IMG/VR virus record: IMGVR_UViG_2841531823_000001
Coordinates: 1-64,000 of that record
Origin: a virus
Lineage: Duplodnaviria > Caudoviricetes
Reading direction: 5' to 3' (one strand)
DNA: 64,000 nucleotides
Part shown: positions 1-64,000 of the stretch, in pieces
Position numbering within the stretch: position 1 is the stretch's first letter
How the letters are laid out: each line of letters starts with the position of its first letter
The notes under the pieces: model-generated
What the model saw: only the letters and a program-made list of their open reading frames with translations
The model's database searches: none
What the model was told of the DNA's origin: nothing
Translations under genes and position numbers: made by a program

Positions 1-222
1 ATGGCTGACTATCGCAAGCACATGCCCGACCGCCTCGTGCAGATCCAGCGACGGGCGCTCTTCTCTCTCGGAGATCTGGCGCAGGCCGCAATCACCAATG
101 TGGATGCCGCTGTCGTGATGGATGCGCAGGCCGTGGGCGTCGCTGCGGCGCTCGAGCGCGCCGCCAGCGAGATCCGCGCGGTTGTCGCCCGCGCGCAGGC
201 AGAGGACCAAGAGCATGGCTGA
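1..222 (+). CDS. hypothetical phage protein
   Basis: 73-aa ORF overlapping the start of the next gene; typical codon usage. Confidence 0.6.
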   Translation: MADYRKHMPDRLVQIQRRALFSLGDLAQAAITNVDAAVVMDAQAVGVAAALERAASEIRAVVARAQAEDQEHG

Positions 223-1321
223 GACCAGCGCCATCGAATGGACAGACGCGACCTGGAACCCGATCACGGGCTGCACGCTCGCCTCGCCCGGCTGCCAGCA
301 CTGCTACGCGGCGGATCTGGCCGCCACCCGCCTCTCCTCGCACCCGAGCCGCAAGGGGCTGACCCGGCGCAACTCGGCCGGGATCGCCGCCTGGACGGGC
401 GAAGTCAGGCTCAACACGCAATGGCTCGACCAGCCTCTCCGCTGGGGCCGCCCGCGCAGGATCTTCGTGTGCGCGCACGCCGACCTGTTCCACGAGAACG
501 TGCCAGACGAGTGGATCGACCGGGTGTTTGCGGTCATGGCGCTGGCCCCGCAGCACACGTTTCAGGTGCTGACCAAGCGCGCGCGGCGGATGCGGGAGTA
601 TTTCGCGCGCGGCGGCGATGGCTTCATGGCGGCCGAGGCGCGCATCGAGCACCGCGCCAAGCGGATAGCGCGAGAGCGAGGGGCGCCAATCCCGGTCGGC
701 CAGACCCTCCTCGGCACCATGCCCTTCCCTCACGTCTGGCTTGGCGTCTCGGCCGAGGATCAGCAGCGGGCGGATGAGCGGATCCCGGACCTGTTGAAAA
801 CGCCGGCCGCCGTGCGGTTTGGGAGCTTCGAGCCTCTGCTCGGGCCGTTGAACCTGCTCCTTACCGACAGCAACGGTCATGACATTTCCGCTTTGCGAGG
901 CATCGCTTGCGACCCGACTGCCCCTGATGGTGGCGACGAGTATTACCGCACGGGGAAACTCGACTGGATCATCGTCGGCGGCGAGAGCGGGCGCCACGCG
1001 CGGCCCATGCACCCGGATTGGGCCCGGTCCCTGCGGGATCAGGCGCAGGCCGCGGGCGTGCCGTTCCTGTTCAAGCAATGGGGCGAGTGGGCCGACCAGA
1101 CGGACGCGGAGAAGGTGACGGGCAGTGCCCACCGCATTTTCACGGCGGATGGGAAGATGCTGGGCGTCGGGGTGCAAAACTCTCGCTTCGGCATGGGCGC
1201 GGTGGAACCGAACTGGAAGGAGCGCGGTGGCGCGTGGATGAGCAAGGTGGGCAAGGCCAGCGCCGGCCGCCTCCTGGACGGGGTGGAGCACAACGGGATG
1301 CCGGAGGTGCGCCATGGCTGA
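215..1321 (+). CDS. phage Gp37/Gp68 (DUF5131) family protein
   Basis: N-terminal IEWTDATWNPITGC..SPGCxHCYA, DLFHE, WIIVGGESG and FLFKQWGEW motifs; ATG 215 after GAGGA. Confidence 0.9.
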   Translation: MAETSAIEWTDATWNPITGCTLASPGCQHCYAADLAATRLSSHPSRKGLTRRNSAGIAAWTGEVRLNTQWLDQPLRWGRPRRIFVCAHADLFHENVPDEWIDRVFAVMALAPQHTFQVLTKRARRMREYFARGGDGFMAAEARIEHRAKRIARERGAPIPVGQTLLGTMPFPHVWLGVSAEDQQRADERIPDLLKTPAAVRFGSFEPLLGPLNLLLTDSNGHDISALRGIACDPTAPDGGDEYYRTGKLDWIIVGGESGRHARPMHPDWARSLRDQAQAAGVPFLFKQWGEWADQTDAEKVTGSAHRIFTADGKMLGVGVQNSRFGMGAVEPNWKERGGAWMSKVGKASAGRLLDGVEHNGMPEVRHG

Positions 1322-1967
1322 CCGCCCCATCATCTTCTCGGCTCCGATGGTGCGCGCCATGCTCGACGGGCGGAAGTCGCAGACGCGGCGGATCATCGGC
1401 CAGCCCGAGGCCATGCAGGAATGGTATCAGCGCCCCGACAGCGGGCGTTGGCTGCTCACCGAGAACGTGGGTGCGCCGTGGATCATTTCGGCGCTCCCGT
1501 GGCTGCCCGGCGACCGGCTCTGGGTCCGCGAGGGATTTGTCCGCTACCACGATCTTGACGACAACGACATGCGCGTCGGACCGCTCAAGACAGCGTATCG
1601 CGCAGACGGAAACTTCCGGTGGCTGGACGCGGACACTGACACTTTCCGCGATTGCCCACCATGGAAGCCCTCCATCCACATGCCCCGCTGGGCCTCACGC
1701 CTGACGCTGATCGTGACCGAGGTCCGCGTGCAACGGTTGCAGGAGATCAGCGAGGCGGATGCGGCGGCCGAGGGCGTGACGCCGATAGACGAGCCGAACG
1801 AACTGAGGTGGGAGCACTATGCCCCGCATGGAGTAGCATTCCGTGACCTCTGGAACAGCCTGCACGGCCCCGAGGCGTGGGATGCGAACCCGTGGGTGGC
1901 CGCGATCACCTTCACTGTCCACAAGGCGAACATCGACGCGATGGAGGTCGCCGATGCGCGAGGTTGA
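1314..1967 (+). CDS. conserved phage protein (ASCH/PUA-like)
   Basis: PIIFSAPMVRAMLDGRKSQTRR, WKPSIHMPRWASR and WDANPWV motifs. Confidence 0.8.
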   Translation: MADRPIIFSAPMVRAMLDGRKSQTRRIIGQPEAMQEWYQRPDSGRWLLTENVGAPWIISALPWLPGDRLWVREGFVRYHDLDDNDMRVGPLKTAYRADGNFRWLDADTDTFRDCPPWKPSIHMPRWASRLTLIVTEVRVQRLQEISEADAAAEGVTPIDEPNELRWEHYAPHGVAFRDLWNSLHGPEAWDANPWVAAITFTVHKANIDAMEVADARG

Positions 1968-2325
1968 GGAGTGGGTGGGCCGGTCCGATGATACCGCGCC
2001 GCCCCCGCGGGTGAAGGATCGGATCATCGAGCGGCAGGAGGGCTGTTGCGCCATTACCGGCCGGCGCTTCAGGCCGGGCGACGTGATCGAGTTCGACCAC
2101 ATCATTGCCCTCTGCAACGGCGGCGAGAACCGCGAGACGAACCTTCAGGCCATCATCGGCGACAAGCACCGGGAGAAGACTCGCGAGGACGTGCGGATCA
2201 AGGCCAAGGCCGCGAGCGTGCGGAAGCGCCACCTCGGCATCGAGGGGAAGAAGCGGATCGTGGATGGCTCGCGCGCGAGCCGCTGGAAGAAGCACCTCGA
2301 CGGCAGCGTTTCACGGCGCTGGTGA
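1954..2325 (+). CDS. HNH endonuclease
   Basis: EFDHIIALCNGGENRETNLQ..HREKT HNH motif; ATG after GGAGG. Confidence 0.85.
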   Translation: MREVEEWVGRSDDTAPPPRVKDRIIERQEGCCAITGRRFRPGDVIEFDHIIALCNGGENRETNLQAIIGDKHREKTREDVRIKAKAASVRKRHLGIEGKKRIVDGSRASRWKKHLDGSVSRRW

Positions 2326-2359
2326 GGCGGGCCCGGGCGCTCTCTGGCGCCCGGCCAAG

Positions 2360-2392
2360 GCCCTGATCGCGGAGGCCCACGCGATCAGGGCG
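2360..2392. terminator. hairpin between convergent operons
   Basis: GCCCTGATCGCG..CGCGATCAGGGC inverted repeat. Confidence 0.55.
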
Positions 2393-2429
2393 GCCCATTG
2401 CTCGGCGTCCGTCACAGCCGAGCACCGGA

Positions 2430-2765
2430 TCAGAGACGATGGACGGTCGACAGCACGGCCTTGGCGCGCTGCAAGAGCACGTCATCGGCCGCCCCGAGCT
2501 TCTCGAGCGTGTCGGGCACGCCCTTCTTCAGGTAGTCGAGCACGAACGCCGCCTTGTCCGGCACGCTGGCGGCCATGGCCGCCTTGGCGCCATTGATGAT
2601 GGCCTCGGCGAGCCGCTCGCGCAGGTGCGAGAGCTCCACGCCTTCCTCAATACGGATCTGGACGCCGGTCCGGCGCCGGATCTCGTAGAGCACGGCCGAG
2701 AGGAGCAGACCGACGACGGCGCCGATGATCTGCAGGATGGTGGGGAGGATGATGGTGTCGAGCAC
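2430..2765 (-). CDS. holin-like/lysis-associated membrane protein
   Basis: One N-terminal TM helix then a helical domain; GGAG RBS before GTG; last gene of lysis cassette. Confidence 0.6.
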   Translation of the reverse strand: MLDTIILPTILQIIGAVVGLLLSAVLYEIRRRTGVQIRIEEGVELSHLRERLAEAIINGAKAAMAASVPDKAAFVLDYLKKGVPDTLEKLGAADDVLLQRAKAVLSTVHRL

Positions 2766-2780
2766 GATGTTCTCCGTTTG

Positions 2781-4277
2781 CTAAGTCCAGGCGATGTCAT
2801 CGAAGGACCACCCGGCGTTGTGATAGGTCATGCCGTAGATCCGCATGTCGCCGGTCCCATCCGCATTGAAGCTCGCCGGGGTAGACCACGACGGCGCCCG
2901 AACGGCGACGTTCATCTTCGGGTAGTAGGAGCCCTGCACCTCCATGTTCTGGTGGCGGGCAATCAGCCGGGAGCACAGGATCTCCACATCGTCGAAGAAG
3001 ATCGTCACCTCGTTGGCATCAGGATCGACGCAGGCCGAGTAGGTGTGAGGGGCGGTCCAGAGGGACGTGTCTGCGGCGACCCCGGGTAGGTGGGTGACGG
3101 TCCAGGCGGTGCCGTGTGCGCCAATCCGCCCCCCGGTCCCCCAATTCCCATAGTGCTGGGCGCAGGTCGTATATTTCCCCGTCATGGGGTAGTCTTCGCC
3201 CCACGCCTTGTTGAACTGCTCCATGATGTCGATTTCTGGCGGCCATGCGGCCGAGCCGTTGTCGTTGCGCCCGACCAGCCAGAAAGCGGGCCAGGCATAG
3301 GCCCGGTCCGCAGTGATCGCCCTCATCCTCCAGACCCCTCTCGGTCCGCAGGCCGCATCGAGGAACTGGCCCTGCAGCATGGCGGCCTGGTGCTTGTAGA
3401 CCGAGCTGTTGAAGGTGAAGTCAGACTCGAAGGCATAGGTGTGAAGCCGCAGATAGTTGCCGAACTCGTCTGCCCCGCGGCTGAATGGATTTTGCACAAC
3501 GGGCGCGAAGGCCGGCACATCTTCGTTGAGATAGATTCCGGTCTCTCCGTTGCCCGGCTGCGCGTAGCCGTGGGAAAGCCGGGACCGCCAAACGCCTTGG
3601 CCGTCGATCTTCCCGCTATCGTGCCACCGCTCTGTGAGCGGGTTGAAGTCGTAGGCGATGGTTGCGGCCGAGAGGTTCAGCTTGCGCAGCGGGCGGTGGA
3701 AGGCCGGCGTGATGACCTGGGGCGGCTCGGCGGCCGAGAAAGTTACCCGGCAGGTGACAGTGGAGCCCTCTGTGGCCGCCGACCCATAGCGGGCGAATGA
3801 CACGTTGAAGAACCTGCCATCGCTGAAGCTGATGCCCGCGCCGGTCGGGCGGGCAATCCTGATCCACTGGCGGGCGTCGTCACCGGGCGACCAGACCCAG
3901 CAGACCTGCGGGGTAAACGCGGCCTTAACTGCTCCGGAGGCGACGTTGATGTTCCCGCCATTAACGTTCGATACGTCGAGACGGACATAAGCGCTCTGGT
4001 GGAATTCGCCGATCACATCCACCGGAATCCAGAACTCATTGACCCCCGCCGGAATGGTGATCGCGGACGGGATGGAAAATTCGGCCTTGGCGAAGCCTTG
4101 CCACGGGAAGTCCAGAATGCCGTTGGTGATGACCAGTGGCACCGAGCCGGCCTCGGACACGAAGAAGGCGTCGTACTGCCCATTGGACAGCCGCGACGAC
4201 ATGTTCACCGGAAGAGCGACATCCTCGAACATCTGGATGGCTTGCGTGAGACGGTTGCGGATCAGGATGCGAGCCAT
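2781..4277 (-). CDS. glycoside hydrolase family 16 domain protein
   Basis: WPAFWL..WPPEIDIME (ExDxxE catalytic motif) in C-terminal half. Confidence 0.8.
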   Translation of the reverse strand: MARILIRNRLTQAIQMFEDVALPVNMSSRLSNGQYDAFFVSEAGSVPLVITNGILDFPWQGFAKAEFSIPSAITIPAGVNEFWIPVDVIGEFHQSAYVRLDVSNVNGGNINVASGAVKAAFTPQVCWVWSPGDDARQWIRIARPTGAGISFSDGRFFNVSFARYGSAATEGSTVTCRVTFSAAEPPQVITPAFHRPLRKLNLSAATIAYDFNPLTERWHDSGKIDGQGVWRSRLSHGYAQPGNGETGIYLNEDVPAFAPVVQNPFSRGADEFGNYLRLHTYAFESDFTFNSSVYKHQAAMLQGQFLDAACGPRGVWRMRAITADRAYAWPAFWLVGRNDNGSAAWPPEIDIMEQFNKAWGEDYPMTGKYTTCAQHYGNWGTGGRIGAHGTAWTVTHLPGVAADTSLWTAPHTYSACVDPDANEVTIFFDDVEILCSRLIARHQNMEVQGSYYPKMNVAVRAPSWSTPASFNADGTGDMRIYGMTYHNAGWSFDDIAWT

Positions 4278-4285
4278 GGTGGACC

Positions 4286-4474
4286 TCAAGTGGTGATGGT
4301 GCTGCCCACAACGGTCGGCGCAGGGATATTCGGCGCTCCGCTGATGGTGGAGCCGGAGACCGCGGGCGCGGCGGCAGCGGGCGGCGGCTCTTCTGTTTGC
4401 TCGCGCCTTTCCAGCCCGTGCCCAATCAGGGCGCGGCCATTCATTGGCTTCCGATGGCCGGCCAGCAGACGCAT
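4286..4474 (-). CDS. hypothetical protein
   Basis: 62-aa ORF filling the gap between endolysin and GH16 genes. Confidence 0.55.
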   Translation of the reverse strand: MRLLAGHRKPMNGRALIGHGLERREQTEEPPPAAAAPAVSGSTISGAPNIPAPTVVGSTITT

Positions 4475-4475
4475 G

Positions 4476-5120
4476 TCAGAACTCGTTCACGGACTTCGGA
4501 ATGCCTGCGGCGCTCATGCGGGGAAGGGGCTTGTGGGCGTGCGGAAAGGTCGTGGGCCAGCGCGCCAGCCCGTCGATCAGGCGGCTCTTGTGGATGCGGA
4601 CGATCGAGACGGAATTGCCTTGGTTGCCGCCCAGCACGAAGAAGGAATCGGTGTCTTCGCCTACGGCAAAAGCCACATGGCCGCCGCCGTCGCGGGAGAA
4701 GGGGAGGATCGCGCCATAGGTCGGCTTCACCGGCTTGCCGAACAGCGTCCAGTTGCGCGCCCAGAACGGGTTCTCCCCGAGGGCGCCCGGGAAAGGCTCG
4801 TCCGGCAGCGCGCGTGCGATGCACGTCTCGGCGAAGTCGCCGCACCAAGGGAGCGCCGATGGATCACCGAGATACTTGCCGCCTCCCTTGAGCCATGCCG
4901 AGAGGCGCGCCTTGTCGCGGGTCTCGTGCAGGCCGAACACGGACCGCGCTTCGATCATCCACGGCAGATCGGCCGGGGCCGCCTCCTTGCCGCCGCGCCG
5001 TGAGGCCACATAGGCCACCGCCGCGGCCAGCGTCTTCGGCCCCTCCAGCCCGTCGATCAGCCCGGGCGAGAAGCCCAGCCCGAGAAGCCCCATCTGCAAC
5101 TGCTTGACCGCCTCGCTCAT
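4476..5120 (-). CDS. endolysin: peptidoglycan-binding domain plus TIGR02594/CHAP-like peptidase
   Basis: VKQLQMGL..IDGLEGPKT PG-binding motif; PWCGDF, GHVAF, VLGGNQGNSVS. Confidence 0.88.
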   Translation of the reverse strand: MSEAVKQLQMGLLGLGFSPGLIDGLEGPKTLAAAVAYVASRRGGKEAAPADLPWMIEARSVFGLHETRDKARLSAWLKGGGKYLGDPSALPWCGDFAETCIARALPDEPFPGALGENPFWARNWTLFGKPVKPTYGAILPFSRDGGGHVAFAVGEDTDSFFVLGGNQGNSVSIVRIHKSRLIDGLARWPTTFPHAHKPLPRMSAAGIPKSVNEF

Positions 5121-5122
5121 GG

Positions 5123-5254
5123 CTATCCCCCGATGAAGTGCCGGGCTATGGCCCAGACAACGAGAAGTCCGGCGACGATCAGCCACGCCCGGGCTTCTTC
5201 CTTGACCGTGCGCCCAATCGCATCAGGGCGCGGGCGGAGACGGTCCTTAGCCAT
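5123..5254 (-). CDS. small membrane protein (lysis cassette)
   Basis: 43 aa with one TM helix; GGAGG RBS; start overlaps upstream stop. Confidence 0.55.
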   Translation of the reverse strand: MAKDRLRPRPDAIGRTVKEEARAWLIVAGLLVVWAIARHFIGG

Positions 5255-5603
5255 TGCCGCCTCCGATCTTCGCGGCCCGGCTCTCGGCCACCGCGGCAAT
5301 GATCTTGACGAGGGAGATGCCGAGGGTCCCCGTGATGAACGCGGCCATGGCGACGTTGTTGGGGGTCTCCTCAAGGCCGAGCATGGACAGGGCCAGCGGC
5401 CAGAGGTAGCGCCCTGCCACGGCGCCGGTGATGATCGCCACCAGCCCGTCCCGGACCCTGATCCGCTCCGAGGCGAGCCAGCGCGTCATGCCGCCCAAGC
5501 CGGAGGCGATGAGCACGCGGCCAGAGTCGCCGGCGAAATAGGCCCCGATAGCAGAGATCCAGATGAGGGCGGCGTGCCAGAGGCCGTTCGCGGAATCAGG
5601 CAT
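5247..5603 (-). CDS. putative holin
   Basis: Several hydrophobic helices; just upstream of endolysin. Confidence 0.7.
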   Translation of the reverse strand: MPDSANGLWHAALIWISAIGAYFAGDSGRVLIASGLGGMTRWLASERIRVRDGLVAIITGAVAGRYLWPLALSMLGLEETPNNVAMAAFITGTLGISLVKIIAAVAESRAAKIGGGNG

Positions 5604-5857
5604 CACGGCACCAGGAGCGTGGGGCCGACGATATGGACGTCGCCGCGGCCGCGGATCTGAAGATGCTCTCCGCTCTCAAGGCCGAGAGAGACAGTTTGGC
5701 CGACCGCGGCAATGAAACCTCGGGCCGCGGCGCTGGCGGCCGTCGTGGCGGAGATCGTCCATTCGCCGTCGGCATCAAGGCAGGAAAAGGTGACATCGCC
5801 CGGGCCGGAAGCGCGAGCGGCAAAGCTGGGGGTTGCCTTGAAGGTGGCTTGGGCCAT
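5603..5857 (-). CDS. hypothetical protein
   Basis: 84-aa ORF, AGGGA RBS, TGATG coupling to holin. Confidence 0.65.
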   Translation of the reverse strand: MAQATFKATPSFAARASGPGDVTFSCLDADGEWTISATTAASAAARGFIAAVGQTVSLGLESGEHLQIRGRGDVHIVGPTLLVP

Positions 5858-5940
5858 GGGTGTCCCTACGAATGGCCCCTGAGGGCGCGGGAAACCGCAT
5901 GTCCTATGCGTCAGGTTGTGGGCGGATCATAGCGCGGAGA

Positions 5941-5975
5941 CAGCCCGCGCGCCAGACCTCGCGGCGCGCGGGCTG
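5941..5975 (-). terminator. hairpin after giant gene
   Basis: 13-bp perfect stem CAGCCCGCGCGCC/GGCGCGCGGGCTG just past the stop codon. Confidence 0.65.
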
Positions 5976-5982
5976 AAAGACG

Positions 5983-8900
5983 CTACCCGTAGAGGCTTGT
6001 CGCGCCGAAGCGGGCCATGATCTCCCGCTCGAGCTTGTCGTTCAGCCTGATCCCTCCGCCCTCAGCGATGTCCTGTCCGGCCTTGATGCGCGAGCGCAGG
6101 GAGCGGCGGATCGTGTCGCCGGTGATCGCGAATTGCGGGTGCGCTCGATTGAACTCGGCCACCTGATCGAAGGCCTCCCGGCTCGGTCGCTCGCCCGCGC
6201 GCAGGGCCTTGGTGATCTCGTTCAGGATCTCGCGCCGGTCGTCCTCGATCCGCTTCTGGGCGTTCATGCGGCGGTTGTTGATCTCGTAGCGCTCCGAGAC
6301 CTTCGCCGGGCTGAAGCCGAGCGCCTGGGTGATCGCCTGCGCGGGGCTGACATCCTCAAGGATGGTGTCTCCCTTCCTGGTCGTGACGCCTTCGGTCATG
6401 TAGCGGAAGCCCTTCATGGCGTCGCGCACGAACTTCGGTACCGCCGTCTCGACGCCGCGATAGACGTTCCCATCGGCAGCAACACCGATGCCCGTGAAGA
6501 TGCTGGCGCCGATCGCCGGGACCGGGCCGATGACCTGCTCGACCCAATAAGCATAGAGGTCGTCGCCCTCCATTTGCCTGTCCGGTGCCCTGAACCAGAG
6601 TTCCGGCATCCCGAGGCGGCTTGTCAGGTCGATGCCGGTCAGGTGCCCAGGCACGCCCTTGAGGAACAGTCCGGCAATCTCCGGCCCGAAGAGACCGATC
6701 AAGCCCTGCTTGATCTCCTCCTCGACGCCATCGGCGCCATCGTCATCGAACAGACCGAGCAGGGCGGTAATCAGCGCATAGCCCCATGTGCCGGTGATCC
6801 CGGCGTGCAGCATCATAGAGGCCGTGATCCCGATCAGCTGCGTCCGCGCCTCCTTGCGCTCCTCCGCGGTGCGCCCGCGCACCATCTGGTGCATGTCGCG
6901 GAACAGCCGGTAGAGCATGTTGATCTGGAAGTTGCGGAACGTGAAGGCCACCCGGAGCCAGTCCTGTTGCAGCAGCCGCGGCCGCGCATCGGACTCGTAG
7001 TTGAAATGGGTGTCCCATGTCACCCTGCCGGCCGTCTCCACGGCGGCCTCGTGAGACTGCCCCTCGGCGCGGCCGAGCCGATAGGCGGCCAGGAACGTGA
7101 TCTCCCGGTTCATCCGCTCGGTGTGGTGGAACATGAACGCGATCGGCTTCATCAGCCGGGCGCGCAGGTCCGAATACTCTGCCCCGGCCTCCGCAATCCC
7201 GGCGAGGTCGTGGGACTGGCTCTTGTCGATGACGCCGCGGCGGTAGGCCTCGGCCAAGGCCCGTTTCTCGTCGTGCGTGAGGCGCTTGGAGTCGGCAGCA
7301 TGGCCCTTGCCGGAGGCGAAGTCGCGGAGCCCGCGCAGGAGCTCGCGCGTAACCCCCGTGACGTTCGCCCCCTTGAACCGGGCCAACATCACCGGCACGC
7401 CCACGATTGTGGTCTGCGACAGGTTCACCATGGCCGCCGCCGGCGTGGCGCCGAGGTAATAGACGAAGGCCGCCGAGGACGCCCAGGCGCTCCATGCGCT
7501 CGACTTCGGGTTCATCGTGAACTCGTGCCGCCGCAGGATCTCGTTGACCACGAGTTTCGCCCGGTTCGGATCGTCGGTCTTGTCCGCATCCACCTCGGCC
7601 TTCTCGAGCTCGTTGGTCATCTTCATGCCGAAGCGCAGGCGGGCAATCTGGTGGGCGCCGTGGAATGCCTTGACCCCGAAGACGCGGAAGGCGTCGCGTG
7701 TGAAGCCCTCGGTCCCCTTTCGGTGCAGGCGGCTCTTGCGGATCGACAAGTCCGGCATGGTCTCGAGATACCGCTGCCAGATCGCATCCATCAGCGCGTC
7801 ATCCTTGCCGGCGTCGCCCACCAGCTTCTCGATGTCCGCAACGAAGGTCGGGTCGATCATCTCCTTCATCTTGCCGGCGGCGTCGGTCATCACGCCCATC
7901 TGGACACGGGCGCCGGTCTTCTTCTGCTCGGCCGCGAAAGCCTGTTGCTCGCGCTCGCTCTCGAACTTGGAGAAGCTGACCACCTTGCCGTCCGCATCGC
8001 GCACGGTCACGAAGTAGTTGCCGAAGCGCCCGAGCGGGAAGTATGGCCCCTCAATCCGGTTGGACTCGAAGACGGACCGGAGCGCCGAGATCCGGGCCGA
8101 GGCGCCCCAGCCCGCGGAGCGCTTCACCGTCGCAAGGCGCCGCTTGGCCGCGTCCACCGCCTCGTCATATTCGGCACCCTCGAGCCCGTCGTCGCGGATG
8201 CGCTGCATCTCGTCGTCATAGGCCCGCTGCGCCCGCTGCAGGTTGACGCTCATCGCCACCCGCACGTTCTCGAGCACCGCGCGCTCCTCCGCGTCCGCCA
8301 TCTCGCGGTAGAAGTCCCTGACCTCCCGGTAGATGGATTGCAACGGCTCGGGCAGCGCGTCGAACTTCGCCTTCAGGTCCGCATGGGCCTCCTGCCCCGC
8401 CACGATCCGGGCGGCATAGGCCGAGGCGCCCTCGTTCGGCCCGCGCCGGGGCTTCACGAACGGCTTGGACGGGTCCAGCCGCGCGATGGTGGACTCGTGC
8501 ATGAGATCCATCATCGCTTGGTTCTGCTTCTGCCCTTCCTTGCCACGCATGGCCTTGCGCCACCGCTGCGCCACCTCATCGGCCCGGGCCTGCCGCTCGT
8601 TCCGTTCCGCCCCCATGTCGTGCTTCAGGTTCAGGTACGCGCGGATGCTCGGGAGCCGCTTGCCGAGCTCGGCAAGAAGCGGCTCCCCGGGAACCAGCGC
8701 CAGAAGGTTCGCCCGGCCCTTGCCGCCCATGGCGTCGGTGAGGATTTGGGAGATCAGGCCGCGCTCGGCCGCCGCCCCGCGAGGCCGGATCAGATCTGCA
8801 CGGAACTCGTGCCCCGTCAGGCCTTGAGCATTGCCTTGATCTGCGCCAGCGCCGCCGCGGCGTCCTTCCGCAAGGATTCGATCTCGGACGGCTTCAGTCG

Positions 8901-11900
8901 GCTTGAACCGCGCGAGGTATCGGGCTTCGGACTCGGTAAGCGCATCGAACCCGTAGCCCGTGGCGCGAATGAAGTCGGGTTCAATGTCGCCATGCTTGTC
9001 ACGGAGGGCCTGAAGCGTTTCGGGGGACAGTGCCAGTTTGGCGCTATACTGCTTGCCGGTCAAGGCCACAGTGCTGACCACGCGCCCGCCACCGGCCTCG
9101 ATGTGCCCCGCCAGCGAGGCGAAGGTGCCGCCTTGGGTGAGCGTATCGTCCACGACAAGGTAGTCTTGGCCGGCCGACACAGGTCCATCGAACTCAGGAG
9201 CGGCAAAGATCCGGTCCAGCCCCGGGAGCGCGGTGCGCCGCGGGGCGTTGGCCTGAACGATCTCGGCCGCGATATTCAAGCCGAGGCGACTCGCCAGGAC
9301 CCCTGCCGCCGCCAGCGGGATCTTGTTGCGGCCGGCGGCTTCCTCAGAGACGACCGGCACAACGAGGGGCTGGTGGGGGCCGAGTGCTTCCCGCACCCGC
9401 TTTACCAGATCGTCTGTCACCAGGTCGCGCGCAACCCGCACCGCCGCTGCAACATCTCCGGCCTTGGCTGCGGCATAGTCGGGATGGGTGGTGGCGCTGG
9501 CCAGGTCTCCTGCGATGATCGCGGGCCCCAGGCGAAGGGGCGCGCGCATGTCCGCTTCTGCTTCGCGAGACTGCCAGCGTCCATCGGGGCCGCGCGGCTG
9601 CGGGCCGCGCCCGCCTATCTCACCCGCTGCGATCCGCTCCATGGTCAGAGCCGCGCTCTGGAAGCCACGCCCGCGCAGCGCGTTGGCCAGAGCCAGGAAC
9701 AGCGCCTTCACCTTCTGGAAGGCCGCGGCAAGCGCCCCCATGTCGCGCCGGCCCTGCGCCCACTCGCGGTAGAGTTCGGCCACCATCTCCTCGGACCGGC
9801 CCGCGGTGTTCAGATCGGGATAGGCTTCTTCGACGCGCGCCACGATGTCGGCGTCCTTCCGCGCCGCGCGCACCAGCCCCACCCATTCGTCCCGCGTGAA
9901 CAGGCCGTATTCCGCCCCTCCGGCGTTCCCCGGGTCGCGGAGCGCGTGCAGGATCTCGTGATCCAGCGTGCCGCGCCAGTCGCCAGCCCCCACGCGCAGG
10001 CCGATGAAGCCGTTGCGGTAGTGCCCGAAGACGCCGGTGGAGCGCAGCCCGCGCACCGCCGCGGCCGTCACCCGGCGGGAGATGCCGATCTTCCGAAGCT
10101 CGGCCGCGGCCTCGGCCTCGACGCGGTTCAGATCATCGTCCGTGATCTCGCGCGGGTCGACGGGCTCGGCGCCGAAGCGGGAGTCCAGCCCCTCGTCCGG
10201 CGGCAGCAGGTCGTCCACCACCTCCGTTTCCGGCATGTCCGCGAGACGCGAGGCATCGCTCGCGGAAGCAAGCTCGGCGATCACCTCCTTGAGCCGCGTC
10301 TGCTTCTGCTCGTACTCCTCGGCCTTCGCCCAGGGCTTTGCCAGTTCGGCCTCAAGCTCCGGCTTTTCGCGCTGCGCCTTCTCCTTGCCCGCCTCGATGT
10401 TGGCGATGCGGCGGCGAAGGACGGACGGGCGGAAGTGTTCGAGAAGACGGTCAAGCCCCGTCCAGATTGGACCGCGGAGCGCGCCGACCGTGCCCCACAC
10501 CTGCGAGAACTGCACAACCTGCTTCTCATGCACCATGTTCAGGTCGATGGCGGCGCGGACCCCGAGATCCCCGGGCGATGTAACGATGTCGATCTCCATC
10601 GGCAGGCCCTTGAACGCCACGCCATCGATGAAGGCGCTGTCGGCGCCGTTGGCGGTCTGCCGGCGCACCTCGGACTCCAACAGTTCATCCAGCTTGCGCA
10701 CCGCATCTCTGATGTCGATGATCCGCTCGCCGCCGATCTCCATCTCAAAGTCTTCGGTGCCGAACTTGCGCCGGATCTCCTTCTCCAAGGCATCCACGCT
10801 CGTGACCGGCAGGCCCTCAATGTCCAGCTTGAACCGGGCTTTCTCCTTGTCGCCGCGCTGCTCCGCGATCTGCTCGAGACCGAAGTCATAGGCCGCTTGC
10901 GCGCTGTCGAAGGTCTTGCCCTCGATCGTGATGCTGCGCTGCGCCTCGCGCTCCTGCACGCCCGCGAACGCCTCCTCGACCACCGGCAGGTAGCCGCGGA
11001 CAAGCGCGGCATCCGCATCCGCATTCTCGAGCGTGCGGTCGACCTGGCGCAGCTGGGCGCGCAGCCCGTTCACCCGGTTGTTGAAGGAACGGCTCTGCAC
11101 ATCGAGCTTGTTCAGGTCGCCCTGCAGCGTCACCCGCTCCACCATCGGCGGGTTGCCGGTCGCAAGCGCGGCCATCTCCGCCATGTTCGCGGACTCCTCG
11201 TCCTCGAACTCCATGTTGAAGGAGCCGTCGTACTTGCGGATGCCGTTGATCGCCTTCAGCTTGGTCGCGTTCAGCGCCCACATCTTCGCGTCCACGGTCA
11301 TTTCCGTGGCGTAGGCCAGAACCTCGACCTCGAAACCGTCGTGCCCGTATTTCTCGAGGAGCTTGTTGCCCTGCCGCACGATGCGGCCCTCGCGCTGCTC
11401 GATGTCCGAGGGCTTCCACGTCACGTCGACATGGTGCAGCGCCACAAGCCGATCCTGAATGTTGGTCCCAGCGCCCATGCGCGGCGTCGATCCCAGGATC
11501 ACCCGCACGCTCCCGTCACGGACCTGCTTGAACAGGGCTTTCTTGGCCTTGTCGTCCTCGGCCTCCTGAACGAACCGGATCTCGGACTCGGGGATTCCGC
11601 GCTTCGCCAGAAGGCGCTTGATCTCGTCGTAAGCGTTCCAGCCACCCATGACGGCGTTGCGGCGGGCTTCCACGTCCTGCACGTCGAACTTGTCGAGTTC
11701 CTCGACGGCCTTCGCTTCACCGGCTTCGTCGCCCTCTGCCCGCGCCTTCTCGAGCTTCGCCACCCACTCGTCGTATTTGGCGACGAACGCCTCATCGCCC
11801 TTGGCCTTCGGCACGGACCGATCGAGGAAGATCACCTGAGTCCCGCGGTCTTCGGCCTTGTCGCGCCAGATCCGCGCGACGTTATCCACCACGGCCCCGA

Positions 11901-14900
11901 TCTTGCCGCTACCCTCCTCGACGCTGATGCTGGGATCGACGGCGCGGGCGTCCAGCGAGACCTTGCGCGCCCGGTCCATCAGCTTCAGCCGCTCGATGTT
12001 CCGCTCCTTCGGGTTGCGGATGCCGGGCAGGCTGTCGAAGCCGGACACGATGTCCTTCAGGATCGCCCGCTGGGCGGCGTCCGGTTTCACCGCGACCATC
12101 TCCCGATCGCCCTTGCCGGCCTTCTGGGACTTCACCGGCGGCACCGGGAACGGCGCCCCGTCGTTGTCCTCGGCAAAGGCCTTCTTGATGTCATCGAGAG
12201 GAACCGCGTCCGCCACCGAGTAGTAGAGGTCCATCAGGGACCGCATGTTCATCCACTCGCGCCCGAGGCGCGTCACCTCCTTCACGCTGCCGCTTTCGGT
12301 CGGCTCGTAGGCGGAGGCATAGGAGACGAACATCGCGCGCCAGGCGTCGAAGTTGTCGATTCCCATCTCGATCAACTCGTTCGGCGCGAGGTTGCGCAGG
12401 ACCAGATACATCTCGGCGACGGAGTTGCTGATCGGCGTGCCGGTCAGGAAGGCAATCGAGGTGCCTTGCCGGTCGTGCAGGGACCGGGATTTCAGGTGCA
12501 AGTCGATGGCCTTGGCCGAGCCGGTCTTGTTGCCCATCCCCGAGACGCCTTGCAGGCGAGAGGAATAGGACAGGTTCTTGAACTCGTGCGCCTCGTCCAC
12601 CGTCAGGTCGTCAATGCCCATCTCCTCGAAGGAGATCAGCTTGTCGCGGTTCCGCGCCCGGATCTTCGCAAGCCGTTCCTCGAGCTTCGTCACCAGGCGC
12701 TCGGCCTCGGCCACACCGAACGGCTTGCGCTTGCCGAAGGTGACAAAGCCGGCTTCTTCGGCGGCTTCCTCGGCCTCCGCGACCGCATCGCGCGCCGCCT
12801 TCAGTTCAGCCTCGACGTAACGCTCCTCGGTCGACGGATCGAGGTTGATGAAGCCGAAGGAGGAATGGCCGATGATGACGGCATCGTAGTCACCGGCCGC
12901 GATGCGGGCAAACAGGCGGCGCCGGTTCTTCGCCTCGAAGTCGGTCTTGCTGGCCGCCAGCACATTGGCGCCCGGGTAGAGTTGCAGGAAGTCGGACTTC
13001 CATTGCTCGATCAGGTGGTTCGGAACCACGATCAGCGGCTTCCGGGAAAGCCCCATGCGCCGCCGCTCCATCACGCGCGCGATGGCGGTGAAGGTCTTGC
13101 CGGCGCCGACGACGTGATCGTAGAGCACCGTGCGGTCGGTGATCCCGCGCCAGATCGCGTTGAGCTGGTGGCGCCGCATCTTGATCGCGGGATTCTTGCC
13201 CGGAAGCTGAAGGTGGCTGCCGTCCCGCTGCCGGATCAGGCGCGTGTTGAACTTCTCGTTGAAGATGTCGACCAGCTGCTCGCGCCGATCATCGGACTGG
13301 AAAGCCCAATCGAGGAACTCGTTGAAGATTTCCGTGCCCTTGATCTGGCTTTCGGCCGTGGCCTCCTCATCGACGTGGGTTTTCCCCTCGGAATCCCTGT
13401 ACGTCACCTTGAGCGGCGCGCTGTTCAGAAGGCGCTCGACAATCTCGGCCGGGCTCAATGCCCGGTCCGATGTCGCCCATTGTGAAGCAGGATTGCCGTC
13501 CGTCTGCACACCGAACAGGTTGCTGACCGGCTGGAATACCACCGCAGAGCGGCTGTAGCCCAGGTGCTTCAGGAAGTCGGAATAGACCTGCGGCGGGATC
13601 CACGTCGATCCGAGGTTCGGCGTGATGTCGCCCGCCTCCCATCGCGGCGGCTGCACGGCTTCCAGCGCCTTGATGTTGGCTTCGAGCCCGGCGGCGATGG
13701 CCGCGTTCAGCTTCCGGCGCACGAGGCCCGACAGGTAGAGGTCGGCCGGCTCCCAGCGCCCGGTTTCCGGGTCGAAGAACGCCCGCGGGTTCTCGCCCGC
13801 ACTCAACGCCTTCTCCGCCCCGGCCTGATCCGTGCCGAGCAGCTGGGCGATGCGCTCGAGGTCAATCTCCCCGCGCTCGGACAGCGAGACGGCGACGGCC
13901 TCAGACGCATCCTTGGCCGCGGTGATCGGGGCGTGGGGCATTGTCACGCGGCGAGACATGATGGCCGCCTTCTGCGGCTTGCCATCGACAATCTCCTCGG
14001 CGCCGAGCGCAAGAGCGCCGTCCGGCATCGTCAGTAGCATCCGGGCGGTGCTGGCCTTGGTGAGCGGGCCGTGAGCCTTCACGAACGTATCGTAGGCGGC
14101 GTTCAGTTTCTCCCGGTTCCGCTCGATCTGCTTCTCGGTGCCATCCTGCACTTCCAGCACGAACTGGCGCTTCATCAGGTCGCGGATCGGCAGCGCATCC
14201 CGCAGCATGGCGATGCGGTTCTTGCCCCAGCGGCTCGCCGCCGGAACATCGGCTTGATCGACCGTGCGGATGATCTTCTGGTTGCGCGTCGAAAGGGTGC
14301 CGTCAGCCTTGCGGACCTTGACCGGCTTGCCCTTCTCGTCCAGCACATCCTCCTGGATCTGCCACTTCCCGTCCCCGGCATAGGTGTAGTCCGGGCTGAA
14401 CGGGGTGTCGGCGGTCAACTCGATCTCGGTCAGGAGCGGGCGGCCGTCGCCCGTGTCCATCTCGACCACTGTCTTCAGCGTGTCGTTCTCGTCGACGCGC
14501 ACGCCGCCCGGCTCCGCGCCGGCAACCGCGAGGCGCATCGCCTCGGCCATGCGGGAGAAGCTGGCTGATGTACGCTCGGCCACCGCATCACGCGGGGCGC
14601 GCTCGCGGATGCCCGCGATGGCCTCTTTCAGTTTTGCCCCGAACTCTGCCGGGTTCTCCATCGTCACGTTCAGGTCGGCGCGGCCGTTCATCGTGCCGCT
14701 CGCGTCGATCTTCCCGATGACGGCGCGCGGGTTGCGCATGAAGTAGTCGTTGACGCTGATCTCCGCCCCGCTGCCGGCCGGGTCCGTGACCTTGCCGGAC
14801 AAGACCCAGCGCGCGAGGCTGTCGCGCAGGCTGGTGGCCTTCGACACGAGGGCAGGGTCGAGCTTGTCGTTTGCGAGAATGGCTGCGCCGTCGATCCCCA

Positions 14901-17900
14901 GGGACCGGGCGGCGAGATCCGCGGCCTCGGCCTGATCTTCAGTCCAGCGCCGGAAGAACAGGATGTCCGTGACCACCTCAGTCCGCGCGTTCTCCATGAA
15001 GGCGTTGCTCGGAAGCCGGATGGCGGCCTCGAGGTTGGCGAGCCGCGCCATGTCCACCCGGTTCTTCGGGTCCAGCGCATCCATGAGGTTGTGCGTGACC
15101 ACCATCGCCAGCAGGCCGTCAGGCGCCAGCGCCTTGAGCGAGGCGAGGAAGAACTGATTGTGGATCGTGCGGCCGTTCACGTCCGGCTGGTAGCGGAAGA
15201 ACAGGCGGTCGCGGCCGAAGGGCGGGTTGCCGATCGCAAGGGCAAAGCGGCCATCGGGCAGCGGCACCTTCTCGAAGCCGGAGTGCAGCACCTCATGCCC
15301 CGGGTAGAGCAGCTTGGCGATCCGCGCCGTGATGGAGTCGTACTCCACGGCGAGCACCTGGCTCTTGCCGCGCAGGGACTCGGGCATCAGGCCAAGGAAG
15401 TTGCCGGCGCCAACGGACGGCTCGAGGACCGCGCCGCCGGTGAAGCCGAGACGCTGCACGCCCTGCCAGACCGCATCGACCACCGTCCGGCTGGTGTAGT
15501 GGGCGGCTTTGGTGGAGTTGCGCGCGACCTTGATCTCGGACGGGTCCAGAAGCTCCTCGAGTTCGGAGACGCGCTTCTCCCATCCCTTGGCGATGCCCTC
15601 ACCATCGCCCGATCCGGCGACGCGGAAGGCGTTTTTCAGGCCGCCCCAGCCGACGTAGCGGGCGAGGATCGCCTGCTCGTCCGGCGTGGCCCGCCGGTTC
15701 TCGCCCTCGATCTGCTTTAGAAGGCGGATCGCCGCCACGTTGTCGGCATACTTCTGCCCCTCGGTGCCTTCGCCCAGGCGCAGCGCATCCGTGATGGTGA
15801 AGTTGACGGCCGGGATGTTGACCTTGCCGGCCTTGGCCTTCTCGGTTTCCGCGCCCTGCTCACCAACCTTGTCGGAATCGGCCGCGGTGTCCGAGACGCG
15901 GGCACGCTTGCGCCCGCCCTTCGGCTTCTTCTCCCCTACGGGTTTTCGGGTGGCAGCAGAATTTCCTCGGGGAGCACGAGTTCTTCCGCCTCGTGCTTCT
16001 GCATCCCCTTCTGCATCAGCGCGGCCACCTGCTCCGCTGCCCTCCGGCTCGCTCCCTGCGCCTCCGCGTTCAGCGACCCGTCCTTCTCCATCGCCCGGTA
16101 CATCGTCGGGAGATGCTCCTTCCAGTGCTTCAGCGCCATCCCGGCGTACTGCGTCCCCAGCATCTTCGGCCTCGCTTGTGGGTGCCTCATCCATGGTAGC
16201 ATCGGACTCGGTCTTTTTCGAGGCCGCCGCGCGCATCTTACGCACTTCGCGGATCACCTCCTCCGCGCTGTCCATGTCAGCCACGTCCTCGCCCGCCAGT
16301 TCCATGTCGTCGCGGATCTGGTTGTAGGCGTTGCGGGCGTAGGGCTGCGCCTGCTCGAGCGTGAGCCCCATCCTGTCGATCATGGTGTCGATCAGGGCGC
16401 GGAACCGCCGCGTGCCGCTCTTGACGTAGAGCGAGCCGATCTTGAACGCGACGGCGACCATCTGCGGGTCCAGGCCGCTGTTCACCTGGTTCTTGAGCAT
16501 CGCGAGGAACTCGGCCTCGAGCGCCGCGAGTTCGGCGTTCTCGGCCTCGGTCAGCCCTTTCAGCCCTTTCGGCTTGGAGGCGGCAGGCTGCGCAGCAGCT
16601 TTCGGCTTCTTCGGCGCCGGCTTCGGCTTCTCAGGGTCGGCCGCCACCGGCGCCGGGTTCTGTGCAGCCTCGCGCTTCTTCACCGGCTCGGTGGGCTTGG
16701 TCAGGTCGCCGGAGGCGAGCCAGTTCTTGAAGCCCTCAACGCTGGTCGCAGTGAAGCTGCCGATCCGCTGCCGGCCCTTGCCGTCCGAGAAACCGGCCTC
16801 GTAGATCCCCAGCGCGGCCGAGGTGGAGCCGGTTCCGAGGATGACCTTGTGCTCATCCCATTTCCCGGTTTCGGCATCCACCTGATTGACGATCAACACG
16901 AAATCGGAATCCGGCATGTCGCCCATATAGAAGTCGACATGATCGCCGTCCGCGCCCTCGGTGCGCAGAATCCGGCCGTAGTGCGCCGGCATCTTGACCG
17001 ACCATGCCGTTTTCCCGTCCGGCGTGGTCTTGCTACGGATCGAGCCCTTGGCGTTCTCGATCGAGAGCGTGAGGCCATTCCACGGCGCCTTGCCGGTCCG
17101 GTAGTTCTCGGCTTCCTTCTGGGCCTCGGTCGGGTTCGGATCCGTCTCGGCCGCGGCGGCGTCGATCTCCTCGCGGGTCGGGACGGCAGGCTTGCCGCCG
17201 CGCACCACGCCCACGCGGGCGAATGCCGCCTCCGCCTCAGCGATCCCTCCGTTCCCGAGGAAGGTTGCCCCGTGGAACGGGTTGTATTCGTCCCTGAACA
17301 CCGGGGCGATTTTGTCCAGATCGGCATCAGACAGCGAGCCGAGCCAGTCGGCATATTCGGCAACATCGGGGAAGATCCCCGTCCGCATGTCCTCGAGGCT
17401 GTTGTCGGGCTGGCCCATCACCCTCTTGAACAGGGCGAGCCCCCTGTTCTCGCGCCAGCTTTCCGCGGGGGCCTTAACGGACGTCTCGGCATAGCCAGCC
17501 AGCCACTCGGCCCCAAGATCCTCGCCGAACCAAGCAGGGGGCTTCCGAGGCTCGCCATCGCGGGCGGCCGCAGCGCCGGCTTCGCGAGCCTTGCGCTTCT
17601 TCTCCTCATGGCGGGCATCGGCGACCGGCACGGTTTCCGGCGCCGGGCTTTCCCCCGCCGCCGGCTGTTCTTGCTTCGGCTGGGCTACTTCCTCCCGCCC
17701 CTGCCGCCCTTCTTGCATCCCTTGGCCACTGGCCGTCTCCTTCTGCTGAGGTTGAGGTTGAGGTTGGGGGGTGTCGACCCTGGGCTCGACAGGGGGGGCG
17801 GCCTTGGCCTCGGCCAGTCCCATCGCCTGCTCCACGGCCGGCCGATGCTTGCGCGAGAAGATGAACCCGCGCTCGCGCTCATCCCATTTCAGCGACACGC

Positions 17901-20900
17901 CGGGCACGGCCGGGGGCGCATCCTTCGGCACGCCGCGCAGGACCGCGGCCTTGGAGCGGATGTCGGTGATCGAGGGGGCGGGGGCCTCAGCGGTCAAGGA
18001 TTCCTTGACAGGCGCCGGCGCTGCCTCCGCTTGGGAGAGGGAGGCGCGCTTCTCGGTCATGAATCTGTTGTACGCGCCCATGTAGACGCTATCAGCCGCG
18101 CGCGCGACCACGCGGCCGCCACGCTTCTCGATATATCGCCTTTCCGCCTCTTTGGCGTAGGCGTGGGCCTCCGGGTCTACTTCACCGGCAGGCATCGCGT
18201 CGCCCTCCGCTTGGGAGGGCGCCGGGAGGGTAGAGGGAGGAGCGGCGGGAGGAAGGGCCAGAGCCGGCTTCGGAGCCTCGATGGTCCCGGCATTGCGGAT
18301 CGTGCCTGCACGGTAGAGCCGGCCGTAGGCGTCGGTCAGCGCGCGGCGGCCGTTTTCGGACATGCCACCCCAAGTCATCGCCTTGCGGTGCTCGCGCTCG
18401 GCCGCTGGTCCGGCTTCGCGCAGGATCGCCTTGCGGGTGTCGGCATCGGCTGCATCCCACCACGGCGCGGTCCGCGGCACCGGGGGCGGCTGAAGGTCGA
18501 CCCCCACGGATGCGGCGGCATCCTTGCGGGCGCGGGCGTCTTCTTCGGGCGTGATGATCTCGCCCGTCAATGCCGGCGCAGGCTTGGTGCCTGCAGCTGC
18601 ACCATCCATATTGCCCGCAGGAGCATCGTCAGGCGCGATCCCGGCGGAAGCGGGTGAGGCTTCTTCAGGAACCGCTTGATCTTGCGCGCGTCCTTCTTCG
18701 ACAGTGCCCCGATCCTGCGCAGGAACTTCACCGACTCGTGCGCCGTCAGGCAGAACGGCAGCGCCGTCAGCCTCGGGTCCGACAGGTCCAGTTGCAGGTG
18801 CAGTTGCTGTTTCACCGGCGGCCTCCTCCTGAATCGTGCCCGCCTGATCGGCGGTCGGCACGGCCACGAAACCGCCGTCCTTCGGCTCGATCCGGTAGGC
18901 CGCCGGGTCGCGGCCCTGGTTCTCGACGGCGCGGCGGGCCTGCGCCTCGCTCTTGAAAGGGGTGCCGTCCTTCTTCGCGATGACGGCGGGCCGGATCTTC
19001 GACGCCTCCTGTGCCGCCGCATTGTCGGCCAGCATGTCGGCGTCGGCGACGGCCTTCAGTTGATCGTGGATGCCGCGCAGGCGGGCGTCCCAGCCGCGGG
19101 CGCGGGCTTGGTCCTCGATGATCGCGATCCGCTTCCGCGCCTCATCCGGCGTGAGGTCGGAGAAGTCCCCGGTGGCGCGGGCCGGCGGCTCGGCTAGGGC
19201 CGGCGCGGGCGGCATGGGCCCGGGCCCCTGCGGCTTTGGCTCCGGCGCAGCGGCGGCCGGCGGGTCTTCCGGCTTCGCCTTGCCGGTCTTGATGACCGGC
19301 TGCTCGCCCTCGCGGATCGTCGCCGGGCGCTCGAGCTCGGGACCGGGTTCGGTGGTTGGGGCCAAGCTGATGGAGACCTGCCCCGCGTCGAACTCCGAGC
19401 GCGGGATCTCGAGCACCTCGCCGTCGCTGGTCGTTACGGCGACGGCCATAGGCGATTGCGCAGTCAGGGTGCCGCCGATCGGGTTGCCATCCGGGGTCCA
19501 GACGCGAACGGCCGCGCCCGGCTGCACGCCGGGCAGGATCTCGCCGGGCGACAGGTTGGCCGCGGCGCGCATGGCCGGAGTGGGCGCGGGCGCTGGCGCG
19601 GCAGGCGCCGAGGGATTGGCCGGGGCGGGGGCCTGAGCGGCCATGCCGGCGTTGAGCGCGGTGCGGAGCGTGCCACCGGGCCGGAACTGCGCGGGCTGTT
19701 GCGTCGGGTCGCCCGCGCGATAGTCGCCGGGCTGGCGCTCGAATGCCGCGGGATCGCGGGTCGGGCCCGCGCCGAAGATGGTGCCGCCCGCCTCGGGCGC
19801 CGGGAGCGCGAGGGTCTGTTGCTCCGCCTCGGGGCGCGGAGGCTCCTCGACGTTCACCTCCGGCTCGTGCCGGCCCATCGCGCCAGCCACGCCGCCCACT
19901 GTGCCACCGACGATACCGGCGGCGACGCCGACCTCGAGATATTCGCGGCGGGCGTCCTCATCCCAGAGCGGCAGACCAGCTTGCGCCCGCTCGATCACGG
20001 ATTGACCGATCTCCGTCGGAACCTCGACCATCCCGCCCATTGCGGCGCCGCCGGCGGCCCGGCCGAGGATCTTCATCCCGGCCTTCTCGGCCACCTCACG
20101 CGGCACAGCGCGGGTGAAGATGCCGGTCAGGCCCTTCGCGGCAGGCTTGAGCGCGAGACCGCCAATCAGCATGTCACCGAAGGTATCAAGCGCCGCCTGC
20201 GGGGCGGAGGCAACGATAGCCTTGAGCTCGTCCACTCCCTCGGACGGATGCGCCTCCTTCTGGCGCTCCCGGTTCATGCCGTAGAAGAAGGGCAGGTTGG
20301 CGAGCGTGCCGCCGATCATGCCGCCCACGGCGCCGGCCGCGGTCCCGAGCCCAGGCAGTACCGCAGTGCCGATGGCCGCGCCGGTGGCTGCGGCGCCGAG
20401 CGAAACGCCCAGCTGCGGCACCTGTTGGGCCAGAGTCTCCCCAACGAACTTTGCCCCCGAGCCGACACCATCGACATCCTCGAGGCGCGTCATCCCTGCG
20501 CTTGCGTCCTCGATCTCCTGCCGGTTCCGGTCGGCCACTCCCGCGCCATATTCCGCCAGCCCATCGAGCCCGGTTGACCGGCCCACGCCCTCGATGGCCG
20601 AGCCAGTCGCCTGCTGAAGCTGGTCGATGCCCACGCCCACGGCGGCCCCGAGGCCGCCCTCCTTGGGCGGCTGCGCAGCCTTCAGCTTCGCCATCTGCTT
20701 CGGATACAGGGCCTCGCCGATCTCGCGCGCCCGGGTCATGAAGGCGTCAGCCTTGTCGCCCGCCGTCTCGCGGATCAGGGACTTGATGTCCTCTCCGGCC
20801 TGAATGCGCGGGCCGAGCTCGGCCGCGGCCTGCTCTGCGATGGCAAGCGCCTCGTCGGCCGTCTTCGCGCCGCCGGTCTCGGCCAGCGCAATGAGCACGT

Positions 20901-21009
20901 TCGCGGGAACCTTCGTCTTGCGCGCAATGCCTTCGACGCTCTGCCGCGCCGTCGATCCGCCCCCCTGCTTCGCGTCGTTCTGGGTCTCGAACATGAAGAG
21001 CGGGTTCAT
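5983..21009 (-). CDS. giant DarB-like polyvalent virion protein (5008 aa): InPase-like, N6-adenine MTase, SNF2 helicase, zincin peptidase, PRTase, PLxRFG and C-terminal LPD-type domains
   Basis: HYGRILRTEGADGDHVD..DEHKVILG; LEPSVGAG and GNPPF; VGAGKT, DEAH, QREGRIVRQGN; HEILH; VVDDTLTQGGT; YFPLGRFG. Confidence 0.92.
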   Translation of the reverse strand: MNPLFMFETQNDAKQGGGSTARQSVEGIARKTKVPANVLIALAETGGAKTADEALAIAEQAAAELGPRIQAGEDIKSLIRETAGDKADAFMTRAREIGEALYPKQMAKLKAAQPPKEGGLGAAVGVGIDQLQQATGSAIEGVGRSTGLDGLAEYGAGVADRNRQEIEDASAGMTRLEDVDGVGSGAKFVGETLAQQVPQLGVSLGAAATGAAIGTAVLPGLGTAAGAVGGMIGGTLANLPFFYGMNRERQKEAHPSEGVDELKAIVASAPQAALDTFGDMLIGGLALKPAAKGLTGIFTRAVPREVAEKAGMKILGRAAGGAAMGGMVEVPTEIGQSVIERAQAGLPLWDEDARREYLEVGVAAGIVGGTVGGVAGAMGRHEPEVNVEEPPRPEAEQQTLALPAPEAGGTIFGAGPTRDPAAFERQPGDYRAGDPTQQPAQFRPGGTLRTALNAGMAAQAPAPANPSAPAAPAPAPTPAMRAAANLSPGEILPGVQPGAAVRVWTPDGNPIGGTLTAQSPMAVAVTTSDGEVLEIPRSEFDAGQVSISLAPTTEPGPELERPATIREGEQPVIKTGKAKPEDPPAAAAPEPKPQGPGPMPPAPALAEPPARATGDFSDLTPDEARKRIAIIEDQARARGWDARLRGIHDQLKAVADADMLADNAAAQEASKIRPAVIAKKDGTPFKSEAQARRAVENQGRDPAAYRIEPKDGGFVAVPTADQAGTIQEEAAGETATAPATGPVGPEADGAAVLPDGARVGEVPAQDRGTVEEGRAQDQAVPEEASPASAGIAPDDAPAGNMDGAAAGTKPAPALTGEIITPEEDARARKDAAASVGVDLQPPPVPRTAPWWDAADADTRKAILREAGPAAEREHRKAMTWGGMSENGRRALTDAYGRLYRAGTIRNAGTIEAPKPALALPPAAPPSTLPAPSQAEGDAMPAGEVDPEAHAYAKEAERRYIEKRGGRVVARAADSVYMGAYNRFMTEKRASLSQAEAAPAPVKESLTAEAPAPSITDIRSKAAVLRGVPKDAPPAVPGVSLKWDERERGFIFSRKHRPAVEQAMGLAEAKAAPPVEPRVDTPQPQPQPQQKETASGQGMQEGRQGREEVAQPKQEQPAAGESPAPETVPVADARHEEKKRKAREAGAAAARDGEPRKPPAWFGEDLGAEWLAGYAETSVKAPAESWRENRGLALFKRVMGQPDNSLEDMRTGIFPDVAEYADWLGSLSDADLDKIAPVFRDEYNPFHGATFLGNGGIAEAEAAFARVGVVRGGKPAVPTREEIDAAAAETDPNPTEAQKEAENYRTGKAPWNGLTLSIENAKGSIRSKTTPDGKTAWSVKMPAHYGRILRTEGADGDHVDFYMGDMPDSDFVLIVNQVDAETGKWDEHKVILGTGSTSAALGIYEAGFSDGKGRQRIGSFTATSVEGFKNWLASGDLTKPTEPVKKREAAQNPAPVAADPEKPKPAPKKPKAAAQPAASKPKGLKGLTEAENAELAALEAEFLAMLKNQVNSGLDPQMVAVAFKIGSLYVKSGTRRFRALIDTMIDRMGLTLEQAQPYARNAYNQIRDDMELAGEDVADMDSAEEVIREVRKMRAAASKKTESDATMDEAPTSEAEDAGDAVRRDGAEALEGASPDDVPGDGEGRVAERGGAGSEPEGSGAGGRADAEGDAEARGGRTRAPRGNSAATRKPVGEKKPKGGRKRARVSDTAADSDKVGEQGAETEKAKAGKVNIPAVNFTITDALRLGEGTEGQKYADNVAAIRLLKQIEGENRRATPDEQAILARYVGWGGLKNAFRVAGSGDGEGIAKGWEKRVSELEELLDPSEIKVARNSTKAAHYTSRTVVDAVWQGVQRLGFTGGAVLEPSVGAGNFLGLMPESLRGKSQVLAVEYDSITARIAKLLYPGHEVLHSGFEKVPLPDGRFALAIGNPPFGRDRLFFRYQPDVNGRTIHNQFFLASLKALAPDGLLAMVVTHNLMDALDPKNRVDMARLANLEAAIRLPSNAFMENARTEVVTDILFFRRWTEDQAEAADLAARSLGIDGAAILANDKLDPALVSKATSLRDSLARWVLSGKVTDPAGSGAEISVNDYFMRNPRAVIGKIDASGTMNGRADLNVTMENPAEFGAKLKEAIAGIRERAPRDAVAERTSASFSRMAEAMRLAVAGAEPGGVRVDENDTLKTVVEMDTGDGRPLLTEIELTADTPFSPDYTYAGDGKWQIQEDVLDEKGKPVKVRKADGTLSTRNQKIIRTVDQADVPAASRWGKNRIAMLRDALPIRDLMKRQFVLEVQDGTEKQIERNREKLNAAYDTFVKAHGPLTKASTARMLLTMPDGALALGAEEIVDGKPQKAAIMSRRVTMPHAPITAAKDASEAVAVSLSERGEIDLERIAQLLGTDQAGAEKALSAGENPRAFFDPETGRWEPADLYLSGLVRRKLNAAIAAGLEANIKALEAVQPPRWEAGDITPNLGSTWIPPQVYSDFLKHLGYSRSAVVFQPVSNLFGVQTDGNPASQWATSDRALSPAEIVERLLNSAPLKVTYRDSEGKTHVDEEATAESQIKGTEIFNEFLDWAFQSDDRREQLVDIFNEKFNTRLIRQRDGSHLQLPGKNPAIKMRRHQLNAIWRGITDRTVLYDHVVGAGKTFTAIARVMERRRMGLSRKPLIVVPNHLIEQWKSDFLQLYPGANVLAASKTDFEAKNRRRLFARIAAGDYDAVIIGHSSFGFINLDPSTEERYVEAELKAARDAVAEAEEAAEEAGFVTFGKRKPFGVAEAERLVTKLEERLAKIRARNRDKLISFEEMGIDDLTVDEAHEFKNLSYSSRLQGVSGMGNKTGSAKAIDLHLKSRSLHDRQGTSIAFLTGTPISNSVAEMYLVLRNLAPNELIEMGIDNFDAWRAMFVSYASAYEPTESGSVKEVTRLGREWMNMRSLMDLYYSVADAVPLDDIKKAFAEDNDGAPFPVPPVKSQKAGKGDREMVAVKPDAAQRAILKDIVSGFDSLPGIRNPKERNIERLKLMDRARKVSLDARAVDPSISVEEGSGKIGAVVDNVARIWRDKAEDRGTQVIFLDRSVPKAKGDEAFVAKYDEWVAKLEKARAEGDEAGEAKAVEELDKFDVQDVEARRNAVMGGWNAYDEIKRLLAKRGIPESEIRFVQEAEDDKAKKALFKQVRDGSVRVILGSTPRMGAGTNIQDRLVALHHVDVTWKPSDIEQREGRIVRQGNKLLEKYGHDGFEVEVLAYATEMTVDAKMWALNATKLKAINGIRKYDGSFNMEFEDEESANMAEMAALATGNPPMVERVTLQGDLNKLDVQSRSFNNRVNGLRAQLRQVDRTLENADADAALVRGYLPVVEEAFAGVQEREAQRSITIEGKTFDSAQAAYDFGLEQIAEQRGDKEKARFKLDIEGLPVTSVDALEKEIRRKFGTEDFEMEIGGERIIDIRDAVRKLDELLESEVRRQTANGADSAFIDGVAFKGLPMEIDIVTSPGDLGVRAAIDLNMVHEKQVVQFSQVWGTVGALRGPIWTGLDRLLEHFRPSVLRRRIANIEAGKEKAQREKPELEAELAKPWAKAEEYEQKQTRLKEVIAELASASDASRLADMPETEVVDDLLPPDEGLDSRFGAEPVDPREITDDDLNRVEAEAAAELRKIGISRRVTAAAVRGLRSTGVFGHYRNGFIGLRVGAGDWRGTLDHEILHALRDPGNAGGAEYGLFTRDEWVGLVRAARKDADIVARVEEAYPDLNTAGRSEEMVAELYREWAQGRRDMGALAAAFQKVKALFLALANALRGRGFQSAALTMERIAAGEIGGRGPQPRGPDGRWQSREAEADMRAPLRLGPAIIAGDLASATTHPDYAAAKAGDVAAAVRVARDLVTDDLVKRVREALGPHQPLVVPVVSEEAAGRNKIPLAAAGVLASRLGLNIAAEIVQANAPRRTALPGLDRIFAAPEFDGPVSAGQDYLVVDDTLTQGGTFASLAGHIEAGGGRVVSTVALTGKQYSAKLALSPETLQALRDKHGDIEPDFIRATGYGFDALTESEARYLARFKPTEAVRDRILAEGRRGGAGADQGNAQGLTGHEFRADLIRPRGAAAERGLISQILTDAMGGKGRANLLALVPGEPLLAELGKRLPSIRAYLNLKHDMGAERNERQARADEVAQRWRKAMRGKEGQKQNQAMMDLMHESTIARLDPSKPFVKPRRGPNEGASAYAARIVAGQEAHADLKAKFDALPEPLQSIYREVRDFYREMADAEERAVLENVRVAMSVNLQRAQRAYDDEMQRIRDDGLEGAEYDEAVDAAKRRLATVKRSAGWGASARISALRSVFESNRIEGPYFPLGRFGNYFVTVRDADGKVVSFSKFESEREQQAFAAEQKKTGARVQMGVMTDAAGKMKEMIDPTFVADIEKLVGDAGKDDALMDAIWQRYLETMPDLSIRKSRLHRKGTEGFTRDAFRVFGVKAFHGAHQIARLRFGMKMTNELEKAEVDADKTDDPNRAKLVVNEILRRHEFTMNPKSSAWSAWASSAAFVYYLGATPAAAMVNLSQTTIVGVPVMLARFKGANVTGVTRELLRGLRDFASGKGHAADSKRLTHDEKRALAEAYRRGVIDKSQSHDLAGIAEAGAEYSDLRARLMKPIAFMFHHTERMNREITFLAAYRLGRAEGQSHEAAVETAGRVTWDTHFNYESDARPRLLQQDWLRVAFTFRNFQINMLYRLFRDMHQMVRGRTAEERKEARTQLIGITASMMLHAGITGTWGYALITALLGLFDDDGADGVEEEIKQGLIGLFGPEIAGLFLKGVPGHLTGIDLTSRLGMPELWFRAPDRQMEGDDLYAYWVEQVIGPVPAIGASIFTGIGVAADGNVYRGVETAVPKFVRDAMKGFRYMTEGVTTRKGDTILEDVSPAQAITQALGFSPAKVSERYEINNRRMNAQKRIEDDRREILNEITKALRAGERPSREAFDQVAEFNRAHPQFAITGDTIRRSLRSRIKAGQDIAEGGGIRLNDKLEREIMARFGATSLYG
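8817..8945 (-). CDS. nested +1-frame small ORF overlapping the end of the PRTase domain (start uncertain)
   Basis: C-terminal LKPSEIESLRKDAAAALAQIKAMLKA amphipathic helix uses GC3-rich codons; no clear RBS. Confidence 0.45.
   Translation of the reverse strand: MRLPSPKPDTSRGSSRLKPSEIESLRKDAAAALAQIKAMLKA
15936..16163 (-). CDS. nested +1-frame gene, TnpV-like small helical protein (75 aa)
   Basis: GAGG-6nt-ATG; strong GC3 bias; YAGMALKHWKEHLPTMY..EAEELVLPEEILLPPE resembles the TnpV pattern. Confidence 0.75.
   Translation of the reverse strand: MLGTQYAGMALKHWKEHLPTMYRAMEKDGSLNAEAQGASRRAAEQVAALMQKGMQKHEAEELVLPEEILLPPENP
16193..16221 (-). promoter_or_regulatory. putative internal sigma70 promoter for the nested TnpV-like gene
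   Basis: TCGAAA-17nt-TACCAT with extended -10 TG. Confidence 0.45.
17685..17729 (-). CDS. nested +1-frame micro-ORF MAKGCKKGGRGGRK (14 aa)
   Basis: AAGGAG-7nt-GTG preceded by unstructured (CAACCT)n. Confidence 0.45.
   Translation of the reverse strand: MAKGCKKGGRGGRK
18567..18815 (-). CDS. nested +1-frame gene, basic 82-aa protein
   Basis: AGGAGGAGG-6nt-GTG; codons CTG/AAG/TTC/GAC/ATC typical of host while main frame turns A/T-ending and low-complexity. Confidence 0.75.
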   Translation of the reverse strand: MKQQLHLQLDLSDPRLTALPFCLTAHESVKFLRRIGALSKKDARKIKRFLKKPHPLPPGSRLTMLLRAIWMVQLQAPSLRRH

Positions 21010-21095
21010 CGTGGCGCCTCATCTGGTGCAGGGGTGCCGGGACGATACCACACATCCGCCAACGGGGAACATATCGGATCACATGGCGGATAAAC

Positions 21096-21688
21096 TGCGC
21101 CGCGCGCTTGGCGGGCCTGACGCGACACGTCGCGGGACGGAGAGGTGCCACGTCAGCACCCGCCAGAAGGCGGTTGTGGAGTGCCGCAGTTTCCGCACCG
21201 CCCCACGCGATGCCTCGTGACCGATCAGCGGCGTTCGTTCCCGTTGACACGGGGCAGATCAAGCGCGGGCCGTGGACCGTCCATCCTGTGGCAGCGTCCT
21301 GCTTGCAGCCCACCTTCCGAGGGGCGTCCGCGCTCGGAAGAAGCTGCCCGTTCCTCGACACAAGAACAGGACAGGTCGATCAGTCCTGTCCATGGCGGCC
21401 GCTCATCTTGGCCCGGAATCGAACCGGGAGGCAGCTTCATCTCAGTGCGGTGAGGGGCTTTCCACCCCCCTTGGCTACCGGGCAACTCGTGCAAGAACTG
21501 CACAGGTTGCTGCTCGAGGTCGGGGCGCGGTAGCTTCCCCTAGCATTCTGCCCGCGCCACCCCGGCCTATCAGGGCTTCCGGTTTCCCGGATGGCGACCC
21601 CTTTTCCGGCGAGCCGGCGGGGGCGGGATTGCCGCGCTGGTTCCGTCTGTCGGGTTCCCCCGCATCATCCGGGCGCGTTCGGCGCACT
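21096..21688 (-). ncRNA. candidate large structured ncRNA (~590 nt)
   Basis: 5'/3' closing helix (21673-21686 with 21096-21107), more than 10 internal stems, T-loop-like GGTTCGATTCC, GAAA tetraloop, upstream promoter, no credible ORF. Confidence 0.7.
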
Positions 21689-21693
21689 TGGGT

Positions 21694-21722
21694 CACATAG
21701 CGGGACACACGGCCCCTGTCAA
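21694..21722 (-). promoter_or_regulatory. sigma70-type promoter of candidate ncRNA
   Basis: TTGACA-17nt-TATGTG; predicted TSS ~21687 coincides with start of the closing helix. Confidence 0.6.
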
Positions 21723-23782
21723 TCAAAGCTCGCGACCGGGACATCCCCCAGGAGCGTCTCGATGTCGGCCCCAGGATTGGCCTGCAGCGCCTGCGCCGCC
21801 GAGATGATCTGCGCGGGGCTGTAGGTCTCGATCACCGCGTCAGGGTCGATCACATCGCCGCGCGACTTCGCCTCCGCCTCGATTGCCGCCTTCAGGATCT
21901 CGGTCGCCGCCTTCAGATCCTTGAGCGAGTCCGAGGTGGAGCTCTTTTTCGGATCGCTGATGGCCGCCCAACCAGCCTCGAAGGCCGCCACCGGATCCAG
22001 CGCGGAATAGGCCATCATCATCAGATCCTCGCCAGAATATTCCTGCGTCACGGTCTCGCCGGTGCGGTCGTTGCGCATGGTGAGCTTGGCCCGCCGGATC
22101 TTCCCACCGTCGCCCTCGATGATCTCGAGGCCGCCTTTCGGGATCGAGAACCCGTCATCGTAGTAATCGGCGTTGTTGAAGACCTCTGTGAGGTGCCTCT
22201 CGGCAGCGTCAGTGTCGCGGAGCATCATGGCATGGGTGGCGGCCATGTAGGACTTGATGCCCTTCTGCACGCCCTGCTGCTGCGACCACTCCTGGAAGGC
22301 CTGCGCCTCCTTCACGCGCCCGGTGCGGAGGAACCGCTCCACGATCGCAGGCATCTCCTCCTCGTTGAACATGCGGAGGCCATCGGTCGCGGCGCGGTCG
22401 CGGCGGGCGGCCGTCGTCTTGACCGGCATATCCTCCCCGATCACGCCCATGCCGAAGGTCGTCCGCGCGGACTTCTCGGCAGCAGCGGCGCCGGTGCCAG
22501 CCGGGGCGGCCGCGGCGGGCTGCGCACCGAAGGACAGTTGCGCTGGCTGCGGCGCGGGCTGCGGCGCGGGCCCGGCCGCCTGCGGCTGTCCAGCCGGGGC
22601 CGCTGCAGGCGCGCGCGGGGCGGCCCGGTTCGCCTCCCCGGCCCGCATGAGTGCCGCGCCCGCCTCGGGGGCCTGCGCCGCCGCCGCGACCACGCCGGCC
22701 GCCTGCTGCGCGCGCCCGGTGACGTCGCCGCCCATCGCCGCGAAGTCCCGCATCGCGCCCGGATAGATCCCGATAGCGCGGCCGATGCGTCCCGGGACCG
22801 AGCCCACGGCATCGGCGATGCTTTGCGCCCGGCGGCCCGCCGCATCCGCCGGAGCGGCCGGCGGCGCCTGCCGGCGCGCGTACTCCTCGGCGATCTGCGC
22901 CTTTGCCTGCTCCTCGGCCTGCGCGAAGGCAGCGGCCTTCTCACGGGCGTCGCCCTTGTCATTCTGATAGCGCCATTCCCCGCCGATGGCGGACACGGGG
23001 AGCCCGGCCGCCTCACGTTGGCTGCGGTTCATGGCGGCCCATTGCTCATAGGTCGGTTCGCTCGCCGTGGCCGGCACCGGCTGGCCCGCCGAGGTTTGCG
23101 GGATGCCGGCTGCACCAGCCAGCCGCGGATCCACGCGCCCGGCGCCGTAGCCCGAGATTTCGGGCCCGATCTCGCGCGCAAGATCGCGGATGGAAAGCTG
23201 CCGCTGCCCGGTGTTCGGGTCCACGAGAGCCACAGGGGCAGGGGCCGCGGGGTCCGGCCCGCGCGTGGGCGCCTCGCTCATCACCTGCGGCGGCTGTCCG
23301 GCTGCGGCCGGCGGGCGCGCGTTCATGGTGGAGAGGCCCAGCCGCCCGACACCCTGGGGCGCCGCGGGCTGGGCTGGCCGCGTCACCCCCGGCTGCGCGG
23401 CCTCCACCTCCTCACGGGACGGGATTCCGAAGCTGAGACGCCCGCCACCCGCCACATCCGGCATGTCCATGGGATCGCGGCGAGGTGCGGTTTCCGTGCC
23501 ATCGGGTCCGATCCCCTTCATCTGATCGACAGTCGCATTCCACGCGGCCTCATCGGCCTCGCGGAACTGCTTCAGCCGCTCGCGCTCGGATTTGGTGAAC
23601 GCGCGCTCATCACGCTGCGCGGCCTGATCCTCGCGCGCCCAATCCATCTGCTCGCGCCGCCACTTGAACTCCTCGTCCTGCATGGCGCGCTCGCGCTTGC
23701 GGTTCTTGAACTCGTCCATCCATTCGGCGCCCTGAAAGCCGCCCTGAATGAGCCCCGATACGAAAGACGCCGCTCCGGCCAT
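21719..23782 (-). CDS. putative internal virion/DNA ejection protein
   Basis: 687 aa, Ala/Pro-rich, SFVSGLIQG N-terminus; position between tail genes and giant protein. Confidence 0.65.
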   Translation of the reverse strand: MAGAASFVSGLIQGGFQGAEWMDEFKNRKRERAMQDEEFKWRREQMDWAREDQAAQRDERAFTKSERERLKQFREADEAAWNATVDQMKGIGPDGTETAPRRDPMDMPDVAGGGRLSFGIPSREEVEAAQPGVTRPAQPAAPQGVGRLGLSTMNARPPAAAGQPPQVMSEAPTRGPDPAAPAPVALVDPNTGQRQLSIRDLAREIGPEISGYGAGRVDPRLAGAAGIPQTSAGQPVPATASEPTYEQWAAMNRSQREAAGLPVSAIGGEWRYQNDKGDAREKAAAFAQAEEQAKAQIAEEYARRQAPPAAPADAAGRRAQSIADAVGSVPGRIGRAIGIYPGAMRDFAAMGGDVTGRAQQAAGVVAAAAQAPEAGAALMRAGEANRAAPRAPAAAPAGQPQAAGPAPQPAPQPAQLSFGAQPAAAAPAGTGAAAAEKSARTTFGMGVIGEDMPVKTTAARRDRAATDGLRMFNEEEMPAIVERFLRTGRVKEAQAFQEWSQQQGVQKGIKSYMAATHAMMLRDTDAAERHLTEVFNNADYYDDGFSIPKGGLEIIEGDGGKIRRAKLTMRNDRTGETVTQEYSGEDLMMMAYSALDPVAAFEAGWAAISDPKKSSTSDSLKDLKAATEILKAAIEAEAKSRGDVIDPDAVIETYSPAQIISAAQALQANPGADIETLLGDVPVASFD

Positions 23783-23785
23783 GTC

Positions 23786-24493
23786 TTATCCCCTGTCCGC
23801 GAATTTCTGGAACCAGCGCCAAGGCCCATCGCCGCCTTCTGATGCGGGCGCGGCCGCCGGCTGATAGGTCGCGAGGAGCGCGCGCGTCTTCTCGCGGTGG
23901 GGCGCGAACTGCGTCCGCACCTTGTCCAGCACGGTGCCGGGCGCCCCGCCGTTCTCCGCGTCCGAGGCGTTGTATCGGCCCGGCGCCCCGGCGTTTACGA
24001 TGGAATAGGCATCCTCAATGCCCATGCCCGGCTTCCAGCCATTCTCGCGGAAGTAGCGCACCACGGCACCTTCTTTCCCGAGCTGGCTGGCGAGGGCGTT
24101 GTTCCAGTCCACACCGTACTGCTTTGCCTGCGGCTCTCCGAACTGGATCAGGCCCTCATGCTGGCCCCATTGCGTCCTCGGCCCTTTGGCGCGCGGATCG
24201 AAAGTCCCGGCGGTCTCGTAGCTGATGATGGTGCCCAGATCCTCGGGGCTCATCTCGAGCGCGGAGGCGGTCTCATGGAGAAGCGGCAGGAAGCTCGTAT
24301 CCACCTTCGGGATGGGAGCGCCAGCCGCGGGCGTCTCTGCCGCCGGGCCGGCTCCCGGCCCGCCACGCTGGCGCCGCAGCGCGTTCGCCTCCTCCATGAT
24401 CGACATCTCACGGTCGCGCGCCTGCTTCTGGTCCTTCCACATCATGGCGCCGGCCACGCCCTCCATGAGACCGGATGCGAAGCTCAGGCTCAT
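23786..24493 (-). CDS. ejection protein with lysozyme/transglycosylase-like domain
   Basis: LGTIISYETAGTFDP..GLIQF motif. Confidence 0.7.
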   Translation of the reverse strand: MSLSFASGLMEGVAGAMMWKDQKQARDREMSIMEEANALRRQRGGPGAGPAAETPAAGAPIPKVDTSFLPLLHETASALEMSPEDLGTIISYETAGTFDPRAKGPRTQWGQHEGLIQFGEPQAKQYGVDWNNALASQLGKEGAVVRYFRENGWKPGMGIEDAYSIVNAGAPGRYNASDAENGGAPGTVLDKVRTQFAPHREKTRALLATYQPAAAPASEGGDGPWRWFQKFADRG

Positions 24494-25479
24494 GCGTCAA
24501 CGGCCTCCCGCGTCTTCGGCTTGCCCTTGGCGCCGGCAATCGAGTCCACCTTGGCGGCGAGCTCTTCGACCTGCCCCGCGAGCTCCTTTGTGGCCCCCAT
24601 GTTGATTCCCAGAGCGTCAATGATGGAGATTTCCTTGCCGTTCCCGAGCCCGGTCTTCGCCGTGAACTCCTCGGCATAGGGCCCGATGTGCTCGCCGCCG
24701 TCTCCCTCGCCGGGCTTGTACTGCCACTTCTCGACGCGAAGCTCCTTCACCGCATCGAGGACGCCATGAACGGGCCGCTTGTTCTCCTTCACTTCCTCGG
24801 ACGAGGACATGAGCCATGCGCCGCCCAGCATGCCGATGGCCTGCCCGAAGCCCGCTGCGCTCTGCTGCTGCGCGTTGTAGGCGCTCAACTGGTTCTGGTA
24901 CTGCTGGTTCAGCATCGAGCCCTGCGCCTGCGTGCCCTGCATCGCCCCTTGGAAGCCGGAACTGGCAGCCCCGTTGGAGATCTGCATCGAGGTAGCCGGG
25001 TTCACGGCGAGCCCCTTCCCGAGGTTGATGGCATTCGCCATCTTGCCCTCGGCGGTGGCCTCGACCTGTCGGCGGGCTGTGTTGGACGCGCCCGCCGCCG
25101 CAAGCGCCTCGGAGGTGGCCGTCTTGCGCGCCTCGGAGGCGAACCGGCCAGAGGACGGATTCACGCCCATAGCGGACAGCTGCCGCTGCTGCTGACCACG
25201 CGCGAGGGCAGATTGCTGACGCACGTCGGCCACGGCCTGAGCAACCGCAGCCTGCCGCCGCTCGGGCGAGTCGTAGGCCTTGGCCTCGGCGATATACTGG
25301 TCCTCGAGCGGGACAAAGACGCTCTGCTGCCGATCCCGATCCTCGGCCGCCCACTCGTTCGTCACCTTGGCCTGGTCCTGCATCCAGGCCAGATAGCGCC
25401 GCCCAGTCTCGGCCGTCTCAAGCGCGGCCTTCCCGATCTGCGGGTCAGGTTTCGGTGCCGATCCGCCGCCTTTGCCCAT
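24490..25479 (-). CDS. DNA-transfer/pilot-like protein with C-terminal peptidase S74-like chaperone domain
   Basis: MGKGGGSAPKPDP N-terminus; SSEEVKENKRPV..WQYK..HIGPYAEEF followed by coiled coil. Confidence 0.75.
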   Translation of the reverse strand: MGKGGGSAPKPDPQIGKAALETAETGRRYLAWMQDQAKVTNEWAAEDRDRQQSVFVPLEDQYIAEAKAYDSPERRQAAVAQAVADVRQQSALARGQQQRQLSAMGVNPSSGRFASEARKTATSEALAAAGASNTARRQVEATAEGKMANAINLGKGLAVNPATSMQISNGAASSGFQGAMQGTQAQGSMLNQQYQNQLSAYNAQQQSAAGFGQAIGMLGGAWLMSSSEEVKENKRPVHGVLDAVKELRVEKWQYKPGEGDGGEHIGPYAEEFTAKTGLGNGKEISIIDALGINMGATKELAGQVEELAAKVDSIAGAKGKPKTREAVDA

Positions 25480-25910
25480 CAGACAGTCCCTTCCCACCAA
25501 GGGCATTGTTCGCGCAACATGCCGAACAGAATGCCGTCTCCCCCATCGTCCGCCCCGTCGGGTAGGAACCCGCAGAACCTGAAACCGAGCTTCAGGGCCA
25601 TGACCTGCACCGCGATGTTGCGGGCCGAAACCAGCGCGTTCACCCGGCCGAGGCCCAGAAACTCGAAGGCGTAGCCGAAGATCGCCCGCAGCACGGGGCG
25701 TGTTGCCCACGCCCGGCGGCCGTTCGACGCGATGTGCATACTGCAGTAGTGCGAGTAGAACGCATTCAGGCAGATCACGGCGTGTAATTCGCCCCATTCA
25801 TCGATCACCCCAAGCGCGATGGTCTCGGGAGGCATGGCACCGGGCCGGATGCCCATTCTTGGCTCCGCCCATGCAATCAAGTCTGTTTGGTCATCCGATA
25901 TTACGCGCAT
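25479..25910 (-). CDS. GNAT family N-acetyltransferase
   Basis: IFGYAFEFLGLGRVNALVSARN..KLGF (RimJ/RimL-type). Confidence 0.8.
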   Translation of the reverse strand: MRVISDDQTDLIAWAEPRMGIRPGAMPPETIALGVIDEWGELHAVICLNAFYSHYCSMHIASNGRRAWATRPVLRAIFGYAFEFLGLGRVNALVSARNIAVQVMALKLGFRFCGFLPDGADDGGDGILFGMLREQCPWWEGTV

Positions 25911-25962
25911 GGCTCACCTGCCTACGCACATGATATAGCAGAGCCGGCGCCGCTGCGACACA

Positions 25963-26355
25963 TCATCTTGTGGTTTCCTCGCCGATCCGCGCGACGACGA
26001 CGGCTCCGAGCATCGCGGCCCAGAGCACAAACGCGGCCACGGTCGGCCAGAACCCCCAGCTGAGTGCCGCGGTGATGATGAGCGCACCGGCTGCGACATG
26101 GGCGGCGTCAGCGATGCTGTCGCCCAGGTCCGCCCCGCGCTGTAGGCCGCGCTCCCACGCAACGAAATAGAGCACTCCGGCCGCGGGCGGCGCCAGCGCT
26201 GCAGGGATGCCGCAGCCGAGCAGGATCAGCGCCATGGGGATGCCAACGGCCGCGGCGTGGCCGGTCTGCGAGGTCAGCGCGCCGTACCAGTTCCGTTGGA
26301 AGCTGTCAGGCGTCAGAAGGGTCGCCATCATGACGGAGAAGAGGCGTCGGATCAC
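25963..26355 (-). CDS. membrane protein
   Basis: GTGA overlap with upstream stop; about 4 hydrophobic helices. Confidence 0.6.
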   Translation of the reverse strand: MIRRLFSVMMATLLTPDSFQRNWYGALTSQTGHAAAVGIPMALILLGCGIPAALAPPAAGVLYFVAWERGLQRGADLGDSIADAAHVAAGALIITAALSWGFWPTVAAFVLWAAMLGAVVVARIGEETTR

Positions 26356-26999
26356 ACCGGGGCTCCCTGATCTATGGACTCCATGGCCGCACAGGCGGCC
26401 GAGACAGTGGCTTCGATGATGGCGAGGTCGGGCGCGGTCTCGATAGTCGCGATGGCGCCGAGCCTGGCAGTCTCGAGCGGGGCGGCCAGCGAGATCCAGA
26501 TCGCGCTCAGCCCGAGGTAGACCTGCGCCACCTGCCATGCCGTGGGCGCGGTGATGCCGACCTCGGCCGCGATCAGGGGATAGTCGTCGAGGTCGGGATC
26601 GACGGCGGCGATGTAATTCCGGGCCTCTGCCTCTTTGCGGAGATAGAGCATGTCCTGCCCGGTGATCGCCGTCACATATCGTCGCCGCACGGCATCGGCG
26701 GCTCTGTTGATGCACTCGATGCCCGCGCGTCGCGCCTGCTCAAGCTCTGCTGCCAGATCGGCAGGCGTCCGCGGGTCCACCCAAGCCCCCACTTGATAAT
26801 CAAACACCGCCCATGGGCCGGGCCGGGGCGGGTAATCGATCACGACTCCATCGCGGACGTAGCTCGCCTCGAAATCGTAATAGCCGAGAACGAAGCTCTC
26901 CTCGGGTGAAACATTCACCTCGATCTCGGCCAGATCGTTGCACAAGACGCGGCGAACGATCCGTCCGGTGGCGGTTTCAAAGATACTGGCCTGGATCAT
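26352..26999 (-). CDS. tail fiber assembly-like protein
   Basis: Follows tail fiber; PPRPGPWAVFDY..W and Y..KEAEA motifs. Confidence 0.65.
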   Translation of the reverse strand: MIQASIFETATGRIVRRVLCNDLAEIEVNVSPEESFVLGYYDFEASYVRDGVVIDYPPRPGPWAVFDYQVGAWVDPRTPADLAAELEQARRAGIECINRAADAVRRRYVTAITGQDMLYLRKEAEARNYIAAVDPDLDDYPLIAAEVGITAPTAWQVAQVYLGLSAIWISLAAPLETARLGAIATIETAPDLAIIEATVSAACAAMESIDQGAPV

Positions 27000-29900
27000 T
27001 TCTTAGCCTGGAAGACAACGAGTTTCACGTCTGAGACACTGGCGCCGGCACTCTCCGAACGGAATTGAACGGAAATCGTCGTGTTGCCGTCCGCGTAAAG
27101 CGACAGCTGCTGCATTGGTGTCGCAATTCCGGTCATTCCGAGGTACTGCGTGCGATCGCCATCCCAATACGAAATGACCGCCCCAATGATGGTACCAGAT
27201 CCGATCAATACGCCATCCCGGTAAAACCGAAAGGAGAGTTGCGGACCGCTGGACCCATTACCCGGGGTCGAATAGCGGAAGTAGCACAGCAGCATCACAT
27301 CGGCGCCGGCTACTCCATAGAAGGTGTGGCTGATGCGCGTGACGTAGGATGTGTTGACAGAACCACCGGCGCTCTCGGCCTGAGACATTGTGGAGACGGC
27401 ACGGTTAGCGATGTGTAGGGTGCCAACGGCCAGTTCAGCGATCTGCCCGCTGCCGATCGAGGCAAAGGGCATAATCATGGAGCCGTCTTGGGTGATGCGC
27501 CACCCGGTTCCCGCCCCGGCATTGAAGTTGCTCGACTGCAGGGAGCCACCGAACACGGCCAGACCCGCGGCGCTGAAGCTTTGCGTGTTGACCAGATCCG
27601 TGGTGAGGCTGTTCGGCGTGAGGAGCGTCGCACCGGTGCGCTGTTTCACCACCTCCATATTGCTCAAGAGGCCGATACTGGCCGATGAATCCCCCCAGCG
27701 AATTGCGCGCAGGATGCACTTGACGGCCCCTTCAGGAGCAGCCACCACAGGAGTGACGATCTTCTGCCACCCGGAGTAGTTTATGACGGTGCTGCGCGAC
27801 GCGGTGGTCTGCTGCCCGTCTGCTGCGATCCACACGAACTGGATGCCTATATTGCAGCCTTGAGCGACGGCAGCTGCGGCATTGTATTGCGTGGCAAACC
27901 TCTCCCCGCCTTCACAGGTGAACTCGCCAACCACTACAAAGCGAGGGCTCGTGTCAGGGTTCATGCGAAGAAGGAACGGCGAGGGCGCAGTTTTGACCGG
28001 GCCGTATGGGGAATTGGGATCGCGAGGCACCACCTCAAAGGTGTTCGGCATTGGCCCCCATCCGCGCGTATCGCCGTAAGGCATCGCGCCGTTGAGGACC
28101 AAGTTGCCCGAAAAGTCGGTTACGACCAGTTGTTGCGCCGCCACTGAACCATCGAGCAGGATGTCGGTTGCCGAGATGCGCGCGACGGAGACAGGGCCAT
28201 TCGGGTTCGTGGCGGCAACAAGCTCGAGCCCGGCGCCCGCCGTCCCGGCCTTGACACGGAAGACATAGGAGGCACTTGCGTTGCCCTGCAGGGTGGCAAG
28301 CGCGGTGCCCTGTGCCGAGATCGTGGCGGAGCTGCCATTGGCCTGCACGGCCAGCTGCGACAGCAGCGTGCCCATCGCTGTGCCCGACAGCCTGGAGAGA
28401 TCCAGCCCCTTGATGTCGGTAATCTCGCCCGAGAGGCTGTTGATCTCGGGCAGCTCGCCCGCCACGGCCGCAATCTCGACATAGACGCGGGCGACCTGCA
28501 CCGCACGGCCCGCCCCATCGTGGTCTCCGAAGATGCCGAGATAGGACGGCCCTCCGCCGATCGCGACTGGAACATCATAGTGGAAGATGTGCCACTGCCA
28601 TGTGGTCGAAAGCGCGCCCGACAACATCGCGCCGGAATTGCCGTTGTCGGCGGTCGAGAAGGCGACAGCGAAGCGTGAGGCTGGGTTACTCGTCGGCCGC
28701 CGAGCCAGCACGCCGATCTTGATCCGCTGCCCGCTGAAGAGGAGAGCCCGATGCGTGCTGATTGTCACGGATGCGCCATTCGTGGCGCCGCTCGTGATGC
28801 GGGCCGCCGAGGTGTCCTTTACGATGAGCGTGTTCGCTTGCCCCAGCGCCGCGCCGCCGAGCGAGACGGAGGCGGCTGCGCCGGCAGTCACATCGGCCGT
28901 CTGGTCGAGCACAGCCTGGAAGCCCTGCACGGAGGCAGAGACATCATCGATGCTGGCGCTCATCCGCGTCTCGGCCGCGGCGATCGCCTGCCCGGTGGCG
29001 GCAGAAGTCAGATAGTTCGTGGAGAGGTCCGCTGCCACCGAGGCCGCCGCGGCGGCGGCGTCCAGCGCGGCCTTGTCCGTTACCGCAACCCAGGCTGTGC
29101 CACTCCAACGCTTCGGCGTGTTCGTGTTGCCGGCCGTGTCGATCCACAGGTTCTGGGAGAGCCGATCCGCCACGGCTGGCGGCGTGCTGGAATAGATGGT
29201 CTTGCCCTTGCTGTTCGCCGTCGTCTCCACTGTGTCGATGCGAGAGGAGAGCGTCAGCCCCGCCGCGGCAATCGCGTTGTTGGTTTGCGCCGCGGTCATA
29301 TAGTTCGTCCCGAGGTGCGAATAGACCCCGGACACTTCGGCGGTGAGGTCGGCCTGAAGCTGCGCGATCGAGGCGCCCAGCCCGGTCAGCGTGGCGGCCT
29401 GCTGCGTGATCGAGGCTTGAACGCCCGGCACCTGCGCGGCCGCAATTTCCGCTTCCGTCGCCTCGCGCAGATCGAGCAGATGGACCTTCATGCTCTGCGC
29501 TGTGGCCGTGTTGCGGAGCGTCAGGCGCAGCCGGATCTGCGAGTAGGAGCCGGCCGGTCGAATGAACAGGAACTCGCGCAGTTGCACGATCCCCGGCGCG
29601 GCCGCGATTCCGAGAGCCGCGAATGTGGTGGATAGCCCACCGGGCCGGGTGCCGGGTATCCACGCGGACCCGTCTGCTGACCACTCGGCGCGGAATAGCG
29701 GGTCCGCCGAGGCGCCGGACTCGTATTGCACGGCGATGGTCGCCACGACATGTTGAGCGATCTGCGCACCATTCAGCCCCGCTCCGCTCGTGGCAATGAG
29801 GTGCGCGGCGCCGCCGGACGCCGGCGCCACGAAGGAGAGGCCACCGCCCCACCGGCCGGAGAATTGCGTAGCATAGCCGGTCAGGCCGCTGCGGTGCGAC

Positions 29901-30343
29901 CAGTTTGTCGCGACTGGCAGGCCCCCGTCCCATTGCGCGATGGTCGGATCCTTCACCCAGCCGCGTGCCACCGCCATGGTGGCGAGGTTCTTTGCCTCGG
30001 CGAAAGCATCCGTCAGCTTGCCGGCGAACCCCTCCACCAGCGCGTCGTGATCCTCGCGCACGGCTTGAGCAGCCAGCGCCGCGGCCTGCGCCTGGTTGGA
30101 AGCCGCGATGGTCGCCGCATCGAGTTCATCGACGCGATCTTTCAGTTCTTCCGGGGTTGTCCCGCCGCCGCTGCCCGGGTCGCTTCCGCCTACCTCCTGA
30201 ACCGCCTTTGCCGCCAGAGCGGCAGCGCCGGAATAGATCCTGTCCACCTCTCCCCAGAGGACGGCCTTCTTCGAGCGCGGCCCGCGCTTCCCCAGCAGCA
30301 CCTCGAGCTCGGCCATGAAGGAGTCGGTCCATGGCCGGCTCAT
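26996..30343 (-). CDS. tail fiber / host-specificity protein
   Basis: ~1115 aa with coiled coils, beta-sandwich-like modules, LQSSNF..GWRITQDG motif. Confidence 0.8.
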   Translation of the reverse strand: MSRPWTDSFMAELEVLLGKRGPRSKKAVLWGEVDRIYSGAAALAAKAVQEVGGSDPGSGGGTTPEELKDRVDELDAATIAASNQAQAAALAAQAVREDHDALVEGFAGKLTDAFAEAKNLATMAVARGWVKDPTIAQWDGGLPVATNWSHRSGLTGYATQFSGRWGGGLSFVAPASGGAAHLIATSGAGLNGAQIAQHVVATIAVQYESGASADPLFRAEWSADGSAWIPGTRPGGLSTTFAALGIAAAPGIVQLREFLFIRPAGSYSQIRLRLTLRNTATAQSMKVHLLDLREATEAEIAAAQVPGVQASITQQAATLTGLGASIAQLQADLTAEVSGVYSHLGTNYMTAAQTNNAIAAAGLTLSSRIDTVETTANSKGKTIYSSTPPAVADRLSQNLWIDTAGNTNTPKRWSGTAWVAVTDKAALDAAAAAASVAADLSTNYLTSAATGQAIAAAETRMSASIDDVSASVQGFQAVLDQTADVTAGAAASVSLGGAALGQANTLIVKDTSAARITSGATNGASVTISTHRALLFSGQRIKIGVLARRPTSNPASRFAVAFSTADNGNSGAMLSGALSTTWQWHIFHYDVPVAIGGGPSYLGIFGDHDGAGRAVQVARVYVEIAAVAGELPEINSLSGEITDIKGLDLSRLSGTAMGTLLSQLAVQANGSSATISAQGTALATLQGNASASYVFRVKAGTAGAGLELVAATNPNGPVSVARISATDILLDGSVAAQQLVVTDFSGNLVLNGAMPYGDTRGWGPMPNTFEVVPRDPNSPYGPVKTAPSPFLLRMNPDTSPRFVVVGEFTCEGGERFATQYNAAAAVAQGCNIGIQFVWIAADGQQTTASRSTVINYSGWQKIVTPVVAAPEGAVKCILRAIRWGDSSASIGLLSNMEVVKQRTGATLLTPNSLTTDLVNTQSFSAAGLAVFGGSLQSSNFNAGAGTGWRITQDGSMIMPFASIGSGQIAELAVGTLHIANRAVSTMSQAESAGGSVNTSYVTRISHTFYGVAGADVMLLCYFRYSTPGNGSSGPQLSFRFYRDGVLIGSGTIIGAVISYWDGDRTQYLGMTGIATPMQQLSLYADGNTTISVQFRSESAGASVSDVKLVVFQAKK

Positions 30344-31923
30344 TGCCAAACCTCGTCAGGGGTGCCCGCGAGCACGATGCGGGTTACGGTCCAGTTGCCG
30401 GAAACCTCGACCTGCCAGACCGAACCGAGCCCCTCCGGCAGGCGCTCGATGACATTGGCCGCCGTGATGGTCCTGATGAGGGTGCCATCGCGATAGACCT
30501 TTGCCGTCAGGCTCGGCGTCTCGCCGCCGGTGGGCGGCTGCGCGTCCACCATGATGACGCCAAACCCGGTCGGCACCGGCATGGCAAACGGCTTCGACCG
30601 CCATGTGAAGGATGCGAGGGAGCCGCTGGAATCGTCCAGCGAATAGACCGAGATCCCGTCGTTCGCGAGCCCGATCAGGCGCCCCGTCGCGAGGTGGTGG
30701 TAGAGGTCGCGATAGCTGCCCGGAGCCGGCAGTAGGAACGGCATCTCGCCCGACAGGTCGACCATTGCGAGCTTGCGCGCCCCCACGCCGCCCGGGGCGT
30801 AGGAGAAGGCATAGCGGCCTTGGAATTGTGCCGCCCGGAACCCGGCTGGCCAAAGCGCGCCCCACTGATCCCGGTCCCAGAGCGCCGACGAGATGAGCCG
30901 GGCGCCGCTCTGCGAAATCTCGACCAAGCCATTCGTGCTCGGGAAGATCGCGGCATAGCCCATATCCACGATCCCGCGCCTGGAGAGGCACGGGAACGAC
31001 TGCTCGAGGCGCTCCATCGACATGGAGTCTGGGTGCAAGCCCTGCACCACATAGGGCGTGCCGGTCGTGAGCACCGCGAGGCTCGTTCCGAAGGCGCAGA
31101 GGCCAACGATGGGGTCATTGGTGGCCAGCGCGTACTTTCGCGGCCACGCATGAGGCTGCCATGGCTCACAGAAGAACAGGTCGCGCCCGGAGAAGCCTGC
31201 CATGATGCCGTTCGGCAGGGCGGTCAGGCCCGCCAGATCGGCGGGCGGCGTGTCATAATCCAGCGATGGCAGCACCTCTTGGGGCGGATCGGCCGCGATG
31301 TCGTGGACGTAGGATGTCACACCCGCGGCCAGTTCCTTCACAAAGTAGAGGTCGGTCACGCCGGTCGTGCTGGTGACGGACCGATACACGCGCTTTTTCG
31401 TCACGAGGCGCGATGCGCCGGGCGTCGCCACCATGGACACGGTGATGGTGCAGCCCGGGCTCCAGTTGATGGCGTCGGAAATGGTGGATGGCGCGCTCTC
31501 TTCCCCGAGGCTCGTCACCCATGTGTAGGCGTAGCGCACGGTTTCGGTGAGCTCGGGATCGAGTGTCCCGGCGCGCGCCACGGCCGGTTTCTCGTTCGGC
31601 GGGTTCAAGGCCAGCCCGTAGTAGACGCCGGAATAGAGCAGCTGGGGCGCCGCCCCGGCGCCGTGGCTGATGTACAGCCGATCCTGCGCGACCGGGCCGG
31701 GCGCGGCGTCTCCGTCGCCCGTCCACGAGATCCACGTCGATCCGTGTAGATAGATGCGGCTCGCCTCGGCCGCGAGCGTGTCGATGAGGACGGGGCTCCG
31801 CATGGGCGCCAGATCCCCGCGGTTCAGGCGGGCCCCGGAGACTGATGCCGCGTGCGTCTGCGGCAGGTAGCGCGGCTGCGTCTTCGGGATCTCGCCGGCG
31901 AAGCCCTCGAGCGTGATTTTCAT
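30340..31923 (-). CDS. tail tubular/nozzle (stabilization) protein
   Basis: FAGEIPK N-terminus, YAYTWVTSLGEESAPS, beta-propeller-like; podovirus tail position. Confidence 0.75.
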   Translation of the reverse strand: MKITLEGFAGEIPKTQPRYLPQTHAASVSGARLNRGDLAPMRSPVLIDTLAAEASRIYLHGSTWISWTGDGDAAPGPVAQDRLYISHGAGAAPQLLYSGVYYGLALNPPNEKPAVARAGTLDPELTETVRYAYTWVTSLGEESAPSTISDAINWSPGCTITVSMVATPGASRLVTKKRVYRSVTSTTGVTDLYFVKELAAGVTSYVHDIAADPPQEVLPSLDYDTPPADLAGLTALPNGIMAGFSGRDLFFCEPWQPHAWPRKYALATNDPIVGLCAFGTSLAVLTTGTPYVVQGLHPDSMSMERLEQSFPCLSRRGIVDMGYAAIFPSTNGLVEISQSGARLISSALWDRDQWGALWPAGFRAAQFQGRYAFSYAPGGVGARKLAMVDLSGEMPFLLPAPGSYRDLYHHLATGRLIGLANDGISVYSLDDSSGSLASFTWRSKPFAMPVPTGFGVIMVDAQPPTGGETPSLTAKVYRDGTLIRTITAANVIERLPEGLGSVWQVEVSGNWTVTRIVLAGTPDEVWQ

Positions 31924-31930
31924 GTCGCCC

Positions 31931-32590
31931 TCACAGCCATTGCGGCTTGATGCGGAGCCGGGCGCGCTGCTGCCCCTTGATCGAGGCGCTGGAGGTGCCG
32001 TCGCAGGCTGCATCGAACATCAAGCGGTAGCGCTGCGCCTCCTGCGGGTTGGTGAAGGTCTGGTTCGGCATGGCGAGCAGCCGAGCGAGTGCGCCGAAGG
32101 ACAGCCGTTCGGCGTGCTGGGAGAGCATGAAGTCAGGCACGACGTTGTAGGCGTCCTTCAGCGGGTCATCCGGGTCTGTCCCGAACAGGCTGTCCTCGCG
32201 CGGCTTCAGGAACAGGGAGAGGCGGAGGAGACCGGGCGCGAACGGATAGACGCTGACCTCGTTCGGCCCGACCTGTGTGAGATAGCGGGGCTCGCCCGTC
32301 TCGGCCTCTCCGGTGAGCTCGTCCGGCGCGGCCTCGGTGAACAGGGTCGGGGTAAGCGGCTCCCCGTCGAACGTCGCTTCCTCGATCTTGTGGATGACGG
32401 CATGTTCAGGGGTAACGATCGCCTGCCGGTTCTCCGTCAGATCGAAGCTCGAGATCGAGCGCCAGCCGTTCGTGCGCTCGCACCACTCTATCGCGGCGGA
32501 CCGGAGCGCCCGCTCCGCGGTGTGCTGCGGGCATCCGGGCGCGAAGGGCAGGACGTAGCCCAGGAACAGTGAGAGCTCGACCATCGCCAT
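31931..32590 (-). CDS. virion head-tail adaptor-like protein
   Basis: VLPFAPGCP..AAIEWCERT motif; position. Confidence 0.65.
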   Translation of the reverse strand: MAMVELSLFLGYVLPFAPGCPQHTAERALRSAAIEWCERTNGWRSISSFDLTENRQAIVTPEHAVIHKIEEATFDGEPLTPTLFTEAAPDELTGEAETGEPRYLTQVGPNEVSVYPFAPGLLRLSLFLKPREDSLFGTDPDDPLKDAYNVVPDFMLSQHAERLSFGALARLLAMPNQTFTNPQEAQRYRLMFDAACDGTSSASIKGQQRARLRIKPQWL

Positions 32591-32602
32591 TGCGGCCTCC
32601 TA

Positions 32603-33295
32603 TCAGGCGGGCATCTTCGCCTGGTTGGCGAGGGCCATCGCCGCTTCGCCGTTCGCCACGCCCTCGATGATGGTGGTGAACATCTGGAAGTGCGCGGCGG
32701 CGCGCTCCCCTGCGCCGGGAAGGCCCGCGTCCTTGCTGAAGGCCCGGTAGAGCACGAAGTTCTCGAGCGCATTGCGCCAGACGTCTGGCATCGGCACCGC
32801 CGTGGTGTAGGCGTCGATGTCGAGCGCGCCGGCGCCTGCTGGGGCGGCGATCGGCGCGGGCATCACGCCAACAACGGCCTCGATCTTCCCGGTGCCATCA
32901 TTGCCTGGCACGACGAAGAAGGTCCGCGGGTCGTTCATCGAATGGATGACGTGCCGAACCGTCTTGTTGAAGGGCAGGGTGGTCGTGTCCTGCCAGCCCG
33001 GGATCTGCGCATCCATCAGCGTCCGGTTGGCCAAGGCGCGGATCGCGGTCTTGGGGGCCACGGTATTGTGGGTCACATCCGCCAGGATGGTGCAGTCGGC
33101 CGGCAGATCCTGCTTCGTGCCCACGACGAGGGTGAGTTCGCGCGTGTCGGACACCGCATTGGGTTTCCGCGTGACGATCTCGCGCATCCCGCCGTTCAGG
33201 TAGTCGAGCAGCTCTGGCGGCGTCCAGCGGATCGCGCCACTGTCCTGCAGGGTAATCGACGCGGCCTTCATCACGTCTTTGGCGGTGAAGCTCAT
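32603..33295 (-). CDS. virion adaptor protein (DUF6682-like)
   Basis: LQD..RWTPPELLDYLN and LYRAFSKDA motifs. Confidence 0.7.
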   Translation of the reverse strand: MSFTAKDVMKAASITLQDSGAIRWTPPELLDYLNGGMREIVTRKPNAVSDTRELTLVVGTKQDLPADCTILADVTHNTVAPKTAIRALANRTLMDAQIPGWQDTTTLPFNKTVRHVIHSMNDPRTFFVVPGNDGTGKIEAVVGVMPAPIAAPAGAGALDIDAYTTAVPMPDVWRNALENFVLYRAFSKDAGLPGAGERAAAHFQMFTTIIEGVANGEAAMALANQAKMPA

Positions 33296-33582
33296 GGGGC
33301 GGCTCCTTCGGTGGCGCGGCCGCGGGGCCACGAGGTTTCGATGCGGTGGCTCTTGGGCGCCGCGATGCTCATCAGCACGGCCGCGGGGCCGATGCGGGAG
33401 AGGCGGAGGGAAATGCCGTCGGTGCGAATCTCGCCGGAATTGCGGAAGGCCTGCACGGTCCGTCCGGCGGGCCCCTCAGCGTCGACCTGGACGCACCAGC
33501 GCCCGATGCGCGTGAGGCGCGCGCGCACGGGCCCGATGCGGATCTCGTCGCCCGCCTGGATGTTGCGGCGGAGGTTGAGCAC
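33292..33582 (-). CDS. possible tandem CsrA-fold protein (96 aa)
   Basis: GGAGG RBS before GTG; two beta-rich repeats (AGDEIRIG..; ..VLMSIAAPKSHRI). Confidence 0.5.
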   Translation of the reverse strand: MLNLRRNIQAGDEIRIGPVRARLTRIGRWCVQVDAEGPAGRTVQAFRNSGEIRTDGISLRLSRIGPAAVLMSIAAPKSHRIETSWPRGRATEGAAP

Positions 33583-33583
33583 G

Positions 33584-33973
33584 TCAGCCCTCCGCGCGCT
33601 TCTCGATGATGTCGGCGATGATGGTCTCGCGCTTGGCGCGCCAGTGCGGTTTGCGGCCGAAGAGGGCGACGTAGGCCGCATCGATCTCCTCGTCGGTCAT
33701 GTCCTCGAGGGGCCTGGCCGCCGGATCGACCGGGGCGGGCGGCTCGGGAGCGGCGGGCGCGACCAGCTGCGCCGGCTCGAGCTTCTCCGGGGCGGCGGCG
33801 GGCTCCTCGGCCGGCACATAGGCGGTGATGGCGAGGAAGATGGCGATGTGCTCGGGATCGGTGACTTCGGCGACGTGCGGCCCGCCGGGCTGGCGCTCGA
33901 AGAAGCGGTATTCCTTATCCCCAATCGGGGCATAGGTTCCGCCTTGGCGGATGCGGAGGCATTCAATCAGCAT
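33584..33973 (-). CDS. hypothetical virion-associated protein
   Basis: AGGAG RBS; C-terminal small helical motif. Confidence 0.65.
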   Translation of the reverse strand: MLIECLRIRQGGTYAPIGDKEYRFFERQPGGPHVAEVTDPEHIAIFLAITAYVPAEEPAAAPEKLEPAQLVAPAAPEPPAPVDPAARPLEDMTDEEIDAAYVALFGRKPHWRAKRETIIADIIEKRAEG

Positions 33974-34030
33974 GGCGGGCGTCCTGCTCCTGAAGGTTGG
34001 TGGCGCCCGGCGCGGGCCGGGCGCGCGAGA

Positions 34031-34471
34031 TCAGTGGGTGTAGTCGATGACCAGCGTGAGGGTCTTGGTGGAGCCGGCCACGACGTTGCCCGAGAGGGTG
34101 ACGCCGATACCGCGGTTGCCCTCGTCCGGCGCGATGGCCAGACAGGCGGCCGTGGTGGCCGAGACCGCAGTCCCGTTCACCGAGGCGTCATTCAGGATCT
34201 GGTCCCCGACCGTGCGGGTGGGATCGGTGGAGCCCGGTTCGCCCGACATCAGGCCGACATCGGCGGTGATCGCGCCGAGGGCGCCCGAGATCAGTTCGGC
34301 GCGGAGCAGCTGGGCGCCGGCCGGGAGGAGGCCGAGCTCGAGCTTGTCGCTGGCCGCCGTGAACGCGGCATCGAAGGTGTGCTTGAAGACGGCCGTCATG
34401 CGGGCGCCGGAGACGTAGCCGGTGGGCGGGGTCGCCTTGCCGCGCGCGACCTTGGACTGAATCAGAGCCAT
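34031..34471 (-). CDS. capsid decoration/cement-like protein
   Basis: 146 aa, beta-rich, directly after the major capsid gene. Confidence 0.65.
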   Translation of the reverse strand: MALIQSKVARGKATPPTGYVSGARMTAVFKHTFDAAFTAASDKLELGLLPAGAQLLRAELISGALGAITADVGLMSGEPGSTDPTRTVGDQILNDASVNGTAVSATTAACLAIAPDEGNRGIGVTLSGNVVAGSTKTLTLVIDYTH

Positions 34472-34537
34472 GTGGGGTGTCCTTCAGATGGCGGGTTGCG
34501 GGGTGCTGCCGCCCGGTCAGGCGGCAGCGTCAGGCGA

Positions 34538-35638
34538 TCAGGCGGCCTCGGGATCCTTGGCCGCCGTGTCGATGGCCATCACGCCGAAGTCGCGGCCGTT
34601 GAAGCGCGTCTTCTTGAGGCCGAAGATGGCGCCCGAGGCGACGGTCGGCAGGTTGCCGTAGTCTTCGAGCTCCTCTTCCCAGGACCAGCGCATCCCGGCC
34701 GGCGTGCCGTAGGCGATGACGCCGGCCTGCTTGCCGAGCAGAAGCGCCCGCGCCGCCGGGATATTCGCGCCCGCGCCATAGTCGGTGAACCGGATCACGT
34801 CGGGATGGTCGTGCAGGATCGTGTTGCCGATCATGCCGAGCCCGCCCGTGAAGATGCGGTTCTTCGAGCCCTCGGCGCCGGCCGCGGCCTTCTGGATGTC
34901 GATCCAGCCCGAGGTGTCGGCGGTGCGCATGTCGTGGCTCTGGTAGGTCGACATGACGCAGACATACCGATCCGCGCCTTCGACGCTGACCGGCAGCATC
35001 TCGGTCGAGTCCTGATCGCGGACCTTCACCATCTTCGCGGCCGTGTTCGCGCGCTCGATGACGGCCTTGGCCATCTTGTCGGTCGCCGTGAGCTCGGCCT
35101 TGGCCTTCGCCGAGCCGCCGTACAGGATGTGCGCGCTGTCCGGCGCCTGCAGGGCGTTGCCGGCGTGCCCGATGTAGTCGGTGTCCTCGATGAAGTCCGA
35201 ATTGTGGCCGCGGGCCCCGGAGAGGTAGATGAACATGATCTCGTCCATGTACTTCTTCCAGTAGTCCGACAGACGCTCCTTCGCGACCTTGCGCAGATCG
35301 TGCTGGGTCCGCTTGCGGGTCATCTTGCCGCCCGCGTTCACCGGATGGCGGAGTTGGTCGATGATGACCTCATCGGAGAAGAAGCGCAGCGACTCCTCCT
35401 TGCCCTTGATCCGGTTGTCGCCGGAAGTCGGCTTCTGGCGCAGCTGCGCCGAGAGGTCGAACTGCACGCGGTCGCCGGCATCCGAGACCAGATCCAGCTT
35501 TTCCTCGACGATGTTGTTCTCGCCGGTGCCGATGAATTTCCGGTTCCAGTAGCTCTTGCGGTTGATGTCGACCGCAAGGCCGGGGGCCCACTTTTTCAGA
35601 GCTCGCGGGTCGCCCCATTTGATGACCGTCTGGGCCAT
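34538..35638 (-). CDS. major capsid protein (N4-gp56/DUF4043-like)
   Basis: GDRVQFDL..GKEESLRF..IDQLRH..FGLKKTRFN..DFGVMAIDTA. Confidence 0.9.
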   Translation of the reverse strand: MAQTVIKWGDPRALKKWAPGLAVDINRKSYWNRKFIGTGENNIVEEKLDLVSDAGDRVQFDLSAQLRQKPTSGDNRIKGKEESLRFFSDEVIIDQLRHPVNAGGKMTRKRTQHDLRKVAKERLSDYWKKYMDEIMFIYLSGARGHNSDFIEDTDYIGHAGNALQAPDSAHILYGGSAKAKAELTATDKMAKAVIERANTAAKMVKVRDQDSTEMLPVSVEGADRYVCVMSTYQSHDMRTADTSGWIDIQKAAAGAEGSKNRIFTGGLGMIGNTILHDHPDVIRFTDYGAGANIPAARALLLGKQAGVIAYGTPAGMRWSWEEELEDYGNLPTVASGAIFGLKKTRFNGRDFGVMAIDTAAKDPEAA

Positions 35639-35691
35639 GTCAGTTCCCTCTTGCTTGGTGCAATCGGGACGTCCTGCCCCTTGGTGGGCCG

Positions 35692-35735
35692 AATCTACCA
35701 GATGTTGCGGTTATCGGCAACGACAGCCGCAACAT
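35692..35735 (-). promoter_or_regulatory. capsid promoter with overlapping inverted repeat
   Basis: TTGCCG-17nt-TAGATT with extended TG; ATGTTGCGG/CCGCAACAT inverted repeat across the -35 region. Confidence 0.55.
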
Positions 35736-35772
35736 ATGGTGTTGCCTGGAGTCAAGCGGGATCTCGGGCACG

Positions 35773-35802
35773 AAAAAGCCCCGGGCCTTTCGGTCCGGGG
35801 CT
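35773..35802 (-). terminator. rho-independent terminator
   Basis: AGCCCCGGACC-GAAA-GGCCCGGGGCT followed by T-tract. Confidence 0.8.
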
Positions 35803-35871
35803 CGTGTCACATGCAGGGAAGGAGGGTCCATGACCTCTCGGATCACAATTTGGGCCACATCAGGCGGAACG

Positions 35872-36048
35872 TCAAGTCTCCGGCGGCCAGTCAGGGGGCT
35901 GGACGTCTTCCCCGATGCGCAGGATCGGCACATTGCGCGGGGCATCCACCTGCAGCCATGCCTTACGGCCCTCGGCTGCGCTGCACCGCACGGTGATCTC
36001 GGCGCCAATCTTGACAGCCTCGCCGGGTTTAAGCCGCGTCGTGAACAC
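35872..36048 (-). CDS. csrA: CsrA/RsmA-like carbon storage regulator protein (58 aa)
   Basis: TRLKPGEAVKIGAEITV..LQVDAPRNVPILR aligns with the CsrA consensus; GGAGG RBS before GTG. Confidence 0.75.
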   Translation of the reverse strand: MFTTRLKPGEAVKIGAEITVRCSAAEGRKAWLQVDAPRNVPILRIGEDVQPPDWPPET

Positions 36049-36061
36049 CTCGCGCCCTCCC

Positions 36062-37060
36062 TCAGCCAGCAGCCATATAGGCGTCGCGGTCCTCATCCGA
36101 GAGGGAGGCCAGAAGCTGCTCCTTCGTGCGAGGGTCGGCCTTGTCCATGGCGGCTTGGAACTGCGCCCAGCGGTTGCCACCGGCCTCAGTCGTGGCCGCG
36201 GCCGGGATATTGGCGAGCGTCATCGGCGGCGCGGGCTTCTTGCGCTGCTTCTCGGCCTGCTTCTCGGCCTGCGCCTCGCCCTTTTTCGCGCCCGGCATGG
36301 TGGGGATCGCTGCCTTCACGGCCGGCTGGTCCAGCAGATAGCGCCGGTGCGCAAGTTCGAGCATCTGGCGCGGCGACAGCGCGGAATAGCGCGGATCGCC
36401 CGTCACAGCGCGCACATGGGCGTCGTAGGCTTCGGCGTGCTCCTCGGTGATGAGGTCCGGCACCTCCTTGAGGTAGGCGATGGCGGCATCCTTGAACGAG
36501 GTCGCGAACGCCTGATCCTGCGCCTCCTGCAACTTGCGCTGGAGGTTGGCCGTCGCCTCGGCTGCGATTCCGGCGTCGATCTCGGCGAGCTTGGCCCGGT
36601 ATTCTTCCCGCGTGTGCTCGCCATCCTCGTATTCATCGAAGAGAGCCGCCCGCTTGGCGTTGGCGGCCTCGGTGGCGTCCTTGAAGGCGGCGTCGAGCAT
36701 GGCCTGATCGGGCACGACAGGCGCGGCGGCCGCGGCCGGGGGCTCCTCATGTGCGGGTTCCACGCCTTCGGTGCCATCGGCCACCGGCTCCGGCGGATCG
36801 TCCGCAAACATGATGGCTTCGCGCTCTTCTTTCGTCAGCGCGAAGCCCTCGGGCAGACCCTCGTCGTCGTCGTCATCGTCTCCTGCGTCGTCGTCCTCGT
36901 CCAGCGCCTTCAGGGCGGCGCGCTCGGCGGGCGAGAGCCGCTCCAGCTCGTCCTCGCTCGGCTCTCCGGTGGGCTCCACGTCCGGCGCGAGCTTCGGAAG
37001 GGTGGCGGCGGCCTCCTCGGCCGTTGGTGCTTGGGTGGTCGGGTCGTTGGGGTCAGCCAT
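36062..37060 (-). CDS. capsid scaffolding protein
   Basis: Very acidic and helical; between portal and capsid genes; AGGAGG RBS. Confidence 0.7.
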   Translation of the reverse strand: MADPNDPTTQAPTAEEAAATLPKLAPDVEPTGEPSEDELERLSPAERAALKALDEDDDAGDDDDDDEGLPEGFALTKEEREAIMFADDPPEPVADGTEGVEPAHEEPPAAAAAPVVPDQAMLDAAFKDATEAANAKRAALFDEYEDGEHTREEYRAKLAEIDAGIAAEATANLQRKLQEAQDQAFATSFKDAAIAYLKEVPDLITEEHAEAYDAHVRAVTGDPRYSALSPRQMLELAHRRYLLDQPAVKAAIPTMPGAKKGEAQAEKQAEKQRKKPAPPMTLANIPAAATTEAGGNRWAQFQAAMDKADPRTKEQLLASLSDEDRDAYMAAG

Positions 37061-37074
37061 CTTGGCCTCCTGCA

Positions 37075-37233
37075 TCACGCGGTGACGTGCTTGGCCGCCC
37101 ACATGGCGGCCTCCTCAATCTTGGTCTTGGCGAGCGACAGTTCGCGGCCAGTACCAAGGCTGCCGATGACGGCGAGAAATGCGGCAGCCGCATCCTCAAC
37201 CATCTTGAGATCGGCCTTCTGATTGTCAGTCAC
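37075..37233 (-). CDS. Acb2/Tad1-like helical-hairpin protein (52 aa)
   Basis: AGGAG RBS before GTG; RELSLAKTKIEEAAMWAAK motif; not in ORF track. Confidence 0.7.
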   Translation of the reverse strand: MTDNQKADLKMVEDAAAAFLAVIGSLGTGRELSLAKTKIEEAAMWAAKHVTA

Positions 37234-37284
37234 GACGGTTCTCCTATGGGTGGTGGGCCGGGCTCCGCGCCCGGCCGGTATGGG

Positions 37285-37767
37285 TCAGACGGGGGCGAGG
37301 AAGTTGGCTGCCTTGGCGGCCAGCCGCGCGCGGTCGCCGTGGTTCTCCGATGCGAAGGCCCCGAGCAGGCCGGCGATGATGGCGCGGGCCTCGGCGAGCT
37401 TCTCGGCATCGGCCTCGAAGTCGAGCGTCTGGATGAAGATGCCGGCAGGCTTGGACAACTCGCCGCGCAACTCCTCATCGGAAATGGGCAGCTTCGGCGA
37501 GGCGCTGCACACGCGGTCCGGCCCGCACTTCGGCCCATCGAGTTCCACGCCCAGCAGCTGCGCCACGGCGCGCACGGCGGCGTCATCGCCTTTCGCCAGA
37601 TCCTTGACGCGCTCTCTGTTCGGCACGAGGTCGGCGTCGTCCTCGATAGACCAGCCGCCGGGCATCATCTCGCGCATGACGATCCGGCGCAGCGGCGGCG
37701 GCGCGACTTTCGGCGCCGCCACGTTCGGGCTGACGATGCAGCCGGCAGGGGGAAATTGGTTGCTCAC
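37285..37767 (-). CDS. hypothetical protein
   Basis: GTGA overlap with portal stop, AAGGA RBS. Confidence 0.55.
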   Translation of the reverse strand: MSNQFPPAGCIVSPNVAAPKVAPPPLRRIVMREMMPGGWSIEDDADLVPNRERVKDLAKGDDAAVRAVAQLLGVELDGPKCGPDRVCSASPKLPISDEELRGELSKPAGIFIQTLDFEADAEKLAEARAIIAGLLGAFASENHGDRARLAAKAANFLAPV

Positions 37768-39980
37768 GGCTGAAGTCCTTCCATCGGTTGGGGTTGGGGT
37801 TGAGGTTCCGCCGGCATGGGCATGTCGCCGGCCGGCATTGGGGCTGCATCCAGCGCCGGGGCGGCACCGGAGGCGGCGAGGAGCGCGTCGGCGGTGTCAA
37901 CCGCGGGCTCGGCCTGGAGCATCTGGATCGCCGTCTCCAGCGCGGCGCGCAGCTGGGCGAGGCGGTCGGTCGGCAGGGACGCCTCCGCCTTAGCGGCTTG
38001 GACGGCCTTGAGCGCGGCCGCGGCTTGCTTGTCGGCGGCCTCGCCCTCGAGCTTGGCGAGCTCGGCCATGGCGGCGCGCTGCTCCATCTCGGCTTGCGCG
38101 GCCTTGGCCTCCTCGCGCGCCTGGCGCTCGGGATCGGGCGAGTTCGGGTCCGCGTCGGGATCCTCCTGCCCGGTCAGGCCGCGGATGCGCTTCACGATCT
38201 CCTCCTGCGAGGGGATGTCCATGGCCTCTACCAGCAGGTCCAGAAGCGCCATGACGATCTGCGGGGCGACGGGTGCCAGCTGCATCAGAAGCTCAAGGAA
38301 GGCCTGCACCTGGGCCTCGCGCAGCGTTGCCGCCCACTCGTCTTCCGAGAGGATGTAATCGGCCTTGGTGCGCACGATGTCGTTCTCGGGCAGGCCATCC
38401 ATGACGGTGATGTATTCCGGCGTCCCGCGGCGGTTCGTGATGCGGAATTGCTTCTCCTCGGTCATGAACTGCTCGATGAGCGACAGCTTCTTTTCGCCGT
38501 GGATCTGTTTCCCCAGCCGGTAGGAGGCGAAGATCGGCGCGGTGGTGAGGGCGCCCTGATCCTGCCGCCGCTGGATCGCGATGCCGGACTTGGCGTTGGT
38601 CGTGCGGCCCATGTTCTCGTCGGTGATGCCGCTGAGACTCTGGATCATCCCGCGCTCCACTTCGAGGAGCCCCAGCTGGGACTGCGCAAGCTCGCGGTCG
38701 GACACGATCTCGATGTTCTTGCCGACGTTCTTCTCGATCACGAAGTCAGGGCGCGCGATTTCCTCGATGAAATCATCGATGTCATCCACGGCGCCCTTGT
38801 CCATGATGACGCCCTTGCTGTTCAGCAGGTATTGAGCCTTGCTGAACCGCTTGTTGATGTCCGCTTGGGCGTCCCGCATCTGCCGGACGACGCCATAGGG
38901 CATCCCGTTGTCGGACCGGCGGTAACACCAGAGGGGCGTGAGCGGGAAACGGTTGTGCCGATAGGGCGACGGGCTGAGATAGAGCATCCCCGCCGAGGTG
39001 AAGATGGCGACGAACATGCGGAACGTCGTCTTGCGGGTGACGCGGGCCCGGCCGGCGGCCACCTCCTCCTGATGCCCGGGGCTCCACTCGTCGTAGAGTT
39101 CGCCCGAGAACTGGCCGCCGGAGACGCGGCGCTCCTTCACCGGCACCCGGAACCAGCACTCGATCAGCCGCACCCGGTCCCGCGTCGCGGTGGAATACTC
39201 GGACATCAGGTCGCCGGTGGTGTCGATCATCTCCTCTTGGGCGTCCATCGCCGTGTCGCCCATGCGATCAAGGCTCACGGTGTAATCCTGCAGGGATTTC
39301 GCCGACATCTCGATCAGGGTCGCGCGGTCGGGGAAGATGTCGGCCGCCGTATCGAGGTCCACCCATTTCGTGCGGAACAGGTAGCGGGCATCCGACAGGT
39401 CATCCTCGCGCGAGGCGCTGTCCCAGAGGATGTTGCGCCACGATTCAGCGCGGTCATAGATCGGCTCGCCCTCGGCCTCGTCCTGCACGCCGGCCTCGAG
39501 CCAGCCCACGCCGGCCTTGACCTGCTCGCCGAACGCCTTGGAGCCGTGCGCTTCCGAGCGGTTGACGTCGCTCAGATACTTGAGGATCTGGCTCTTGCGC
39601 TCGCCCGCCTTGGCGCCCTCCTTGCGGCGAGGCAGCACCTTGCCATCGGTCCTCGTGCGCTGCTCGGTGCCGAGCATCCAGTTGATGCTCTGCGCGATGA
39701 GGTTGAGCACCATGGGCTCCTGCCCGCGGTCGCGGAGGGTCTGCGCGTCGGCGGCGGTCCACTGGATGCCGTCATAGAAGGCCTCGTCGGCCTCCATCTG
39801 AGCCCGGTTTTCGGAATGGATCGATAGCTCGCGCATGTAGTGCCCGAGCAGGCGATGGTGCAGATCGGTGGCGGGCTGCGTGTCCAGATGGGCCCCGAGG
39901 GCGGCATCGACATCTCCGAGCAGGCCCTGGAGGAACTTGGTGGGCATTCGCGCCCCGAAGCGATGGGCCATGTCAGACAT
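37764..39980 (-). CDS. portal protein (P22-like)
   Basis: FYDGIQWT, PYRHNRFP, YGVVRQMRDAQADINKR, SGIAIQRRQDQG. Confidence 0.9.
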   Translation of the reverse strand: MSDMAHRFGARMPTKFLQGLLGDVDAALGAHLDTQPATDLHHRLLGHYMRELSIHSENRAQMEADEAFYDGIQWTAADAQTLRDRGQEPMVLNLIAQSINWMLGTEQRTRTDGKVLPRRKEGAKAGERKSQILKYLSDVNRSEAHGSKAFGEQVKAGVGWLEAGVQDEAEGEPIYDRAESWRNILWDSASREDDLSDARYLFRTKWVDLDTAADIFPDRATLIEMSAKSLQDYTVSLDRMGDTAMDAQEEMIDTTGDLMSEYSTATRDRVRLIECWFRVPVKERRVSGGQFSGELYDEWSPGHQEEVAAGRARVTRKTTFRMFVAIFTSAGMLYLSPSPYRHNRFPLTPLWCYRRSDNGMPYGVVRQMRDAQADINKRFSKAQYLLNSKGVIMDKGAVDDIDDFIEEIARPDFVIEKNVGKNIEIVSDRELAQSQLGLLEVERGMIQSLSGITDENMGRTTNAKSGIAIQRRQDQGALTTAPIFASYRLGKQIHGEKKLSLIEQFMTEEKQFRITNRRGTPEYITVMDGLPENDIVRTKADYILSEDEWAATLREAQVQAFLELLMQLAPVAPQIVMALLDLLVEAMDIPSQEEIVKRIRGLTGQEDPDADPNSPDPERQAREEAKAAQAEMEQRAAMAELAKLEGEAADKQAAAALKAVQAAKAEASLPTDRLAQLRAALETAIQMLQAEPAVDTADALLAASGAAPALDAAPMPAGDMPMPAEPQPQPQPMEGLQP

Positions 39981-40422
39981 GATCGCGGATCTCCCGTTCG
40001 GCGGTTCGGCCGGTGGCGTTGTTTCGGAGCAGCATCTCGGCCACGGCCTCCTGCTCCGAGCGCGGCATGGGCGGGCAGGTGATGAGCTCGTGCAGGTTCT
40101 CCACCACCGCCGTCCGCACGCGATGCACGTCGGCGATGATGAGGCTGGAGAGCCCGAGGGCGTCGCAGAACAGCATGGCCCGCTTGGTGGCCTCCAGCTG
40201 GTCCCCGCGGGTCTCGTCCCAGATCCATGCCGTCGACATGGGCACGACGCAGGGGATGATGCGGTCGTAGCCGAGCATGGTGTCGGCCGCTGGGGTGAGG
40301 ACGAGGCAGGACTCGCCCGTCATGCGGTTCCACGTCGTCCAGACGGAGATCCGCCGATAGTCGCGCCGGCACCAGGAGAAGCGCAGGTCGTAGGCGGGCT
40401 TATAGTCCGGGGTGTCGCTCAT
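39973..40422 (-). CDS. hypothetical protein
   Basis: ATGA coupling to terminase stop. Confidence 0.65.
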   Translation of the reverse strand: MSDTPDYKPAYDLRFSWCRRDYRRISVWTTWNRMTGESCLVLTPAADTMLGYDRIIPCVVPMSTAWIWDETRGDQLEATKRAMLFCDALGLSSLIIADVHRVRTAVVENLHELITCPPMPRSEQEAVAEMLLRNNATGRTAEREIRDHV

Positions 40423-42002
40423 ATGGCGAGGCCTCCTGATGTGCGGCGGCGCGGCCGGCGGGGTGCGGAGATGAGGGCGGGATTGAAACCTTGCGCCCAT
40501 TGGCGGAACGCGTCGGCGGCTTCGGAATGGCCTTCCAGCTTCTCGGGCTCGTGCGACCAGACGCCGAGGCGCTGGTTCCATTTCTTGCGGTAGAGGCCGA
40601 GGTGATCGAGGCCGGCCTTGCAGGCTTCTGCGTCGAACCACGCCTGCCCGAACTTGGCCCGCGTCAGGTCAATGCCGTGCTGAATGGTCTCGACGCGCGG
40701 CACGATGTGCCATGTCCAGTCGGGTGCGAGCTCGGACAGCATGTCGAGCGGCGCGGCGATGCGGTCGGCCACCTGCCGCTCGTGTGTGGCGTCGTGGGGC
40801 AGGAACATCCCGCCGAAGATGTAGCCGGTCTCGCGCAGGCGCCGGACAAAGTGGCTGTAGCCCTCGCCCCAACCCTCCATGAAGCCGATGAACCGGTCCT
40901 GTGTCCCGACGTACTGGTGAAGCCAGATGGCCGTGCCGTCGCCTGCGCCGATGTCCCAGAACGTGTTGACGCGGACCTGCTCGATGTAGGGGACGCGGCT
41001 GATCCGCCCCTGGACACGCGCGCGGGCCAGCTGCGGGGCGTAGAAGGTGCCCTCGGTGGACTTGCGCCAGCACTCGGCCGAAGTGCTGGGCATCTCCTGC
41101 CACATCTTCTCGCCGTCGCCGGCGAAATCGTTCTCGCGCTTGGCGATGTACCAGGCGCGCTGACGCGGCGAGATCTTCGTGCCGGTCTCGGCCTCGACCT
41201 CGGCGAAGTACGCGGCATCGGCGGGCGTAATGAGGATGCCGGTGGGGTCGACCTGATAGCCGGGATCGCGCCACCATGGGAAGAAGTGGAACTTCCACTC
41301 GGTGTCCGCGAGGAGCTTGCCGATCTGCGCCAGCGCCTCGGCCCGCGTGGCAATGTCATAGAAGGCGCCGCTCTGGCCCTCGGCCGTGGACTCGATGATC
41401 GCGATGCCGGTGAGCGGGACGGCCGGAAGCGAGCCGGTGACAATCTCCTTCGCCTTCTCTGGGAACTTGGCCGCGATCTTGCCCATCTCGGAGACGTGCA
41501 AACGGTGGATGGTGCCCGAGCGCATGGAGGTGGCGACGCGGATCGCCGAGTTGTTGTGCGCGAACCAGAGCTCCTTGGCGCTGTCCCGGGCGAGCGGCAT
41601 CCGTTCGCGGATCGGCTCGGGAAGGTTCTGATAGGCGAACTTCACCTTGTCGCGGAAGATCGTGGCGGCGTCTTCGAGGCTGTGCGCGATGATGCCGACA
41701 CGCTGATCGGGGACGAAGAGGGCGTGGTCCAGCCACATGATCGCGATGACGGTGGTGAACCCCAGCTGCCGCGCCTTCAGGATGACGTTGCGATAGTGGA
41801 GCGCGTCGATGAACTCGCGCTGCGCCTGGTTGGGGATGAAGGGCATGACGTGCCCCTCGGTGTCCTCGTCCCCCTTGACCATGATCTTGTAGAGCTGGCC
41901 GCTGAACAGGCGCCAGCGAGGGGACCGGAGGCACGCGGCCCAATCCTCGGCCGTCTGCGGCACGAATGCCGGATCCACCTCGACCGGTCCGATGGCGCTC
42001 AT
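40419..42002 (-). CDS. terL: terminase large subunit
   Basis: ILKARQLGFTT Walker A, LHVSE Walker B, IESTAEG, nuclease WDIG..D and SEAADAF. Confidence 0.93.
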   Translation of the reverse strand: MSAIGPVEVDPAFVPQTAEDWAACLRSPRWRLFSGQLYKIMVKGDEDTEGHVMPFIPNQAQREFIDALHYRNVILKARQLGFTTVIAIMWLDHALFVPDQRVGIIAHSLEDAATIFRDKVKFAYQNLPEPIRERMPLARDSAKELWFAHNNSAIRVATSMRSGTIHRLHVSEMGKIAAKFPEKAKEIVTGSLPAVPLTGIAIIESTAEGQSGAFYDIATRAEALAQIGKLLADTEWKFHFFPWWRDPGYQVDPTGILITPADAAYFAEVEAETGTKISPRQRAWYIAKRENDFAGDGEKMWQEMPSTSAECWRKSTEGTFYAPQLARARVQGRISRVPYIEQVRVNTFWDIGAGDGTAIWLHQYVGTQDRFIGFMEGWGEGYSHFVRRLRETGYIFGGMFLPHDATHERQVADRIAAPLDMLSELAPDWTWHIVPRVETIQHGIDLTRAKFGQAWFDAEACKAGLDHLGLYRKKWNQRLGVWSHEPEKLEGHSEAADAFRQWAQGFNPALISAPRRPRRRTSGGLAI

Positions 42003-42709
42003 TGGTCCGTCTGCCGCTTGATCGGCAGGGGCGTGCCCTGCGCGGCCGCGATGAGATCGGCGAGGCCGTCAGTGACGCCGTGCTCGACCTTCTCTTTCAG
42101 GAGCCCCTTGTGCTTGGCGAGGACGTCGAACGCCTTCTCCTTCGAGGCCATGATGAACTCGATGCCGTTGCGCGTTTCCTTCACGCCCTCGAACAGGAGG
42201 GCCGCGGCGCCGGACAGGTCTCGGGTGTCTGCGAACCGGGTGTAGGGGATGCCGAGGCCAGCGCACTCAGGGCAGGCGGGGTTGGGCTTCTCGGTGAGCC
42301 TGTAGCCGAAGCCTCCTGCATCCGATGGCAAGGGCTTCCCGGCATCCTCGGCCTTGTCGCATTCCTCGCGCCACTCGCGCAGGGTCTTCCACTGGTACTG
42401 GTGATCGACGCCCCAGCAGTAGCGGCAGGCCCCGACGTGATGGGCGGTGAGCTCGCGCGGGTCGGCTTGCAGGATGGTGGCGGCGCGGGCGAGGAGGGCG
42501 TCTGCATCTAGCTCAAGCCGCTCGAACCGGGCGGCCTGGGCTTCGGCTATGGCCGCGGCGATCAGTGGTTTTCTGAGGTTTTCCGATCCGATGGCTTCGG
42601 CCGTCTTGGCGCTGTAACCGGCCCTGATGGCGGCTTGGGTGGCATTCAGGTCGATCAGGTATTCCCTGACGAATGCCTCTTGCCGCGCTGTGAGGGACGT
42701 CCTGCCCAC
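41999..42709 (-). CDS. terS: terminase small subunit
   Basis: LTARQEAFVREYLIDLNATQAAIRAGYS motif; AGGAGG RBS before GTG. Confidence 0.92.
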   Translation of the reverse strand: MGRTSLTARQEAFVREYLIDLNATQAAIRAGYSAKTAEAIGSENLRKPLIAAAIAEAQAARFERLELDADALLARAATILQADPRELTAHHVGACRYCWGVDHQYQWKTLREWREECDKAEDAGKPLPSDAGGFGYRLTEKPNPACPECAGLGIPYTRFADTRDLSGAAALLFEGVKETRNGIEFIMASKEKAFDVLAKHKGLLKEKVEHGVTDGLADLIAAAQGTPLPIKRQTDQ

Positions 42710-42860
42710 GATCCTGCCTCCTGCCTGTGGCTCGCAATGTGAACCAGATCGGCGGAATCGGCAAGATGTTGGGCCTTGGAGGCGCACGATGCCCAGATGT
42801 CGGGCCTATGAGGCTTTCTGGCGGCGTGCATAATGCCCGCGGATTGAAGCGGAGGGCACG

Positions 42861-43031
42861 ATGGACGCGAGATTGATCCTGATGGTGGTGGCGCTGGTGG
42901 TGGCGGCCGTCATGCTGCGGTGGGATGTGCAGCCCTTGGCCTCCAACAACTCGGTGGTGCTGGACCGCTGGAGCGGGAGCCTGACGTTCTGCTCGGGCAA
43001 TAAGTGCTTCCCGGGCCGGTATGAGCCATGA
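42861..43031 (+). CDS. small membrane/secreted moron-like protein (56 aa)
   Basis: GGAGG RBS; N-terminal hydrophobic helix, LDRWSG..C..C; opposite to flanking genes. Confidence 0.6.
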   Translation: MDARLILMVVALVVAAVMLRWDVQPLASNNSVVLDRWSGSLTFCSGNKCFPGRYEP

Positions 43032-43054
43032 AAAAGCCCCGCGAAGGCGGGGCC
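43031..43054. terminator. terminator between convergent genes
   Basis: A-tract then GCCCCGC-GAAG-GCGGGGC. Confidence 0.7.
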
Positions 43055-43078
43055 TGAGAGGGGGCGGCGCGGGTCGAC

Positions 43079-43300
43079 CTAGGTCCGCGGGGGCCGGTCC
43101 GGTGCGGGATGGCATCCCTTACGCATGATCCTGATGCCCTGTTGCAGGGTGATCTCGGTCCCGGCCCAGACAGGCAGTGCGGCCTCGAATGCAGCCAGGG
43201 CGAGGCTAAAGTGCAGGGCGCCGGCGAGCTCCTCACAATGGTTTCCGTCGCTGCTCCAGCGCATCACCTTGTACGGGAAGTCGAATAGGGTGGTGCGCAT
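43079..43300 (-). CDS. small putative SOS-regulated protein (73 aa)
   Basis: AAGGAGG RBS; LexA box upstream. Confidence 0.7.
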   Translation of the reverse strand: MRTTLFDFPYKVMRWSSDGNHCEELAGALHFSLALAAFEAALPVWAGTEITLQQGIRIMRKGCHPAPDRPPRT

Positions 43301-43320
43301 CTGGGCCTCCTTTTCGGTCG

Positions 43321-43335
43321 GAACATAGAGGGAAC
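43321..43335 (-). promoter_or_regulatory. alphaproteobacterial LexA box
   Basis: Exact GTTC-N7-GTTC (GTTCCCTCTATGTTC) overlapping a TATGTT -10. Confidence 0.75.
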
Positions 43336-43371
43336 TTCTGCGCGCGCAAGGACGAAAGCCGCTGGCGCCTT

Positions 43372-43626
43372 TCAGAGGCCCCGCGACGCAAGCCACCGCT
43401 TAAGCTCTGCCACGCGGGCCCGAGAATTGAGGCCGCCGCGCGGGCTGCAGGCGATCTGGAAGCGCGCCTCCTCGCCCGACGGCAGACGGATCATCAGGCC
43501 GGGGTGTCCCTTGCCCTCGGGCGGCACGACGCGATGCCGGAGCCCGAGGGTGTCGAGGTGCCGCGTGAGCGCCTGGTAGTCGGCATTCGTGCGGACTCGC
43601 TGGATCAGGCGGCACTTGCTGCCCAT
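43372..43626 (-). CDS. hypothetical protein (possibly HicA/dsRBD-like)
   Basis: 84 aa basic, GKGHP motif. Confidence 0.55.
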   Translation of the reverse strand: MGSKCRLIQRVRTNADYQALTRHLDTLGLRHRVVPPEGKGHPGLMIRLPSGEEARFQIACSPRGGLNSRARVAELKRWLASRGL

Positions 43627-43627
43627 G

Positions 43628-44227
43628 TCAGCGGGCTTTCGGGCCGACCGCGGCGCACACGGCATCGAGGCGCTTGCGCAGGCTGTCCAGGGTCTTTTGC
43701 GTGGCCTCGATCTCGGCGCGGATGGCGCGCATCTCGTCGTTCTCGCCGGCGGGCCCGTAGAGGTCTTCGCGGATCTCCGCGACCCAGCCCGGCATGATGT
43801 TCGGGCCAATGGCCTCAGCTATGGTCTTGTCGGTGTCGGTGCCCCGGTAGCGCGCGCCCGCGGTGTCATAGGCCATGTCGAGCATGGCGATGATCTCGCG
43901 CTTCTGCTCGCGGGTTGGTTGGCGCAGGGGCGCGAGCGCGGCGAGGCTCTTGCCTTCGATGGTGGCGGGCTTGGCGGTCATGGGTGGTGTCTCCTCGGGG
44001 TTGATCGATTTTCGGTCCAGTTTGCAGGTCGGGCAGCGGAGCCGACCGCGGACGCGCGCCCATCCGTGCGCACTGAGCTTGCGGTGCGCCTGTCCCTCGT
44101 TGGGGACCCAGCGGTTGCCTGGGCGGCGCTCGTAATCGCAGGTGATGGTCTGCTCGGCGCCGCAGTCGTCGCATTTGGCTGTGACCTGCGGCACGCCCCG
44201 GGCGCTGCGAGGGATGGCGATCAGCAT
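43628..44227 (-). CDS. zinc-finger hypothetical protein
   Basis: CDDC..CPTC plus C-terminal helical domain. Confidence 0.65.
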   Translation of the reverse strand: MLIAIPRSARGVPQVTAKCDDCGAEQTITCDYERRPGNRWVPNEGQAHRKLSAHGWARVRGRLRCPTCKLDRKSINPEETPPMTAKPATIEGKSLAALAPLRQPTREQKREIIAMLDMAYDTAGARYRGTDTDKTIAEAIGPNIMPGWVAEIREDLYGPAGENDEMRAIRAEIEATQKTLDSLRKRLDAVCAAVGPKAR

Positions 44228-44865
44228 CACGACCCCTCGCGGTCGGCCGCCCATGCGCGGCTAGTCTGGATGAGGTTGTTGCCCTCGCGCGCTGCCCGGA
44301 CGCAGGCCATGTAGTCGGGATCGTCCTCGCGGTTGCGGCGAGGCTCGGGGACTGGCGCCTCTGCCTCGCCCCAGCTGCTCGCCATGGGGGCCCGGCGGAT
44401 CGCCTCCATGCGGGCGGGCGTGAACCCGGCGCGGGCGAGGATCTCGGCGGCGGCGTCCTTGTCGACCGGATGGCGCTCGGGCTCGGGCGGGGGTGCGGCG
44501 GCGCGGCGGCGGGCGAGTTCGTCGGTGAACTCCTTCAGGGCGGCCTCGGACAGGCTCACGATGTCGGCCGGCGTCGGCCGGCGCTTGCCGGTCCTCTCCC
44601 ATGCGTCGAACCCGCGGGCCACGGCCCACGGCGGGAGGTTGCCGAGGGCCACGGCGAACCGCTCGATGATCTCGGCGCGGGCGACGTCATCGCTGGCGGC
44701 GTCGTAGTAGAGGGCGAGGCAGCGGCGGGTGCGGTCGAGCGTGTACGCCCTATCGCCACGAGTCTGGATCGCTCGGATCAGGTCCGGGGTCGATTTCGCC
44801 CGCGGCGACGCGACGGACGTACTCGCGGTGCTTGGCTGCAAAGCCCGGTTCTCGGTTGCGTCCAT
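44227..44865 (-). CDS. putative replication accessory/helicase-loader-like protein
   Basis: GAGGAG RBS; LPPWAV..W..RRPTPADI motif; overlaps end of initiator gene. Confidence 0.6.
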   Translation of the reverse strand: MDATENRALQPSTASTSVASPRAKSTPDLIRAIQTRGDRAYTLDRTRRCLALYYDAASDDVARAEIIERFAVALGNLPPWAVARGFDAWERTGKRRPTPADIVSLSEAALKEFTDELARRRAAAPPPEPERHPVDKDAAAEILARAGFTPARMEAIRRAPMASSWGEAEAPVPEPRRNREDDPDYMACVRAAREGNNLIQTSRAWAADREGS

Positions 44866-45622
44866 GCGGCTGGACTCCTCTGGCTGGTGGGGTCTTGGAA
44901 GGATCGAGCGGCGGAGCGGCGATGGCCGCGGCAAGGCGCTCGATGCCGGGGCGGAAGTAGCGGAGGGTGCTGGGCGGGCCGTCGCGCTTGCCCGCCATCA
45001 TTTCCGTGACGACGGACAGGATCTCGGCCTCGCCGATGCCGGGCATGGCGGCCCAGCGGGCGACCTCCTCCATGTCGGCGCGGGTGCCGATCTGGCGACC
45101 ACCGGGGCCGATGAGTCCCGAGACGGGATCAGCACCGCAGGCGGCGAGGATGCGCTCGCGGAGCGTCGTTTCGGCCCCGCGCGTACTACCACCACCACCT
45201 ATATCTACTGTGGGTATGGGTGTGGGTGTGGGTGTGGGGGCATCCGCTGGGCATTCGTTTGGCAATGCCGCGGCATCAGTCTTTTTTGTTTTCTTCCAAC
45301 GGGTTGCCGCTTTGTCGGCTTGCGATGCGCTTTTTTTGGACACAAATGCGCGTTCCTTAACGAGCCTCTTTTGCGTCCAAGTTTTCCGTCTTCCGTCGCG
45401 GCGCCAGAACTGCATGACCACCGGACGGACCTCCTGCCAGCGGTCGAGAGGCAGTCCGGCGAGGCGGGCGAGCAGGCGGTCATCATCTGGCAGGCTGCAT
45501 TCCGGCCGGCGCCACGCCTCCATCATCAGGAGCAGGTACGCCCCATGCTCCTCAGTGTTTAGGTGCCGCGTGTCCGCGAGGTAGGCATCGGTGAAGAGCG
45601 GCAGGGCAGGAAACTCGGCCAT
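44750..45622 (-). CDS. replication initiator, YdaU/DUF1376-like
   Basis: LPLFTDAYLADTRHLNTEEHGAYLLLMMEAW..LPDDD..LARLA. Confidence 0.85.
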   Translation of the reverse strand: MAEFPALPLFTDAYLADTRHLNTEEHGAYLLLMMEAWRRPECSLPDDDRLLARLAGLPLDRWQEVRPVVMQFWRRDGRRKTWTQKRLVKERAFVSKKSASQADKAATRWKKTKKTDAAALPNECPADAPTPTPTPIPTVDIGGGGSTRGAETTLRERILAACGADPVSGLIGPGGRQIGTRADMEEVARWAAMPGIGEAEILSVVTEMMAGKRDGPPSTLRYFRPGIERLAAAIAAPPLDPSKTPPARGVQPHGRNREPGFAAKHREYVRRVAAGEIDPGPDPSDPDSWR

Positions 45623-45674
45623 CAGACCCTCCTCGGGTCACAATCCGGGGCACATGCGCGGGCTTGCGAAAGGG

Positions 45675-46667
45675 TCATTCAGCAGCCCTCGCGAATAGGT
45701 CGCCGGTGTGCCCGGCGACGGACAGGATCCGGTCGTGCATGAGATCGATGCTGTCCGGGTTCAGTTCGCACAGGATCGCCTTGCGCCCGTGCTTCAGCGC
45801 GACGCCGCCGGTCGTGCCGCTGCCGCCGAAGGGGTCCAGTACCACGCCTCCGACCGGCGCGCCGGCAAGGATGCACGGCTCGATCAGCTGCGGCGGGAAG
45901 GTCGCGAAGTGCGCGCCGCTGTAGGGCTTGGTCGTGACGGTCCAGACGGAGCGACGGTTGCGGAGACCGCCGACGCCGTTCCATTGCTCATCATTTCCGC
46001 GGGCCGTCCCGTCCGCGTTCCCATAGCTCAGTCGTGCACCGCGCTTGAAGCCGTTGCCGCTCGGGTGGTCACTGACGGCCGGCTCCTTGATCGCCTCATG
46101 ATCGAAGGAATAGCGTCGGCTCTTCGTGAGCATGTAGATCATCTCGTGCGCCGGCGTCGTGCGATCCGTCACGCTCGACGGCATCGGGTTCGGCTTGTGC
46201 CAGACGATCTCGTCGCGGAGCCACCAGCCGTCAGCCTGGAGCGCGATGGCGAGCCGGGCAGGGATCATCATGCGATCCTTCACCTTGAAGCCCGGCGGGC
46301 AGCGGTTGGCGCGCTTCGGATGGTTGGCTATCTGAGATCCGCGCCACGAAGCCGCCGCGGCTTCGGTCTCGCGGCGGCCCTCGGCGCCCCAGCTGCCAGC
46401 GTAGCTGTCGCCGATGTTGATCCAGCATGTGCCGTCATCACGAAGGACTCGGCGAACCTCCCGGAACAGATCGACCAGTCGCGCAATGAATGCGTCCGGG
46501 GTCTCCTCGAGCCCGATCTCGAGCGCCTTGTCCGGGTGATCGTCCGGAAGGTAGGAGCGTAGACCGAAATAGGGCGGGCTGGTGACGCATGTGTGGACGT
46601 TGCAATCCGGCAGCGTGCTCAGCGACGCGAGGCAGTCTCCGGGCATGATGGTGATGCCGGGGATCAT
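45675..46667 (-). CDS. DNA N4-C/N6-A methyltransferase (beta class)
   Basis: VTSPPY precedes VLDPFGGSGTT; HFATFP. Confidence 0.9.
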   Translation of the reverse strand: MIPGITIMPGDCLASLSTLPDCNVHTCVTSPPYFGLRSYLPDDHPDKALEIGLEETPDAFIARLVDLFREVRRVLRDDGTCWINIGDSYAGSWGAEGRRETEAAAASWRGSQIANHPKRANRCPPGFKVKDRMMIPARLAIALQADGWWLRDEIVWHKPNPMPSSVTDRTTPAHEMIYMLTKSRRYSFDHEAIKEPAVSDHPSGNGFKRGARLSYGNADGTARGNDEQWNGVGGLRNRRSVWTVTTKPYSGAHFATFPPQLIEPCILAGAPVGGVVLDPFGGSGTTGGVALKHGRKAILCELNPDSIDLMHDRILSVAGHTGDLFARAAE

Positions 46668-47023
46668 GACTCGCGGATCCTGTATCCCATTGCCTCGGCC
46701 GCGGCCTTGCGGACGATATAATCGCGGGTGCGCATTCCCTTGGAATCCTCGTAGACGCGCGCCCAGCCCTCCCGGCGGTCCTCATAGGAGAAGTCGACGG
46801 TGAGGCGCATTGGGCGGCCCGAGGGTGTGCGGAGCGGCCCGGCGGGCCCCTCGAGCATGATGGCGACTTGGAGCTGCAGGTCGCGGATCTCGCCCGCGCG
46901 CTCGAGGAGCAGCAGCTCGCCGTAGCGCCGGGCCTCGCGCTTGCTGTCGAAGGTGATGCCATTCACGGTCGTCGGGACCGCGCAGAACTTGTTGCGGCGC
47001 GGGCGCTTCACAGGAGGCTTCAT
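46664..47023 (-). CDS. DUF1064-like endonuclease
   Basis: GITFDSKREARRY..DF..EDSKG PD-(D/E)xK motif. Confidence 0.8.
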   Translation of the reverse strand: MKPPVKRPRRNKFCAVPTTVNGITFDSKREARRYGELLLLERAGEIRDLQLQVAIMLEGPAGPLRTPSGRPMRLTVDFSYEDRREGWARVYEDSKGMRTRDYIVRKAAAEAMGYRIRES

Positions 47024-47232
47024 GCCGCCACCTTGCGCCTGAACGCGGCGCCGCACTCGATGGGCCCCTCGGCCTCGATCTCGCCGCGCGATTCCAGATC
47101 GGCGAGCGCCTGCAGGATGTGGATCACCGGGACGAAGCGGAGCGGCGCGAGTAGGGAAGCATCCCAAGGGGTGAGGCTGCGGCCATCGACCAGAGCGGCG
47201 AGGAGCGTCTCGCAGATCGCATCGTGCGTCAT
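47020..47232 (-). CDS. hypothetical protein
   Basis: ATGA-coupled ORF in operon. Confidence 0.55.
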   Translation of the reverse strand: MTHDAICETLLAALVDGRSLTPWDASLLAPLRFVPVIHILQALADLESRGEIEAEGPIECGAAFRRKVAA

Positions 47233-47438
47233 GCGCGCGCCTCCCGCTGGGCCCGCTCAAGCGCGCGCACCGGGTCGTCATAGAAGCTCCGGTATCGGCC
47301 ATGCGCCCGATCGCACAGGCCACGATAGAGCCTGAGCCAGTTGGGCATCGCGCGGAGGGGCTCGGTGGCGCTCCATGCGCCGCGCTGCATGGTGAATGTG
47401 CCGTCGTCGTTCAGGGTGACGGCCATGGGATCAGGCAT
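47229..47438 (-). CDS. hypothetical protein
   Basis: GGAG RBS, coupled ORF. Confidence 0.55.
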   Translation of the reverse strand: MPDPMAVTLNDDGTFTMQRGAWSATEPLRAMPNWLRLYRGLCDRAHGRYRSFYDDPVRALERAQREARA

Positions 47439-48012
47439 CGCTGGTCTCCACATCTGGGGTGAATTTGTCGATCTCGTTGCCGAACGCGGCCCATCCGGGC
47501 CGCTGGGCGCGGGCGAACATCTCGAGCCGCCGCGTCTCGGGGAATCGGCGCTCGATCTGCTCATGCACCCACCCGGGCTTGCGGGAGTGCTCGCGCTGCT
47601 CGCCGGGGATGATGCTGTCGGGGAACATGGCGGGCAGTTCGACGGGGAACCGACCGCGGCGGCCGATGTAGAGCAACTCGTGCCGGTTCCGGGCGTAGTA
47701 GCCGGTCCCGATCCGGGTCTTCGGCCAGACCAGCTGCGAGCCATAGGCGAATCCCCAGGAGCGCAAGACGCGGAACGCGCGCTCCGCGAAAGGCACCGTC
47801 ACCCACATGAGACAGAGGGCGTCAGGGGCAGCGATGGCCTTGACGGGCAGGGCCTCGATCTCGCCCACCTTCATGCAGCGGTAGTGCCGGATCGCATTGC
47901 GGCCGGGCTTGTTCTCGGAGTTGCTGGCAAAGCGCCACGGCGGATCCGCGAGGATCACGTCGAAGCCACCGGCCGGGCGCATTTCGATGAGCTCGCGCGC
48001 TGCGTCGTTCAT
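47431..48012 (-). CDS. MT-A70 family N6-adenine methyltransferase
   Basis: ILADPPW, HSRKP, LEMFAR..GW..FGNE. Confidence 0.9.
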   Translation of the reverse strand: MNDAARELIEMRPAGGFDVILADPPWRFASNSENKPGRNAIRHYRCMKVGEIEALPVKAIAAPDALCLMWVTVPFAERAFRVLRSWGFAYGSQLVWPKTRIGTGYYARNRHELLYIGRRGRFPVELPAMFPDSIIPGEQREHSRKPGWVHEQIERRFPETRRLEMFARAQRPGWAAFGNEIDKFTPDVETSDA

Positions 48013-49091
48013 TCGCACAACCCGTACTGGCTGGAGCACGCGAGACCATCCTCGGCCGCGATGCGGTCGAGCAAGTTGAACTGGCGGCCGCCGCGGTCCG
48101 TGGTGGCCCACAGGAACACTTCGTCGGCCCGAGGCCACGGCGCGCTGGCGCTGATCTCGGCCATGCGCGCGGTCAGGCGGGCGGCGAAAGCGGGCGATGG
48201 CTTGCCGTCCTCGGTCGCCTCGGGGATGTCTGGGTGGTGCCGCAGCACCCACGCCCGGGCCTGCCGCTTGAGGCGGCGGCCCAGAGCCGCACCTTCCGGC
48301 GTCACGTCCGAGGCAAAGAAGGTCGCGGCGCCGCGCTTGGAGGCGTCCTTGACCAGCGACTCCCACGCCATGAGCTTCTCGACCGCCTCGGGGAAGCGGC
48401 GGCCGATCTCCGCCAGCTCGCCCTTGCCCGCGTTGATGCAGGGGAAGCAGCCGACACGGCCCATGCCCTGCCGATAGAGGGGGTTTGGAGGCAGGCCGCG
48501 GCGCGCGAGGTGGGCGAACACGTCAGCCGCGGTCCATGTCGCGATGGGCCGGTAGAACACGATGTCATGCGCCGCATCGGACCGCCGCACCCGCTGCAGG
48601 ATCGGCGCGTCCCGGCGGTTCAGGCTCTCGTCGCGGCGCACGCCCAGCCATTGCACCACCGGGCCGGCGTCGAGGGCCGGCCGCACGATGCCGTCCTCGA
48701 TGGTGCGGGATTTCAGGAAATCGGTGCAGAACTGCGCCTTGCGCGACGGGAACCGCCCCTTCCAGATGCAGAGATCGAGGAACGGGTTTCCGGTCGGCTG
48801 CAAGACTTCCAGAGCGCGGGCGACACGATCCGCCGGCACGCCCTTGGCCAGCCAGTCCGCTTCGACCATGGCGCGCTTGCGGGCCAGCTGCTCGGAGAAG
48901 TCGGCCCGGGCGATCTCGAGCGGGCGGCCGACGAACTCGGCGACCTGATGGGCATAATCGACCGTTACCGGGGCCTCGTGTCCAGTATCGGCCATCACGA
49001 GGCGGAACGGGCGCCCGCGCTCGGCCGCGAGGAGCGCACAGGCCGCGCTATCCTTGCCGCCGGAGACGTTGACGATGTGTTGGGTTGTCAT
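48009..49091 (-). CDS. PAPS reductase family protein
   Basis: SGGKDS PP-loop, DTG, GVRRDES..R, RVGCFPC. Confidence 0.88.
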   Translation of the reverse strand: MTTQHIVNVSGGKDSAACALLAAERGRPFRLVMADTGHEAPVTVDYAHQVAEFVGRPLEIARADFSEQLARKRAMVEADWLAKGVPADRVARALEVLQPTGNPFLDLCIWKGRFPSRKAQFCTDFLKSRTIEDGIVRPALDAGPVVQWLGVRRDESLNRRDAPILQRVRRSDAAHDIVFYRPIATWTAADVFAHLARRGLPPNPLYRQGMGRVGCFPCINAGKGELAEIGRRFPEAVEKLMAWESLVKDASKRGAATFFASDVTPEGAALGRRLKRQARAWVLRHHPDIPEATEDGKPSPAFAARLTARMAEISASAPWPRADEVFLWATTDRGGRQFNLLDRIAAEDGLACSSQYGLCE

Positions 49092-50431
49092 GCCGCTGCC
49101 CCCATCACTTCACGGATGGCGGTCTCGCTGGTGCTGATGAACTCGGCCGCCGTTACCGGGTCGATCGCGTTTCCATAGCCCCGCAGGCGCATCACTCTAC
49201 GGGCATCTCCTTTGGCTTTCGGGGCGAGCGGGAAGGAAGCGGGCACGAAAGCGCCGCTACGCACCAACTCGGCGGGTATCTCATCAGCCATCCCGAGAAC
49301 CGAGGATTGAGCTGGCCGCCACTTGCCATCCCGGCAGAGGAGCCAGTCAGGAGCGTCCCAGATGCCGTGAGCCGGGCCGGGCCGGTCACGCTGCACAACT
49401 CCACCGTCTTGCGGCTGCTGTCCGTGTTGCCCGCCGGGTTGTTCCCGTTCTGCGCTGGCGTTCCAGCCATCGGCGTCGGCCAAGCGGCGATCGTCGCACC
49501 GCAGGACAGCAGCGTGAACGCCTGCTCCGATAACGGCTTGCCCCTCGGGTGTTCCGCTCTCGCGTCCAGAAACTCCTGCGTTCCAGAAGCGCCCTTCCAG
49601 TCCCGAGCGGAGGCCGTTGCCCAGCCCGCAAGCTGGGTCGCCATGCCCAGCGTCATCCCGAAGCCATTGTTGCCGTGACGGACCTTGCACTCCTCCCGGC
49701 GCTGCTCCCAGCGCGTATCCGTGTCGTTCTGCGGCCCGGCGTTCGGCGTCGGCCAGCCCGCAAGCATCGCGTGATCCGCAAGCTGCTGGGAATGCTTCTT
49801 CCCGCCCGGAAGCGCCCGCTTCGCCTGCCCGCCGCCGCTCCCGTCCGATGCGTTCGGCGTCGGCCAGCCATTCATGGGCAACGGCGACGAAGAAGGTGCG
49901 CTGTCGGATGTGGAACGCGCCGACGCCCGCAGCCGGAATATCTGACGCCCCAACGGCGTAACGTGCGGCTTCCAGGCGGTCTGATAGATCATCGAGCCAT
50001 GCCCACGGAGGCGCGACTGCAGCGCCGCCTCGAGCGCGACCTGCAGCCTTTCCGAAGACCTCCGCGCTGGCGACTTGCTCGCCAAACAGCACTCCGGGGC
50101 GGACGGCCCGGACCAGCCGAACAAAATGCGGTGCAAGGTGGCGGGGATCGTCGCGGGACAGTCCTTTCCCGGCGGCGGAGAAAGGCTGACAGGGAGGGCT
50201 ACCCGTCCACACGGATCTGTCGTCAGGCCATCCGGCGAGGCGGAGGGCTCGGCTCCATCCGCCGATGCCGGCGAAGAAGTGCCATTGGGTGAAGCCTCTG
50301 AGATCATCAGGGGAAACATCGAGTATTGATCGGTCATCCACCTCTCCATCAGCGATGAGGCCGCGCTTGATGAGCTCGCGCAGCCATGCCGCCGCGCCGG
50401 GGTCGAACTCGTTGTAATAGGCGCCGCTCAT
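49088..50431 (-). CDS. C5-cytosine DNA methyltransferase, alpha polypeptide
   Basis: FFAGIGG (I), GSPPCQPFS (IV), GEQV (VI), HIRQR (VIII), YGNAI (X); motif IX not seen. Confidence 0.88.
   Translation of the reverse strand: MSGAYYNEFDPGAAAWLRELIKRGLIADGEVDDRSILDVSPDDLRGFTQWHFFAGIGGWSRALRLAGWPDDRSVWTGSPPCQPFSAAGKGLSRDDPRHLAPHFVRLVRAVRPGVLFGEQVASAEVFGKAAGRARGGAAVAPPWAWLDDLSDRLEAARYAVGASDIPAAGVGAFHIRQRTFFVAVAHEWLADAERIGRERRRAGEAGASGREEAFPAACGSRDACGLADAERRAAERHGYALGAAPGGVQGPSRQQWLRDDAGHGDPACGLGNGLRSGLEGRFWNAGVSGRESGTPEGQAVIGAGVHAAVLRCDDRRLADADGWNASAEREQPGGQHGQQPQDGGVVQRDRPGPAHGIWDAPDWLLCRDGKWRPAQSSVLGMADEIPAELVRSGAFVPASFPLAPKAKGDARRVMRLRGYGNAIDPVTAAEFISTSETAIREVMGAAA
49192..50337 (-). CDS. overlapping +1-frame beta polypeptide of the C5 methyltransferase
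   Basis: Four W(P/A)T(P/A) repeats and QLNPRFSGWLMRYP motif IX-like end; start could be further downstream. Confidence 0.7.
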   Translation of the reverse strand: MTDQYSMFPLMISEASPNGTSSPASADGAEPSASPDGLTTDPCGRVALPVSLSPPPGKDCPATIPATLHRILFGWSGPSAPECCLASKSPARRSSERLQVALEAALQSRLRGHGSMIYQTAWKPHVTPLGRQIFRLRASARSTSDSAPSSSPLPMNGWPTPNASDGSGGGQAKRALPGGKKHSQQLADHAMLAGWPTPNAGPQNDTDTRWEQRREECKVRHGNNGFGMTLGMATQLAGWATASARDWKGASGTQEFLDARAEHPRGKPLSEQAFTLLSCGATIAAWPTPMAGTPAQNGNNPAGNTDSSRKTVELCSVTGPARLTASGTLLTGSSAGMASGGQLNPRFSGWLMRYPPSWCVAALSCPLPSRSPRKPKEMPVE

Positions 50432-51009
50432 GCCGCCACCGCCTTTTGCAGCGCCTCGCGTGCAGCCTGCTCGCGCGCCGCTACGTCCGCCATTTGGGCC
50501 GCAATTTGGGATACACGAAACTCCGCGAGAGAGAGCTTCGGGGTCCACGTCTTCCCCCTCGGGGGGAGATTGAGGCGCGCGGCGATGATGCGCACGGTGT
50601 CGCGGTTCACCCCGATGCACTGACCGATCTCGATGTTGCTGACGCCGGCCTCGAACATGGCCTTGAAGAGCTTGACGTCGATCTCTGGCCGCCTGCCACC
50701 GGGGGGGCGCTTGGATAGACCGAGTGCCTTGGCAATCTCGGTGGCGGTTTGCTTGCGGGGTGAACCGAGGGCGCTGGAGATGTCGTCACGCTTCATGCTC
50801 GGGTTGCGCCACATCGCCTCGAATGCCGCCCGGGAGATCCGGCGGCGGCTGACCTCGGCTTTGAACGGGATGTCGTGGGCGGACGCGAACTTCCAGATCG
50901 TGTTCCATTTCTCGCCTAGCCGATCGGCCGCCTGCCGGACCGTGAGCCCCTGAGCCGCGAGGTTGCGAAGCAGCGCGATGCGCTCCTGCGTGCGTTGCGC
51001 GCGCCCCAT
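50428..51009 (-). CDS. multi-HTH DNA-binding protein (GcrA-like N-terminus)
   Basis: TQERIALLRNLAAQGLTVRQAADRLG plus two more HTH-like repeats. Confidence 0.65.
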   Translation of the reverse strand: MGRAQRTQERIALLRNLAAQGLTVRQAADRLGEKWNTIWKFASAHDIPFKAEVSRRRISRAAFEAMWRNPSMKRDDISSALGSPRKQTATEIAKALGLSKRPPGGRRPEIDVKLFKAMFEAGVSNIEIGQCIGVNRDTVRIIAARLNLPPRGKTWTPKLSLAEFRVSQIAAQMADVAAREQAAREALQKAVAA

Positions 51010-51014
51010 TGCCG

Positions 51015-51194
51015 TCAGCCAAACAGCGCGCGGAAGGCGACGGCCCAGAACATGCCCCCGGTCAACACCGCGGGGATGAGCCACCAGCCAGAAGGAAGGC
51101 GGTTCTCGGCCTCAGGGATCTCGTCGGCCTCTGGCGGCGCGTTTGCGGTCAGAAGATGCAGGGTGGTGTCGATGGTGTTGGCGTTATTGACCAT
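51015..51194 (-). CDS. small membrane protein (59 aa)
   Basis: LPSGWWLIPAVLTGGMFWAV C-terminal TM helix; not in ORF track. Confidence 0.5.
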   Translation of the reverse strand: MVNNANTIDTTLHLLTANAPPEADEIPEAENRLPSGWWLIPAVLTGGMFWAVAFRALFG

Positions 51195-51254
51195 TTGGGA
51201 TTACCAGTCAGTCCGAATTATCTACGAAAACAAGCCCATGACGGGCTTGCCTAG

Positions 51255-51518
51255 TCACTTTTTTTGCCCATATTGGTCAGTGACGGCGCCGTTGGCGGGT
51301 CGACCGTGAAGCTCCTCAAGGGTGACCTTGATCCCGAGGCGTTTGGCTGACGCGAGGATAGCGTGGTGGTGCTTGGGCGGGATGTGCCCCCGCCCATGCA
51401 TCTTGTGGACGACGTGAGGCTTGACGCCGAGCTCGTTGGCGAGCCCGCGGCGGCTCGGCCAGCGGCCGATCACGTCGGAGATGATGGTGTTTGTGGGTGG
51501 GGATGGTGCTCTGCTCAT
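51255..51518 (-). CDS. Cro-like regulator
   Basis: WPSRRGLANELGV..RGHIPPKHH HTH; divergent from repressor. Confidence 0.75.
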   Translation of the reverse strand: MSRAPSPPTNTIISDVIGRWPSRRGLANELGVKPHVVHKMHGRGHIPPKHHHAILASAKRLGIKVTLEELHGRPANGAVTDQYGQKK

Positions 51519-51533
51519 GGTTTCGGGAGAATA

Positions 51534-51550
51534 ATGACCAGAATGGTTAT
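51534..51550. promoter_or_regulatory. 17-bp operator within leftward promoter
   Basis: ATGACC-AGAAT-GGTTAT lying between TTGACC -35 and the -10. Confidence 0.65.
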
Positions 51551-51653
51551 CGGTCAAGTGCCCAAGTTGGAGATTGCCGGTTCGTGCGCGGTTTCGGATA
51601 ACCCGCTTGAACGGGGGAATCTTTTGGCCGCGCCAGGAACGCTACATTTCGAG

Positions 51654-52001
51654 ATGATGCCGGAGAGGATCGGACGACGGCTCCGGTTCCTTCGGAAGGC
51701 ACATGGATTACGTTCGGCGGAGATCGCAGACCTGGTGGGCATTCCGCGCACCTACTGGTCACGGTTCGAACTCGGACGCCGCGCGCTCACCAACGACGTG
51801 GCGGCGTCCCTGTGTGATCGATTTGGGGTTTCGCTGGACTATCTGATACTTGGTCGGATGAGCGGGATGCCCTTTGAGATGGTCGAGAAGCTCCGCGAGG
51901 TTGAGTCGGCGGAGGCTGCCGGAGCATCTTCCGACGCCGACGATGGCGATGCGCCCAAGCCGCGTCGTCGCGCTTCGAAGAACAAGACGTCGAGCGACTG
52001 A
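51654..52001 (+). CDS. XRE-family HTH prophage repressor (start uncertain)
   Basis: IGRRLRFLRKAHGL..WSRFELGRR..FGVSLDYLILGR. Confidence 0.85.
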   Translation: MMPERIGRRLRFLRKAHGLRSAEIADLVGIPRTYWSRFELGRRALTNDVAASLCDRFGVSLDYLILGRMSGMPFEMVEKLREVESAEAAGASSDADDGDAPKPRRRASKNKTSSD

Positions 52002-52094
52002 CCAGTCTCCAGGGCCACGCTGGCCAGCGCGAGCAATTCGGGATTGTCGCGCCAGTACTCACCAGATTCGCTAGTCAAAATTTCCACTCCCTCT

Positions 52095-52122
52095 AAAGGC
52101 TTGCGGTTTCCGCAGGCCTTTT
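52095..52122 (+). terminator. bidirectional terminator after repressor
   Basis: AAAGGCTTGCGG/CCGCAGGCCTTTT stem-loop. Confidence 0.7.
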
Positions 52123-52178
52123 CGCCTTTTGCACCACCGCTGCAGACTGGCAAGTCCGGGCTGCGACGTATTGTGAGA

Positions 52179-52233
52179 ATGTCCATACGGGACATCTTCA
52201 GTCTTGACTATGACCGATTTGGACATTTACGGT
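52179..52233 (+). promoter_or_regulatory. rightward early promoter with two 17-bp operators
   Basis: ATGTCC-N5-GGACAT (52179-52195), ATGACC-N5-GGACAT (52210-52226); TTGACT-18nt-TACGGT. Confidence 0.7.
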
Positions 52234-52258
52234 GTGTCTCGCAGCATGGAGGCACACC

Positions 52259-52555
52259 ATGGAAACCCCCAAACCTACTACCGCAGGCGGTAACGCCGCG
52301 GGTCTGAAAGACAATTGCACCGCAGGTTGTGCGACCCCTTGGGCGACGCGCCGCCGCGATGAGACATTCCGTCGCTCCCTGTTCTTCATGGTGCTGTCCG
52401 AGCGTCAGCGCCGGCGTCGGGCCGAGTTCTGGCTCGATCTGTGGGCGGTGGCGGCCCTCGTCGGCCTTCTCGCGCTGGCCGCTTGGGTGGCAACCGGGCT
52501 GATCGGCGACGGTGCCGGAGCCGGAGCCGGCGTTGCGCTGGCAGGGTGGCCGTGA
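52259..52555 (+). CDS. hypothetical membrane protein
   Basis: GGAGG RBS; first gene after promoter. Confidence 0.6.
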   Translation: METPKPTTAGGNAAGLKDNCTAGCATPWATRRRDETFRRSLFFMVLSERQRRRRAEFWLDLWAVAALVGLLALAAWVATGLIGDGAGAGAGVALAGWP

Positions 52556-52677
52556 TGCGAGAGGCCCTCGTCATTTCTCTCGCACTGGTGGTGATGGCTC
52601 TGTGCGGCCGCACCATGATCGAGGCGCCGGCCAAGGTCGCCGCCACCATCCTGCAGGCGCAGGACCAGCGCTGGTGA
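52555..52677 (+). CDS. small hypothetical protein
   Basis: TGATG coupling. Confidence 0.45.
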   Translation: MREALVISLALVVMALCGRTMIEAPAKVAATILQAQDQRW

Positions 52678-52895
52678 GCGATCATCTTCCCGCATGGATG
52701 ATGTCCTCATGCCGCGCGACTGCGGAAGAGGACGCGCGCCGTGAGCGCGAGATGAACGAGCAGATCGAGGCGGAGCGGGCCAGATGCCGCCGCCTCGGAA
52801 TCCACAACCCACACCTCGGACTTGACCGGAGCGCCACGGGCGCAAGCCCGGCGAGCGTCACCGGCTACGGCTGGATGGCGGCCCGCGGTGAATGA
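52674..52895 (+). CDS. hypothetical protein
   Basis: GTGA coupling. Confidence 0.45.
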   Translation: MSDHLPAWMMSSCRATAEEDARREREMNEQIEAERARCRRLGIHNPHLGLDRSATGASPASVTGYGWMAARGE

Positions 52896-52914
52896 TCTGC
52901 AGGAGGCAGAGACC

Positions 52915-53139
52915 ATGCGCACGCACTACCGCAACAAGCTGACCGGGGAGGAGGTGGCGCTGACCGCCGCCGCCGAAGACCGCTTCTTCGACAACCGCTC
53001 GCCGTTCGAATGGGAGCGGGTGGAGGAGCCCGCATCGCGCACCGTCTACGAGCCATATCCGGGCGCGTTCGACCACATTCTTGGGCCTGAGGCCCCGCGC
53101 ACCCTGCGCGAGTTCGTCACGGACGAGGTGGAAGCATGA
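52915..53139 (+). CDS. hypothetical protein
   Basis: AGGAGG RBS. Confidence 0.55.
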   Translation: MRTHYRNKLTGEEVALTAAAEDRFFDNRSPFEWERVEEPASRTVYEPYPGAFDHILGPEAPRTLREFVTDEVEA

Positions 53140-53369
53140 CCGCCGCCCTCCGCGCCATGGCTCGCCATCATGGCACCCACGCGCACACCGCGGAGCAGCG
53201 GGCCGCTGCATCCGATCTACTCGCGGATCTCGAGCGCGCCCCGCGGTTCCGGGTGGAGTGCGATCGCACCTGTCGCTCGCTGGAGGGCGGGATCCATTCG
53301 GAAGCTGCGGCGGTGGCCGCGGCGATGGGAGCGGGCTTCAAGGATTACCACATCACGAGGATCGGATGA
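53136..53369 (+). CDS. hypothetical protein
   Basis: ATGA coupling. Confidence 0.55.
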   Translation: MTAALRAMARHHGTHAHTAEQRAAASDLLADLERAPRFRVECDRTCRSLEGGIHSEAAAVAAAMGAGFKDYHITRIG

Positions 53370-53746
53370 TCCGCCAGCCCTCATCCGTGTCGGCACTCTA
53401 CGCCTGGTGGAACGCCGCGCTGCGCGACCCCAGCACGCCGCGGCATGAGGGCGTGCCGGAAGCCGGTTTCTACAAGACCCGCCTCGTCCGTGGCGGGCCA
53501 TGGGTGCCGGTGCGGCTCTATGTTGAGCGCGAGATCGACCCGGAGACGGGCGAACTGCTCGGCCCGGAGCGCATCGTCGCCGAATGCGAGGGCGAGCGGC
53601 GCAACGCCGCGAAGCTCTGGCTTCACCTCACCCCGATTTCGCGGGCCGAGTTCGATGAGCTCACCGAGCGGCCCAAGAGCATCCCCGCCATGGCGGCCAC
53701 GCGGGCCGCTGTGGATCTCACCCTCTCACCGATGAGGCCATTCTGA
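53366..53746 (+). CDS. conserved phage hypothetical protein
   Basis: PEAGFYKTRLVRGGPWVPV motif; coupled. Confidence 0.65.
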   Translation: MIRQPSSVSALYAWWNAALRDPSTPRHEGVPEAGFYKTRLVRGGPWVPVRLYVEREIDPETGELLGPERIVAECEGERRNAAKLWLHLTPISRAEFDELTERPKSIPAMAATRAAVDLTLSPMRPF

Positions 53747-54504
53747 TGCTGGACAATGACGCGCCGCCGCCGGCAGGCCACAACAACCCGCCGCCGGATC
53801 TGCCCTACGATCCCGAGAAGCTCGCGACCTGCGAGGAGAAGGCGCGCGAGTTCGCCGATGCGGCGGGCGACTGGATCGCGCTCGGCAGGATCGAAACGAC
53901 GGAGCAGGCCGAGAAGGCCACCGATTTCGTGGCGGGCGGCCGTGCCCTCCTGAAGAAGATCCAGGCGACCCAGAAGGCGGCCAAGGAGCCCTGGGCGGTC
54001 AAGGCCACGGCCGCTTTCGACGCATTCAAGCCGGCGATCGAGATGCTCACGCGCTCGAACGATACGGTTCTGCGGATCCTGAACGACTTCCTCGAGCGCG
54101 AGCGGGTGCGGAAGCTGAAGGAGAAGCGCGAAGCCGAGGAGAAAGCGCGCGCCGAGCAGGAAGCCGCCCGTAAGGCTGCGGCCGAGGCAGCTGCGCGCGG
54201 CGACATCGCGGGGCAGGTGGATGCCGAGAAGGCCGCGAAGGAAGCCGAGAAGGCCGCGAAGAAGGCCGCGAAGGCTCCCGAGGTCAAGGTCGGCTCCGCC
54301 ACCGGCGCCGGGCGGACGATCAGCCAGCGCGAGGTCCGGTCCGCGAAGATCCTGAACCAGAACCTCGTCTACATGCACTTCCGCGATCACCCCGATGTGG
54401 TCGCTGTCCTGCAGCGTCTCGCCGACGCCGAGTACCGCGCGAAGGGCGGCGAGAACGCGAAGATCCCCGGAACCGAACTGGTCGTTGAGATGAGGGCCGC
54501 ATGA
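53746..54504 (+). CDS. coiled-coil phage recombination-module protein
   Basis: GHNNPP N-terminus, long coiled coil, IPG C-terminal motif; upstream of RecT. Confidence 0.65.
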   Translation: MLDNDAPPPAGHNNPPPDLPYDPEKLATCEEKAREFADAAGDWIALGRIETTEQAEKATDFVAGGRALLKKIQATQKAAKEPWAVKATAAFDAFKPAIEMLTRSNDTVLRILNDFLERERVRKLKEKREAEEKARAEQEAARKAAAEAAARGDIAGQVDAEKAAKEAEKAAKKAAKAPEVKVGSATGAGRTISQREVRSAKILNQNLVYMHFRDHPDVVAVLQRLADAEYRAKGGENAKIPGTELVVEMRAA

Positions 54505-55838
54505 GCACCGAAAACCGCATTCCCGTCTCGCAACTTCCGCTGCGGCAGGTGCCCAGCGTCCGTGCCCTGCTGGTGAACGACAACGCCCGCGACCAGCTGT
54601 CCGCCGTTGCCGCCAAGCATATGAACCCTGAGCGAATGATGCGGGTGGTGGCGAACGCCATCCGCACGACTCCGAAGCTGCAGGACTGTGAGCCGATGAG
54701 CTTCCTCGGCGCGCTCATGCAGTGCGCGGCGCTCGGGCTCGAGCCCAACACGATCCTTGGCCACGCCTACCTGATCCCATTCGAGAACAGCCGGAAGCGC
54801 ATCGGCCCGGACGGAAAGCCGGTGAAGGGCGCCGACGGGCGGGACATCTGGGACAAGATCCCCGAGGTGCAGTTGATCGTCGGCTACAAGGGCCTGATCG
54901 ACCTTGCGCGCCGGTCCGGGCACATCACGAGCATCGCGGCGAACATCCACTATTCCGACGATGAGCTCTGGGAATACGAGGAGGGCACTGAGGCGACCCT
55001 GCGGCACCGGCCCGGCCCGCAGGAGGGCAAGAAGCTGCACGCCTATGCCATCGCGAAATTCAAGGACGGCGGCCACGCCTATGTGGTGCTGCCTTGGAAG
55101 GTCGTGATGAGGGTCCGGGACGGCTCGCAGAATTGGCAGAGCGCGGTACGGAACGGCAAGACCAACAAGAACCCGTGGTTCACCCACGAGGACGCCATGG
55201 CGATGAAGAGCGCCGTGCGGGCGCTGTCCAAGTACCTGCCGCTCTCCGTCGAGTTCATGGACGCCATGTCGGTCGACGAGCAGCGGGCTGACTATCGCGC
55301 CTTTGCCATGAACCCCGATGCCGGACTGACGATCGAGGGCGAGGCCGAGGAGGGCCACGATCCCGAGACCGGCGAGGTGCGGGACGAGCAGCCCAAGCAG
55401 GTCGAGAACATGCGGACGCTGAACGACGCGACGCAGGAGCGGCAGCGCGAGCCTGCCCCGGCGGCGCGCCAGCGCCGGCAGGAGAAGGCGCGCGAAGATG
55501 CGACGCCCTACGCGCAGAACCCGGCGGCCGAGGATCTCATCGCCAAGGAAGCGGCGCGCGTCGCCGCGGCCCGCGCGCAGGCGCAGGCCCAAGCGGAGGC
55601 TCCGCAGCGCAACGAGGGGCCGAGCCACGAGGCCGCGCTGCGCGGGCTGGCTGATCGCATCAGCGACGACCTGCTCGACTGCGCCAGCGAGAACTCCGTG
55701 GATCAGGTGCTCGAGCTCTGGGCCGAGCACCTGGGCCAGATCGAGCGCGAGGCGCCCACGCTCCACGCCGAGATTCAGGAAGCCATCGCGCAGACGCGCG
55801 CTCGCGTGGGCGGCGGCCAAGCCTCGATGCGGATCTGA
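54501..55838 (+). CDS. recT: RecT family single-strand annealing recombinase
   Basis: SFLGALMQCAALGLEP..GHAYLIPF..IVGYKGLIDLARRSG..MAMKSAVRALSKYLPLS. Confidence 0.9.
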   Translation: MSTENRIPVSQLPLRQVPSVRALLVNDNARDQLSAVAAKHMNPERMMRVVANAIRTTPKLQDCEPMSFLGALMQCAALGLEPNTILGHAYLIPFENSRKRIGPDGKPVKGADGRDIWDKIPEVQLIVGYKGLIDLARRSGHITSIAANIHYSDDELWEYEEGTEATLRHRPGPQEGKKLHAYAIAKFKDGGHAYVVLPWKVVMRVRDGSQNWQSAVRNGKTNKNPWFTHEDAMAMKSAVRALSKYLPLSVEFMDAMSVDEQRADYRAFAMNPDAGLTIEGEAEEGHDPETGEVRDEQPKQVENMRTLNDATQERQREPAPAARQRRQEKAREDATPYAQNPAAEDLIAKEAARVAAARAQAQAQAEAPQRNEGPSHEAALRGLADRISDDLLDCASENSVDQVLELWAEHLGQIEREAPTLHAEIQEAIAQTRARVGGGQASMRI

Positions 55839-55910
55839 CGCGCAGCCCGCGCGCCAGCACAGAATCCCCGCGCCGGGGGCCCCGGCGCATCTTCCACAAA
55901 GGATTGACCA

Positions 55911-56714
55911 GTGAAACGACTGTTCCTCTCGGCGGTTCTCGCCCTTGCCGCAGCCGCTGCGGTGGCGGCCGAACCCCTGACCATCGCAACCGGCAAGGCC
56001 GGCGGCGGCTACGACGCCCGCGCCCAGCAGATTGCACAGCGGCTCTATCAGCGCGGCACCGAGGCCGAGGTCGCCAATCTCAACGGCTCCGACGAGATCA
56101 GCCTCGCGGTCTGCGGCGGCCGGGCCGACGTGGGCCTCATGCAGATCGACGCGATGTATGCGCGCTCGCTGGAAGGCTGCACCATGAAGCCGGTCGCGGT
56201 CTACGGGACCGAGTATGCCTTCCTCCTGTTCCCGCCCCGCTCCTCGAAGGATGAGCTTTCGGACCTTGGCGCATCTGATGCGATCCTGGTCGACACGATT
56301 GGCTCGGGCACTGATCTCTTCTGGCGCACCATCGTCAAGATCGAGAACAGCGACGACGGCTCCAAGGATGCGTGGGCCAGCGCGCGCGCGGTGAACGACC
56401 CGCTCGAACTGGCGCAGGCATCGGCGGAGATGGGCGACATCGCGGCCGTCCTTCTCGTGCGGAAGCCGGATAGCCCGCACATCACGCGGCTCCTCGATCT
56501 CGGCTGGACTCTTGGCGAGATGTGGGACCGGGACATCAACGACCTGAGCTTCAACGGCGGCAGCCTCTACATCGCCGAAAAGGCCACGGTGCAATTCGGG
56601 AAGCGGCGCTTCCGCGCCTGGGCCTATGCCGTCCGCTCCTTCATCGCCGTCTCGAGCAAGGTTGCCGCTGGCGACCGAACCATGTTCGCCGCCATCACAG
56701 GGGCCGCTCAGTGA
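55911..56714 (+). CDS. TAXI-like periplasmic solute-binding protein
   Basis: Signal peptide; IATGKAGGGY, GSDE, GLMQ.D, GSGT motifs. Confidence 0.7.
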   Translation: MKRLFLSAVLALAAAAAVAAEPLTIATGKAGGGYDARAQQIAQRLYQRGTEAEVANLNGSDEISLAVCGGRADVGLMQIDAMYARSLEGCTMKPVAVYGTEYAFLLFPPRSSKDELSDLGASDAILVDTIGSGTDLFWRTIVKIENSDDGSKDAWASARAVNDPLELAQASAEMGDIAAVLLVRKPDSPHITRLLDLGWTLGEMWDRDINDLSFNGGSLYIAEKATVQFGKRRFRAWAYAVRSFIAVSSKVAAGDRTMFAAITGAAQ

Positions 56715-56878
56715 TCGCGCTCATCAGAGCCCACGCGCTGACTTGGGCCCTCAGCGCGGCTCTGACCATGGCCGCGCTCCGGTTCGTCACCCCGGCCTTT
56801 GTCGACATGATCTTCGACGCGGCGACCGTGGGCCTCGTGTGGCTCGCGGGCTGGCTCGGGAAGCCGACCCGCTCCTGA
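56711..56878 (+). CDS. small membrane protein
   Basis: GTGA coupling, two hydrophobic segments. Confidence 0.5.
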   Translation: MIALIRAHALTWALSAALTMAALRFVTPAFVDMIFDAATVGLVWLAGWLGKPTRS

Positions 56879-56922
56879 CAGCATCCGCCGCCCCGGGATC
56901 GGGGCGGCGTCAACCTCGAGGG

Positions 56923-57222
56923 ATGAAGATGACCGTTCATTCGATGCCCCAGCGCCGGACCCTGCCTCTGCAGCTGGACGCGCACCGGCACACGCAAGCC
57001 TTTCTGATCTGGCGCTTCGCGAAGCCGCTCGATTGGGCCGTGACCGTGCGGCAGATCCACGAGCACACCGGGATCCGCAAGGCCACGATCCGCGAGATCT
57101 GCAACGAGCGCCACTGGCCGGTTCTGGCCGACGCCGATGCGAAGCGCCGCACCTATGACTTTGCCAGCATCTACGGCGACGAGAAGCCGGGCGTCCGCCC
57201 CGTCTACATGGAGTTCATCTGA
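56923..57222 (+). CDS. HTH-like hypothetical protein
   Basis: TVRQIHEHTGIRKATIREIC. Confidence 0.55.
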   Translation: MKMTVHSMPQRRTLPLQLDAHRHTQAFLIWRFAKPLDWAVTVRQIHEHTGIRKATIREICNERHWPVLADADAKRRTYDFASIYGDEKPGVRPVYMEFI

Positions 57223-57611
57223 TGCTGACGGGCGAAGAGATCCGCGACTGGCACCGTGACGACGCCTGCGGCGCGCTGATCGAGATGGTGACGGACGCCA
57301 TGTCGGCGAAGGCGCACCTTGATGAGATCACCGCGAAGCTCGGCCGCCGCGAATGTCAGGAGACCGCGCTGATTGCTGGCGCCGTCGAGAAGATCGACGC
57401 GCTGCTCCGCCTCCTGGGCGCCGCGGCGGAGGACGGGGCGAAGGCGCCTGACTTCAGCCATGTGCCCGAGCCGGAACGCTCCTTCTTCACGGGGAGCCAG
57501 TGGAGCCCCGAGGACATCGAGAAGATGCGGGCCGCGGCCTACGCGCCCGCGCAGTTCAACAAGATGCGGGCCGTGATGGCGGCCTATGCCGAGAAGGATG
57601 GAGAGCAGTGA
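57222..57611 (+). CDS. hypothetical protein
   Basis: Coupled ORF. Confidence 0.6.
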   Translation: MLTGEEIRDWHRDDACGALIEMVTDAMSAKAHLDEITAKLGRRECQETALIAGAVEKIDALLRLLGAAAEDGAKAPDFSHVPEPERSFFTGSQWSPEDIEKMRAAAYAPAQFNKMRAVMAAYAEKDGEQ

Positions 57612-57877
57612 CCGACGTAATCGAAGCTGCCTGGGCGGAAACCGGGCCGGATGCCGATGGCGATTGCCATTTCTGGAGCGTGGGAAAGCAGTTCTACAAC
57701 CCGGGTTCCGTGGACCGCCCGACCATCACGCGCATCACGGTGCAAGAGGATCTGCCCGGCCTGCACTGCAACCTGCGGCGCGTCTGTGTCTGGGTCGGGG
57801 AGGCTATGGTCGCGGAAGCGCCCGTCGCCACGATCAAGGCCATTGGATACCCGGTTCCGAAAGGGGCGGTGTCGTGA
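57608..57877 (+). CDS. hypothetical protein
   Basis: GTGA coupling, GGAG RBS. Confidence 0.55.
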   Translation: MTDVIEAAWAETGPDADGDCHFWSVGKQFYNPGSVDRPTITRITVQEDLPGLHCNLRRVCVWVGEAMVAEAPVATIKAIGYPVPKGAVS

Positions 57878-58107
57878 AACCGTTTTCCGAGATTCTGGCC
57901 GCCATCGTCGGCCGCCCGCCGGCGGCGCCGGCCAAGAGCTACGAGGACGGCATCCGCGCCGCCGTCGACTGGCTGGAAGGCACCGCCGAATGGGACTGCG
58001 GCCACGAGCCCCGCTACTGCCGCTGCCACGAGGAGAAAGCTCTGCTGCGCGATACCGCGGAGCAGATGGCACTCGAACTCTTGCCCAAGAAGAAGGAGAC
58101 GAACTGA
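57874..58107 (+). CDS. hypothetical protein
   Basis: GTGA coupling. Confidence 0.5.
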   Translation: MKPFSEILAAIVGRPPAAPAKSYEDGIRAAVDWLEGTAEWDCGHEPRYCRCHEEKALLRDTAEQMALELLPKKKETN

Positions 58108-58382
58108 TGGCTGGACCTGGCCACAACAGCGGCGACCCGCTGGATTCCTACAACGTGACCGCGGACGAGCTTCGCCAGTTCATCGAGCGGTACGAGCAGC
58201 TGGAAGCCGAGAAGAAGGACGTTCAGGAGCAGCAGAAGGAACTGATGGCCGAGGCCAAAGGCCGCGGCTACGACACGAAGGTGATGAAGAAGCTGGTGGC
58301 GCTTCGCAAGCGCAAGCCCGACGACATCGCCGAGGAGGAGACGATCCTCGAGCTCTACAAGTCCGCTCTGGGGATGGCCTGA
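58107..58382 (+). CDS. GapR/DUF2312 family nucleoid-associated protein
   Basis: ADELRQFIERYEQLEAEKK..EAKGRGYDTKVMKKLVALRK..LYKSALGM. Confidence 0.88.
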   Translation: MAGPGHNSGDPLDSYNVTADELRQFIERYEQLEAEKKDVQEQQKELMAEAKGRGYDTKVMKKLVALRKRKPDDIAEEETILELYKSALGMA

Positions 58383-58383
58383 C

Positions 58384-59013
58384 ATGGCTGACGAGATCCG
58401 ATTCCGGCACGACATTCGCGGCCACAAGATGACCATCGAGCTCGATCAGGATGTTCATCGCTGCATCCACTTCGGGCGGCCAGGATCGAGCGCCTATCAC
58501 TTCCGGCTGGTGACTTGGCCGGGCGGCTTGGGCATCGCCGGCGACTGCGGTGATTACACGTTCTCGCGCATCCGCGACATGTTCGATTTCTTCCGCGACG
58601 AGGGCATGGAGAACCGCATCAACCCGTCCTACTGGCACGAGAAGATGCAGGCTCAATGCAAGACCAGCCCGGCCCGCCAGTTCAGCATAGACAAGTTCAA
58701 GGTCGCGGTGCGCGATGCCATGGACGAATGGCAAGTCCGCCTCGGCGATGCTGACAGGATCCGCGAGGAGGTCAGGCAGGAGCTCGAATGGGAGCCGCCG
58801 TCATGCTCTGCGGAGGCTTACGCCATGATCCGGGACTTCGAGGCATCGGACGGCAACAGATTCGAGGACTTCGAGAGCAACGTCGAGGATTACGGGTTCC
58901 ACTTCATCTGGTGCCTGCGCGCCATCGTCTGGGGCATCAAGCAATACGACCTCGTGAAACAGGGCCGGACGCAGGCCGACCATGACCGCCGCGTGTTGGC
59001 GGGGGAGCGGTAA
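58384..59013 (+). CDS. conserved phage hypothetical protein
   Basis: LVTWPG.L.IAGDCG..F.R..DMFDFF..INPSYWHEK. Confidence 0.7.
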   Translation: MADEIRFRHDIRGHKMTIELDQDVHRCIHFGRPGSSAYHFRLVTWPGGLGIAGDCGDYTFSRIRDMFDFFRDEGMENRINPSYWHEKMQAQCKTSPARQFSIDKFKVAVRDAMDEWQVRLGDADRIREEVRQELEWEPPSCSAEAYAMIRDFEASDGNRFEDFESNVEDYGFHFIWCLRAIVWGIKQYDLVKQGRTQADHDRRVLAGER

Positions 59014-59015
59014 GC

Positions 59016-59210
59016 ATGAGCGCCACCCTCGCTGACTGGACCCGCTGGCGCGGCTTGGTCGCCGATCTGGTGGTCCTGAATCCGGTCTACCTGCCGCTGT
59101 TCGATCGGCTCGAGGCCGAGGTGGAAGAAGCCCGCGCGCGGGAGAGCAATGACCCGCTGGAGGCTGCGCGCGCGCTACTCCGGGCGCAGAAGGGCAGGGG
59201 GCAAGCATGA
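59016..59210 (+). CDS. hypothetical protein
   Basis: GGAG RBS, in operon. Confidence 0.55.
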   Translation: MSATLADWTRWRGLVADLVVLNPVYLPLFDRLEAEVEEARARESNDPLEAARALLRAQKGRGQA

Positions 59211-60364
59211 CCGAGATCGACATGAGCACTGGTGCGGTGGAGCGGCTGGCGGAGACCCTGCTTTTTCGCGGCCATCATCATCAGGAGAAAATCAACCACC
59301 TCCTCCGGCGGCTCCACGTCGAGCGGATCACGGCGTCTAAGACGCTTCGCGCCCTCGCGGCCGAGCGCGACCGGCTGAGGGAGGCGGTGGTCGAGATGGA
59401 ACGCTCACCGGAGTATTGGCACGGCCGCGCTCTCAAGGCCGAAGCCTCGCTCACCGAGGCCCGCGCCGAGACGGGCGCGCTGATCGAGCGGGCGGCGGCG
59501 CTGTGCGACGAGGGTCGCCAAGTCTCGCACGGCATGACCAGGATGAAAACGCGCGAGGAGTGCCGTGACGCCATCCTCGCCCTCTCCCCCGACGCGACCG
59601 CCGCCATCGCCGAGGTGCGCCGGGCCGAGCGGGAACGGTGCGCCGAGCTGATCGACAAGCGCCGGGAAGCCTATCAGGCCGAGCACGGCATCTACGATCT
59701 GGAGACCGGCGCCACGGAATATCCTGGCAACGGCGACGAGTGGGTGCAGGAATGGCACGAGCTTGCCGAGGCCATCCGCACCCCTATCGAGAAGGAGCCA
59801 GACGGTCTGCGCGGCCAGGTGCTTGCAATCGTCGCTAGGGTGAACGCCGACTATGCCGCCGGCCGGATCGACCCTCGTGAGGTCGCGTGGATCAACTCGG
59901 AGGACCATATTGGGGACGCCCCCAAAATGGTTCCGCAGCCCGCCGCGGCCGATGGGTGGGCCGCCTCTCTCGCGGCCGGCGTGGCTGAGCAGATGGCACA
60001 ACAGGATGGCGCATGGGTCTCCTGCTCCGGCTGCTATGCGACCGATGAGGGCTATCCGACCGCTGCCACGGATCCGGTGTTCGGGTGCGCCCTCGGCGGC
60101 GGGTGCATGGAATGCGGCGGACTCGGGGCGGTCTGGGATGCCCCGGACTACCGCGATGTGGTCGCTGAGGCCGCCGCGGAGCCGTCGCCGCCCACCGTGG
60201 CCGAGGCCGCGCGGGTGCTGCTGGCCAGCGGGCGGCTGAATGACCTGTCTGGCTGGGACGGGCAACCGTTCCAGTCGGCCATGCAACACGGCCCGACGAC
60301 TGCAGCGCATTGGCGCGACCGGCTCCGCGCGCTCGCCGGGGAGGGGCGGGCGCAGGGCTACTAA
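59207..60364 (+). CDS. mosaic hypothetical protein with Cys motifs
   Basis: 385 aa; CSGC..CMECGG; converges on integrase. Confidence 0.6.
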   Translation: MTEIDMSTGAVERLAETLLFRGHHHQEKINHLLRRLHVERITASKTLRALAAERDRLREAVVEMERSPEYWHGRALKAEASLTEARAETGALIERAAALCDEGRQVSHGMTRMKTREECRDAILALSPDATAAIAEVRRAERERCAELIDKRREAYQAEHGIYDLETGATEYPGNGDEWVQEWHELAEAIRTPIEKEPDGLRGQVLAIVARVNADYAAGRIDPREVAWINSEDHIGDAPKMVPQPAAADGWAASLAAGVAEQMAQQDGAWVSCSGCYATDEGYPTAATDPVFGCALGGGCMECGGLGAVWDAPDYRDVVAEAAAEPSPPTVAEAARVLLASGRLNDLSGWDGQPFQSAMQHGPTTAAHWRDRLRALAGEGRAQGY

Positions 60365-61653
60365 ATCGCGATCGGGGCGAGCAGTCGGTGCAGGTGCTCG
60401 AGCGTCGCCCCGGCCCCGTATTCCTCTCGCGTGAGAGCGTGTCCCATCAGGTCGCGCCTCACGCGCTCATCGATCCCTGCGGCGAGGCATCGATCTTCGA
60501 ACGAATGCCGGAAGCCATAGAGCGTGTGCTTGGGCGACTCGGCGAGCCCGTTCTCGCGCAGGAACTTGTTGACCGTGGCCGAGAGGGATGGATTGTCGTG
60601 ATAGCGCGGGAAGCCTTCCGGGTGCAGCTTCGCCGCCTCAAGGCTCACGCCGGTCAGCGGGATCTTCCGCCGCGCCCGCGGGCTCTTGAGTGTCCGAGCC
60701 TCGCCCTCGATCGAGATGTGCGGGATCTCCGCGTCAAGCACGATCCGGGCTGCGGTGAGCGCCTGAATCTCGGACGGCCGGGCGCCCGTGTTCAACATGA
60801 TGAGCATGATGGCGCGAGCCTCGGCGTTGAGGCCAGCCAGCGCGCCGGGGGCGAGCAGCTTTGCCCTGATCCAGTCGTCAGACCAAGGCAGGCGCTTCCC
60901 CTTTTCGCCTTCGGGCAGGGCATAGCCGGTCAGAGGCGGATTGAGCGGGAGCCGCTTCTTCTTGATGACCTCGCGCAGCGTCGAGCCGAGGTGCGTCAGA
61001 TCCTTGTTGGCCGAGTTCGGCGTCAGCCCCTCGGTTTCCAAGCGATCCTCCCACCACGCCATGAAGTCGAGCATGTCGTCGGGGGCCAGATCCTCGAGCG
61101 CCTTGTCGCCCACCACCTCGATGAAGTTTCGGAAGGCCTTGACCCGCGGGTTGCGCCAACGGCGGATCTGGTCCGCGCTCTTGCCGCGCGTCTTGGACTT
61201 CTCCGCGACCTCCCAATAAATCTCGAGCGCGCGGCTCATGGTGATCTTCGGGGGCTGGGCCCCGCCGAGAACAGCTGCGGCCTCGATCGGATCGGGCTCG
61301 GCCGGCGCGGCGCCGGCGCGCTCATAGGCTGCGAGCCGCGCTTCGAGCTCGGCCCGCGGCATTTGCGCCACCTCGCGCGCGTGCAGGAACCTGAACCCGC
61401 GCTTGGCCGCCAGTTCGCGCGCCGCCTCGAACATCTTCTCCGCGTCCCGGGTGTCCCCCGCGAGCTTGGCTTCCCATGCCTCGATCATGTCTTGCCAGAC
61501 CTTCGGTGCCTTCTGCCTCGCGACGTCCATGCTGTCCGTGTGCAGGGAGAGGTTCACGAAGGTGCGGCCGTCGATGTGCTTGTACCGCTTCGGCACCCGG
61601 CGGCGGATGCGCCAGGTTCCTTCTCGCTTGTTGAGGCCGGTCAGGCGGCTCAT
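60361..61653 (-). CDS. int: tyrosine recombinase / phage integrase
   Basis: TGARPSEI, LKS, YGFRHSF, LMGH and Tyr; N-terminal RRRVP arm-binding-like domain; GGAGG RBS. Confidence 0.93.
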   Translation of the reverse strand: MSRLTGLNKREGTWRIRRRVPKRYKHIDGRTFVNLSLHTDSMDVARQKAPKVWQDMIEAWEAKLAGDTRDAEKMFEAARELAAKRGFRFLHAREVAQMPRAELEARLAAYERAGAAPAEPDPIEAAAVLGGAQPPKITMSRALEIYWEVAEKSKTRGKSADQIRRWRNPRVKAFRNFIEVVGDKALEDLAPDDMLDFMAWWEDRLETEGLTPNSANKDLTHLGSTLREVIKKKRLPLNPPLTGYALPEGEKGKRLPWSDDWIRAKLLAPGALAGLNAEARAIMLIMLNTGARPSEIQALTAARIVLDAEIPHISIEGEARTLKSPRARRKIPLTGVSLEAAKLHPEGFPRYHDNPSLSATVNKFLRENGLAESPKHTLYGFRHSFEDRCLAAGIDERVRRDLMGHALTREEYGAGATLEHLHRLLAPIAI

Positions 61654-61826
61654 GTGGACCCTCCATGTGACCACCTGAATCTGCCGATGATCGGCCCGAG
61701 AGACAAGCCCCATCGTGCCCCCGAATGTGATCCGAGATGTGTCCCGCTTTGGTCACCACCAATTTCCGACAGCGCTAAGTTTCCCTTGCTTTGCTGGGCA
61801 ATATTGGTCACAAAGGGGGGTGAAAC

Positions 61827-61916
61827 TGGCGGAGACGAAGGGATTCGAACCCTCGAGACGGTTTCCCGCCTGCACCCTTAGCAGGGGTGTGCCTTCGACC
61901 ACTCGGCCACGTCTCC
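61827..61916 (-). tRNA. tRNA-Ser: tRNA-Ser (GCT), probable attachment site
   Basis: GGAGACG acceptor stem, anticodon loop CT-GCT-AA, long variable arm, GGTTCGAATCC, encoded CCA. Confidence 0.97.
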
Positions 61917-64000
61917 GCTGACCGATATATTTGCCAAACCCACGAAGAACAAGCGCTTTCTTCCCCGCACCCCGGAGGGCGCGCAAGTTCATGTTTTCCC
62001 GTGTTTTCACAGAACAGATGCCGAACTGCACGCGATTTTCGTGCAAAATCCGTGCAGCTCGTTCACGCCATATTCAGCCACGAGTGCAGGGGCTCTGGGA
62101 GCGATGGCTGAGGATCTGGCGAAGCAGCTGCGCGACATTGCGGTCAATGGTGACAGTCTCTTCTCACGGCGCAACTTCCGCACGCTTGACGGATGCGGCG
62201 GGAGCGTTGGACTTCGGGCCGATCCACAAGGTTCAGTGCGCCGCCGCGCGATCCCCGCATTCCGGTCTAAGTAATTAATCTCTATGGTGACCCCGGCAGG
62301 ACCTCTGCAATCGCTGATTTTGCTTAGGAATTTCGGTAAATCGGGCTCCTCCGGCCCTCTAGAAAATCAATGACTTAAAGGGCCGGCTGTAAACGCCGAG
62401 GCTGGCCGCGGAGGCGCTGCGTCTTCGGCCGCTCTCTGTCCGCGCCTGCGCGCCGTGCGCCGGCCATTCACATCGACCATGTCCACTGGACTGTCGAGCG
62501 GATCGAAGGGACGGGGGAGGAGAAGACCCGCACCGGCCAGCTGCACAGTGGAACAAAACGCAACAATGCCCATCCGGAGGGAGCATTCCGCGAAAGCCAC
62601 ACCTCGGCATCGACCTGCACCACCCGAATAGGGGTATCGGCGTCTCTCCAGCGCGATGCTATGGTGAGCCCCTTTTCCGCGGTTCATCTGCCCTGGATCG
62701 CGGAAAGCGGGGCCGCAGGATGCTGGCGGGAGTGGAGATCCTGCGGCCCCACGCTCATGGCCACTCCTGCCAGTTTGTCGCATCCTCTCAAGATGAGGTA
62801 ATGATAAGGTTCTCGCAGCCACCGAGGCCGCCCCTAACGACCTCGACTGGTCAGGCCGCGGGCTCTCACCACCGTTAGCCCGCGGCTGCCTTAGCTCTAC
62901 CGGTGCGGCAACCTGTCTCACACCCGAATTCAGTAATCTACTTCATCTTGATGGTGCGCCTTCGGTAAGGCCGCGGGGATGTGACTACCGGCTGAGACCC
63001 TGCGGCCGCTTCTCGCTCCACACACAAGCCGTCCAACCGTGGCTAAGCACCTTCTTTTGAGAGTGCTTCAGGAACCTTAGGATGGCCGGCCATCCAATAA
63101 GGATGCTGGGGGAAGTTGAGGTGGAGGATGCCGGATGTGGTTGCTAGCGTGCGGCACGCCGCCGAGTGACGCCCCTGCGCGCTCGCTGGTGAGGCCGCGG
63201 ACTAGCGCCAGGAATGTCCGCGGCCGCAGCCCGCTGCGTCAAAATATCGCAGCAATTATGGGCAGAGGCGGGCGACCCGTCAAAAAAACGTAATAGGTTC
63301 TTCTTCAGGTGCGATATCTCAAGTGTCAGCCGCCGACAGCTGTCCCAAGCGATTCGTGTGGTTAGGCCGCGGTTTTGCCGTGAAAGGTTCGACCGCGGCC
63401 GTCAATCTCCGTCAAGAGTTTGCCCGTTCGTACGGAAGTTCAACTCCATCCGCAGGCACGGCCGACACTGTTACAGCAGTGGCAGCATCGCGGCCGCTTC
63501 CATCTCGACGAATGTCGAAGGTAGGTCCCTCGCGCTGAGGCGTGAAGGTCTGGATCCAGCCCATTGCTGCCCCTCATATCCCGCGCAGCATGATGCGAGG
63601 CGCCGTCGAGCGGGGCGGGGAGCGGTCATTCGCTACATCTAACATGTACGGCGCCAGTGCGTGGAAAGGCACCACCGCCGTAGCACACGGCGTGTTCTGG
63701 CGCTCGCGGATGGGCTACGGGGCGCGGATCGACGGCGACCGCTACTCATCACCTTGCCGAAAAAGATGACCGGCGAAGAAGTCCTGATCGACTGACAGCA
63801 CCCACCCGCCACGACACACTCCGTCATGCAATCAAGCGCCTCCCTCGAAGCGCTTTTTGGCTCTTCGCGAACTTGCTGCTCAGCACGAATGACACTAGTG
63901 TGACAGAGATCTCAGCAACTTTCTTCGCTCACTCAGGTGCCCAATGGATGCAACGAAAATATCTTCCGAGCTAAAACAGCAGCGAAGAACAGTTGGGTTT

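Follow-up and report, generated by a model that had tools for sequence, protein, structure and literature searches.

Small conserved genes nested in the +1 frame of a giant DarB-like virion protein gene

Three of four small open reading frames lying within a giant phage virion protein gene (ORF1, ORF3 and ORF4) are supported by sequence comparison as conserved genes under selection. By the substitution patterns, it is the +1-frame genes that are under purifying selection, and the giant frame over them merely stays open. To judge from the loci gathered here, many phages, plasmids and conjugative elements share this nested layout, which annotation overlooks, and the nested genes are more widely spread than a preliminary description of this DNA had reported. 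The loci compared are kin, so that the counts given below are not independent.

The giant gene and its +1 frame

The window (the whole stretch analysed, 64,000 nt of virus record IMGVR_UViG_2841531823_000001) carries on its minus strand a gene (5983–21009) for a DarB-like polyvalent virion protein of 5008 aa, free of internal stops, which closes the morphogenesis block of the provirus; terminase, portal and capsid genes upstream supply a virion-gene context. Its product combines, all encoded on the minus strand, an InPase domain (16717–17127; Pfam PF18823, E 3e-43), an LPD36-like region with an N6-adenine methylase (14962–15771, right after ORF3), an SNF2-type helicase (11368–13110; PF00176 and PF00271), a KfrC-like phosphoribosyltransferase (PRTase) domain with a DDT motif (8863–9516) and an LPD39 domain (8170–8751; PF18858, E 3e-59). 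The LPD36 (GxGU), NPP(Y/F) methylase and SNF2 combination of DarB-like proteins is thus present (motifs GWGG and NPPF; LPD36 is treated in section 14 of PMC5512222), as are several conflict domains in one polypeptide, namely InPase, PRTase and LPD39; Pfam matches both SNF2 and Helicase_C, and tblastn finds DarB-like genes. As a DarB-like protein it would be packaged in the virion and would protect DNA from restriction; packaging is documented only for a homologue, phage JC1 gp69, which is virion-associated with 51 peptides (PMC9144972).

The preliminary description had placed four same-strand ORFs in the +1 frame of this gene, and their frame and coordinates were borne out, save that ORF4 most likely starts further upstream. 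The shift of codon bias that it reported is also present. Giant-frame GC3, with a mean of 0.855, drops to 0.40–0.47 at residues ~720–790 and ~1600–1680 and to 0.57 at residues ~4020–4060, and nested versus giant values are 0.85 and 0.41 for ORF1, 0.93 and 0.64 for ORF2, 0.88 and 0.39 for ORF3, and 0.89 and 0.44 for the last 27 codons of ORF4. The giant frame over the nested ORFs is the low-complexity linker that had been described, G/A/E/D/P/R/Q/S making up 80–93% of residues there against 60% overall, and dN/dS computed in both frames, as had been proposed, gave, for ORF1, ORF3 and ORF4, 0.23–0.33 in the nested frame and 1.28–1.94 in the giant one. An intact ORF with its own start and Shine–Dalgarno (SD) sequence, selection in its own frame and an open host frame are found together for ORF3 and ORF1, and ORF4 has all of these but the SD. 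Codon tests alone prefer the +1 frame in GC-rich genes (130 matches in +1, none in +2). The expectation that standard annotation would hide such genes held, since none of 14 annotated phage records with the giant gene annotates a nested ORF separately.

The TnpV-like gene ahead of the methylase

ORF3 (15936–16163, minus strand; 75 aa, ATG start) is almost certainly a real gene. When loci were selected by the methylase, a nested +1 homologue of ORF3 was found upstream of it in 80 of 80 viral rows (71 of 71 distinct) and in 62 of 80 bacterial-genome rows, the remainder comprising 15 rows with no ORF3-type match (seven of them with less than 2.3 kb upstream) and three where the match falls outside the current ORF. 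All 37 loci selected by the ORF3 peptide had it nested in +1 within a long ORF. Across phyla the nested form always lies within a methylase-SNF2 gene; neither a TnpV-like nor a methylase match appeared in 126 loci selected by the PRTase or the N-terminus (flanks of 4–10 kb), and nested TnpV was undetectable in three methylase-helicase genes, those of P1 (darB), a Ti plasmid and Enterococcus.

Starts assigned by an SD-blind rule (n = 138) were ATG in 132 cases and GTG in six, and 117 of the 138 were preceded by an SD of at least 4 nt, against a background of 8.4%. In 74 of ~96 phage-type cases the start lies 13–14 codons ahead of the core, at an SD spacing of 4–12 nt. Nested and giant dN/dS were 0.25 and 1.94 over 27 phage-type pairs, and 0.23 and 1.59 over 12 Bacillota pairs. 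Under synonymous resampling the giant frame would be left open in an expected 3.9 of 123 cases; for a Campylobacter gene (30% GC, 159 codons) it was open in 0 of 5000 null draws, and nesting is intact in AT-rich hosts. Coupled restart of the methylase past the ORF3 stop was rejected, a nearby ATG occurring in only 4 of 138.

All 41 Bacillota nested ORFs match Pfam TnpV (PF14198). ORF3 itself matches at a window E of 6e-5 and 23.3–25.7 bits, short of the gathering cut-off of 27 bits, and on this evidence we regard it as a TnpV homologue rather than a formal PF14198 member; 23 of 71 phage-type members match at E ≤0.01, and hhalign of the phage-type profile with canonical TnpV gave a probability of 87% (E 3.7e-6, 70 columns). 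The phage-type profile alone matched 1786 protein clusters (50% identity clusters). A match to PHROG 938 most likely stems from an in-frame fusion in the PBC5 record, where the TnpV-like ORF forms the in-frame end of orf33, and not from a general fusion.

In a Clostridia sample, free-standing TnpV was commoner than nested (26 vs 14), and the giant-equivalent frame held 2–12 stops in the 26 full-length free genes and none in the 14 nested ones. Of ten neighbouring genes scanned around free copies, none was a methylase-SNF2 gene and three were relaxase genes (Mob_Pre or MobA) directly upstream of TnpV, at a gap of 39–61 bp. Nested and free copies are intermixed on the tree, forcing at least four changes, and some nested clades include free copies; because they interleave in this way, TnpV nesting looks old and reversible. 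As to the earlier suggestion that the giant gene grew by reading through former neighbours, one family, TnpV, does exist free-standing as well; a simple one-time event is not established.

ORF4, ORF1 and ORF2

ORF4 (8817–8993, minus strand) overlaps the end of the KfrC-like PRTase domain, and we are confident that it is a gene. Its start, previously put at about 8945, is probably the ATG at 8993, on the sequence pattern, which gives 58 aa. A C-terminal helix, L-x-x-S-E-I-x-S-L (8900–8820), is conserved, the motif being found in 57 of 58 PRTase loci. Over this region dN/dS is 0.23 in the +1 frame and 1.66 in the giant frame, a pattern that is reversed just upstream, selection on ORF4 being confined to its last ~30 codons. 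A +1 stop is avoided at the Leu codon of the PRTase 'LT' in 58 of 58 loci (16.9 expected), and the PRTase His codon yields a +1 ATG in 33 of 33, against a background of 50%. The frame is open for at least 33 codons upstream in 58 of 58 loci, with an ATG there kept in most. No conserved SD was found (best dG ≤−5 in 14 of 58), and no shared slippery run was seen upstream in the 58 loci. An ORF of this type occurs in +1 in all four plasmid PRTase/kfrC genes examined, including that of pRA3, and also beyond the stop of one free-standing PRTase/kfrC gene.

ORF4 may act as an antidote to a toxic PRTase, binding and neutralising it as in a toxin-antitoxin or effector-immunity pair, a circumstantial reading that draws on KfrC, to which the PRTase here is about 44% identical. 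As stated in section 2.3 of PMC8124265, KfrC toxicity depends on the DDT motif, and kfrC1-249 proved impossible to clone. In pRA3 this truncation takes away the final ~10 codons of the nested ORF, whose stop is at codon 260, but on the same source kfrC1-249 lacks the C-terminal domain as well; full-length kfrC, which includes the ORF4 equivalent, is also described there as toxic on overproduction, which speaks against an antidote.

ORF1 (18567–18815, minus strand; 82 aa, GTG start) very probably is a gene too, belonging to an unnamed family. It has a codon score of +56, and dN/dS over seven pairs is 0.33 against 1.28 for the giant frame. Nested homologues (E 1e-5 to 1e-3) came solely from loci fetched by the PRTase; direct searches of Pfam, PHROGs, the protein database, the ESM Atlas and the first locus set gave no match, and its giant-frame surroundings, scanned against viral and metagenome sequences, led to no homologue. 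Its three-helix model (pLDDT 71) has no fold match at Z ≥5. Positional analogues of the Pavtok, VvAW1, Bcep22 and Gervaise types are weakly linked (hhalign P 0.0006–0.002), and a single family with ORF1 is not proven from these alignments.

We doubt that ORF2 (17685–17729, minus strand), a basic 14-aa ORF, is a gene: its codon score is small (+4.6), homologue searches gave no match, and 9 of 183 +1 starts in the giant gene have an SD of 5–6 nt, among them several that belong to no supported gene. The set of four functional genes first proposed accordingly shrinks to ORF1, ORF3 and ORF4; among these, nested relatives were recovered for all and free-standing ones for one family, TnpV. The claim of three textbook ribosome-binding sites stands for ORF1 (AGGAGG) and ORF2 (AGGAG), ORF3 having only GAGG.

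Possible roles and known systems

The model that we prefer, at roughly even odds, is that the small proteins are translated together with the giant protein as partners of the adjacent enzyme module, which they would chaperone, load or inhibit. The giant gene's late mRNA would be read twice, giving the 5008-aa protein and, from internal +1 starts, small helical proteins. In the nested stretches, comparative sequence shows, selection acts on the small gene; the giant frame need do no more than avoid stops and encodes, between modules, a disordered linker of G/A/E/D/R/P. The reason for an invariable +1 frame is probably that a stop in the giant frame then requires T in the third position of a small-gene codon, which a synonymous change would remove at no cost, and that small-gene codons ending in G/C would give the giant frame hydrophilic residues. 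Each small protein would pair with one giant module and be made together with it: the TnpV-like protein might act as chaperone to the methylase-SNF2 module, or as its loader when DNA is delivered by packaging or conjugation, and ORF4 might silence the toxic KfrC-like PRTase in the producer cell, so that the enzyme acts only after injection. Extended to a general rule, modules would travel as cassettes of an enzyme and its small partner, the −1 frame of the partner genes serving as giant linkers, and one gene would encode both an injected weapon and its hidden cognate chaperones or antidotes (TnpV for methylase-helicases, a nested antidote for KfrC-type PRTases); we put this a little below an even chance.

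A less probable reading, though one to be taken seriously, is that the small genes exist and are translated, yet work independently of the giant domains, TnpV acting on DNA or the transfer machinery and nesting serving timing and co-transfer. The free TnpV genes closely following relaxase genes would fit, as would the several methylase-helicase genes lacking nested TnpV and the Xis-like role postulated for Tn4451 TnpV, as quoted in the part of PMC3158075 used here. Against it stand the constant placement of the nested form inside methylase-SNF2 genes across phyla, a predicted TnpV-like fold that is a four-helix bundle with PG0816 as best match, and the way ORF4 follows the PRTase into plasmids. 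We think it improbable that ribosomal frameshifting into the +1 ORFs gives the giant protein alternative C-termini and so shorter forms. That would be most plausible for ORF4, with no conserved SD and selection on its last ~30 codons only, and it draws on the in-frame PBC5 ORF and on some long database proteins that terminate in the domain; yet the ORF3 start and SD are conserved, and the open frame upstream of ORF4, its mostly kept ATG and the lack of a shared slippery run seen there also tell against it. That the +1 ORFs are remnants of captured genes no longer expressed, or mere shadows cast by GC-rich coding sequence, is very unlikely and, on the sequence evidence, largely refuted for ORF1, ORF3 and ORF4 by purifying selection in close pairs, conserved SDs and nesting intact in AT-rich hosts, the +1 bias of the codon test notwithstanding; ORF2 would be compatible with it.

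A whole tier of genes missing from the annotation of widespread mobile elements is thereby brought to light: TnpV, a family of unknown function, gains a fixed context, and DarB-like low-complexity linkers are explained as dual-coding DNA. Deleting, truncating or recoding darB-like, kfrC or ICE helicase genes can unwittingly remove a second gene, and it becomes directly testable by what means the producer cell folds and packages giant virion enzymes and keeps them inactive.

The literature searched (mostly the main text of open papers) yielded no description of this arrangement, nor of a nested TnpV. The polyvalent, DarB-like methylase-SNF2 virion proteins (PMC5512222, Iyer et al. 2017; JC1 gp69, PMC9144972) share the LPD36-methylase-SNF2 dyad, the InPase, PRTase and LPD domains and the late-gene position; the portions of both papers used here do not mention nested genes, and 'TnpV' and 'overlap' occur nowhere in the main text of PMC5512222. 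P1 darB, unlike the giant gene here, shows no nested gene; P1 Ulx was rejected as a homologue. KfrC of IncU and IncP-1 plasmids (PMC8124265) shares the PRTase, the DDT motif and, where the domain ends, the same +1 ORF, which that paper, in the sections drawn on, does not mention. KfrC is a plasmid protein, whereas the PRTase here forms one domain within a virion protein. TnpV (Tn4451 family) is known as a free-standing transposon gene, whereas the ORF3 family is nested; phage-type proteins are shorter than TnpV, without its N-terminal YLIP segment and with some of its C-terminal insert missing.

The predicted four-helix fold of ORF3 most resembles PG0816 (PDB 2apl), which ranked first among 48,161 chains (Z 7.9, rmsd 2.1 over 68 aligned residues, against Z 6.0 for the runner-up; Foldseek TM 0.56); a Z below 8 may mean a merely common helical arrangement. 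PG0816, assigned to Pfam DUF1896, has an extra C-terminal half and is without known function. One ORF3-family member matches DUF1896 at E 0.008; the family had no sequence match in the PDB, and the Pfam search of the genome no match to PG0816/DUF1896.

Complete nesting of a small gene, same-strand and out of frame, has precedents in Rz/Rz1, where the host stretch of Rz is a linker, and in comS, embedded within srfA. What sets the present case apart from both is that several unrelated small genes occupy one giant gene, in a set that varies with its domain content.

The giant gene and its +1-frame ORFs

The window belongs to a 96-kb provirus record. On the minus strand, genes for the terminase, portal, capsid and internal virion proteins lead into the 5008-aa giant gene (21009-5983, minus strand). 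Its product contains InPase, adenine methylase, SNF2 helicase, phosphoribosyltransferase (PRTase) and LPD39 domains, as found by domain search, and a sequence search matched it to the DarB-like genes of 103 phage records; DarB-like genes are the polyvalent proteins of PMC5512222, and the phage JC1 homologue is virion-associated (PMC9144972). A separate DNA methyltransferase gene (PHROG 67) lies at 45675-46667 on the minus strand. The giant gene is also covered by an antisense open frame of 2450 aa (6133-13485, plus strand), probably a shadow of GC-rich coding. The PBC5 and Itty13 records annotate comparable antisense frames as genes; in Itty13 (MW460249; comparison locus L004, 3625-15961) three antisense ORFs are annotated and the open giant sense frame of >4100 codons was missed.

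The preliminary description had placed four ORFs in the +1 frame of the giant gene, and all four are there: ORF1 (18815-18567, 82 aa), ORF2 (17729-17685, 14 aa), ORF3 (16163-15936, 75 aa) and ORF4, ending at 8817. In ORF1 and ORF3 and in the last part of ORF4, third-position GC bias does shift to the +1 frame, as that description claimed, and the giant frame becomes low in complexity and hydrophilic. Among the 183 +1 starts in the giant gene, codon scores above 5 were confined to the inside of ORF1, ORF3 and ORF4; since the codon test favours the +1 frame in GC-rich genes, it is insufficient by itself.

ORF3 and nested TnpV-like genes

ORF3 matches Pfam TnpV (E 6e-5, under the cut-off). It is confidently modelled as a four-helix protein (pLDDT 89), for which the best structural match is PG0816 (Z 7.9), a predicted likeness that is suggestive but no proof. 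In Pavtok, PEp14, Stean, Itty13, Atu_ph08, VvAW1, SopranoGao, POI1126 and Mwe-JY07, an equivalent +1 ORF lies just upstream of the methylase; Bcep22, Gervaise, 8P and probably Y7 have divergent forms of it. None of these phage records annotates it. With loci selected by the giant frame, an iterated ORF3 profile (157 matches at round 0, rising to 198 by the last round) found a nested +1 match in all of the best 80 of 441 viral matches (71 distinct) and in 62 of the best 80 of 557 genome matches, the others being three matches outside the present ORF and 15 rows with no match; these counts are not fully independent, because some of these phages had seeded the profile and its iterations ran on these very loci. 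Loci selected by the peptide were nested +1 within a long ORF in 37 of 37 cases. As a check on the profile, Pfam recognised canonical TnpV in 41 of 41 submitted Bacillota nested ORFs and matched TnpV to 23 of 71 phage-type ones, and the two sets aligned with 87% probability. Among 1.84 billion representatives, 1786 clusters matched the ORF3-type profile.

On sequence comparison, ORF3 co-occurs tightly with methylase-SNF2 genes, as ORF4 does with PRTases. Three of six plasmid methylase genes examined have a nested +1 ORF at the ORF3 position: the Ruminococcus one matches at E 1e-4, the Campylobacter one is weak, and the Stutzerimonas one is recognised from its position alone. A fourth has an annotated gene of weak similarity upstream, and the remaining two show no nested ORF3-type ORF. 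The SNF2 gene of Campylobacter pTet (L349, 3992-4471; 30% GC) holds a 159-codon +1 ORF with AGGAG and a weak TnpV-like score. The PBC5 record (L002, ~8170-8482) divides the giant gene between two frames, through sequencing error or natural change, which leaves the TnpV-like ORF in frame at the end of orf33.

A start rule blind to Shine-Dalgarno (SD) sequences gave 138 distinct ORF3-type ORFs (132 ATG, 6 GTG; three more had no start), and an SD of at least 4 nt preceded 117 of them vs. 8.4% of other +1 ATGs. Across 39 disjoint pairs, dN/dS was 0.25 (phage-type) and 0.23 (Bacillota) for the nested frame, against giant-frame values of 1.94 and 1.59; the methylase controls stood at 0.13 and 0.11. 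Under synonymous resampling of ORF3-type genes, the giant frame was expected to be open in 3.9 of 123. A natural control was in agreement. It used 45 TnpV matches in Bacillota genomes, part of a longer listing (five genomes were chosen via our own loci): the 26 full-length free-standing copies had 2-12 stops in the frame matching the giant frame, five more free-standing copies were partial, and the other 14 matches, inside long ORFs, had none. The giant frame is thus under selection to remain open, but not for its residues. Sequence comparison shows that these stretches are dual-coding, that selection acts on the small genes and that the giant frame has linker character.

On a midpoint-rooted tree of nested and free TnpV (115 columns and 71 rows, with some loci present twice), nested and free states required six changes, at least four of them forced, and some free copies fell within nested clades. 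Three loci (L365, L366, L367) carry a free-standing tnpV 39-61 bp downstream of a relaxase gene, and one Blautia genome has 12 tnpV copies.

ORF4, ORF1, ORF2 and further nested ORFs

The PRTase domain is related to plasmid KfrC, and its end is overlapped by ORF4. There the +1 frame encodes L-x-x-S-E-I-x-S-L, then a charged helix and a stop, in 57 of the 58 distinct loci in which the PRTase end can be recognised (many of them close kin; 10 loci without that anchor were left out), and selection switches within a few codons from a giant-frame dN/dS of 0.18 to a +1-frame value of 0.23 (26 pairs). Upstream, the +1 frame is open for at least 33 codons in 58 of 58, a PRTase Leu codon avoids a +1 stop in all 58 (16.9 expected), and a PRTase His codon yields a +1 ATG in 33 of 33; we therefore favour an ATG at 8993, without an SD, over the start near 8945 proposed in the preliminary description.

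Genes on IncP-1 and IncU plasmids and on plasmids of Acinetobacter and P. syringae also encode the ORF4-type peptide, with pRA3 among these plasmids. Unannotated +1 ORFs overlap the PRTase domain end in pRA3 kfrC (L352, 301-1440) and in the kfrC-type plasmid genes L291, L293 and L294. KfrC toxicity is DDT-dependent, kfrC1-249 resisted cloning, and full-length kfrC is toxic in excess (PMC8124265). The kfrC1-249 cut point falls inside the nested ORF, whose stop is at codon 260 in pRA3; the cloning result fits an ORF4-type antidote, but the truncation also removes the C-terminal domain, which is a confounder, and the full-length gene is itself toxic.

ORF1 is preceded by a perfect SD and shows the largest codon shift among the ORFs. 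Direct searches with ORF1 gave no homologue; nested +1 homologues with SDs were found in 19 loci fetched by the PRTase (E 1e-5 to 1e-3 within that set), all of one close clade, and ORF1-like ORFs in several other giant genes are weakly linked. ORF1-type dN/dS was 0.33 vs. 1.28 for the giant frame (seven pairs from that clade and the weakly linked groups). A structure search with the ORF1 model assigned it to no fold at Z ≥ 5.

ORF2 has an SD, a slight codon shift and no match in homologue searches. That it is a real gene is doubtful, although it should not be dismissed, since short basic +1 ORFs with SDs exist in other giants. Such ORFs (30-58 aa, in N-terminal linkers of L221, L224, L229, L231, L237 and kin, L047 and L072) are possible ORF2 analogues. 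Nested +1 ORFs of ~205 aa, with the giant frame open, occur in L095 (giant aa ~700) and L097 (giant aa ~1044) and by eye resemble HNH homing endonucleases. Another nested +1 family, absent from the window, has 15 members of 58-75 aa with a P-x-x-x-x-D-T-L-x-x-W motif ~1890 codons past the methylase start (L002, L006, L045, L060, L068, L079, L084, L102 and others). Long tandem repeats within the giant genes of L261 (aa ~695) and L240 (aa ~865) read as an LQH repeat in +1.

Possible roles and known nested genes

The small genes are presumably translated, and we infer both a reason for the +1 frame and partner roles. The reading that we favour over all rivals, and give an even chance, is that the small proteins would be made together with the giant protein, as its chaperones, loaders or inhibitors; Ulx, needed for DarB packaging in P1, offers an analogy, although it is not homologous. 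An independent role in transfer is possible but less probable, and is suggested by the free TnpV genes directly after relaxase genes and by the Xis role postulated for TnpV (PMC3158075). That the +1 ORFs are frameshift products is improbable, and that they are relics highly so.

Literature listings, abstract beginnings and term checks in individual papers yielded no account of genes nested in such giants. Rz1 and comS are known nested genes, and both the host giant-gene family and TnpV were already known.

Follow-up and report, generated by a model that had tools for sequence, protein, structure and literature searches.

The window analysed here, a stretch of 64,000 nucleotides of phage DNA, carries on its minus strand a giant gene for a DarB-like polyvalent virion protein (Table 1), whose modules comprise InPase, N6-methylase, SNF2-type helicase and LPD39. 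Pfam matches in the product are to an Eco57I-type methylase (weak, E = 0.022), SNF2-rel_dom, ResIII and Helicase_C, and it is called DarB-like because an N6-adenine methylase is followed by an SNF2/SF2 helicase in one polypeptide. A tblastn search with the methylase region matches P1 darB and 124 phage records, and virion-structural genes lie on both flanks of the giant gene. Just upstream of the methylase module the main frame passes through a low-complexity linker, which over the nested ORF described below consists of Gly (22%), Ala (20%), Arg (13%), Asp (11%) and Glu (11%). An antisense ORF of 2,450 codons is also present within the same giant gene.

Table 1. Features of the giant gene and of the ORF nested in it (positions are those of the window)
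Feature	Position	Strand	Description and basis
Host gene, DarB-like polyvalent virion protein	5983..21009	minus	5,008 codons; ORF list, translation, Pfam, homology, flanking genes
Methylase module start, main frame	14896..15828	minus	directly after the nested stop; unbiased probe for the locus search; matches P1 darB
Main-frame low-complexity linker over the nested gene	15811..16224	minus	translation, composition
Nested gene	15936..16163	minus	75 sense codons and a TAG stop; +1 frame of the giant gene; predicted acidic four-helix TnpV-like product
Shine-Dalgarno GAGG	16170..16173	minus	6 nt 5' of the nested ATG; read from sequence
Promoter-like site TCGAAA-17-TACCAT, TG before -10	16193..16221	minus	sequence; weak, 8/12 consensus matches

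A first-pass annotation had described, directly before the methylase-helicase domains, a 75-aa ORF with a GAGG ribosome-binding site, and both the ORF (from the ATG at 16163 to the TAG at 15936-15938) and the GAGG are present. The proposed place is right in that the nested stop lies just upstream of the methylase module, and wrong in that there is no separate gene in front of the two domains: the whole ORF is embedded in the one continuous ORF that carries both of them, in its +1 frame (21009 - 16163 = 4846 = 3k+1). The ORF list also contains an alternative 88-aa form from an ATG at 16202; this ATG is not conserved among relatives, and a search of viral contigs for close relatives of the 88-aa form gave 34 pattern matches, none of which was confirmed. 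The nested start at 16163 is conserved (ATG; GTG in 4 loci), 12 codons 5' of an invariant HW motif, and the GAGG is kept across the window's own clade. In the window, the nested ATG straddles the main-frame codons GAT-GCT, which permit a base change of the start codon that is silent in the main frame. Among 47 distinct homologous loci, 42 show a Shine-Dalgarno-like motif at -16 to -5, as against 203 of 3,229 other ATGs (6.3%). Moreover, several clades have a +1-frame stop only 2-6 codons upstream of the nested ATG. The conserved ATG and the motif in 42 of the 47 loci suggest that the nested gene does use translation signals of its own, as had been claimed. Its product is acidic (pI 5.53), and the pI ranges from 4.3 to 6.05 across all 29 proteins examined. 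The length of the nested ORF was discarded as evidence because comparable +1-frame runs occur elsewhere in these genes (in this giant gene, where the DNA is 67% G+C, other stop-to-stop runs reach 174 codons). What goes beyond chance in the nested ORF is not its length but its homology, its conservation and its start signals.

To examine the layout without bias, viral loci were selected solely for methylase homology, and the 80 best of 510 were used. A nested ORF (E <= 1e-3) was found in 78 of them, L144 and L160 being the two without a match, and in 78/78 it is on the same strand, in the +1 frame, inside an open main frame and 0-627 nt upstream of the methylase match; these counts do not represent independent events, because the loci are related by descent. 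The claimed link between the nested gene and the methylase-helicase region is thus borne out. Eight of the eight GenBank phages with a same-strand giant CDS (PEp14, Pavtok, Stean, SopranoGao, Atu_ph08, POI1126, VvAW1 and Mwe-JY07) have the +1 layout. Of the viral loci retrieved with the nested protein, 42/42 have an open main frame across the ORF and 40/42 across the whole 5-kb locus. Two loci (L054 and L024) keep the overlap although no upstream modules are fused to their methylase-helicase ORF. The layout ranges over phages of Pseudomonadota and cyanobacteria, prophages of several phyla and Clostridial conjugative elements, and a tblastn search against plasmids gave no match. The nested protein matches 595 database clusters at E <= 1e-10, and in protein collections whose source names it, it is called 'hypothetical protein'; the nested gene is unannotated in all 10 distinct phage GenBank records examined, and no description of a TnpV-like gene-within-gene layout was found in open-access PMC or bioRxiv.

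It is also evident that the two frames are constrained differently. Over 47 distinct sequences, pairwise amino-acid identity averages 0.504 for the nested frame vs 0.360 for the main frame, and column identity by nested codon position is 0.652, 0.648 and 0.531, the third position being the least conserved. In the window's own clade (7 sequences) the median dN/dS is 0.34 for the nested frame vs 1.35 for the main frame; NG86 estimates are biased in overlapping frames, so these values show only which frame dominates. Similarly, when three Erwinia phages are compared, the differences between PEp14 and Pavtok fall at the three main-frame codon positions as 9/8/102 in the downstream flank and as 16/10/11 in the overlap, and the remaining two pairs resemble this one. 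These patterns indicate that the nested frame is the constrained one and is under purifying selection. The openness of the main frame was tested by random synonymous recoding of the nested ORF, which per locus leaves the main frame open in a median of 3% of trials. From recoding, 9.2 of the 131 segments would be expected to have an open main frame; 124 do. The comparison indicates that selection also keeps the main frame open. A nested ORF of this kind might otherwise be a dead relic, that is, an in-frame domain knocked out of frame, or a chance product of high G+C, and long alternative-frame ORFs are indeed common here, as the antisense ORF and the +1-frame runs attest. The comparative sequence data already contradict such a reading, to which we give next to no credence: in addition to the purifying selection on the nested frame and the conserved start and Shine-Dalgarno, the nested ORF is also present in low-G+C relatives (42-47% G+C), it has the many database clusters mentioned above, and its product is predicted to fold with confidence (pLDDT 92.5).

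Upstream of the nested start, the hexamers proposed as a promoter are in place (TCGAAA at 16221-16216, a 17-nt spacer, and TACCAT at 16198-16193 with a TG before the -10). A promoter scan requiring 9/12 matches returned no site in 14000-18500, and seven sites of equal quality occur on the sense strand of the giant gene, the TG extension being found only at the nested-gene site. Among 104 distinct related loci, 46 have sigma-70-like sites 5-120 nt upstream of the nested start, with 12.0 expected from the locus-wide density or 21.0 from shuffles of the same 150 nt, and the sites in relatives cluster 10-29 nt before the nested ATG. The promoter in the window should be considered a weak candidate, though such sites appear positionally enriched across relatives. 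A search of RNA runs gave a single metatranscriptome with 5% of the sampled words and no usable run besides.

The nested segment could alternatively be translated by ribosomes that undergo programmed frameshifting out of the giant frame, which would yield a truncated N-terminal product ending in the TnpV-like domain. In phage PBC5, orf33 (2,185 aa) has upstream modules that run in frame into a TnpV-like segment and stop there; this protein is the seed of phrog_938, a family that matches the nested protein in its C-terminal columns, and it shows that such a fusion can exist. Compared with four relatives, however, PBC5 is set apart by a one-base gap some 75 nt 5' of the nested ATG, which points to a mutation or an error in one record. 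The +1-frame stops 2-6 codons before the conserved ATG, found in many loci, leave no room for a shift site, and the conservation of the ATG and of the Shine-Dalgarno motif likewise argues for internal initiation rather than a shift. Furthermore, none of the best 150 of 1,564 database relatives exceeds 376 aa, and a search for relatives of 211-2,000 aa yielded only 3. Frameshifting is therefore a highly improbable source of the product.

The AlphaFold2 model of the nested protein, built on a 29-sequence alignment, has four helices (pLDDT 92.5, pTM 0.77). The resemblance to TnpV, which had been judged by eye, is upheld by profile searches: PF14198 (TnpV) matches the 88-aa form with E = 1.2e-5 and 25.7 bits and the 75-aa form with E = 6.4e-5 and 23.3 bits, both below the curated gathering cut-off of 27 bits, and the match covers profile positions 10-81 (or 25-81) of 111, not the whole profile. 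Because its score is below 27 bits, we file the window protein as TnpV-like, a relative at the superfamily level, and not as a member of the Pfam family. PF14198 matches 16 of the 29 nested homologues at E <= 0.01, and one nested relative (G002/L057) reaches 39.1 bits, above the cut-off. The window protein and the family share an N-terminal motif (HWKEHLP..Y in the window, YLKEH.P..Y in the family) and a C-terminal AEE.VL motif, whereas the window protein is shorter and lacks a middle insertion present in L024 and in canonical TnpV. TnpV is a small protein, so far without an assigned function, that is encoded by Tn4451-type transposons and by conjugative elements of Firmicutes. Seven of 20 canonical TnpV genes sampled in Clostridia lie inside DarB-like open frames of 1,900-2,990 codons, and all seven are in the +1 frame, with a Shine-Dalgarno motif and an ATG and over a similar main-frame linker. 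For the N-terminal domain of these Clostridial giant proteins, an ArdC-N-like label given by eye was dropped, as no Pfam match was found at E <= 1.

TnpV of Tn4451 was once proposed to be a recombination directionality factor (Xis-like), and some stand-alone copies of the family do lie near integrases. Against such a function for the nested protein, the predicted fold is an all-helical four-helix unit, no Xis or excisionase occurs among the 50 best structural matches or among the Pfam matches, and the nested copies are found in virion-structural or transfer genes, not beside recombinases; we thus regard it as very unlikely.

Among known structures, the top match to the model is the DUF1896 structure 2apl (Z 8.0, rmsd 2.1 Å, 68 of 75 residues aligned), which ranks first of 48,161 chains, the next match having Z 6.2; a Z of 8 for a small helical model may arise from a common arrangement. 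Foldseek gives 2apl a probability of 0.82 but E = 1.8, and finds no match in the PDB at E <= 0.001. A sequence link to DUF1896 was not detected, with no PF08989 match among the 29 members and an hhalign probability of 0.2%, and designed helical repeat proteins were the only PDB sequences retrieved by a profile search. The DUF1896 gene (PF08989; 2apl is PG0816 of Porphyromonas gingivalis) differs from the nested gene in being separate, non-overlapping and about twice as long. In Bacteroidota, 4/4 testable loci have it immediately 5' of, and on the same strand as, a DarB-like methylase-helicase gene. In BFVD, there is one real match, Q8W6J4_2 (E = 1e-4, TMq 0.95), which we take to be the C-terminus of PBC5 orf33. 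The ESM Atlas matches, which can serve as leads, are small hypothetical proteins with scores of 0.86-0.88, and one of their clusters has TnpV on 11% of its members.

Judged from the comparative sequence evidence, 15936-16163 is very probably a genuine dual-coding gene, nested in the +1 frame of a 15-kb virion-borne DarB-like anti-restriction gene. Translation of the giant gene would turn the overlap into a flexible linker, rich in Gly, Ala, Arg, Asp and Glu, between the N-terminal modules and the methylase-helicase, and ribosomes starting at the internal Shine-Dalgarno motif and ATG would make from it an acidic four-helix protein of 75 residues that belongs to the TnpV superfamily. Nested initiation may take place on the long late mRNA and possibly also on a short internal transcript. 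Because stand-alone TnpV-family genes exist, we infer that the nested frame is the older one, and the linker may have been overprinted on it when the methylase-helicase gene was extended or fused upstream.

As to what the nested protein does, our tentative proposal, held with somewhat less than even confidence, is that it is co-expressed with the giant protein and works as its partner inside the producing or donor cell, whether as a chaperone, as an adaptor in packaging or transfer, or by holding the methylase-helicase in check. A partner role would explain why the nested gene never leaves the methylase-helicase locus. A wider version, which we consider doubtful, would make TnpV-family genes in general an ancient gene-within-gene of polyvalent anti-restriction proteins. 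In phages, prophages and conjugative elements of several bacterial phyla, the inter-domain linker of the injected or transferred giant protein would have been overprinted on such a gene, which would have stayed in the +1 frame since before the lineages split. Its product would be an obligate partner of the methylase-helicase, in the role of a chaperone, of an adaptor for packaging or transfer, or of a safety catch, and DUF1896 of Bacteroidota would be the un-nested form of this partnership. Thirteen of the 20 canonical TnpV genes sampled lack a DarB-like neighbour within some 10 kb. In bacterial genomes, about 16 of 31 homologous loci are small genes outside a giant methylase-helicase ORF, with the main frame closed over the match in 7, and where the neighbours were scanned, these genes lie in islands beside BREX, restriction-modification genes (HsdM, Eco57I-type methylase), integrase or primase-type genes (DUF3987). 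The family can therefore work without a methylase-helicase. These stand-alone genes also fit a different account, in which mobile elements use the nested protein as a factor in its own right, for instance against host defences or in establishment, with targets in the host and no need of the methylase-helicase, and in which its gene rides inside the giant gene because co-expression is thereby guaranteed; the acidity of all 29 proteins examined and the locus L062, which resembles a nested-type copy surviving without the giant gene, are in keeping with it. However, the position at the edge of the methylase module is fixed in 78/78 loci and is paralleled by the DUF1896 synteny in Bacteroidota, both of which argue for a tie of the nested gene to the methylase module, and no match to a known anti-defence family was found. 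An autonomous factor is possible, at less than even odds.

Same-strand overlapping genes that are both long and conserved are rare in bacteria and their viruses, and most of the proposed cases are young and narrowly distributed. The nested gene described here appears to be maintained by selection on both frames in well over a hundred diverged phages and mobile elements, and it offers an example of two genes fusing across a third without destroying it. TnpV, a family of unknown function, gains a genomic home inside or beside DarB-like methylase-helicase genes, together with a testable role in the delivery of anti-restriction enzymes by phages and plasmids. In practice, editing or deleting the 'linkers' of such giant genes would also hit the hidden gene, and gene callers should allow for nesting.

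The host gene belongs to the same class as the polyvalent proteins of phages and conjugative elements (Iyer et al. 2017, PMC5512222), which combine many effector domains including the methylase-helicase dyad; in the passages of that article that were searched, 'TnpV', 'overlapping', 'frameshift' and 'linker' do not occur. The archetype, P1 darB, is homologous to the methylase region of the host gene (29.6% identity, query residues 108-309, E = 6e-16) and has 2,255 codons and its own promoter; a nested TnpV-like ORF was looked for in P1 darB and is absent. The analogy with P1 Ulx drawn in the first-pass annotation fails on this absence and on two further points: ulx is downstream of darB, whereas the nested gene is upstream of the methylase, and hhalign detects no similarity between the nested family and Ulx (probability 0.25%), which itself matches no Pfam family. 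A parallel in arrangement is provided by the spanin genes of lambda, in which Rz1 is wholly embedded in the +1 frame of Rz. The nested gene is likewise a same-strand +1 gene wholly inside a longer phage gene, with the host frame open over it and with what appear to be its own start signals. It differs from Rz/Rz1 in that the host gene is 15 kb long, the overlap is confined to an inter-domain linker, and the sequence constraint rests on the nested frame, not on the host frame.

Both the 75-codon ORF and the GAGG ribosome-binding site claimed in the first-pass annotation are present in the window, with the GAGG 6 nt before the ATG, and the ORF listing also holds an 88-codon version that begins at the ATG at 16202. 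The ORF had been placed next to a methylase-helicase; it does end just before the methylase module, but it is embedded within the same giant ORF, which fully encloses it on the same strand at a +1 offset. The giant protein is a "polyvalent" DarB-like protein with Pfam matches to InPase, SNF2/ResIII/Helicase_C, a phosphoribosyltransferase-like stretch and LPD39, and a weak Eco57I-type N6-methylase signature (E = 0.022). The InPase (polyvalent-protein pyrophosphatase) domain lies in the main frame upstream of the overlap (16165-17301, minus strand, E = 1e-44), and the phosphoribosyltransferase-like stretch and LPD39 lie far downstream of it. The neighbors of the giant gene are virion-structural genes on the same strand, and the sequence comes from an IMG/VR provirus record 96,355 bases long. 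Where the frames overlap, the main frame encodes low-complexity linker sequence (Gly 22%, Ala 20%, Arg 13%, Asp 11%, Glu 11%) that stops right ahead of the start of the conserved methylase module. Because +1-frame runs elsewhere in the giant gene reach 174 codons, and an antisense ORF opposite it (6133-13485, plus strand) reaches 2,450 codons, the length of the nested ORF by itself is not beyond chance, but its content is. We regard the antisense ORF not as a gene but as a consequence of 67% G+C and codon bias.

Overlapping genes in the window and the bacterial loci compared with them (L numbers, loci fetched from sequence records)
Feature	Location	Strand	Basis or detail
Nested ORF, 75 codons	ATG at 16163, TAG at 15936-15938	-	sequence, translation
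Shine-Dalgarno GAGG, 6 nt 5' of nested ATG	16170-16173	-	sequence
Giant host ORF, 5,008 codons, single frame	5983-21009	-	ORF listing, translation
DUF1896-adjacent methylase-helicase ORFs	L166, L167, L169, L170 (Bacteroidota)	same strand	1,668-1,860 codons
Nested canonical TnpV, Clostridia-class	L182, L183, L185, L186, L187, L190, L193	same strand as methylase-helicase ORF	+1 frame

In a tblastn search against phages, a 31%-identical match to the nested protein of the window was found within the DarB-like gene of Erwinia phage PEp14, again in the +1 frame with GAGG and ATG, and with a +1-frame stop just two codons upstream. The PEp14 ORF as a query hit 21 records from 12 phages, each time under the giant gene; these are phages of Erwinia, Klebsiella, Pseudomonas, Agrobacterium, Ochrobactrum, Vibrio, Sinorhizobium and Microcystis. 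Arithmetic on annotated coordinates gives the +1 offset in all eight phages with a same-strand giant CDS; Pseudomonas phage Itty13 (L006, MW460249.1) shows the same two open frames under two CDSs annotated on the opposite strand, which looks like mis-annotation. Sources that name the small ORF call it a "hypothetical protein". Searching with a profile built from 11 nested proteins gave 42 viral loci; all 42 have an open main frame across the nested ORF, and in 40 it stays open for the full ~5-kb locus. So that the nested ORF itself would not bias the sample, we counted it in viral contigs probed only with the N-terminal region of the methylase (alignment A3, window 14896-15828, minus strand). 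Of 510 confirmed loci the best 80 were taken, and 78 of these carry a TnpV-like ORF (E <= 1e-3); it is always in the +1 frame of the same strand, inside an open main frame, and its stop precedes the methylase match by 0-627 nt. The other two (L144 and L160) have no TnpV-like match at this threshold. The gap is 525-627 nt in one clade (L015, L016, L018, L029-L032, L040, L043, L044 and phage PBC5), which has an extra main-frame segment of ~150-190 aa, versus 0-186 nt elsewhere. The closest relatives of the window (methylase 65-72% identical) encode "MLGLQYTG.ALRHW..." from an ATG at the identical place, with a Shine-Dalgarno ahead of it.

A profile search of 1.84 billion representatives returned 1,564 clusters at E <= 1e-3, of which 595 reach E <= 1e-10. 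Proteins in the top 150 of the 1,564 are 73-376 aa long and include no giant protein, and a search limited to longer proteins gave just three relatives (211-312 aa). The nested domain therefore almost never shares a reading frame with the giant protein. The exception is PBC5 (L007, AF448724.1), in which orf33 (2,185 aa) continues into the TnpV-like segment without a change of frame and orf23 encodes the methylase separately. Aligned with four relatives, PBC5 has a one-base gap ~75 nt before the nested ATG (locus position 1501), by which orf33 is joined to the TnpV-like segment and the giant gene is split in two; this single-base difference is either a genuine mutation or a sequencing error in one old record. 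The fusion also accounts for the match of the nested protein to the C-terminal columns of phrog_938 (2,185 columns, labeled "endolysin").

The nested start codon is ATG (GTG in four loci), in most loci 12 codons ahead of a near-invariant HW (range 10-16). GGAG, GAGG or AGGA occurs at -16 to -5 in 42 of 47 loci versus 203 of 3,229 other ATGs, and in three of the five loci without the motif an ATG 2-3 codons upstream carries it. In several clades a +1-frame stop lies 2-6 codons upstream of the nested ATG, which argues against entry into the nested frame by frameshifting. The promoter proposed for the ORF, TCGAAA-17-TACCAT with an upstream TG, can be read in the sequence, but it matches only 8 of 12 consensus positions, a promoter scan of 14000-18500 called no site, and the giant gene has seven sites of equal quality on its sense strand. 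Sites of at least 8/12 that end 5-120 nt before the nested start occur in 46 of 104 distinct nested loci, where the density over the whole locus predicts 12.0 and shuffling of the same 150 nt predicts 21.0, an enrichment that may partly reflect A/T-rich sequence before start codons. These sites concentrate 10-29 nt upstream of the ATG and include strong examples such as TTGACA-16-TATAAA. An active internal promoter in the window is doubtful.

Pairwise amino-acid identity among 47 distinct sequences averages 0.504 for the nested frame, against 0.360 for the main frame and 0.367 for the third frame, which is interrupted by stops in all 47. Column identity at nested codon positions 1, 2 and 3 is 0.652, 0.648 and 0.531, so the nested wobble position is the free one. 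Between PEp14 and Erwinia phage Pavtok, differences at main-frame positions 1/2/3 number 9/8/102 in the downstream flank and 16/10/11 in the overlap, and the other two pairs among three Erwinia phages show a like pattern. Within the window's clade, NG86 dN/dS has a median of 0.34 over 19 pairs in the nested frame and of 1.35 over 21 pairs in the main frame, estimates that are biased for overlapping frames and serve solely to tell the dominant frame. Under random synonymous recoding of the nested ORF, the main frame stays open in a median of 3% of trials per locus; it is open in 124 of 131 distinct segments versus 9.2 expected, counts that are not independent events since the loci share ancestry, although the sequences have diverged to ~50% identity. 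The seven segments with a closed main frame are stand-alone genes in bacterial genomes. The constraint on the nested frame and this excess of open main frames together indicate that both frames are maintained. A single DNA segment encodes two selected products, a linker within the giant protein and an acidic, folded small protein with its own start signals.

The AF2 model of the nested protein (29 sequences) has four helices (pLDDT 92.5, pTM 0.77), and all 29 proteins are acidic. By two methods the best solved structural match is 2apl (PG0816), presumably a member of DUF1896, the name borne by PF08989: VIA gives Z 8.0, rmsd 2.1 and 68 of 75 residues (next match Z 6.2), and Foldseek a probability of 0.82 but E = 1.8. 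Profile comparison of the nested family with DUF1896 found no sequence-level link. The suspected TnpV resemblance is seen in Pfam at E = 1.2e-5, but its 25.7 bits fall below the cut-off of 27. A TnpV match at E <= 0.01 is found in 16 of 29 nested proteins, and one nested relative from an Eubacteriales genome exceeds the cut-off (39.1 bits).

In 41 Bacteroidota and 121 Bacteroidales genomes, DUF1896 occurs at five places in five genomes; at all four testable places it lies directly 5' of a same-strand DarB-like methylase-helicase ORF (methylase-region profile A4, E = 1e-91 to 1e-99). The methylase-helicase gene of L167 is fragmented into several frames. Canonical TnpV is present in 56 of 150 Clostridia-class genomes. 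Seven of 20 copies fetched with flanks are inside a same-strand DarB-like open frame of 1,900-2,990 codons, each at offset 3k+1 with a Shine-Dalgarno and ATG; for the other 13, no DarB-like gene was found within about 10 kb. The seven are preceded by a conserved ~270-aa N-terminal domain containing "FDEQLLI.AQRPDATAV", for which Pfam gave no match, and the main frame over them is rich in Gly, Arg, Asp, Glu and Ser. Of 31 homologous loci in bacterial genomes from many different phyla, 14 sit within main-frame ORFs longer than 2,000 codons, and one (L054) overlaps a 1,142-codon methylase-helicase ORF unfused to upstream modules. Those of the remaining 16 whose neighbors were scanned lie in islands with BREX, HsdM, Eco57I-type methylase, integrase or DUF3987. 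In three bacterial contigs (L061, L062 and L075), the -1 frame of a small stand-alone gene of the nested type is open for almost exactly the gene's length, and these small genes may have outlived giant genes that were lost; the protein of L062 is closely like copies nested in giant ORFs (L042, L046 and L066).

Since stand-alone and adjacent forms exist, the small gene would be the older reading, with the linker overprinted on it. The small protein would be produced from the late mRNA through internal initiation, perhaps from an internal promoter too. We tentatively favor a role together with the giant protein, either as a chaperone, as an adaptor for packaging or transfer, or as an inhibitor that acts until delivery. 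The chief argument against a strictly dedicated partner is the large number of stand-alone copies, because of which an autonomous role is retained as a somewhat less likely alternative.

In Burkholderia phage Bcep22, gp75 (L172) has a 137-codon +1 open stretch just before the methylase (locus 2537-2947), under a Gly/Arg/Asp-rich main-frame linker; with E = 1.3e-3 to the nested profile and a weak TnpV match (E = 0.044), it is probably a divergent nested copy. The suggested analogy to P1 Ulx does not hold: ulx is positioned downstream of darB and is unrelated to the nested family, and no nested TnpV-like ORF was found in P1 darB. No description of this layout was found in the open-access PMC and bioRxiv literature. 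Nested genes as such are already known; the TnpV-like gene is unusual among them in its deep conservation and in the constraint on the embedded frame.

Follow-up and report, generated by a model that had tools for sequence, protein, structure and literature searches.

The nested frame and its host gene

The window analysed here is a stretch of 64,000 nucleotides, positions 1 to 64,000 of IMG/VR record IMGVR_UViG_2841531823_000001, which is a 96-kb provirus. It contains the gene for a protein of 5008 amino acids, which ends the late/structural module and has genes for the terminase, portal, major head, and internal virion proteins as neighbours. Pfam searches of this protein matched InPase (E = 1.1e-43), LPD39 (E = 2.3e-59), and SNF2 (E = 7.4e-8), with weaker matches to ResIII, Helicase_C, and Eco57I. 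Several unrelated conflict-related domains in one polypeptide and a provirus context are the hallmarks of a large polyvalent protein, and we refer to it as such. Wholly within this ORF, and on the same strand, lies a short reading frame that we call X. Inspection of the ORFs placed X in the +1 frame of its host (21009 − 18815 = 2194 = 3 × 731 + 1). See Table 1 for the coordinates of all features.

Table 1. Features at the X locus and elsewhere in the host gene (window positions)
Feature	Position	Strand	Description
Host gene, 5008-aa large polyvalent protein	5983..21009	minus	ORF and Pfam: InPase, Eco57I-like methylase, SNF2 helicase, LPD39
Candidate nested gene X	18567..18815	minus	GTG start, 82 codons, TGA stop; +1 frame of the giant ORF
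X start codon GTG	18815..18813	minus	Sequence
X stop codon TGA	18569..18567	minus	Sequence
Shine-Dalgarno-like AGGAGGAGG	18822..18830	minus	6 nt before the X GTG, spacer CCGCCG
Host-frame linker over X	18570..18816	minus	Reads GETATAPATGPVGPEADG...KPAPALT
Upstream host-frame module (…KKDGTPFKSEAQ…YRIEPKDGGFVAVP…)	18817..18996	minus	Accompanies X in 6 of 11 loci
Downstream host module	17949..18562	minus	A close relative has 531 unrelated bases here instead
Candidate nested gene Y	15936..16202	minus	88 codons when counted from its first ATG; +1 frame of the host

The original prediction had drawn attention to an 82-aa frame with a strong Shine-Dalgarno (SD) sequence at this site, and the AGGAGGAGG motif, the 6-nt spacer, the GTG, the quoted peptide, and the TGA were all present. 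It had also described an Arg/Pro/Ser-rich reading upstream of the GTG, which we found in the same +1 frame. The predicted duplex between the SD and the anti-SD has a free energy of −12.1 kcal/mol, at a background quantile of 0.001 (the top 0.1% of 3428 start-like triplets). A promoter search found no sigma-70-like promoter upstream of X, so X would be read from the host mRNA. Inspection of the window sequence revealed neither a signal peptide nor a lipobox in the X peptide.

The codon signature is inverted over X. In the 240-nt interval 18819..18580, GC3 of the host frame falls to ~0.41, against 0.86 for the whole host ORF, while the X frame reaches 0.85–0.86 over the same segment; the codon usage had been predicted to be unlike that of a shadow frame, and these values (0.41 for the host and 0.86 for the nested frame) agree. 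We scanned 493 intervals of 240 nt, and among those listed, five had a host GC3 below 0.5, confined to the X segment and to 16209..15910. The openness of the X frame alone is not exceptional, as the host ORF holds 18 open +1 stretches of at least 70 aa, spanning 70–176 codons. The features that go beyond chance are the inversion of the codon signature, the SD, and the fact that relatives conserve the frame. The GC3 inversion reflects present constraint, and it need not follow from it which of the two frames is older.

Relatives of X

A BLASTP search with the X peptide, one of the checks proposed with the original prediction, matched the copy at locus L002 with 37% identity (E = 4e-12). With phmmer, we searched 1.84 billion representative sequences and recovered four small proteins of 63–84 aa (E = 1.8e-20 to 9.8e-5). 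A profile search with the X family gave nine protein clusters, all unnamed and from short contigs. The stand-alone relatives of 63–84 aa are predictions made by gene callers elsewhere. When six-frame translations of 164 sequences were searched with an HMM, 11 distinct X loci emerged, proviral and mostly from Rhodobacteraceae. Named isolates among the carriers are Frigidibacter oleivorans XJ4 (L016), Rhodobacter sp. NTK016B (L015), and Paracoccus onubensis (L020). In every one of the 11 loci, the homologue lies on the host strand and in the +1 frame, within an open stretch of 506–5361 codons, and ends in TGA, which follows His in nine loci and Asn in two, including L020. X is nested likewise at L094, where its host is an ordinary gene of 486 aa. 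The inverted GC3 is also common to all 11 loci (nested 0.76–0.92, host 0.38–0.55). The frame had originally been put forward as a real nested coding frame, and its conservation as +1 in 11 of 11 loci supports this. It had been called basic as well, which holds for the window copy (net charge +13) and more mildly for the family, where values lie between −3 and +13 and 10 of the 11 members carry a positive charge.

The X family is rare. In a survey of 401 genomes of one bacterial family, three matched, two of them credibly (the element of L016, and the same element as that of L090); we rejected the third match, which was weak and inside an ordinary low-GC gene. Scanning viral contigs with the single protein gave no relatives, a word-indexed protein search with X alone gave no match, and alignments A2 and A3 found no new X loci in genome and viral contigs. 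A metagenome scan with the short X subgroup found no true members, nor did one with the back-translated motif AVWMWQM, in which three weak matches among 120 loci reflected the motif alone. Searches of cultured phages and plasmids with blastn and tblastn returned no match, and the ESM Atlas gave no usable match. The L127/L132 nested pair was considered as a relative and set aside, as kinship was not demonstrable (hhalign probability 3.7%).

Conservation of the two frames

Next, we compared conservation in the three frames over 55 pairs and 63 columns. Mean BLOSUM62 scores per column were 1.18 for the nested frame, 0.38 for the host frame, and 0.08 for the third frame. The single-coding InPase region served as a control, with 3.37 for the true frame versus 1.36 and 1.08 for the shadow frames. 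The ratio at X mirrors the true-frame-to-shadow ratio of this control, which indicates that the nested frame is the selected one, and the host linker is conserved at the level of a shadow frame. The loci are highly divergent (pS ~0.5; InPase 64% identical), and raw divergence by codon position is saturated. In the six closest pairs, pN/pS is 0.60–0.78 for the nested frame and 0.96–1.23 for the host frame, in keeping with purifying selection on X. Over all 55 pairs, pN/pS is saturated (nested 0.96 versus host 1.08, nested lower in 35 of 55), so the signal is clear only in the closest pairs.

The host-frame reading of the X bases appears to be an acidic, disordered linker. Judging by its composition, 83% of residues are G, A, P, S, T, E, D, Q, or N, and the net charge is −10; across the 11 loci, 77–86% are small or polar and the net charge is −2 to −14. 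The host frame is open across X in all 11 loci. We computed the chance of this from each nested protein and the host codon usage, which gave 0.013–0.66 per locus with a geometric mean of 0.12. The joint chance for 11 loci is 8e-11, a figure that overstates independence because the loci share descent. On these estimates, the host frame is maintained beyond chance as well, and the comparison of loci shows a pattern of dual coding over the X segment.

Signals for initiation are kept in most loci. In 8 of 11 loci, an ATG or GTG is preceded by an SD whose duplex reaches at least −8.4 kcal/mol in strength, at background quantiles of at most 0.028. The other three have weak or unclear starts (L090 at −6.4, L049 at −7.4, and L020 with no convincing start). 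In the short X subgroup, the first residue is a conserved Met. In all 10 of the loci analysed, the mRNA around the start site is less structured than the background mean, although this effect is small (mean z 0.66) and may be explained in part by GC content, which is below the background mean in the start windows of 7 of the 10. From the SD, the start codon, and the weak local mRNA structure, we infer that X is initiated independently.

Predicted fold of X

An AlphaFold2 model built with 22 sequences has a pLDDT of 83–95 at residues 21–70, with helices at residues 25–34, 40–51, and 61–74. The core of X is thus confidently predicted to be a three-helix fold. We found no relative of the X family in Pfam or the PDB; a profile search of PDB sequences gave a best E value of 0.2. 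Foldseek, which had also been proposed with the original prediction, returned no significant match for the X model, with nothing at E ≤ 0.001 in the PDB and BFVD (best E = 1.1). VIA-align gave no match at Z ≥ 5, and the best Z score was 4.5. Among its lower-scoring alignments, the X core aligned with sigma region 4 (Z score 4.3, R.M.S.D. 2.9 Å over 49 residues) and KorA (Z score 3.5). Helix-turn-helix families gave weak matches to single X members, one or two of the 22 each, at E = 0.02 or weaker. The biochemical role of X can only be inferred. Our best guess, held tentatively, is that X resembles small helix-turn-helix proteins that bind nucleic acid or act in regulation, and that it is produced alongside the giant protein carried by the virion; the guess is weak because the fold has no significant structural neighbour. 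A dedicated partner of the adjoining host module, either a chaperone or an inhibitor, is a somewhat doubtful second possibility.

Modules flanking X and a second candidate nested gene

We compared the X locus with that of a close relative, a 58-kb contig that is ~95% identical. This contig retains 18562..19100, with no indels relative to the window across the X segment; 27 differences separate the two. Past the X stop codon its sequence is different, and the boundary of this module swap falls within a few bases of the stop. The replacement of the downstream host module is in frame (612 − 531 = 81). In addition, the subgroups of X proteins roughly follow the type of the upstream module.

A second candidate nested gene, Y, lies 2.4 kb beyond X in the same host gene. 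Its likely start is a conserved Met at 16163, with an SD-like sequence before it. Over the Y segment, GC3 is 0.48 in the host frame versus 0.81 in the nested frame. The Y family comprises eight loci, and Y is in the +1 frame of a giant ORF in all of them; a scan of viral contigs with Y found no relatives. Y matches phrog_938 and aligns over 57–73 residues with Pfam TnpV (PF14198) at E = 1.2e-5 (25.7 bits) and 6.4e-5 (23.3 bits). Both scores are below the gathering cutoff of 27 bits, and only one of the eight Y members matches, so we describe Y as weakly TnpV-like and do not assign it to that family. Y is unrelated to X and has the same nested anatomy. A third nested family is perhaps also present.

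The swap boundary at the X stop, the subgroups that track the upstream module, and the further nested families led us to consider whether giant polyvalent genes grow over living small genes, with each nested protein acting as a partner (chaperone, inhibitor, or immunity-like) of the adjoining module, and module and partner recombining as a cassette. We regard this broader reading as unlikely on balance.

Alternative explanations

X is most likely a genuine, conserved gene that is translated independently. It shares its strand with a giant prophage gene for a polyvalent protein, in which it occupies the +1 frame of a part that codes for a linker. One rival is a programmed +1 frameshift, with AGGAGG as the stimulator, by which some ribosomes would enter the X frame and make a truncated N-terminal fragment ending in X. 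SD-like elements do stimulate frameshifting in prfB and dnaX, an SD-like sequence is indeed present inside the translated ORF here, and X and Y are both in the +1 frame and both end in stops while the host frame continues. However, most loci have an ATG or GTG at initiation distance after the SD, which a shift does not need, the short X subgroup begins at its conserved Met, and stand-alone proteins of 63–84 aa are called elsewhere. The room for a shift is also narrow. The last +1 stop is 5 codons before the ATG in L094 and 11 codons before in L002, which leaves 15–33 nt, and inspection for known motifs showed no slippery or stop-codon-hungry motif in either L094 (15 nt) or L002 (33 nt). We therefore consider a frameshift improbable. 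Just as improbable, in our judgement, is that X was once independent, was overrun by the giant ORF, and is now a decaying, untranslated sequence memory. The saturation of pN/pS over all pairs, and the L020 copy with its unclear start and different end, speak for decay. Yet at the divergence seen among these loci, neutral decay would have erased the frame, the SD, the start codon, the GC3 signature, and the fold. Instead, none of the 11 loci has a break in the frame between the conserved core and the stop, the SD and start codon are kept in most, the GC3 signature is retained, and the X sequences still yield a confident fold based on co-evolution.

Two compensating indels, or assembly errors, that displaced an in-frame domain would give the local switch of codon signature that we observed. 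This is very improbable, as the +1 arrangement with its own stop recurs in 11 independent assemblies, the contig of the close relative agrees over the X segment without indels, and the conserved stop means that X cannot rejoin the host frame. Furthermore, we did not find an in-frame form of X with phmmer without a length limit or in a profile search of 148–2000-aa proteins, the latter being weak evidence. An open shadow frame of no coding meaning is hardly credible. Long open +1 stretches are common in this GC-rich host ORF, as counted above, but frame-specific conservation, database relatives, the SD, the fold, and the inverted GC3 all contradict it.

Under the preferred explanation of an independently translated gene, the giant late mRNA would most likely engage ribosomes at its internal AGGAGGAGG-GTG, and translation from there to the TGA at 18567 would produce the 82-aa protein with its three-helix core. 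Frame 0 of the same bases would yield the acidic, disordered linker of the giant protein. X would dictate the linker sequence, and the linker's own need would be only to stay open and flexible. This arrangement probably goes back to an extension of the giant ORF over a small gene that was already in place. Such an extension would be easy, because few stop codons occur in the −1 frame when a gene's third positions are GC-rich.

Comparison with known systems

By computational evidence, X has the features of embedded genes of the comS/srfAB and Rz1/Rz type: it lies inside a longer ORF, it has its own start and ribosome-binding site, and both frames are kept. Rz1 of phage lambda is embedded wholly in the +1 frame of Rz with its own start, and encodes a secreted lipoprotein, the partner of Rz. 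In contrast, X shows no signal peptide or lipobox on inspection, and it is hosted not by a lysis gene but by the gene for a polyvalent protein associated with the virion. In Bacillus subtilis, comS encodes a small protein in a distinct frame of srfAB, on the same strand and transcript as this giant multidomain ORF, and it can be given stop mutations that leave the srfAB reading unchanged, as described in PMC12915044. X resembles comS as a small out-of-frame gene whose host ORF, on the same strand, is likewise giant and multidomain. However, the srfAB host is a non-ribosomal peptide synthetase module and the X host is the linker of a phage polyvalent protein, the families are unrelated, and at the X locus the nested frame bears the codon signature of the genome and two different genes share one host. 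GndA, within gnd of E. coli, is a frameshifted ORF on the same strand, for which conservation of the SD, start, and stop in homologues served as evidence, the same kind of evidence that we present for X. As reported in PMC11230408, it is 36 aa long and lies inside a conserved enzyme, with its frame termed +2 where the host is numbered +1. The X family differs from GndA in its size of 63–84 aa, in its place within a disordered linker, and in being more conserved than what the host frame reads from the same bases.

The host protein itself fits the class of large polyvalent proteins of Iyer et al. 2017 (PMC5512222), with InPase, LPD39, methylase, and SNF2 domains in one provirus polypeptide. The main text of that article has no occurrence of "overlapping," "frameshift," or "TnpV," and nested coding in linkers is not described there. 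Our literature search turned up no account of genes nested in those for polyvalent proteins.

In bacteria and their phages, few embedded out-of-frame genes are well supported by comparison, and by the count given in PMC11230408, no more than two internal overlapping ORFs were characterised prior to 2019. The polarity of the present case is unusual in that the small nested gene is strongly constrained, while the giant host uses the same bases merely as a disordered linker. Moreover, the nesting occurs twice in one host gene, with unrelated small proteins. This suggests a simple way in which giant multidomain phage proteins could be assembled in GC-rich genomes, by read-through over small genes with a nearly stop-free −1 frame. 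It also means that standard annotation conceals a class of phage small proteins, of which the X family, present in databases as nine unnamed clusters, is an example.

Genomic setting and codon signature of the nested ORF

The original prediction quoted an 82-residue peptide that follows a Shine-Dalgarno (SD) sequence and a GTG start, and the window sequence reads precisely those residues up to a TGA stop (see the table for coordinates). This nested ORF, here called X, lies within a 5008-codon ORF of the same strand (5983..21009, -), with its frame shifted one base downstream (+1). The giant ORF has Pfam matches to InPase (1.1e-43), LPD39 (2.3e-59), and SNF2-related (7.4e-8), with weaker matches to ResIII, Helicase_C, and Eco57I-methylase, and this set of matches makes its predicted product a large polyvalent protein as Iyer et al. 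2017 (PMC5512222) use the term. The window comes from a 96-kb provirus record, in which the giant ORF is the last gene of a same-strand late-gene run, with small and large terminase, portal, major head protein, virion structural proteins, and an internal virion protein. This position is compatible with a virion-carried protein. Apart from the giant protein's methylase domain, the provirus has three DNA-methyltransferase-like genes and a PAPS-reductase-like gene. A 602-codon antisense ORF opposite the giant gene reads as Arg/Gly/Leu/Pro-rich shadow text, and no coding signs were seen in it.

The host ORF has a GC content of 0.70/0.48/0.86 at codon positions 1/2/3. Over 18819..18580, GC at the third position (GC3) is 0.41 in the host frame and 0.86 in the X frame, which bears out the real-looking codon use claimed for X. 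The Arg/Pro/Ser-rich, shadow-like text described for the same frame 5′ of the GTG was also found. At a 60-nt scale, the switch to the X frame starts at ~18850 and the host signal is back at ~18600. The giant ORF holds 18 open +1 stretches of at least 70 codons, so openness alone is unremarkable.

Coordinates of X, Y, and other features in the window and in related loci (L-numbers)
Feature	Position	Strand	Details
SD-like sequence of X, AGGAGGAGG	18830..18822	-	Read from sequence; followed by CCGCCG and GTG 18815..18813
X ORF	GTG 18815..18813 to TGA 18569..18567	-	82 codons; read from sequence
Y ORF	15936..16202	-	88-codon +1 ORF in second GC3-inverted segment (~16210..15940)
Antisense ORF	16849..18657	+	602 codons
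Three methyltransferase-like genes and PAPS-reductase-like gene	39976..40641, 45678..46667, 49195..50349, 48012..49091	-	
64-aa nested +1 ORF	L127:8985-9176	+	Giant ORF of 4077 codons
64-aa nested +1 ORF	L132:9669-9860	+	Giant ORF of 2914 codons
Host GC3 collapse with protein-like +1 text in giant ORFs	L053:10805-11179, L076:13214-13693, L005:9269-9628	+	

Relatives of X

Using the downstream host segment, we located a related provirus (L002) whose own giant ORF likewise contains a nested +1-frame ORF, here of 83 codons. This ORF shares 37% identity with X (BLASTP E=4e-12) and keeps its AGGAGG, and local BLOSUM62 scores between the homologous DNA are 121 in the nested frame, 46 in the host frame, and 55 in the third. 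A phmmer search of 1.84 billion representative proteins gave six matches, four of which are small proteins of 63–84 aa (E 1.8e-20 to 9.8e-5); we regarded the remaining two, long repetitive proteins, as spurious. Among 5.8 billion clusters, a profile search picked out nine of the X family, all unnamed or “hypothetical” and all from contigs of at most 3.3 kb. It would seem that gene callers pick up this type of ORF only if the host ORF is truncated.

We then searched six-frame translations of 160 InPase-anchored loci with 10-kb flanks (80 genomic and 80 viral-contig, some duplicates) with an X-family HMM. The family occurs in 11 distinct loci, counting the window; the six with record titles are all Rhodobacteraceae genomes or MAGs. 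At all 11, the homologue shares the host's strand and occupies the +1 frame of a 506–5361-codon open stretch, with inverted GC3 (nested 0.76–0.92, host 0.38–0.55) and a TGA stop preceded by His (9 of 11) or Asn (2 of 11). One locus (L094) shows the same nesting in an ordinary 486-codon host gene consisting of an N-terminal domain, linker, and InPase.

Which frame is under selection

Averaged over the 63 ungapped columns of 55 locus pairs, the BLOSUM62 score per column is 1.18 in the nested frame, 0.38 in the host frame, and 0.08 in the third. The InPase domain of the same loci, a single coding frame, scores 3.37 in its true frame and 1.36 and 1.08 in its shadows. Because the overlap parallels this control, X can be said to behave as a true frame and the host reading as a shadow. 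For the six closest pairs, pN/pS is 0.60–0.78 in the nested frame and 0.96–1.23 in the host frame; all 55 pairs, with saturated substitutions, add little (0.96 nested vs 1.08 host, nested lower in 35).

The host frame is maintained too. Redrawing the synonymous codons of every nested protein according to its host's codon usage gave a chance of an open host frame of 0.013–0.66 per locus (geometric mean 0.12), and this frame is open in 11 of 11; the product of 8e-11 is overstated, as the loci share descent. Its residues over the overlap are 77–86% G/A/P/S/T/E/D/Q/N and 9–19% hydrophobic, with a net charge of -2 to -14, and the segment reads like an acidic, disordered linker. The last host-frame codons of the overlap are conserved (…GTGEP..ALT/…PLN; ~18570..18600, -, in the window and the equivalent place elsewhere) and face the nested …QL.P.N…H-stop; the constraint could come from either or both frames. 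A putative polyprotein processing site is conceivable here. Overall, X is very probably a real embedded gene under selection.

Expression of X

The SD:anti-SD duplex of X reaches -12.1 kcal/mol, which ranks it in the top 0.1% among 3428 start-like triplets from the surrounding host ORFs. A start codon near the homology start with a duplex of -8.4 or stronger (quantile ≤0.028) is found in 8 of 11 loci; the others are weaker (L049, -7.4; L090, -6.4) or have no clear start (L020). In 10 of 10 loci, the 45-nt stretch spanning the proposed start has a less stable fold than randomly chosen positions in that locus's host ORF (mean z 0.66), a small effect that may be partly due to lower local GC. No sigma-70-like promoter was found in 18300..19500, and the template would therefore be the host mRNA.

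The main rival explanation is that ribosomes enter the X frame by a +1 frameshift from the giant ORF. We disfavor this because a start codon is retained at a distance suited to initiation, a +1-frame stop lies just 5 (L094) or 11 (L002) codons 5′ of the start, and inspection of these short stop-to-start windows showed no shift-prone motif. Independent initiation of X is the likelier route, and we consider it probable.

The X protein

Pfam and PHROGs searches with X returned nothing significant, and neither did a profile search against PDB sequences. An AlphaFold2 model from a 22-sequence alignment has a mean pLDDT of 77 (83–95 for residues 21–70) and predicted helices at 25–34, 40–51, and 61–74. 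Foldseek returned no neighbor at E below 1. A wide VIA-align search gave a best Z of 4.5, with near-ties including the three-helix DNA-binding modules of sigma region 4 (Z 4.3, R.M.S.D. 2.9 Å over 49 residues), KorA, and integrase core-binding domains; this likeness of the predicted core is a lead rather than a finding. Conserved positions are A25, K30, L32, R33, P55, G59, L62, Q73, and the C-terminal H82. The window copy carries a net charge of +13; the values for the other copies run from -3 to +10.

A second nested gene and other candidates

The giant ORF contains a second nested +1 ORF, Y, which matches Pfam TnpV at 25.7 bits, below the cutoff of 27, in the window copy only (1 of 8 members), and also touches the C-terminal end of phrog_938. 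A jackhmmer search located Y at eight distinct loci, each time nested +1 in a 2577–5011-codon open stretch and with GC3 above the host's (0.76–0.90 in seven; 0.54 vs 0.42 in L161). An SD-like sequence lies 5′ of a conserved Met at 16163.

When 121 long ORFs were scanned for GC3 inversion, 46 segments were flagged (45 in the +1 frame). The criterion favors +1 because the third position of that frame coincides with the GC-rich first position of the host, and some flagged “hosts” are themselves shadow ORFs. Two 64-aa ORFs (L127 and L132) share a GAGGTG-ATG start, a His-TGA end, and 63% identity. No relation to X was demonstrable (hhalign probability 3.7%). They may form a third nested family. The GC3-collapse segments of L053, L076, and L005 are each single, one locus apiece.

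Module swapping, origin, and novelty

A 58-kb contig from a ~95% identical relative keeps 18562..19100, and the 612 bases right after the nested stop (17949..18562) are exchanged for 531 others with the frame kept; X thus travels with its upstream module. Additionally, 17639..17805 is exchanged for 27 other bases, again in frame. These replacements point to in-frame module swapping within the giant gene. Upstream modules are of two types, which X subgroups roughly follow.

A gene whose third positions are GC-rich has a nearly stop-free -1 frame, since a stop there needs T at those positions; loss of the stop of the upstream gene in a single event could therefore join the genes on either side of a small gene into one reading frame that runs across it. 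That the nested frame has a genome-like codon signature is compatible with X being the older reading, and Y's weak likeness to a stand-alone family points the same way. However, the signature may merely mirror present constraint, strong on X and weak on the linker, and therefore does not establish origin.

Rz1 inside Rz is among the nearest analogues of this nesting. So are comS inside srfAB (PMC12915044) and GndA inside gnd (PMC11230408). Excerpts matched by full-text search held nothing related on polyvalent proteins and overlapping genes or on TnpV and overlapping coding, no relevant title on same-strand embedded overlapping bacteriophage genes was among the matches listed, and a term search of the main text of the Iyer paper (PMC5512222) turned up neither overlapping nor frameshifted coding. 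Tentatively, X may be a small protein, produced together with the giant one, that binds nucleic acids or acts in regulation; the next possibility is a dedicated partner of the neighboring host module. Set against the analogues above, the distinguishing features here are that an uncharacterized family of small proteins is encoded within the linker region of polyvalent-protein genes, that the nested frame imposes most of the constraint, and that the same host holds a second nested gene.

Follow-up and report, generated by a model that had tools for sequence, protein, structure and literature searches.

A long non-coding spacer with a promoter-like site ahead of the DarB-like giant gene of a prophage

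The stretch of DNA investigated in this study, a window of 64 kb from the beginning of a provirus record of 96 kb, contains a long interval between a virion gene and a giant gene of 15 kb, which raises the question of whether this interval gives rise to an RNA of its own, controls the gene that follows or is an inert spacer between two modules. A sequence-only reading had interpreted it as the source of a discrete and ornate RNA of about 590 nt, similar in size to ROOL and GOLLD, and had considered a regulatory leader of the giant gene as an alternative. A new large structured RNA in the prophage of an alphaproteobacterium would be notable, as such RNAs are rare and their functions open.

The non-coding interval and its setting

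The genes on either side of the interval define its context. The upstream gene (21719-23782, minus strand) encodes a virion structural protein of 687 aa, which is assigned as Bcep22 gp74-like by phrog_9667 and by tblastn. The latter finds gp74-type genes of Bcep22, PEp14, Itty13 and others in 25 phage records, all with less than 60% identity and about 20% of the protein covered. The downstream gene (5983-21009, minus strand) encodes a polyvalent giant virion protein of 5008 aa, which is DarB-like as judged by phrog_6958, Pfam and synteny. Its Pfam domains comprise InPase, SNF2/ResIII/Helicase_C and LPD39, and no methyltransferase domain was detected at E≤1e-4 upon searching both halves of the protein. 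The giant gene is syntenic with those encoding gp75 of Bcep22 and gp27 of PEp14, each annotated as 'DarB-like antirestriction', and a report on phage JC1 describes the detection of the homologous protein in virions by mass spectrometry (PMC9144972). The gene order that characterizes Bcep22-like phages, in which a giant polyvalent gene of the DarB type follows the gene of a gp74-like virion protein, is thus present here, and the six relatives carrying homologues of the upstream gene include four that are named Cereibacter sphaeroides. We assign the prophage to the Bcep22-like, temperate podophage type and to Cereibacter sphaeroides. One end of the prophage is marked by a tyrosine integrase of 450 aa (DUF6538 and Phage_integrase, 60361-61713) together with the adjoining tRNA-Ser(GCT) at 61827-61916. 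The identical 90-nt tRNA-Ser was found in 40 Rhodobacterales genome contigs, which points to a host-type gene and a likely attachment site, and a serine tRNA is also reported for Bcep22-like phages in the account of JC1 (PMC9144972). The host flank (62000-64000) showed matches of 31-72 nt only when compared with 401 Rhodobacteraceae genomes.

Both borders of the interval are correctly placed. Conservation of the 687-aa protein extends to the last residues of its C-terminus, which supports the end of its gene at the gap. For the giant protein, the alignment with five relatives begins at about residue 20, which supports its start at 21009. The gap of about 700 bp noted in the earlier reading is thus confirmed as an interval of 709 bp (21010-21718) with a GC content of about 0.66, which extends from the stop codon of the 687-aa gene to the ATG of the 5008-aa gene and which is real and non-coding. 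The latter is reflected in the spread of GC content between codon positions, which amounts to 0.04-0.24 in the gap compared to 0.3-0.6 in both flanking genes. None of the 13 stop-to-stop frames of the gap shows coding-like composition (GC3 does not exceed 0.78 and there is no dip in GC2), and searches of these frames against Pfam and PHROG at E≤0.1 returned a single 14-bit PHROG match with an E-value of 0.096. Two of the longer frames (150 and 104 aa) have no homologues among 5.8 billion proteins, and none of 10 open reading frames of the gap is found in the protein collection, although it contains the neighbouring 687-aa protein. By composition, protein families and homologues alike, the interval resembles neither a protein-coding gene nor a pseudogene. 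The stretch of 84 nt adjoining the giant gene (21010-21093, minus strand) contains a GAGG at 21020-21017, located 7 nt ahead of the ATG. In the same stretch, ATCCGCC and GGCGGAT form an inverted repeat of 7 bp (21054-21060 and 21085-21091).

Spacers often drop in GC content, and the value of 0.66 found in the gap equals the genome average, as would likewise be compatible with a structured RNA or with coding DNA that decayed recently. No further copies of the gap were found in its own record, in phage records or on plasmids, and a BLAST search of the 401 Rhodobacteraceae genomes returned only short matches of 38-45 bits. The repeats of the window that involve the gap are restricted to short two-copy families of 73-88% identity. 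We also considered CGGATCACAT as a repeated operator motif, which was rejected with 9 matches at one mismatch compared to 5.2 expected, and an origin of the gap from a giant gene that once extended further at its N-terminus and then decayed, which conflicts with the described alignment of the N-terminus to relatives. A direct repeat of 21 nt with 76% identity (21004-21024 and 21388-21408) places a copy of the ribosome-binding and start region of the giant gene inside the gap, ahead of an open reading frame of 44 aa (21259-21393, minus strand), which is probably due to chance. Elsewhere in the window, three stretches of 730-1260 bp each (44935-45663, 49679-50427 and 51558-52821) are without a coding-like GC3 frame by a crude filter and may be atypical genes or additional non-coding regions. 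The same crude map of coding potential contains non-coding-like stretches of 230-1260 bp at other places in the window, and since genuine genes escape its filter, we did not rely on it.

Folding and comparison with known RNAs

The proposed RNA would be closed by a stem between 21096-21107 and 21675-21687 and would enclose a series of internal helices. If folded as minus strand with ends imposed at 21090-21695, the drawn helices are mutually compatible, and for seven of eight the complementarity is matched by pair probabilities that average 0.56 or more. The highest values were obtained for the hairpin 21578/21591 (0.98) and the helix 21482/21510 (0.88), followed by the helices 21340/21438 (0.77), 21369/21391 (0.72) and 21314/21340 (0.61), the closing stem (0.61) and a hairpin resembling the T-arm of a tRNA (21412-21428, 0.56). 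The exception concerns the helix 21517/21568, which shows a probability of 0.00 on the minus strand compared to 0.51 on the plus strand with the same ends. The claimed internal stems are thus largely borne out as complementary sequence, with one of them failing on the strand for which it was drawn. The closing stem is absent from both the MFE and the centroid structure of the whole gap, and its underlying inverted repeat (12 of 15 positions) belongs to a set of 10 comparable pairs within 951 bp.

To which extent this folding exceeds the background is apparent from a comparison with shuffled and coding sequences. The 592-nt candidate folds below its own dinucleotide shuffles, with z-scores of -2.70 on the minus strand (none of 150 shuffles as low) and -2.88 on the plus strand (1 of 150), which is the outcome that had been anticipated for a structured RNA. 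Yet both values are inside the range obtained for 17 length-matched coding segments of this phage, which extends from -3.08 to +1.22 with a mean of about -0.8 (30 shuffles per segment) and where three segments reach -2.5 or below. For the full 709 nt, the z-scores from 20 shuffles are -1.29 (minus) and -2.58 (plus), and in sliding windows of 120 nt the minimum in the gap (-2.74) compares to -3.06 in a window inside the upstream gene. The folding of the gap thus does not exceed that of ordinary coding sequence in this phage, and the near-equal scores of both strands point to plain Watson-Crick self-complementarity of GC-rich DNA rather than pairing that is specific to an RNA.

The comparison with known families is equally instructive. 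The 4227 covariance models of Rfam 15 include ROOL, GOLLD, HEARO, OLE, tmRNA, C4 and riboswitches. At gathering thresholds, their only match in the window is the tRNA-Ser, at 61830-61916, and a sensitive scan of 20900-21850 at E≤10 produced four matches that score 11-16 bits, whereas the eukaryotic or viral families concerned have gathering scores of 44-88. The search that had been recommended for the candidate therefore did not place it in any family, even at E≤10, and no match to a C4 or sar-type RNA was found in the gap. ROOL and GOLLD are prophage-associated RNAs of roughly 600-800 nt. These large ornate RNAs, which are the subject of bioRxiv 10.1101/2024.12.08.627333 and PMC5737381, share with the gap their size class and their prophage location in a non-coding interval. 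The gap differs from them by the lack of a match in Rfam 15 at E≤10 and by its alphaproteobacterial host and, whereas both families are defined by covariation in many genomes, it is not conserved across relatives.

A similar picture emerged for the resemblance to a tRNA. A tRNA-Phe(GAA)-like stretch at 21404-21497 (minus strand), to which the T-arm-like hairpin belongs, is called by ARAGORN at 85% of its thresholds, a setting that returns 52 calls in the 64-kb window and thus corresponds to noise level, and it is not called at default settings. RF00005 has no match at E≤10 in either 951 or 116 nt of the gap region, the 17-mer of the T-arm was not found in 5 Rhodobacteraceae genomes and an exact 26-nt pattern of the T-arm region had no match in viral contigs. 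What remains of the proposed T-arm is its pairing as a hairpin, whereas the searches assign no tRNA or tRNA-like element to the gap.

Exchange at the junction and resemblance to a plasmid element

The junction between the two genes was compared in distant and close relatives. In a sample of 401 Rhodobacteraceae genomes, five contain a distant homologue of the 687-aa gene, and four of these have the giant gene immediately after it, with open frames leaving 18-85 bp. For Bcep22 and PEp14 the junction comprises 76 and 9 bp, respectively, and the gene table of phage JC1 gives 84 bp (PMC9144972). The gap shares with Bcep22, PEp14 and JC1 the order of a gp74-like gene and a giant gene and a non-coding stretch with palindromes, which in Bcep22-like phages is short and spans 9-85 bp compared to the 709 bp found here. 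The tight junctions of up to about 100 bp in seven of eight more distant relatives imply that the long gap is lineage-specific, and the comparison of syntenic regions therefore did not provide the conservation that a widespread RNA would show. The 687-aa protein detected no related loci in viral, genome or metagenome contigs, and a degenerate pattern for its conserved C-terminal peptide had no match in metagenome or viral contigs.

The eighth relative, the Rhodobacteraceae genome G246, contains at the same junction an insert of about 2.3 kb whose opposite strand encodes a Rha/KilAC antirepressor, which illustrates that the junction takes inserts. This insert (contig 20, 2909-5330) also carries small open reading frames without family match. 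A precedent for such an arrangement is the immI region of P22, where ant and the sar RNA are found next to ejection genes. The gap resembles moron or immunity cassettes of late operons insofar as the antirepressor of G246 was inserted at the same point between the virion gene and the giant gene, but it contains neither a gene nor an antirepressor remnant, translated similarity to G246 or a match to C4 and sar families. Its interpretation as a decayed version of the G246 insert was rejected since neither DNA nor translated similarity was found, and there is likewise no translated similarity of the gap to the junctions of 7 relatives.

The nearest relative is a public isolate assembly (run X1), which contains 56% of the sampled words of 20000-23000, and the close-relative comparison concerns this one assembly in its contig layout. 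Of eight DNA runs with sequence of this region, X1, X5, X6 and X7 were compared. Runs X1-X4 originate from the same sample, and X5, X6 and X7 are uninformative at the gap and were not treated as evidence, as the short contigs of X6 and X7 do not cover it and the match to a 19.6-kb contig of X5 ends before 21855. In a 58-kb contig of X1, the region 20000-21093 is found with 30 differences and the region 21446-23000 with 16, and both flanks are 97-99% identical to the window. Between them, 352 nt (21094-21445, minus strand) are replaced by 107 other letters, with a joint that connects 21093 to 21446. Located in the replaced segment are the closing stem's 3' arm (21096-21107), a long hairpin near 21111-21165, the multiloop with its helices 21314/21340, 21340/21438 and 21369/21391, and the T-arm-like hairpin, which are all taken out in X1. 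Judged from this exchange, more than half of the proposed RNA can be swapped or dispensed with among prophages whose remaining sequence is 97-99% identical, and the 107 letters of X1 could represent this segment in a diverged or shortened form. X1 still contains a gap of 464 bp and has thus kept a long spacer as such, which cannot be counted as conservation since the two prophages are too close. The same limit applies to the upstream 273 nt, whose retention with at most six differences is uninformative on constraint because the flanking genes are equally similar. The most divergent stretch of the comparison is the 84 nt adjoining the giant gene, with 7 listed differences. Across the region, divergence is distributed as a mosaic of 2.7% in 20000-21093 and about 1% overall in 21446-23000 with a cluster of nine changes at 22463-22544, which is typical of recombination between related prophages.

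Together, the absence of the gap from seven of eight distant relatives and the replacement of 352 of its 709 nt in the nearest one are not what is expected for a conserved structured RNA. This weighs most heavily on the full ornate RNA of about 590 nt with its closing stem and tRNA-like arm, for which a structural, packaged or sponge function had been envisaged. The compatible and mostly well-paired helices on the minus strand agree with such a molecule, but with one arm of its closing stem, its multiloop and its T-arm-like hairpin exchanged in X1, a closing stem that is absent from the unconstrained fold and based on one of many similar inverted repeats, no family match and a tRNA-like call at noise level, we regard its existence as extremely improbable. 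A more restricted structured RNA of this lineage, which could be an sRNA, a stable RNA released by processing or a leader element acting in cis, would most plausibly derive from the retained region at about 21446-21690 on either strand, and as a leader element it might for example act in antitermination or translational control of the 15-kb gene. Its folding below shuffled sequences, several helices of high pair probability, a GC content as high as in coding DNA and the upstream region kept in X1 are consistent with such an RNA. Nevertheless, it appears distinctly unlikely in light of z-scores that are within the coding range and equal on both strands, the missing Rfam family and terminator, its absence from more distant relatives and a retention in X1 that is matched by that of the flanks.

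A different relationship was suggested by the BLAST matches of the gap to Rhodobacteraceae, where a cluster at 21544-21587 led to a strongly conserved non-coding element of about 215 nt. This element immediately precedes an ssb gene of plasmid type, which encodes 134 aa, and is divergent from an H-NS gene. It is found on 83 plasmids of PLSDB from Rhodobacterales, Hyphomicrobiales and Sphingomonadales, of which 30 are conjugative, and one copy resides in an ssb-DUF932-radC neighbourhood. In the 46 distinct records listed, no annotation underlies the element except for a hypothetical protein under a partial match of 51 nt, and it does not match Rfam at the gathering threshold. The element is predicted to fold into a long closed hairpin, where 11 of 70 predicted pairs show compensatory changes in five copies. 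Single-strand promoters of the Frpo type are found in the leading regions of plasmids upstream of ssb. The element may be a leading-region single-strand promoter of this kind (compare PMC11541004).

In a covariance model built from an alignment of 14 copies of the element (R1, 230 positions), the plus strand of the gap at 21510-21600 matches the three central hairpins with 18.8 bits and an E-value of about 0.002 in the window, a value that is biased since the family was discovered through this very stretch. The next best match in the window scores 5.9 bits. The gap shares the 18-nt core CTGCCCGCGCCACCCCGG without mismatch with 5 of the 14 copies in the alignment, and the ninth base of this core varies among the other nine. 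The gap could thus hold, in its 91-nt plus-strand stretch, a fragment of the alphaproteobacterial ssb-upstream element that was acquired by recombination with a plasmid or ICE, but we consider this origin very improbable. The likeness is confined to the middle of the element (model positions 64-152 of 230), whose own identity as Frpo is putative. The gap lacks the invariant outer stem and has no ssb gene nearby, and the element was found in no phage record. Moreover, four unrelated parts of the gap reach the same BLAST ceiling of 44.6 bits, and nhmmer aligns only the 55 nt at 21538-21592. The selected family, the BLAST ceiling, the short alignment and the missing outer stem are the reasons why the match was not counted as homology, and the resemblance is probably due to chance or a fragment.

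A promoter-like site and a putative leader

A further feature of the interval is located at its upstream edge, where the minus strand contains TTGACA-17-TATGTG (21722-21694) with a predicted start near 21687, as had been described in the earlier reading. The -35 hexamer overlaps the TGA stop codon of the upstream gene and the site is oriented toward the giant gene. The relaxed pattern TTGACA-N16-18-TAT occurs once on both strands of the 64-kb window, exactly at this position (21722-21697), compared to 0.04 occurrences expected and with at least one occurrence in 4 of 100 shuffles, numbers that apply to a motif chosen after the sequence had been read. The site combines a perfect -35 hexamer and a spacer of 17 nt with a -10 hexamer that contains three of six consensus bases, and a strict promoter and terminator scanner, which made no calls in 20800-22000, rejects it at its -10 rule. 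The same scanner found no terminator-like sites in this range, which would leave the proposed RNA without a closed end and the giant gene not separated from the site. In X1, both hexamers are unchanged among the differences listed and the spacer differs at 21712 only. Palindromes ahead of the giant gene are also found in the short junctions of relatives, which fits a separate control point for this gene and is not evidence for one.

Of the roles proposed for the interval, that of a regulatory leader of the giant gene agrees best with these observations, as the unique promoter-like site is oriented at the giant gene and no terminator is located between them, whereas the poor -10 hexamer, its rejection by the scanner, the undiminished GC content of the gap and the folding of the candidate below its own shuffles count against it. 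We thus propose, at somewhat better than even probability, that the gap combines a promoter with an extended leader or spacer that is poorly constrained and lies at a junction open to inserts. It would be a lineage-specific and fast-changing non-coding spacer at a module junction, between a gp74-like gene and the DarB-like giant gene, with a promoter most likely of the sigma-70 type at its upstream edge, from which the remainder of the gap would be transcribed as a 5' leader of about 680 nt that continues without terminator into the 15-kb giant gene. The upstream part of this putative leader (21446-21693, minus strand) comprises the hairpins 21482-21510, 21517-21568 and 21578-21591, which are kept in X1. 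The detailed fold of the leader appears to be under no visible constraint, given that the middle 352 nt are exchangeable and that distant relatives are without the spacer. The additional DNA would probably be a leftover of insertion and recombination at a junction accepting foreign DNA. The firing of the motif, the read-through into the giant gene and the origin of the spacer by insertion are all three inferred.

The main competitor of a promoter with leader is an inert relic, such as a decayed moron cassette, where the hexamers would be coincidental and the giant gene would be transcribed by read-through of the late operon as in relatives. Such a relic, which we consider unlikely but still a serious contender, would account for the tight junctions in seven of eight more distant relatives, the antirepressor cassette of G246 at the same place, the replaced segment and the divergent 84 nt in X1 and the weak -10 hexamer. 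It does not explain why the only site of its kind in the window is found exactly here and in the right orientation, and the interval shows no trace of a former gene, neither by family matches nor by translated similarity to the junctions of relatives. We have also considered a modular leader RNA of Cereibacter prophages controlling the 15-kb gene, which would combine a constant upstream domain (about 21446-21690) with an exchangeable downstream cassette of 352 nt here and of 107 nt in the nearest relative, or, alternatively, plus-strand hairpins that are a phage-borne relative of the plasmid ssb-upstream element. Both are contained in a single idea to which we assign a low probability.

Collectively, the evidence favours an ordinary, fast-changing spacer with a likely promoter, and the window does not provide a new class of RNA. 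Our analysis has instead identified the junction before the DarB-like giant gene as an insertion hot spot in this group of phages, and it has revealed an unannotated and strongly conserved hairpin element, about 215 nt in length, which precedes the ssb genes of plasmids from three alphaproteobacterial orders. If the hairpins of the gap were a phage-borne relative of this element, they would link the strategies used by phages and plasmids during early entry.
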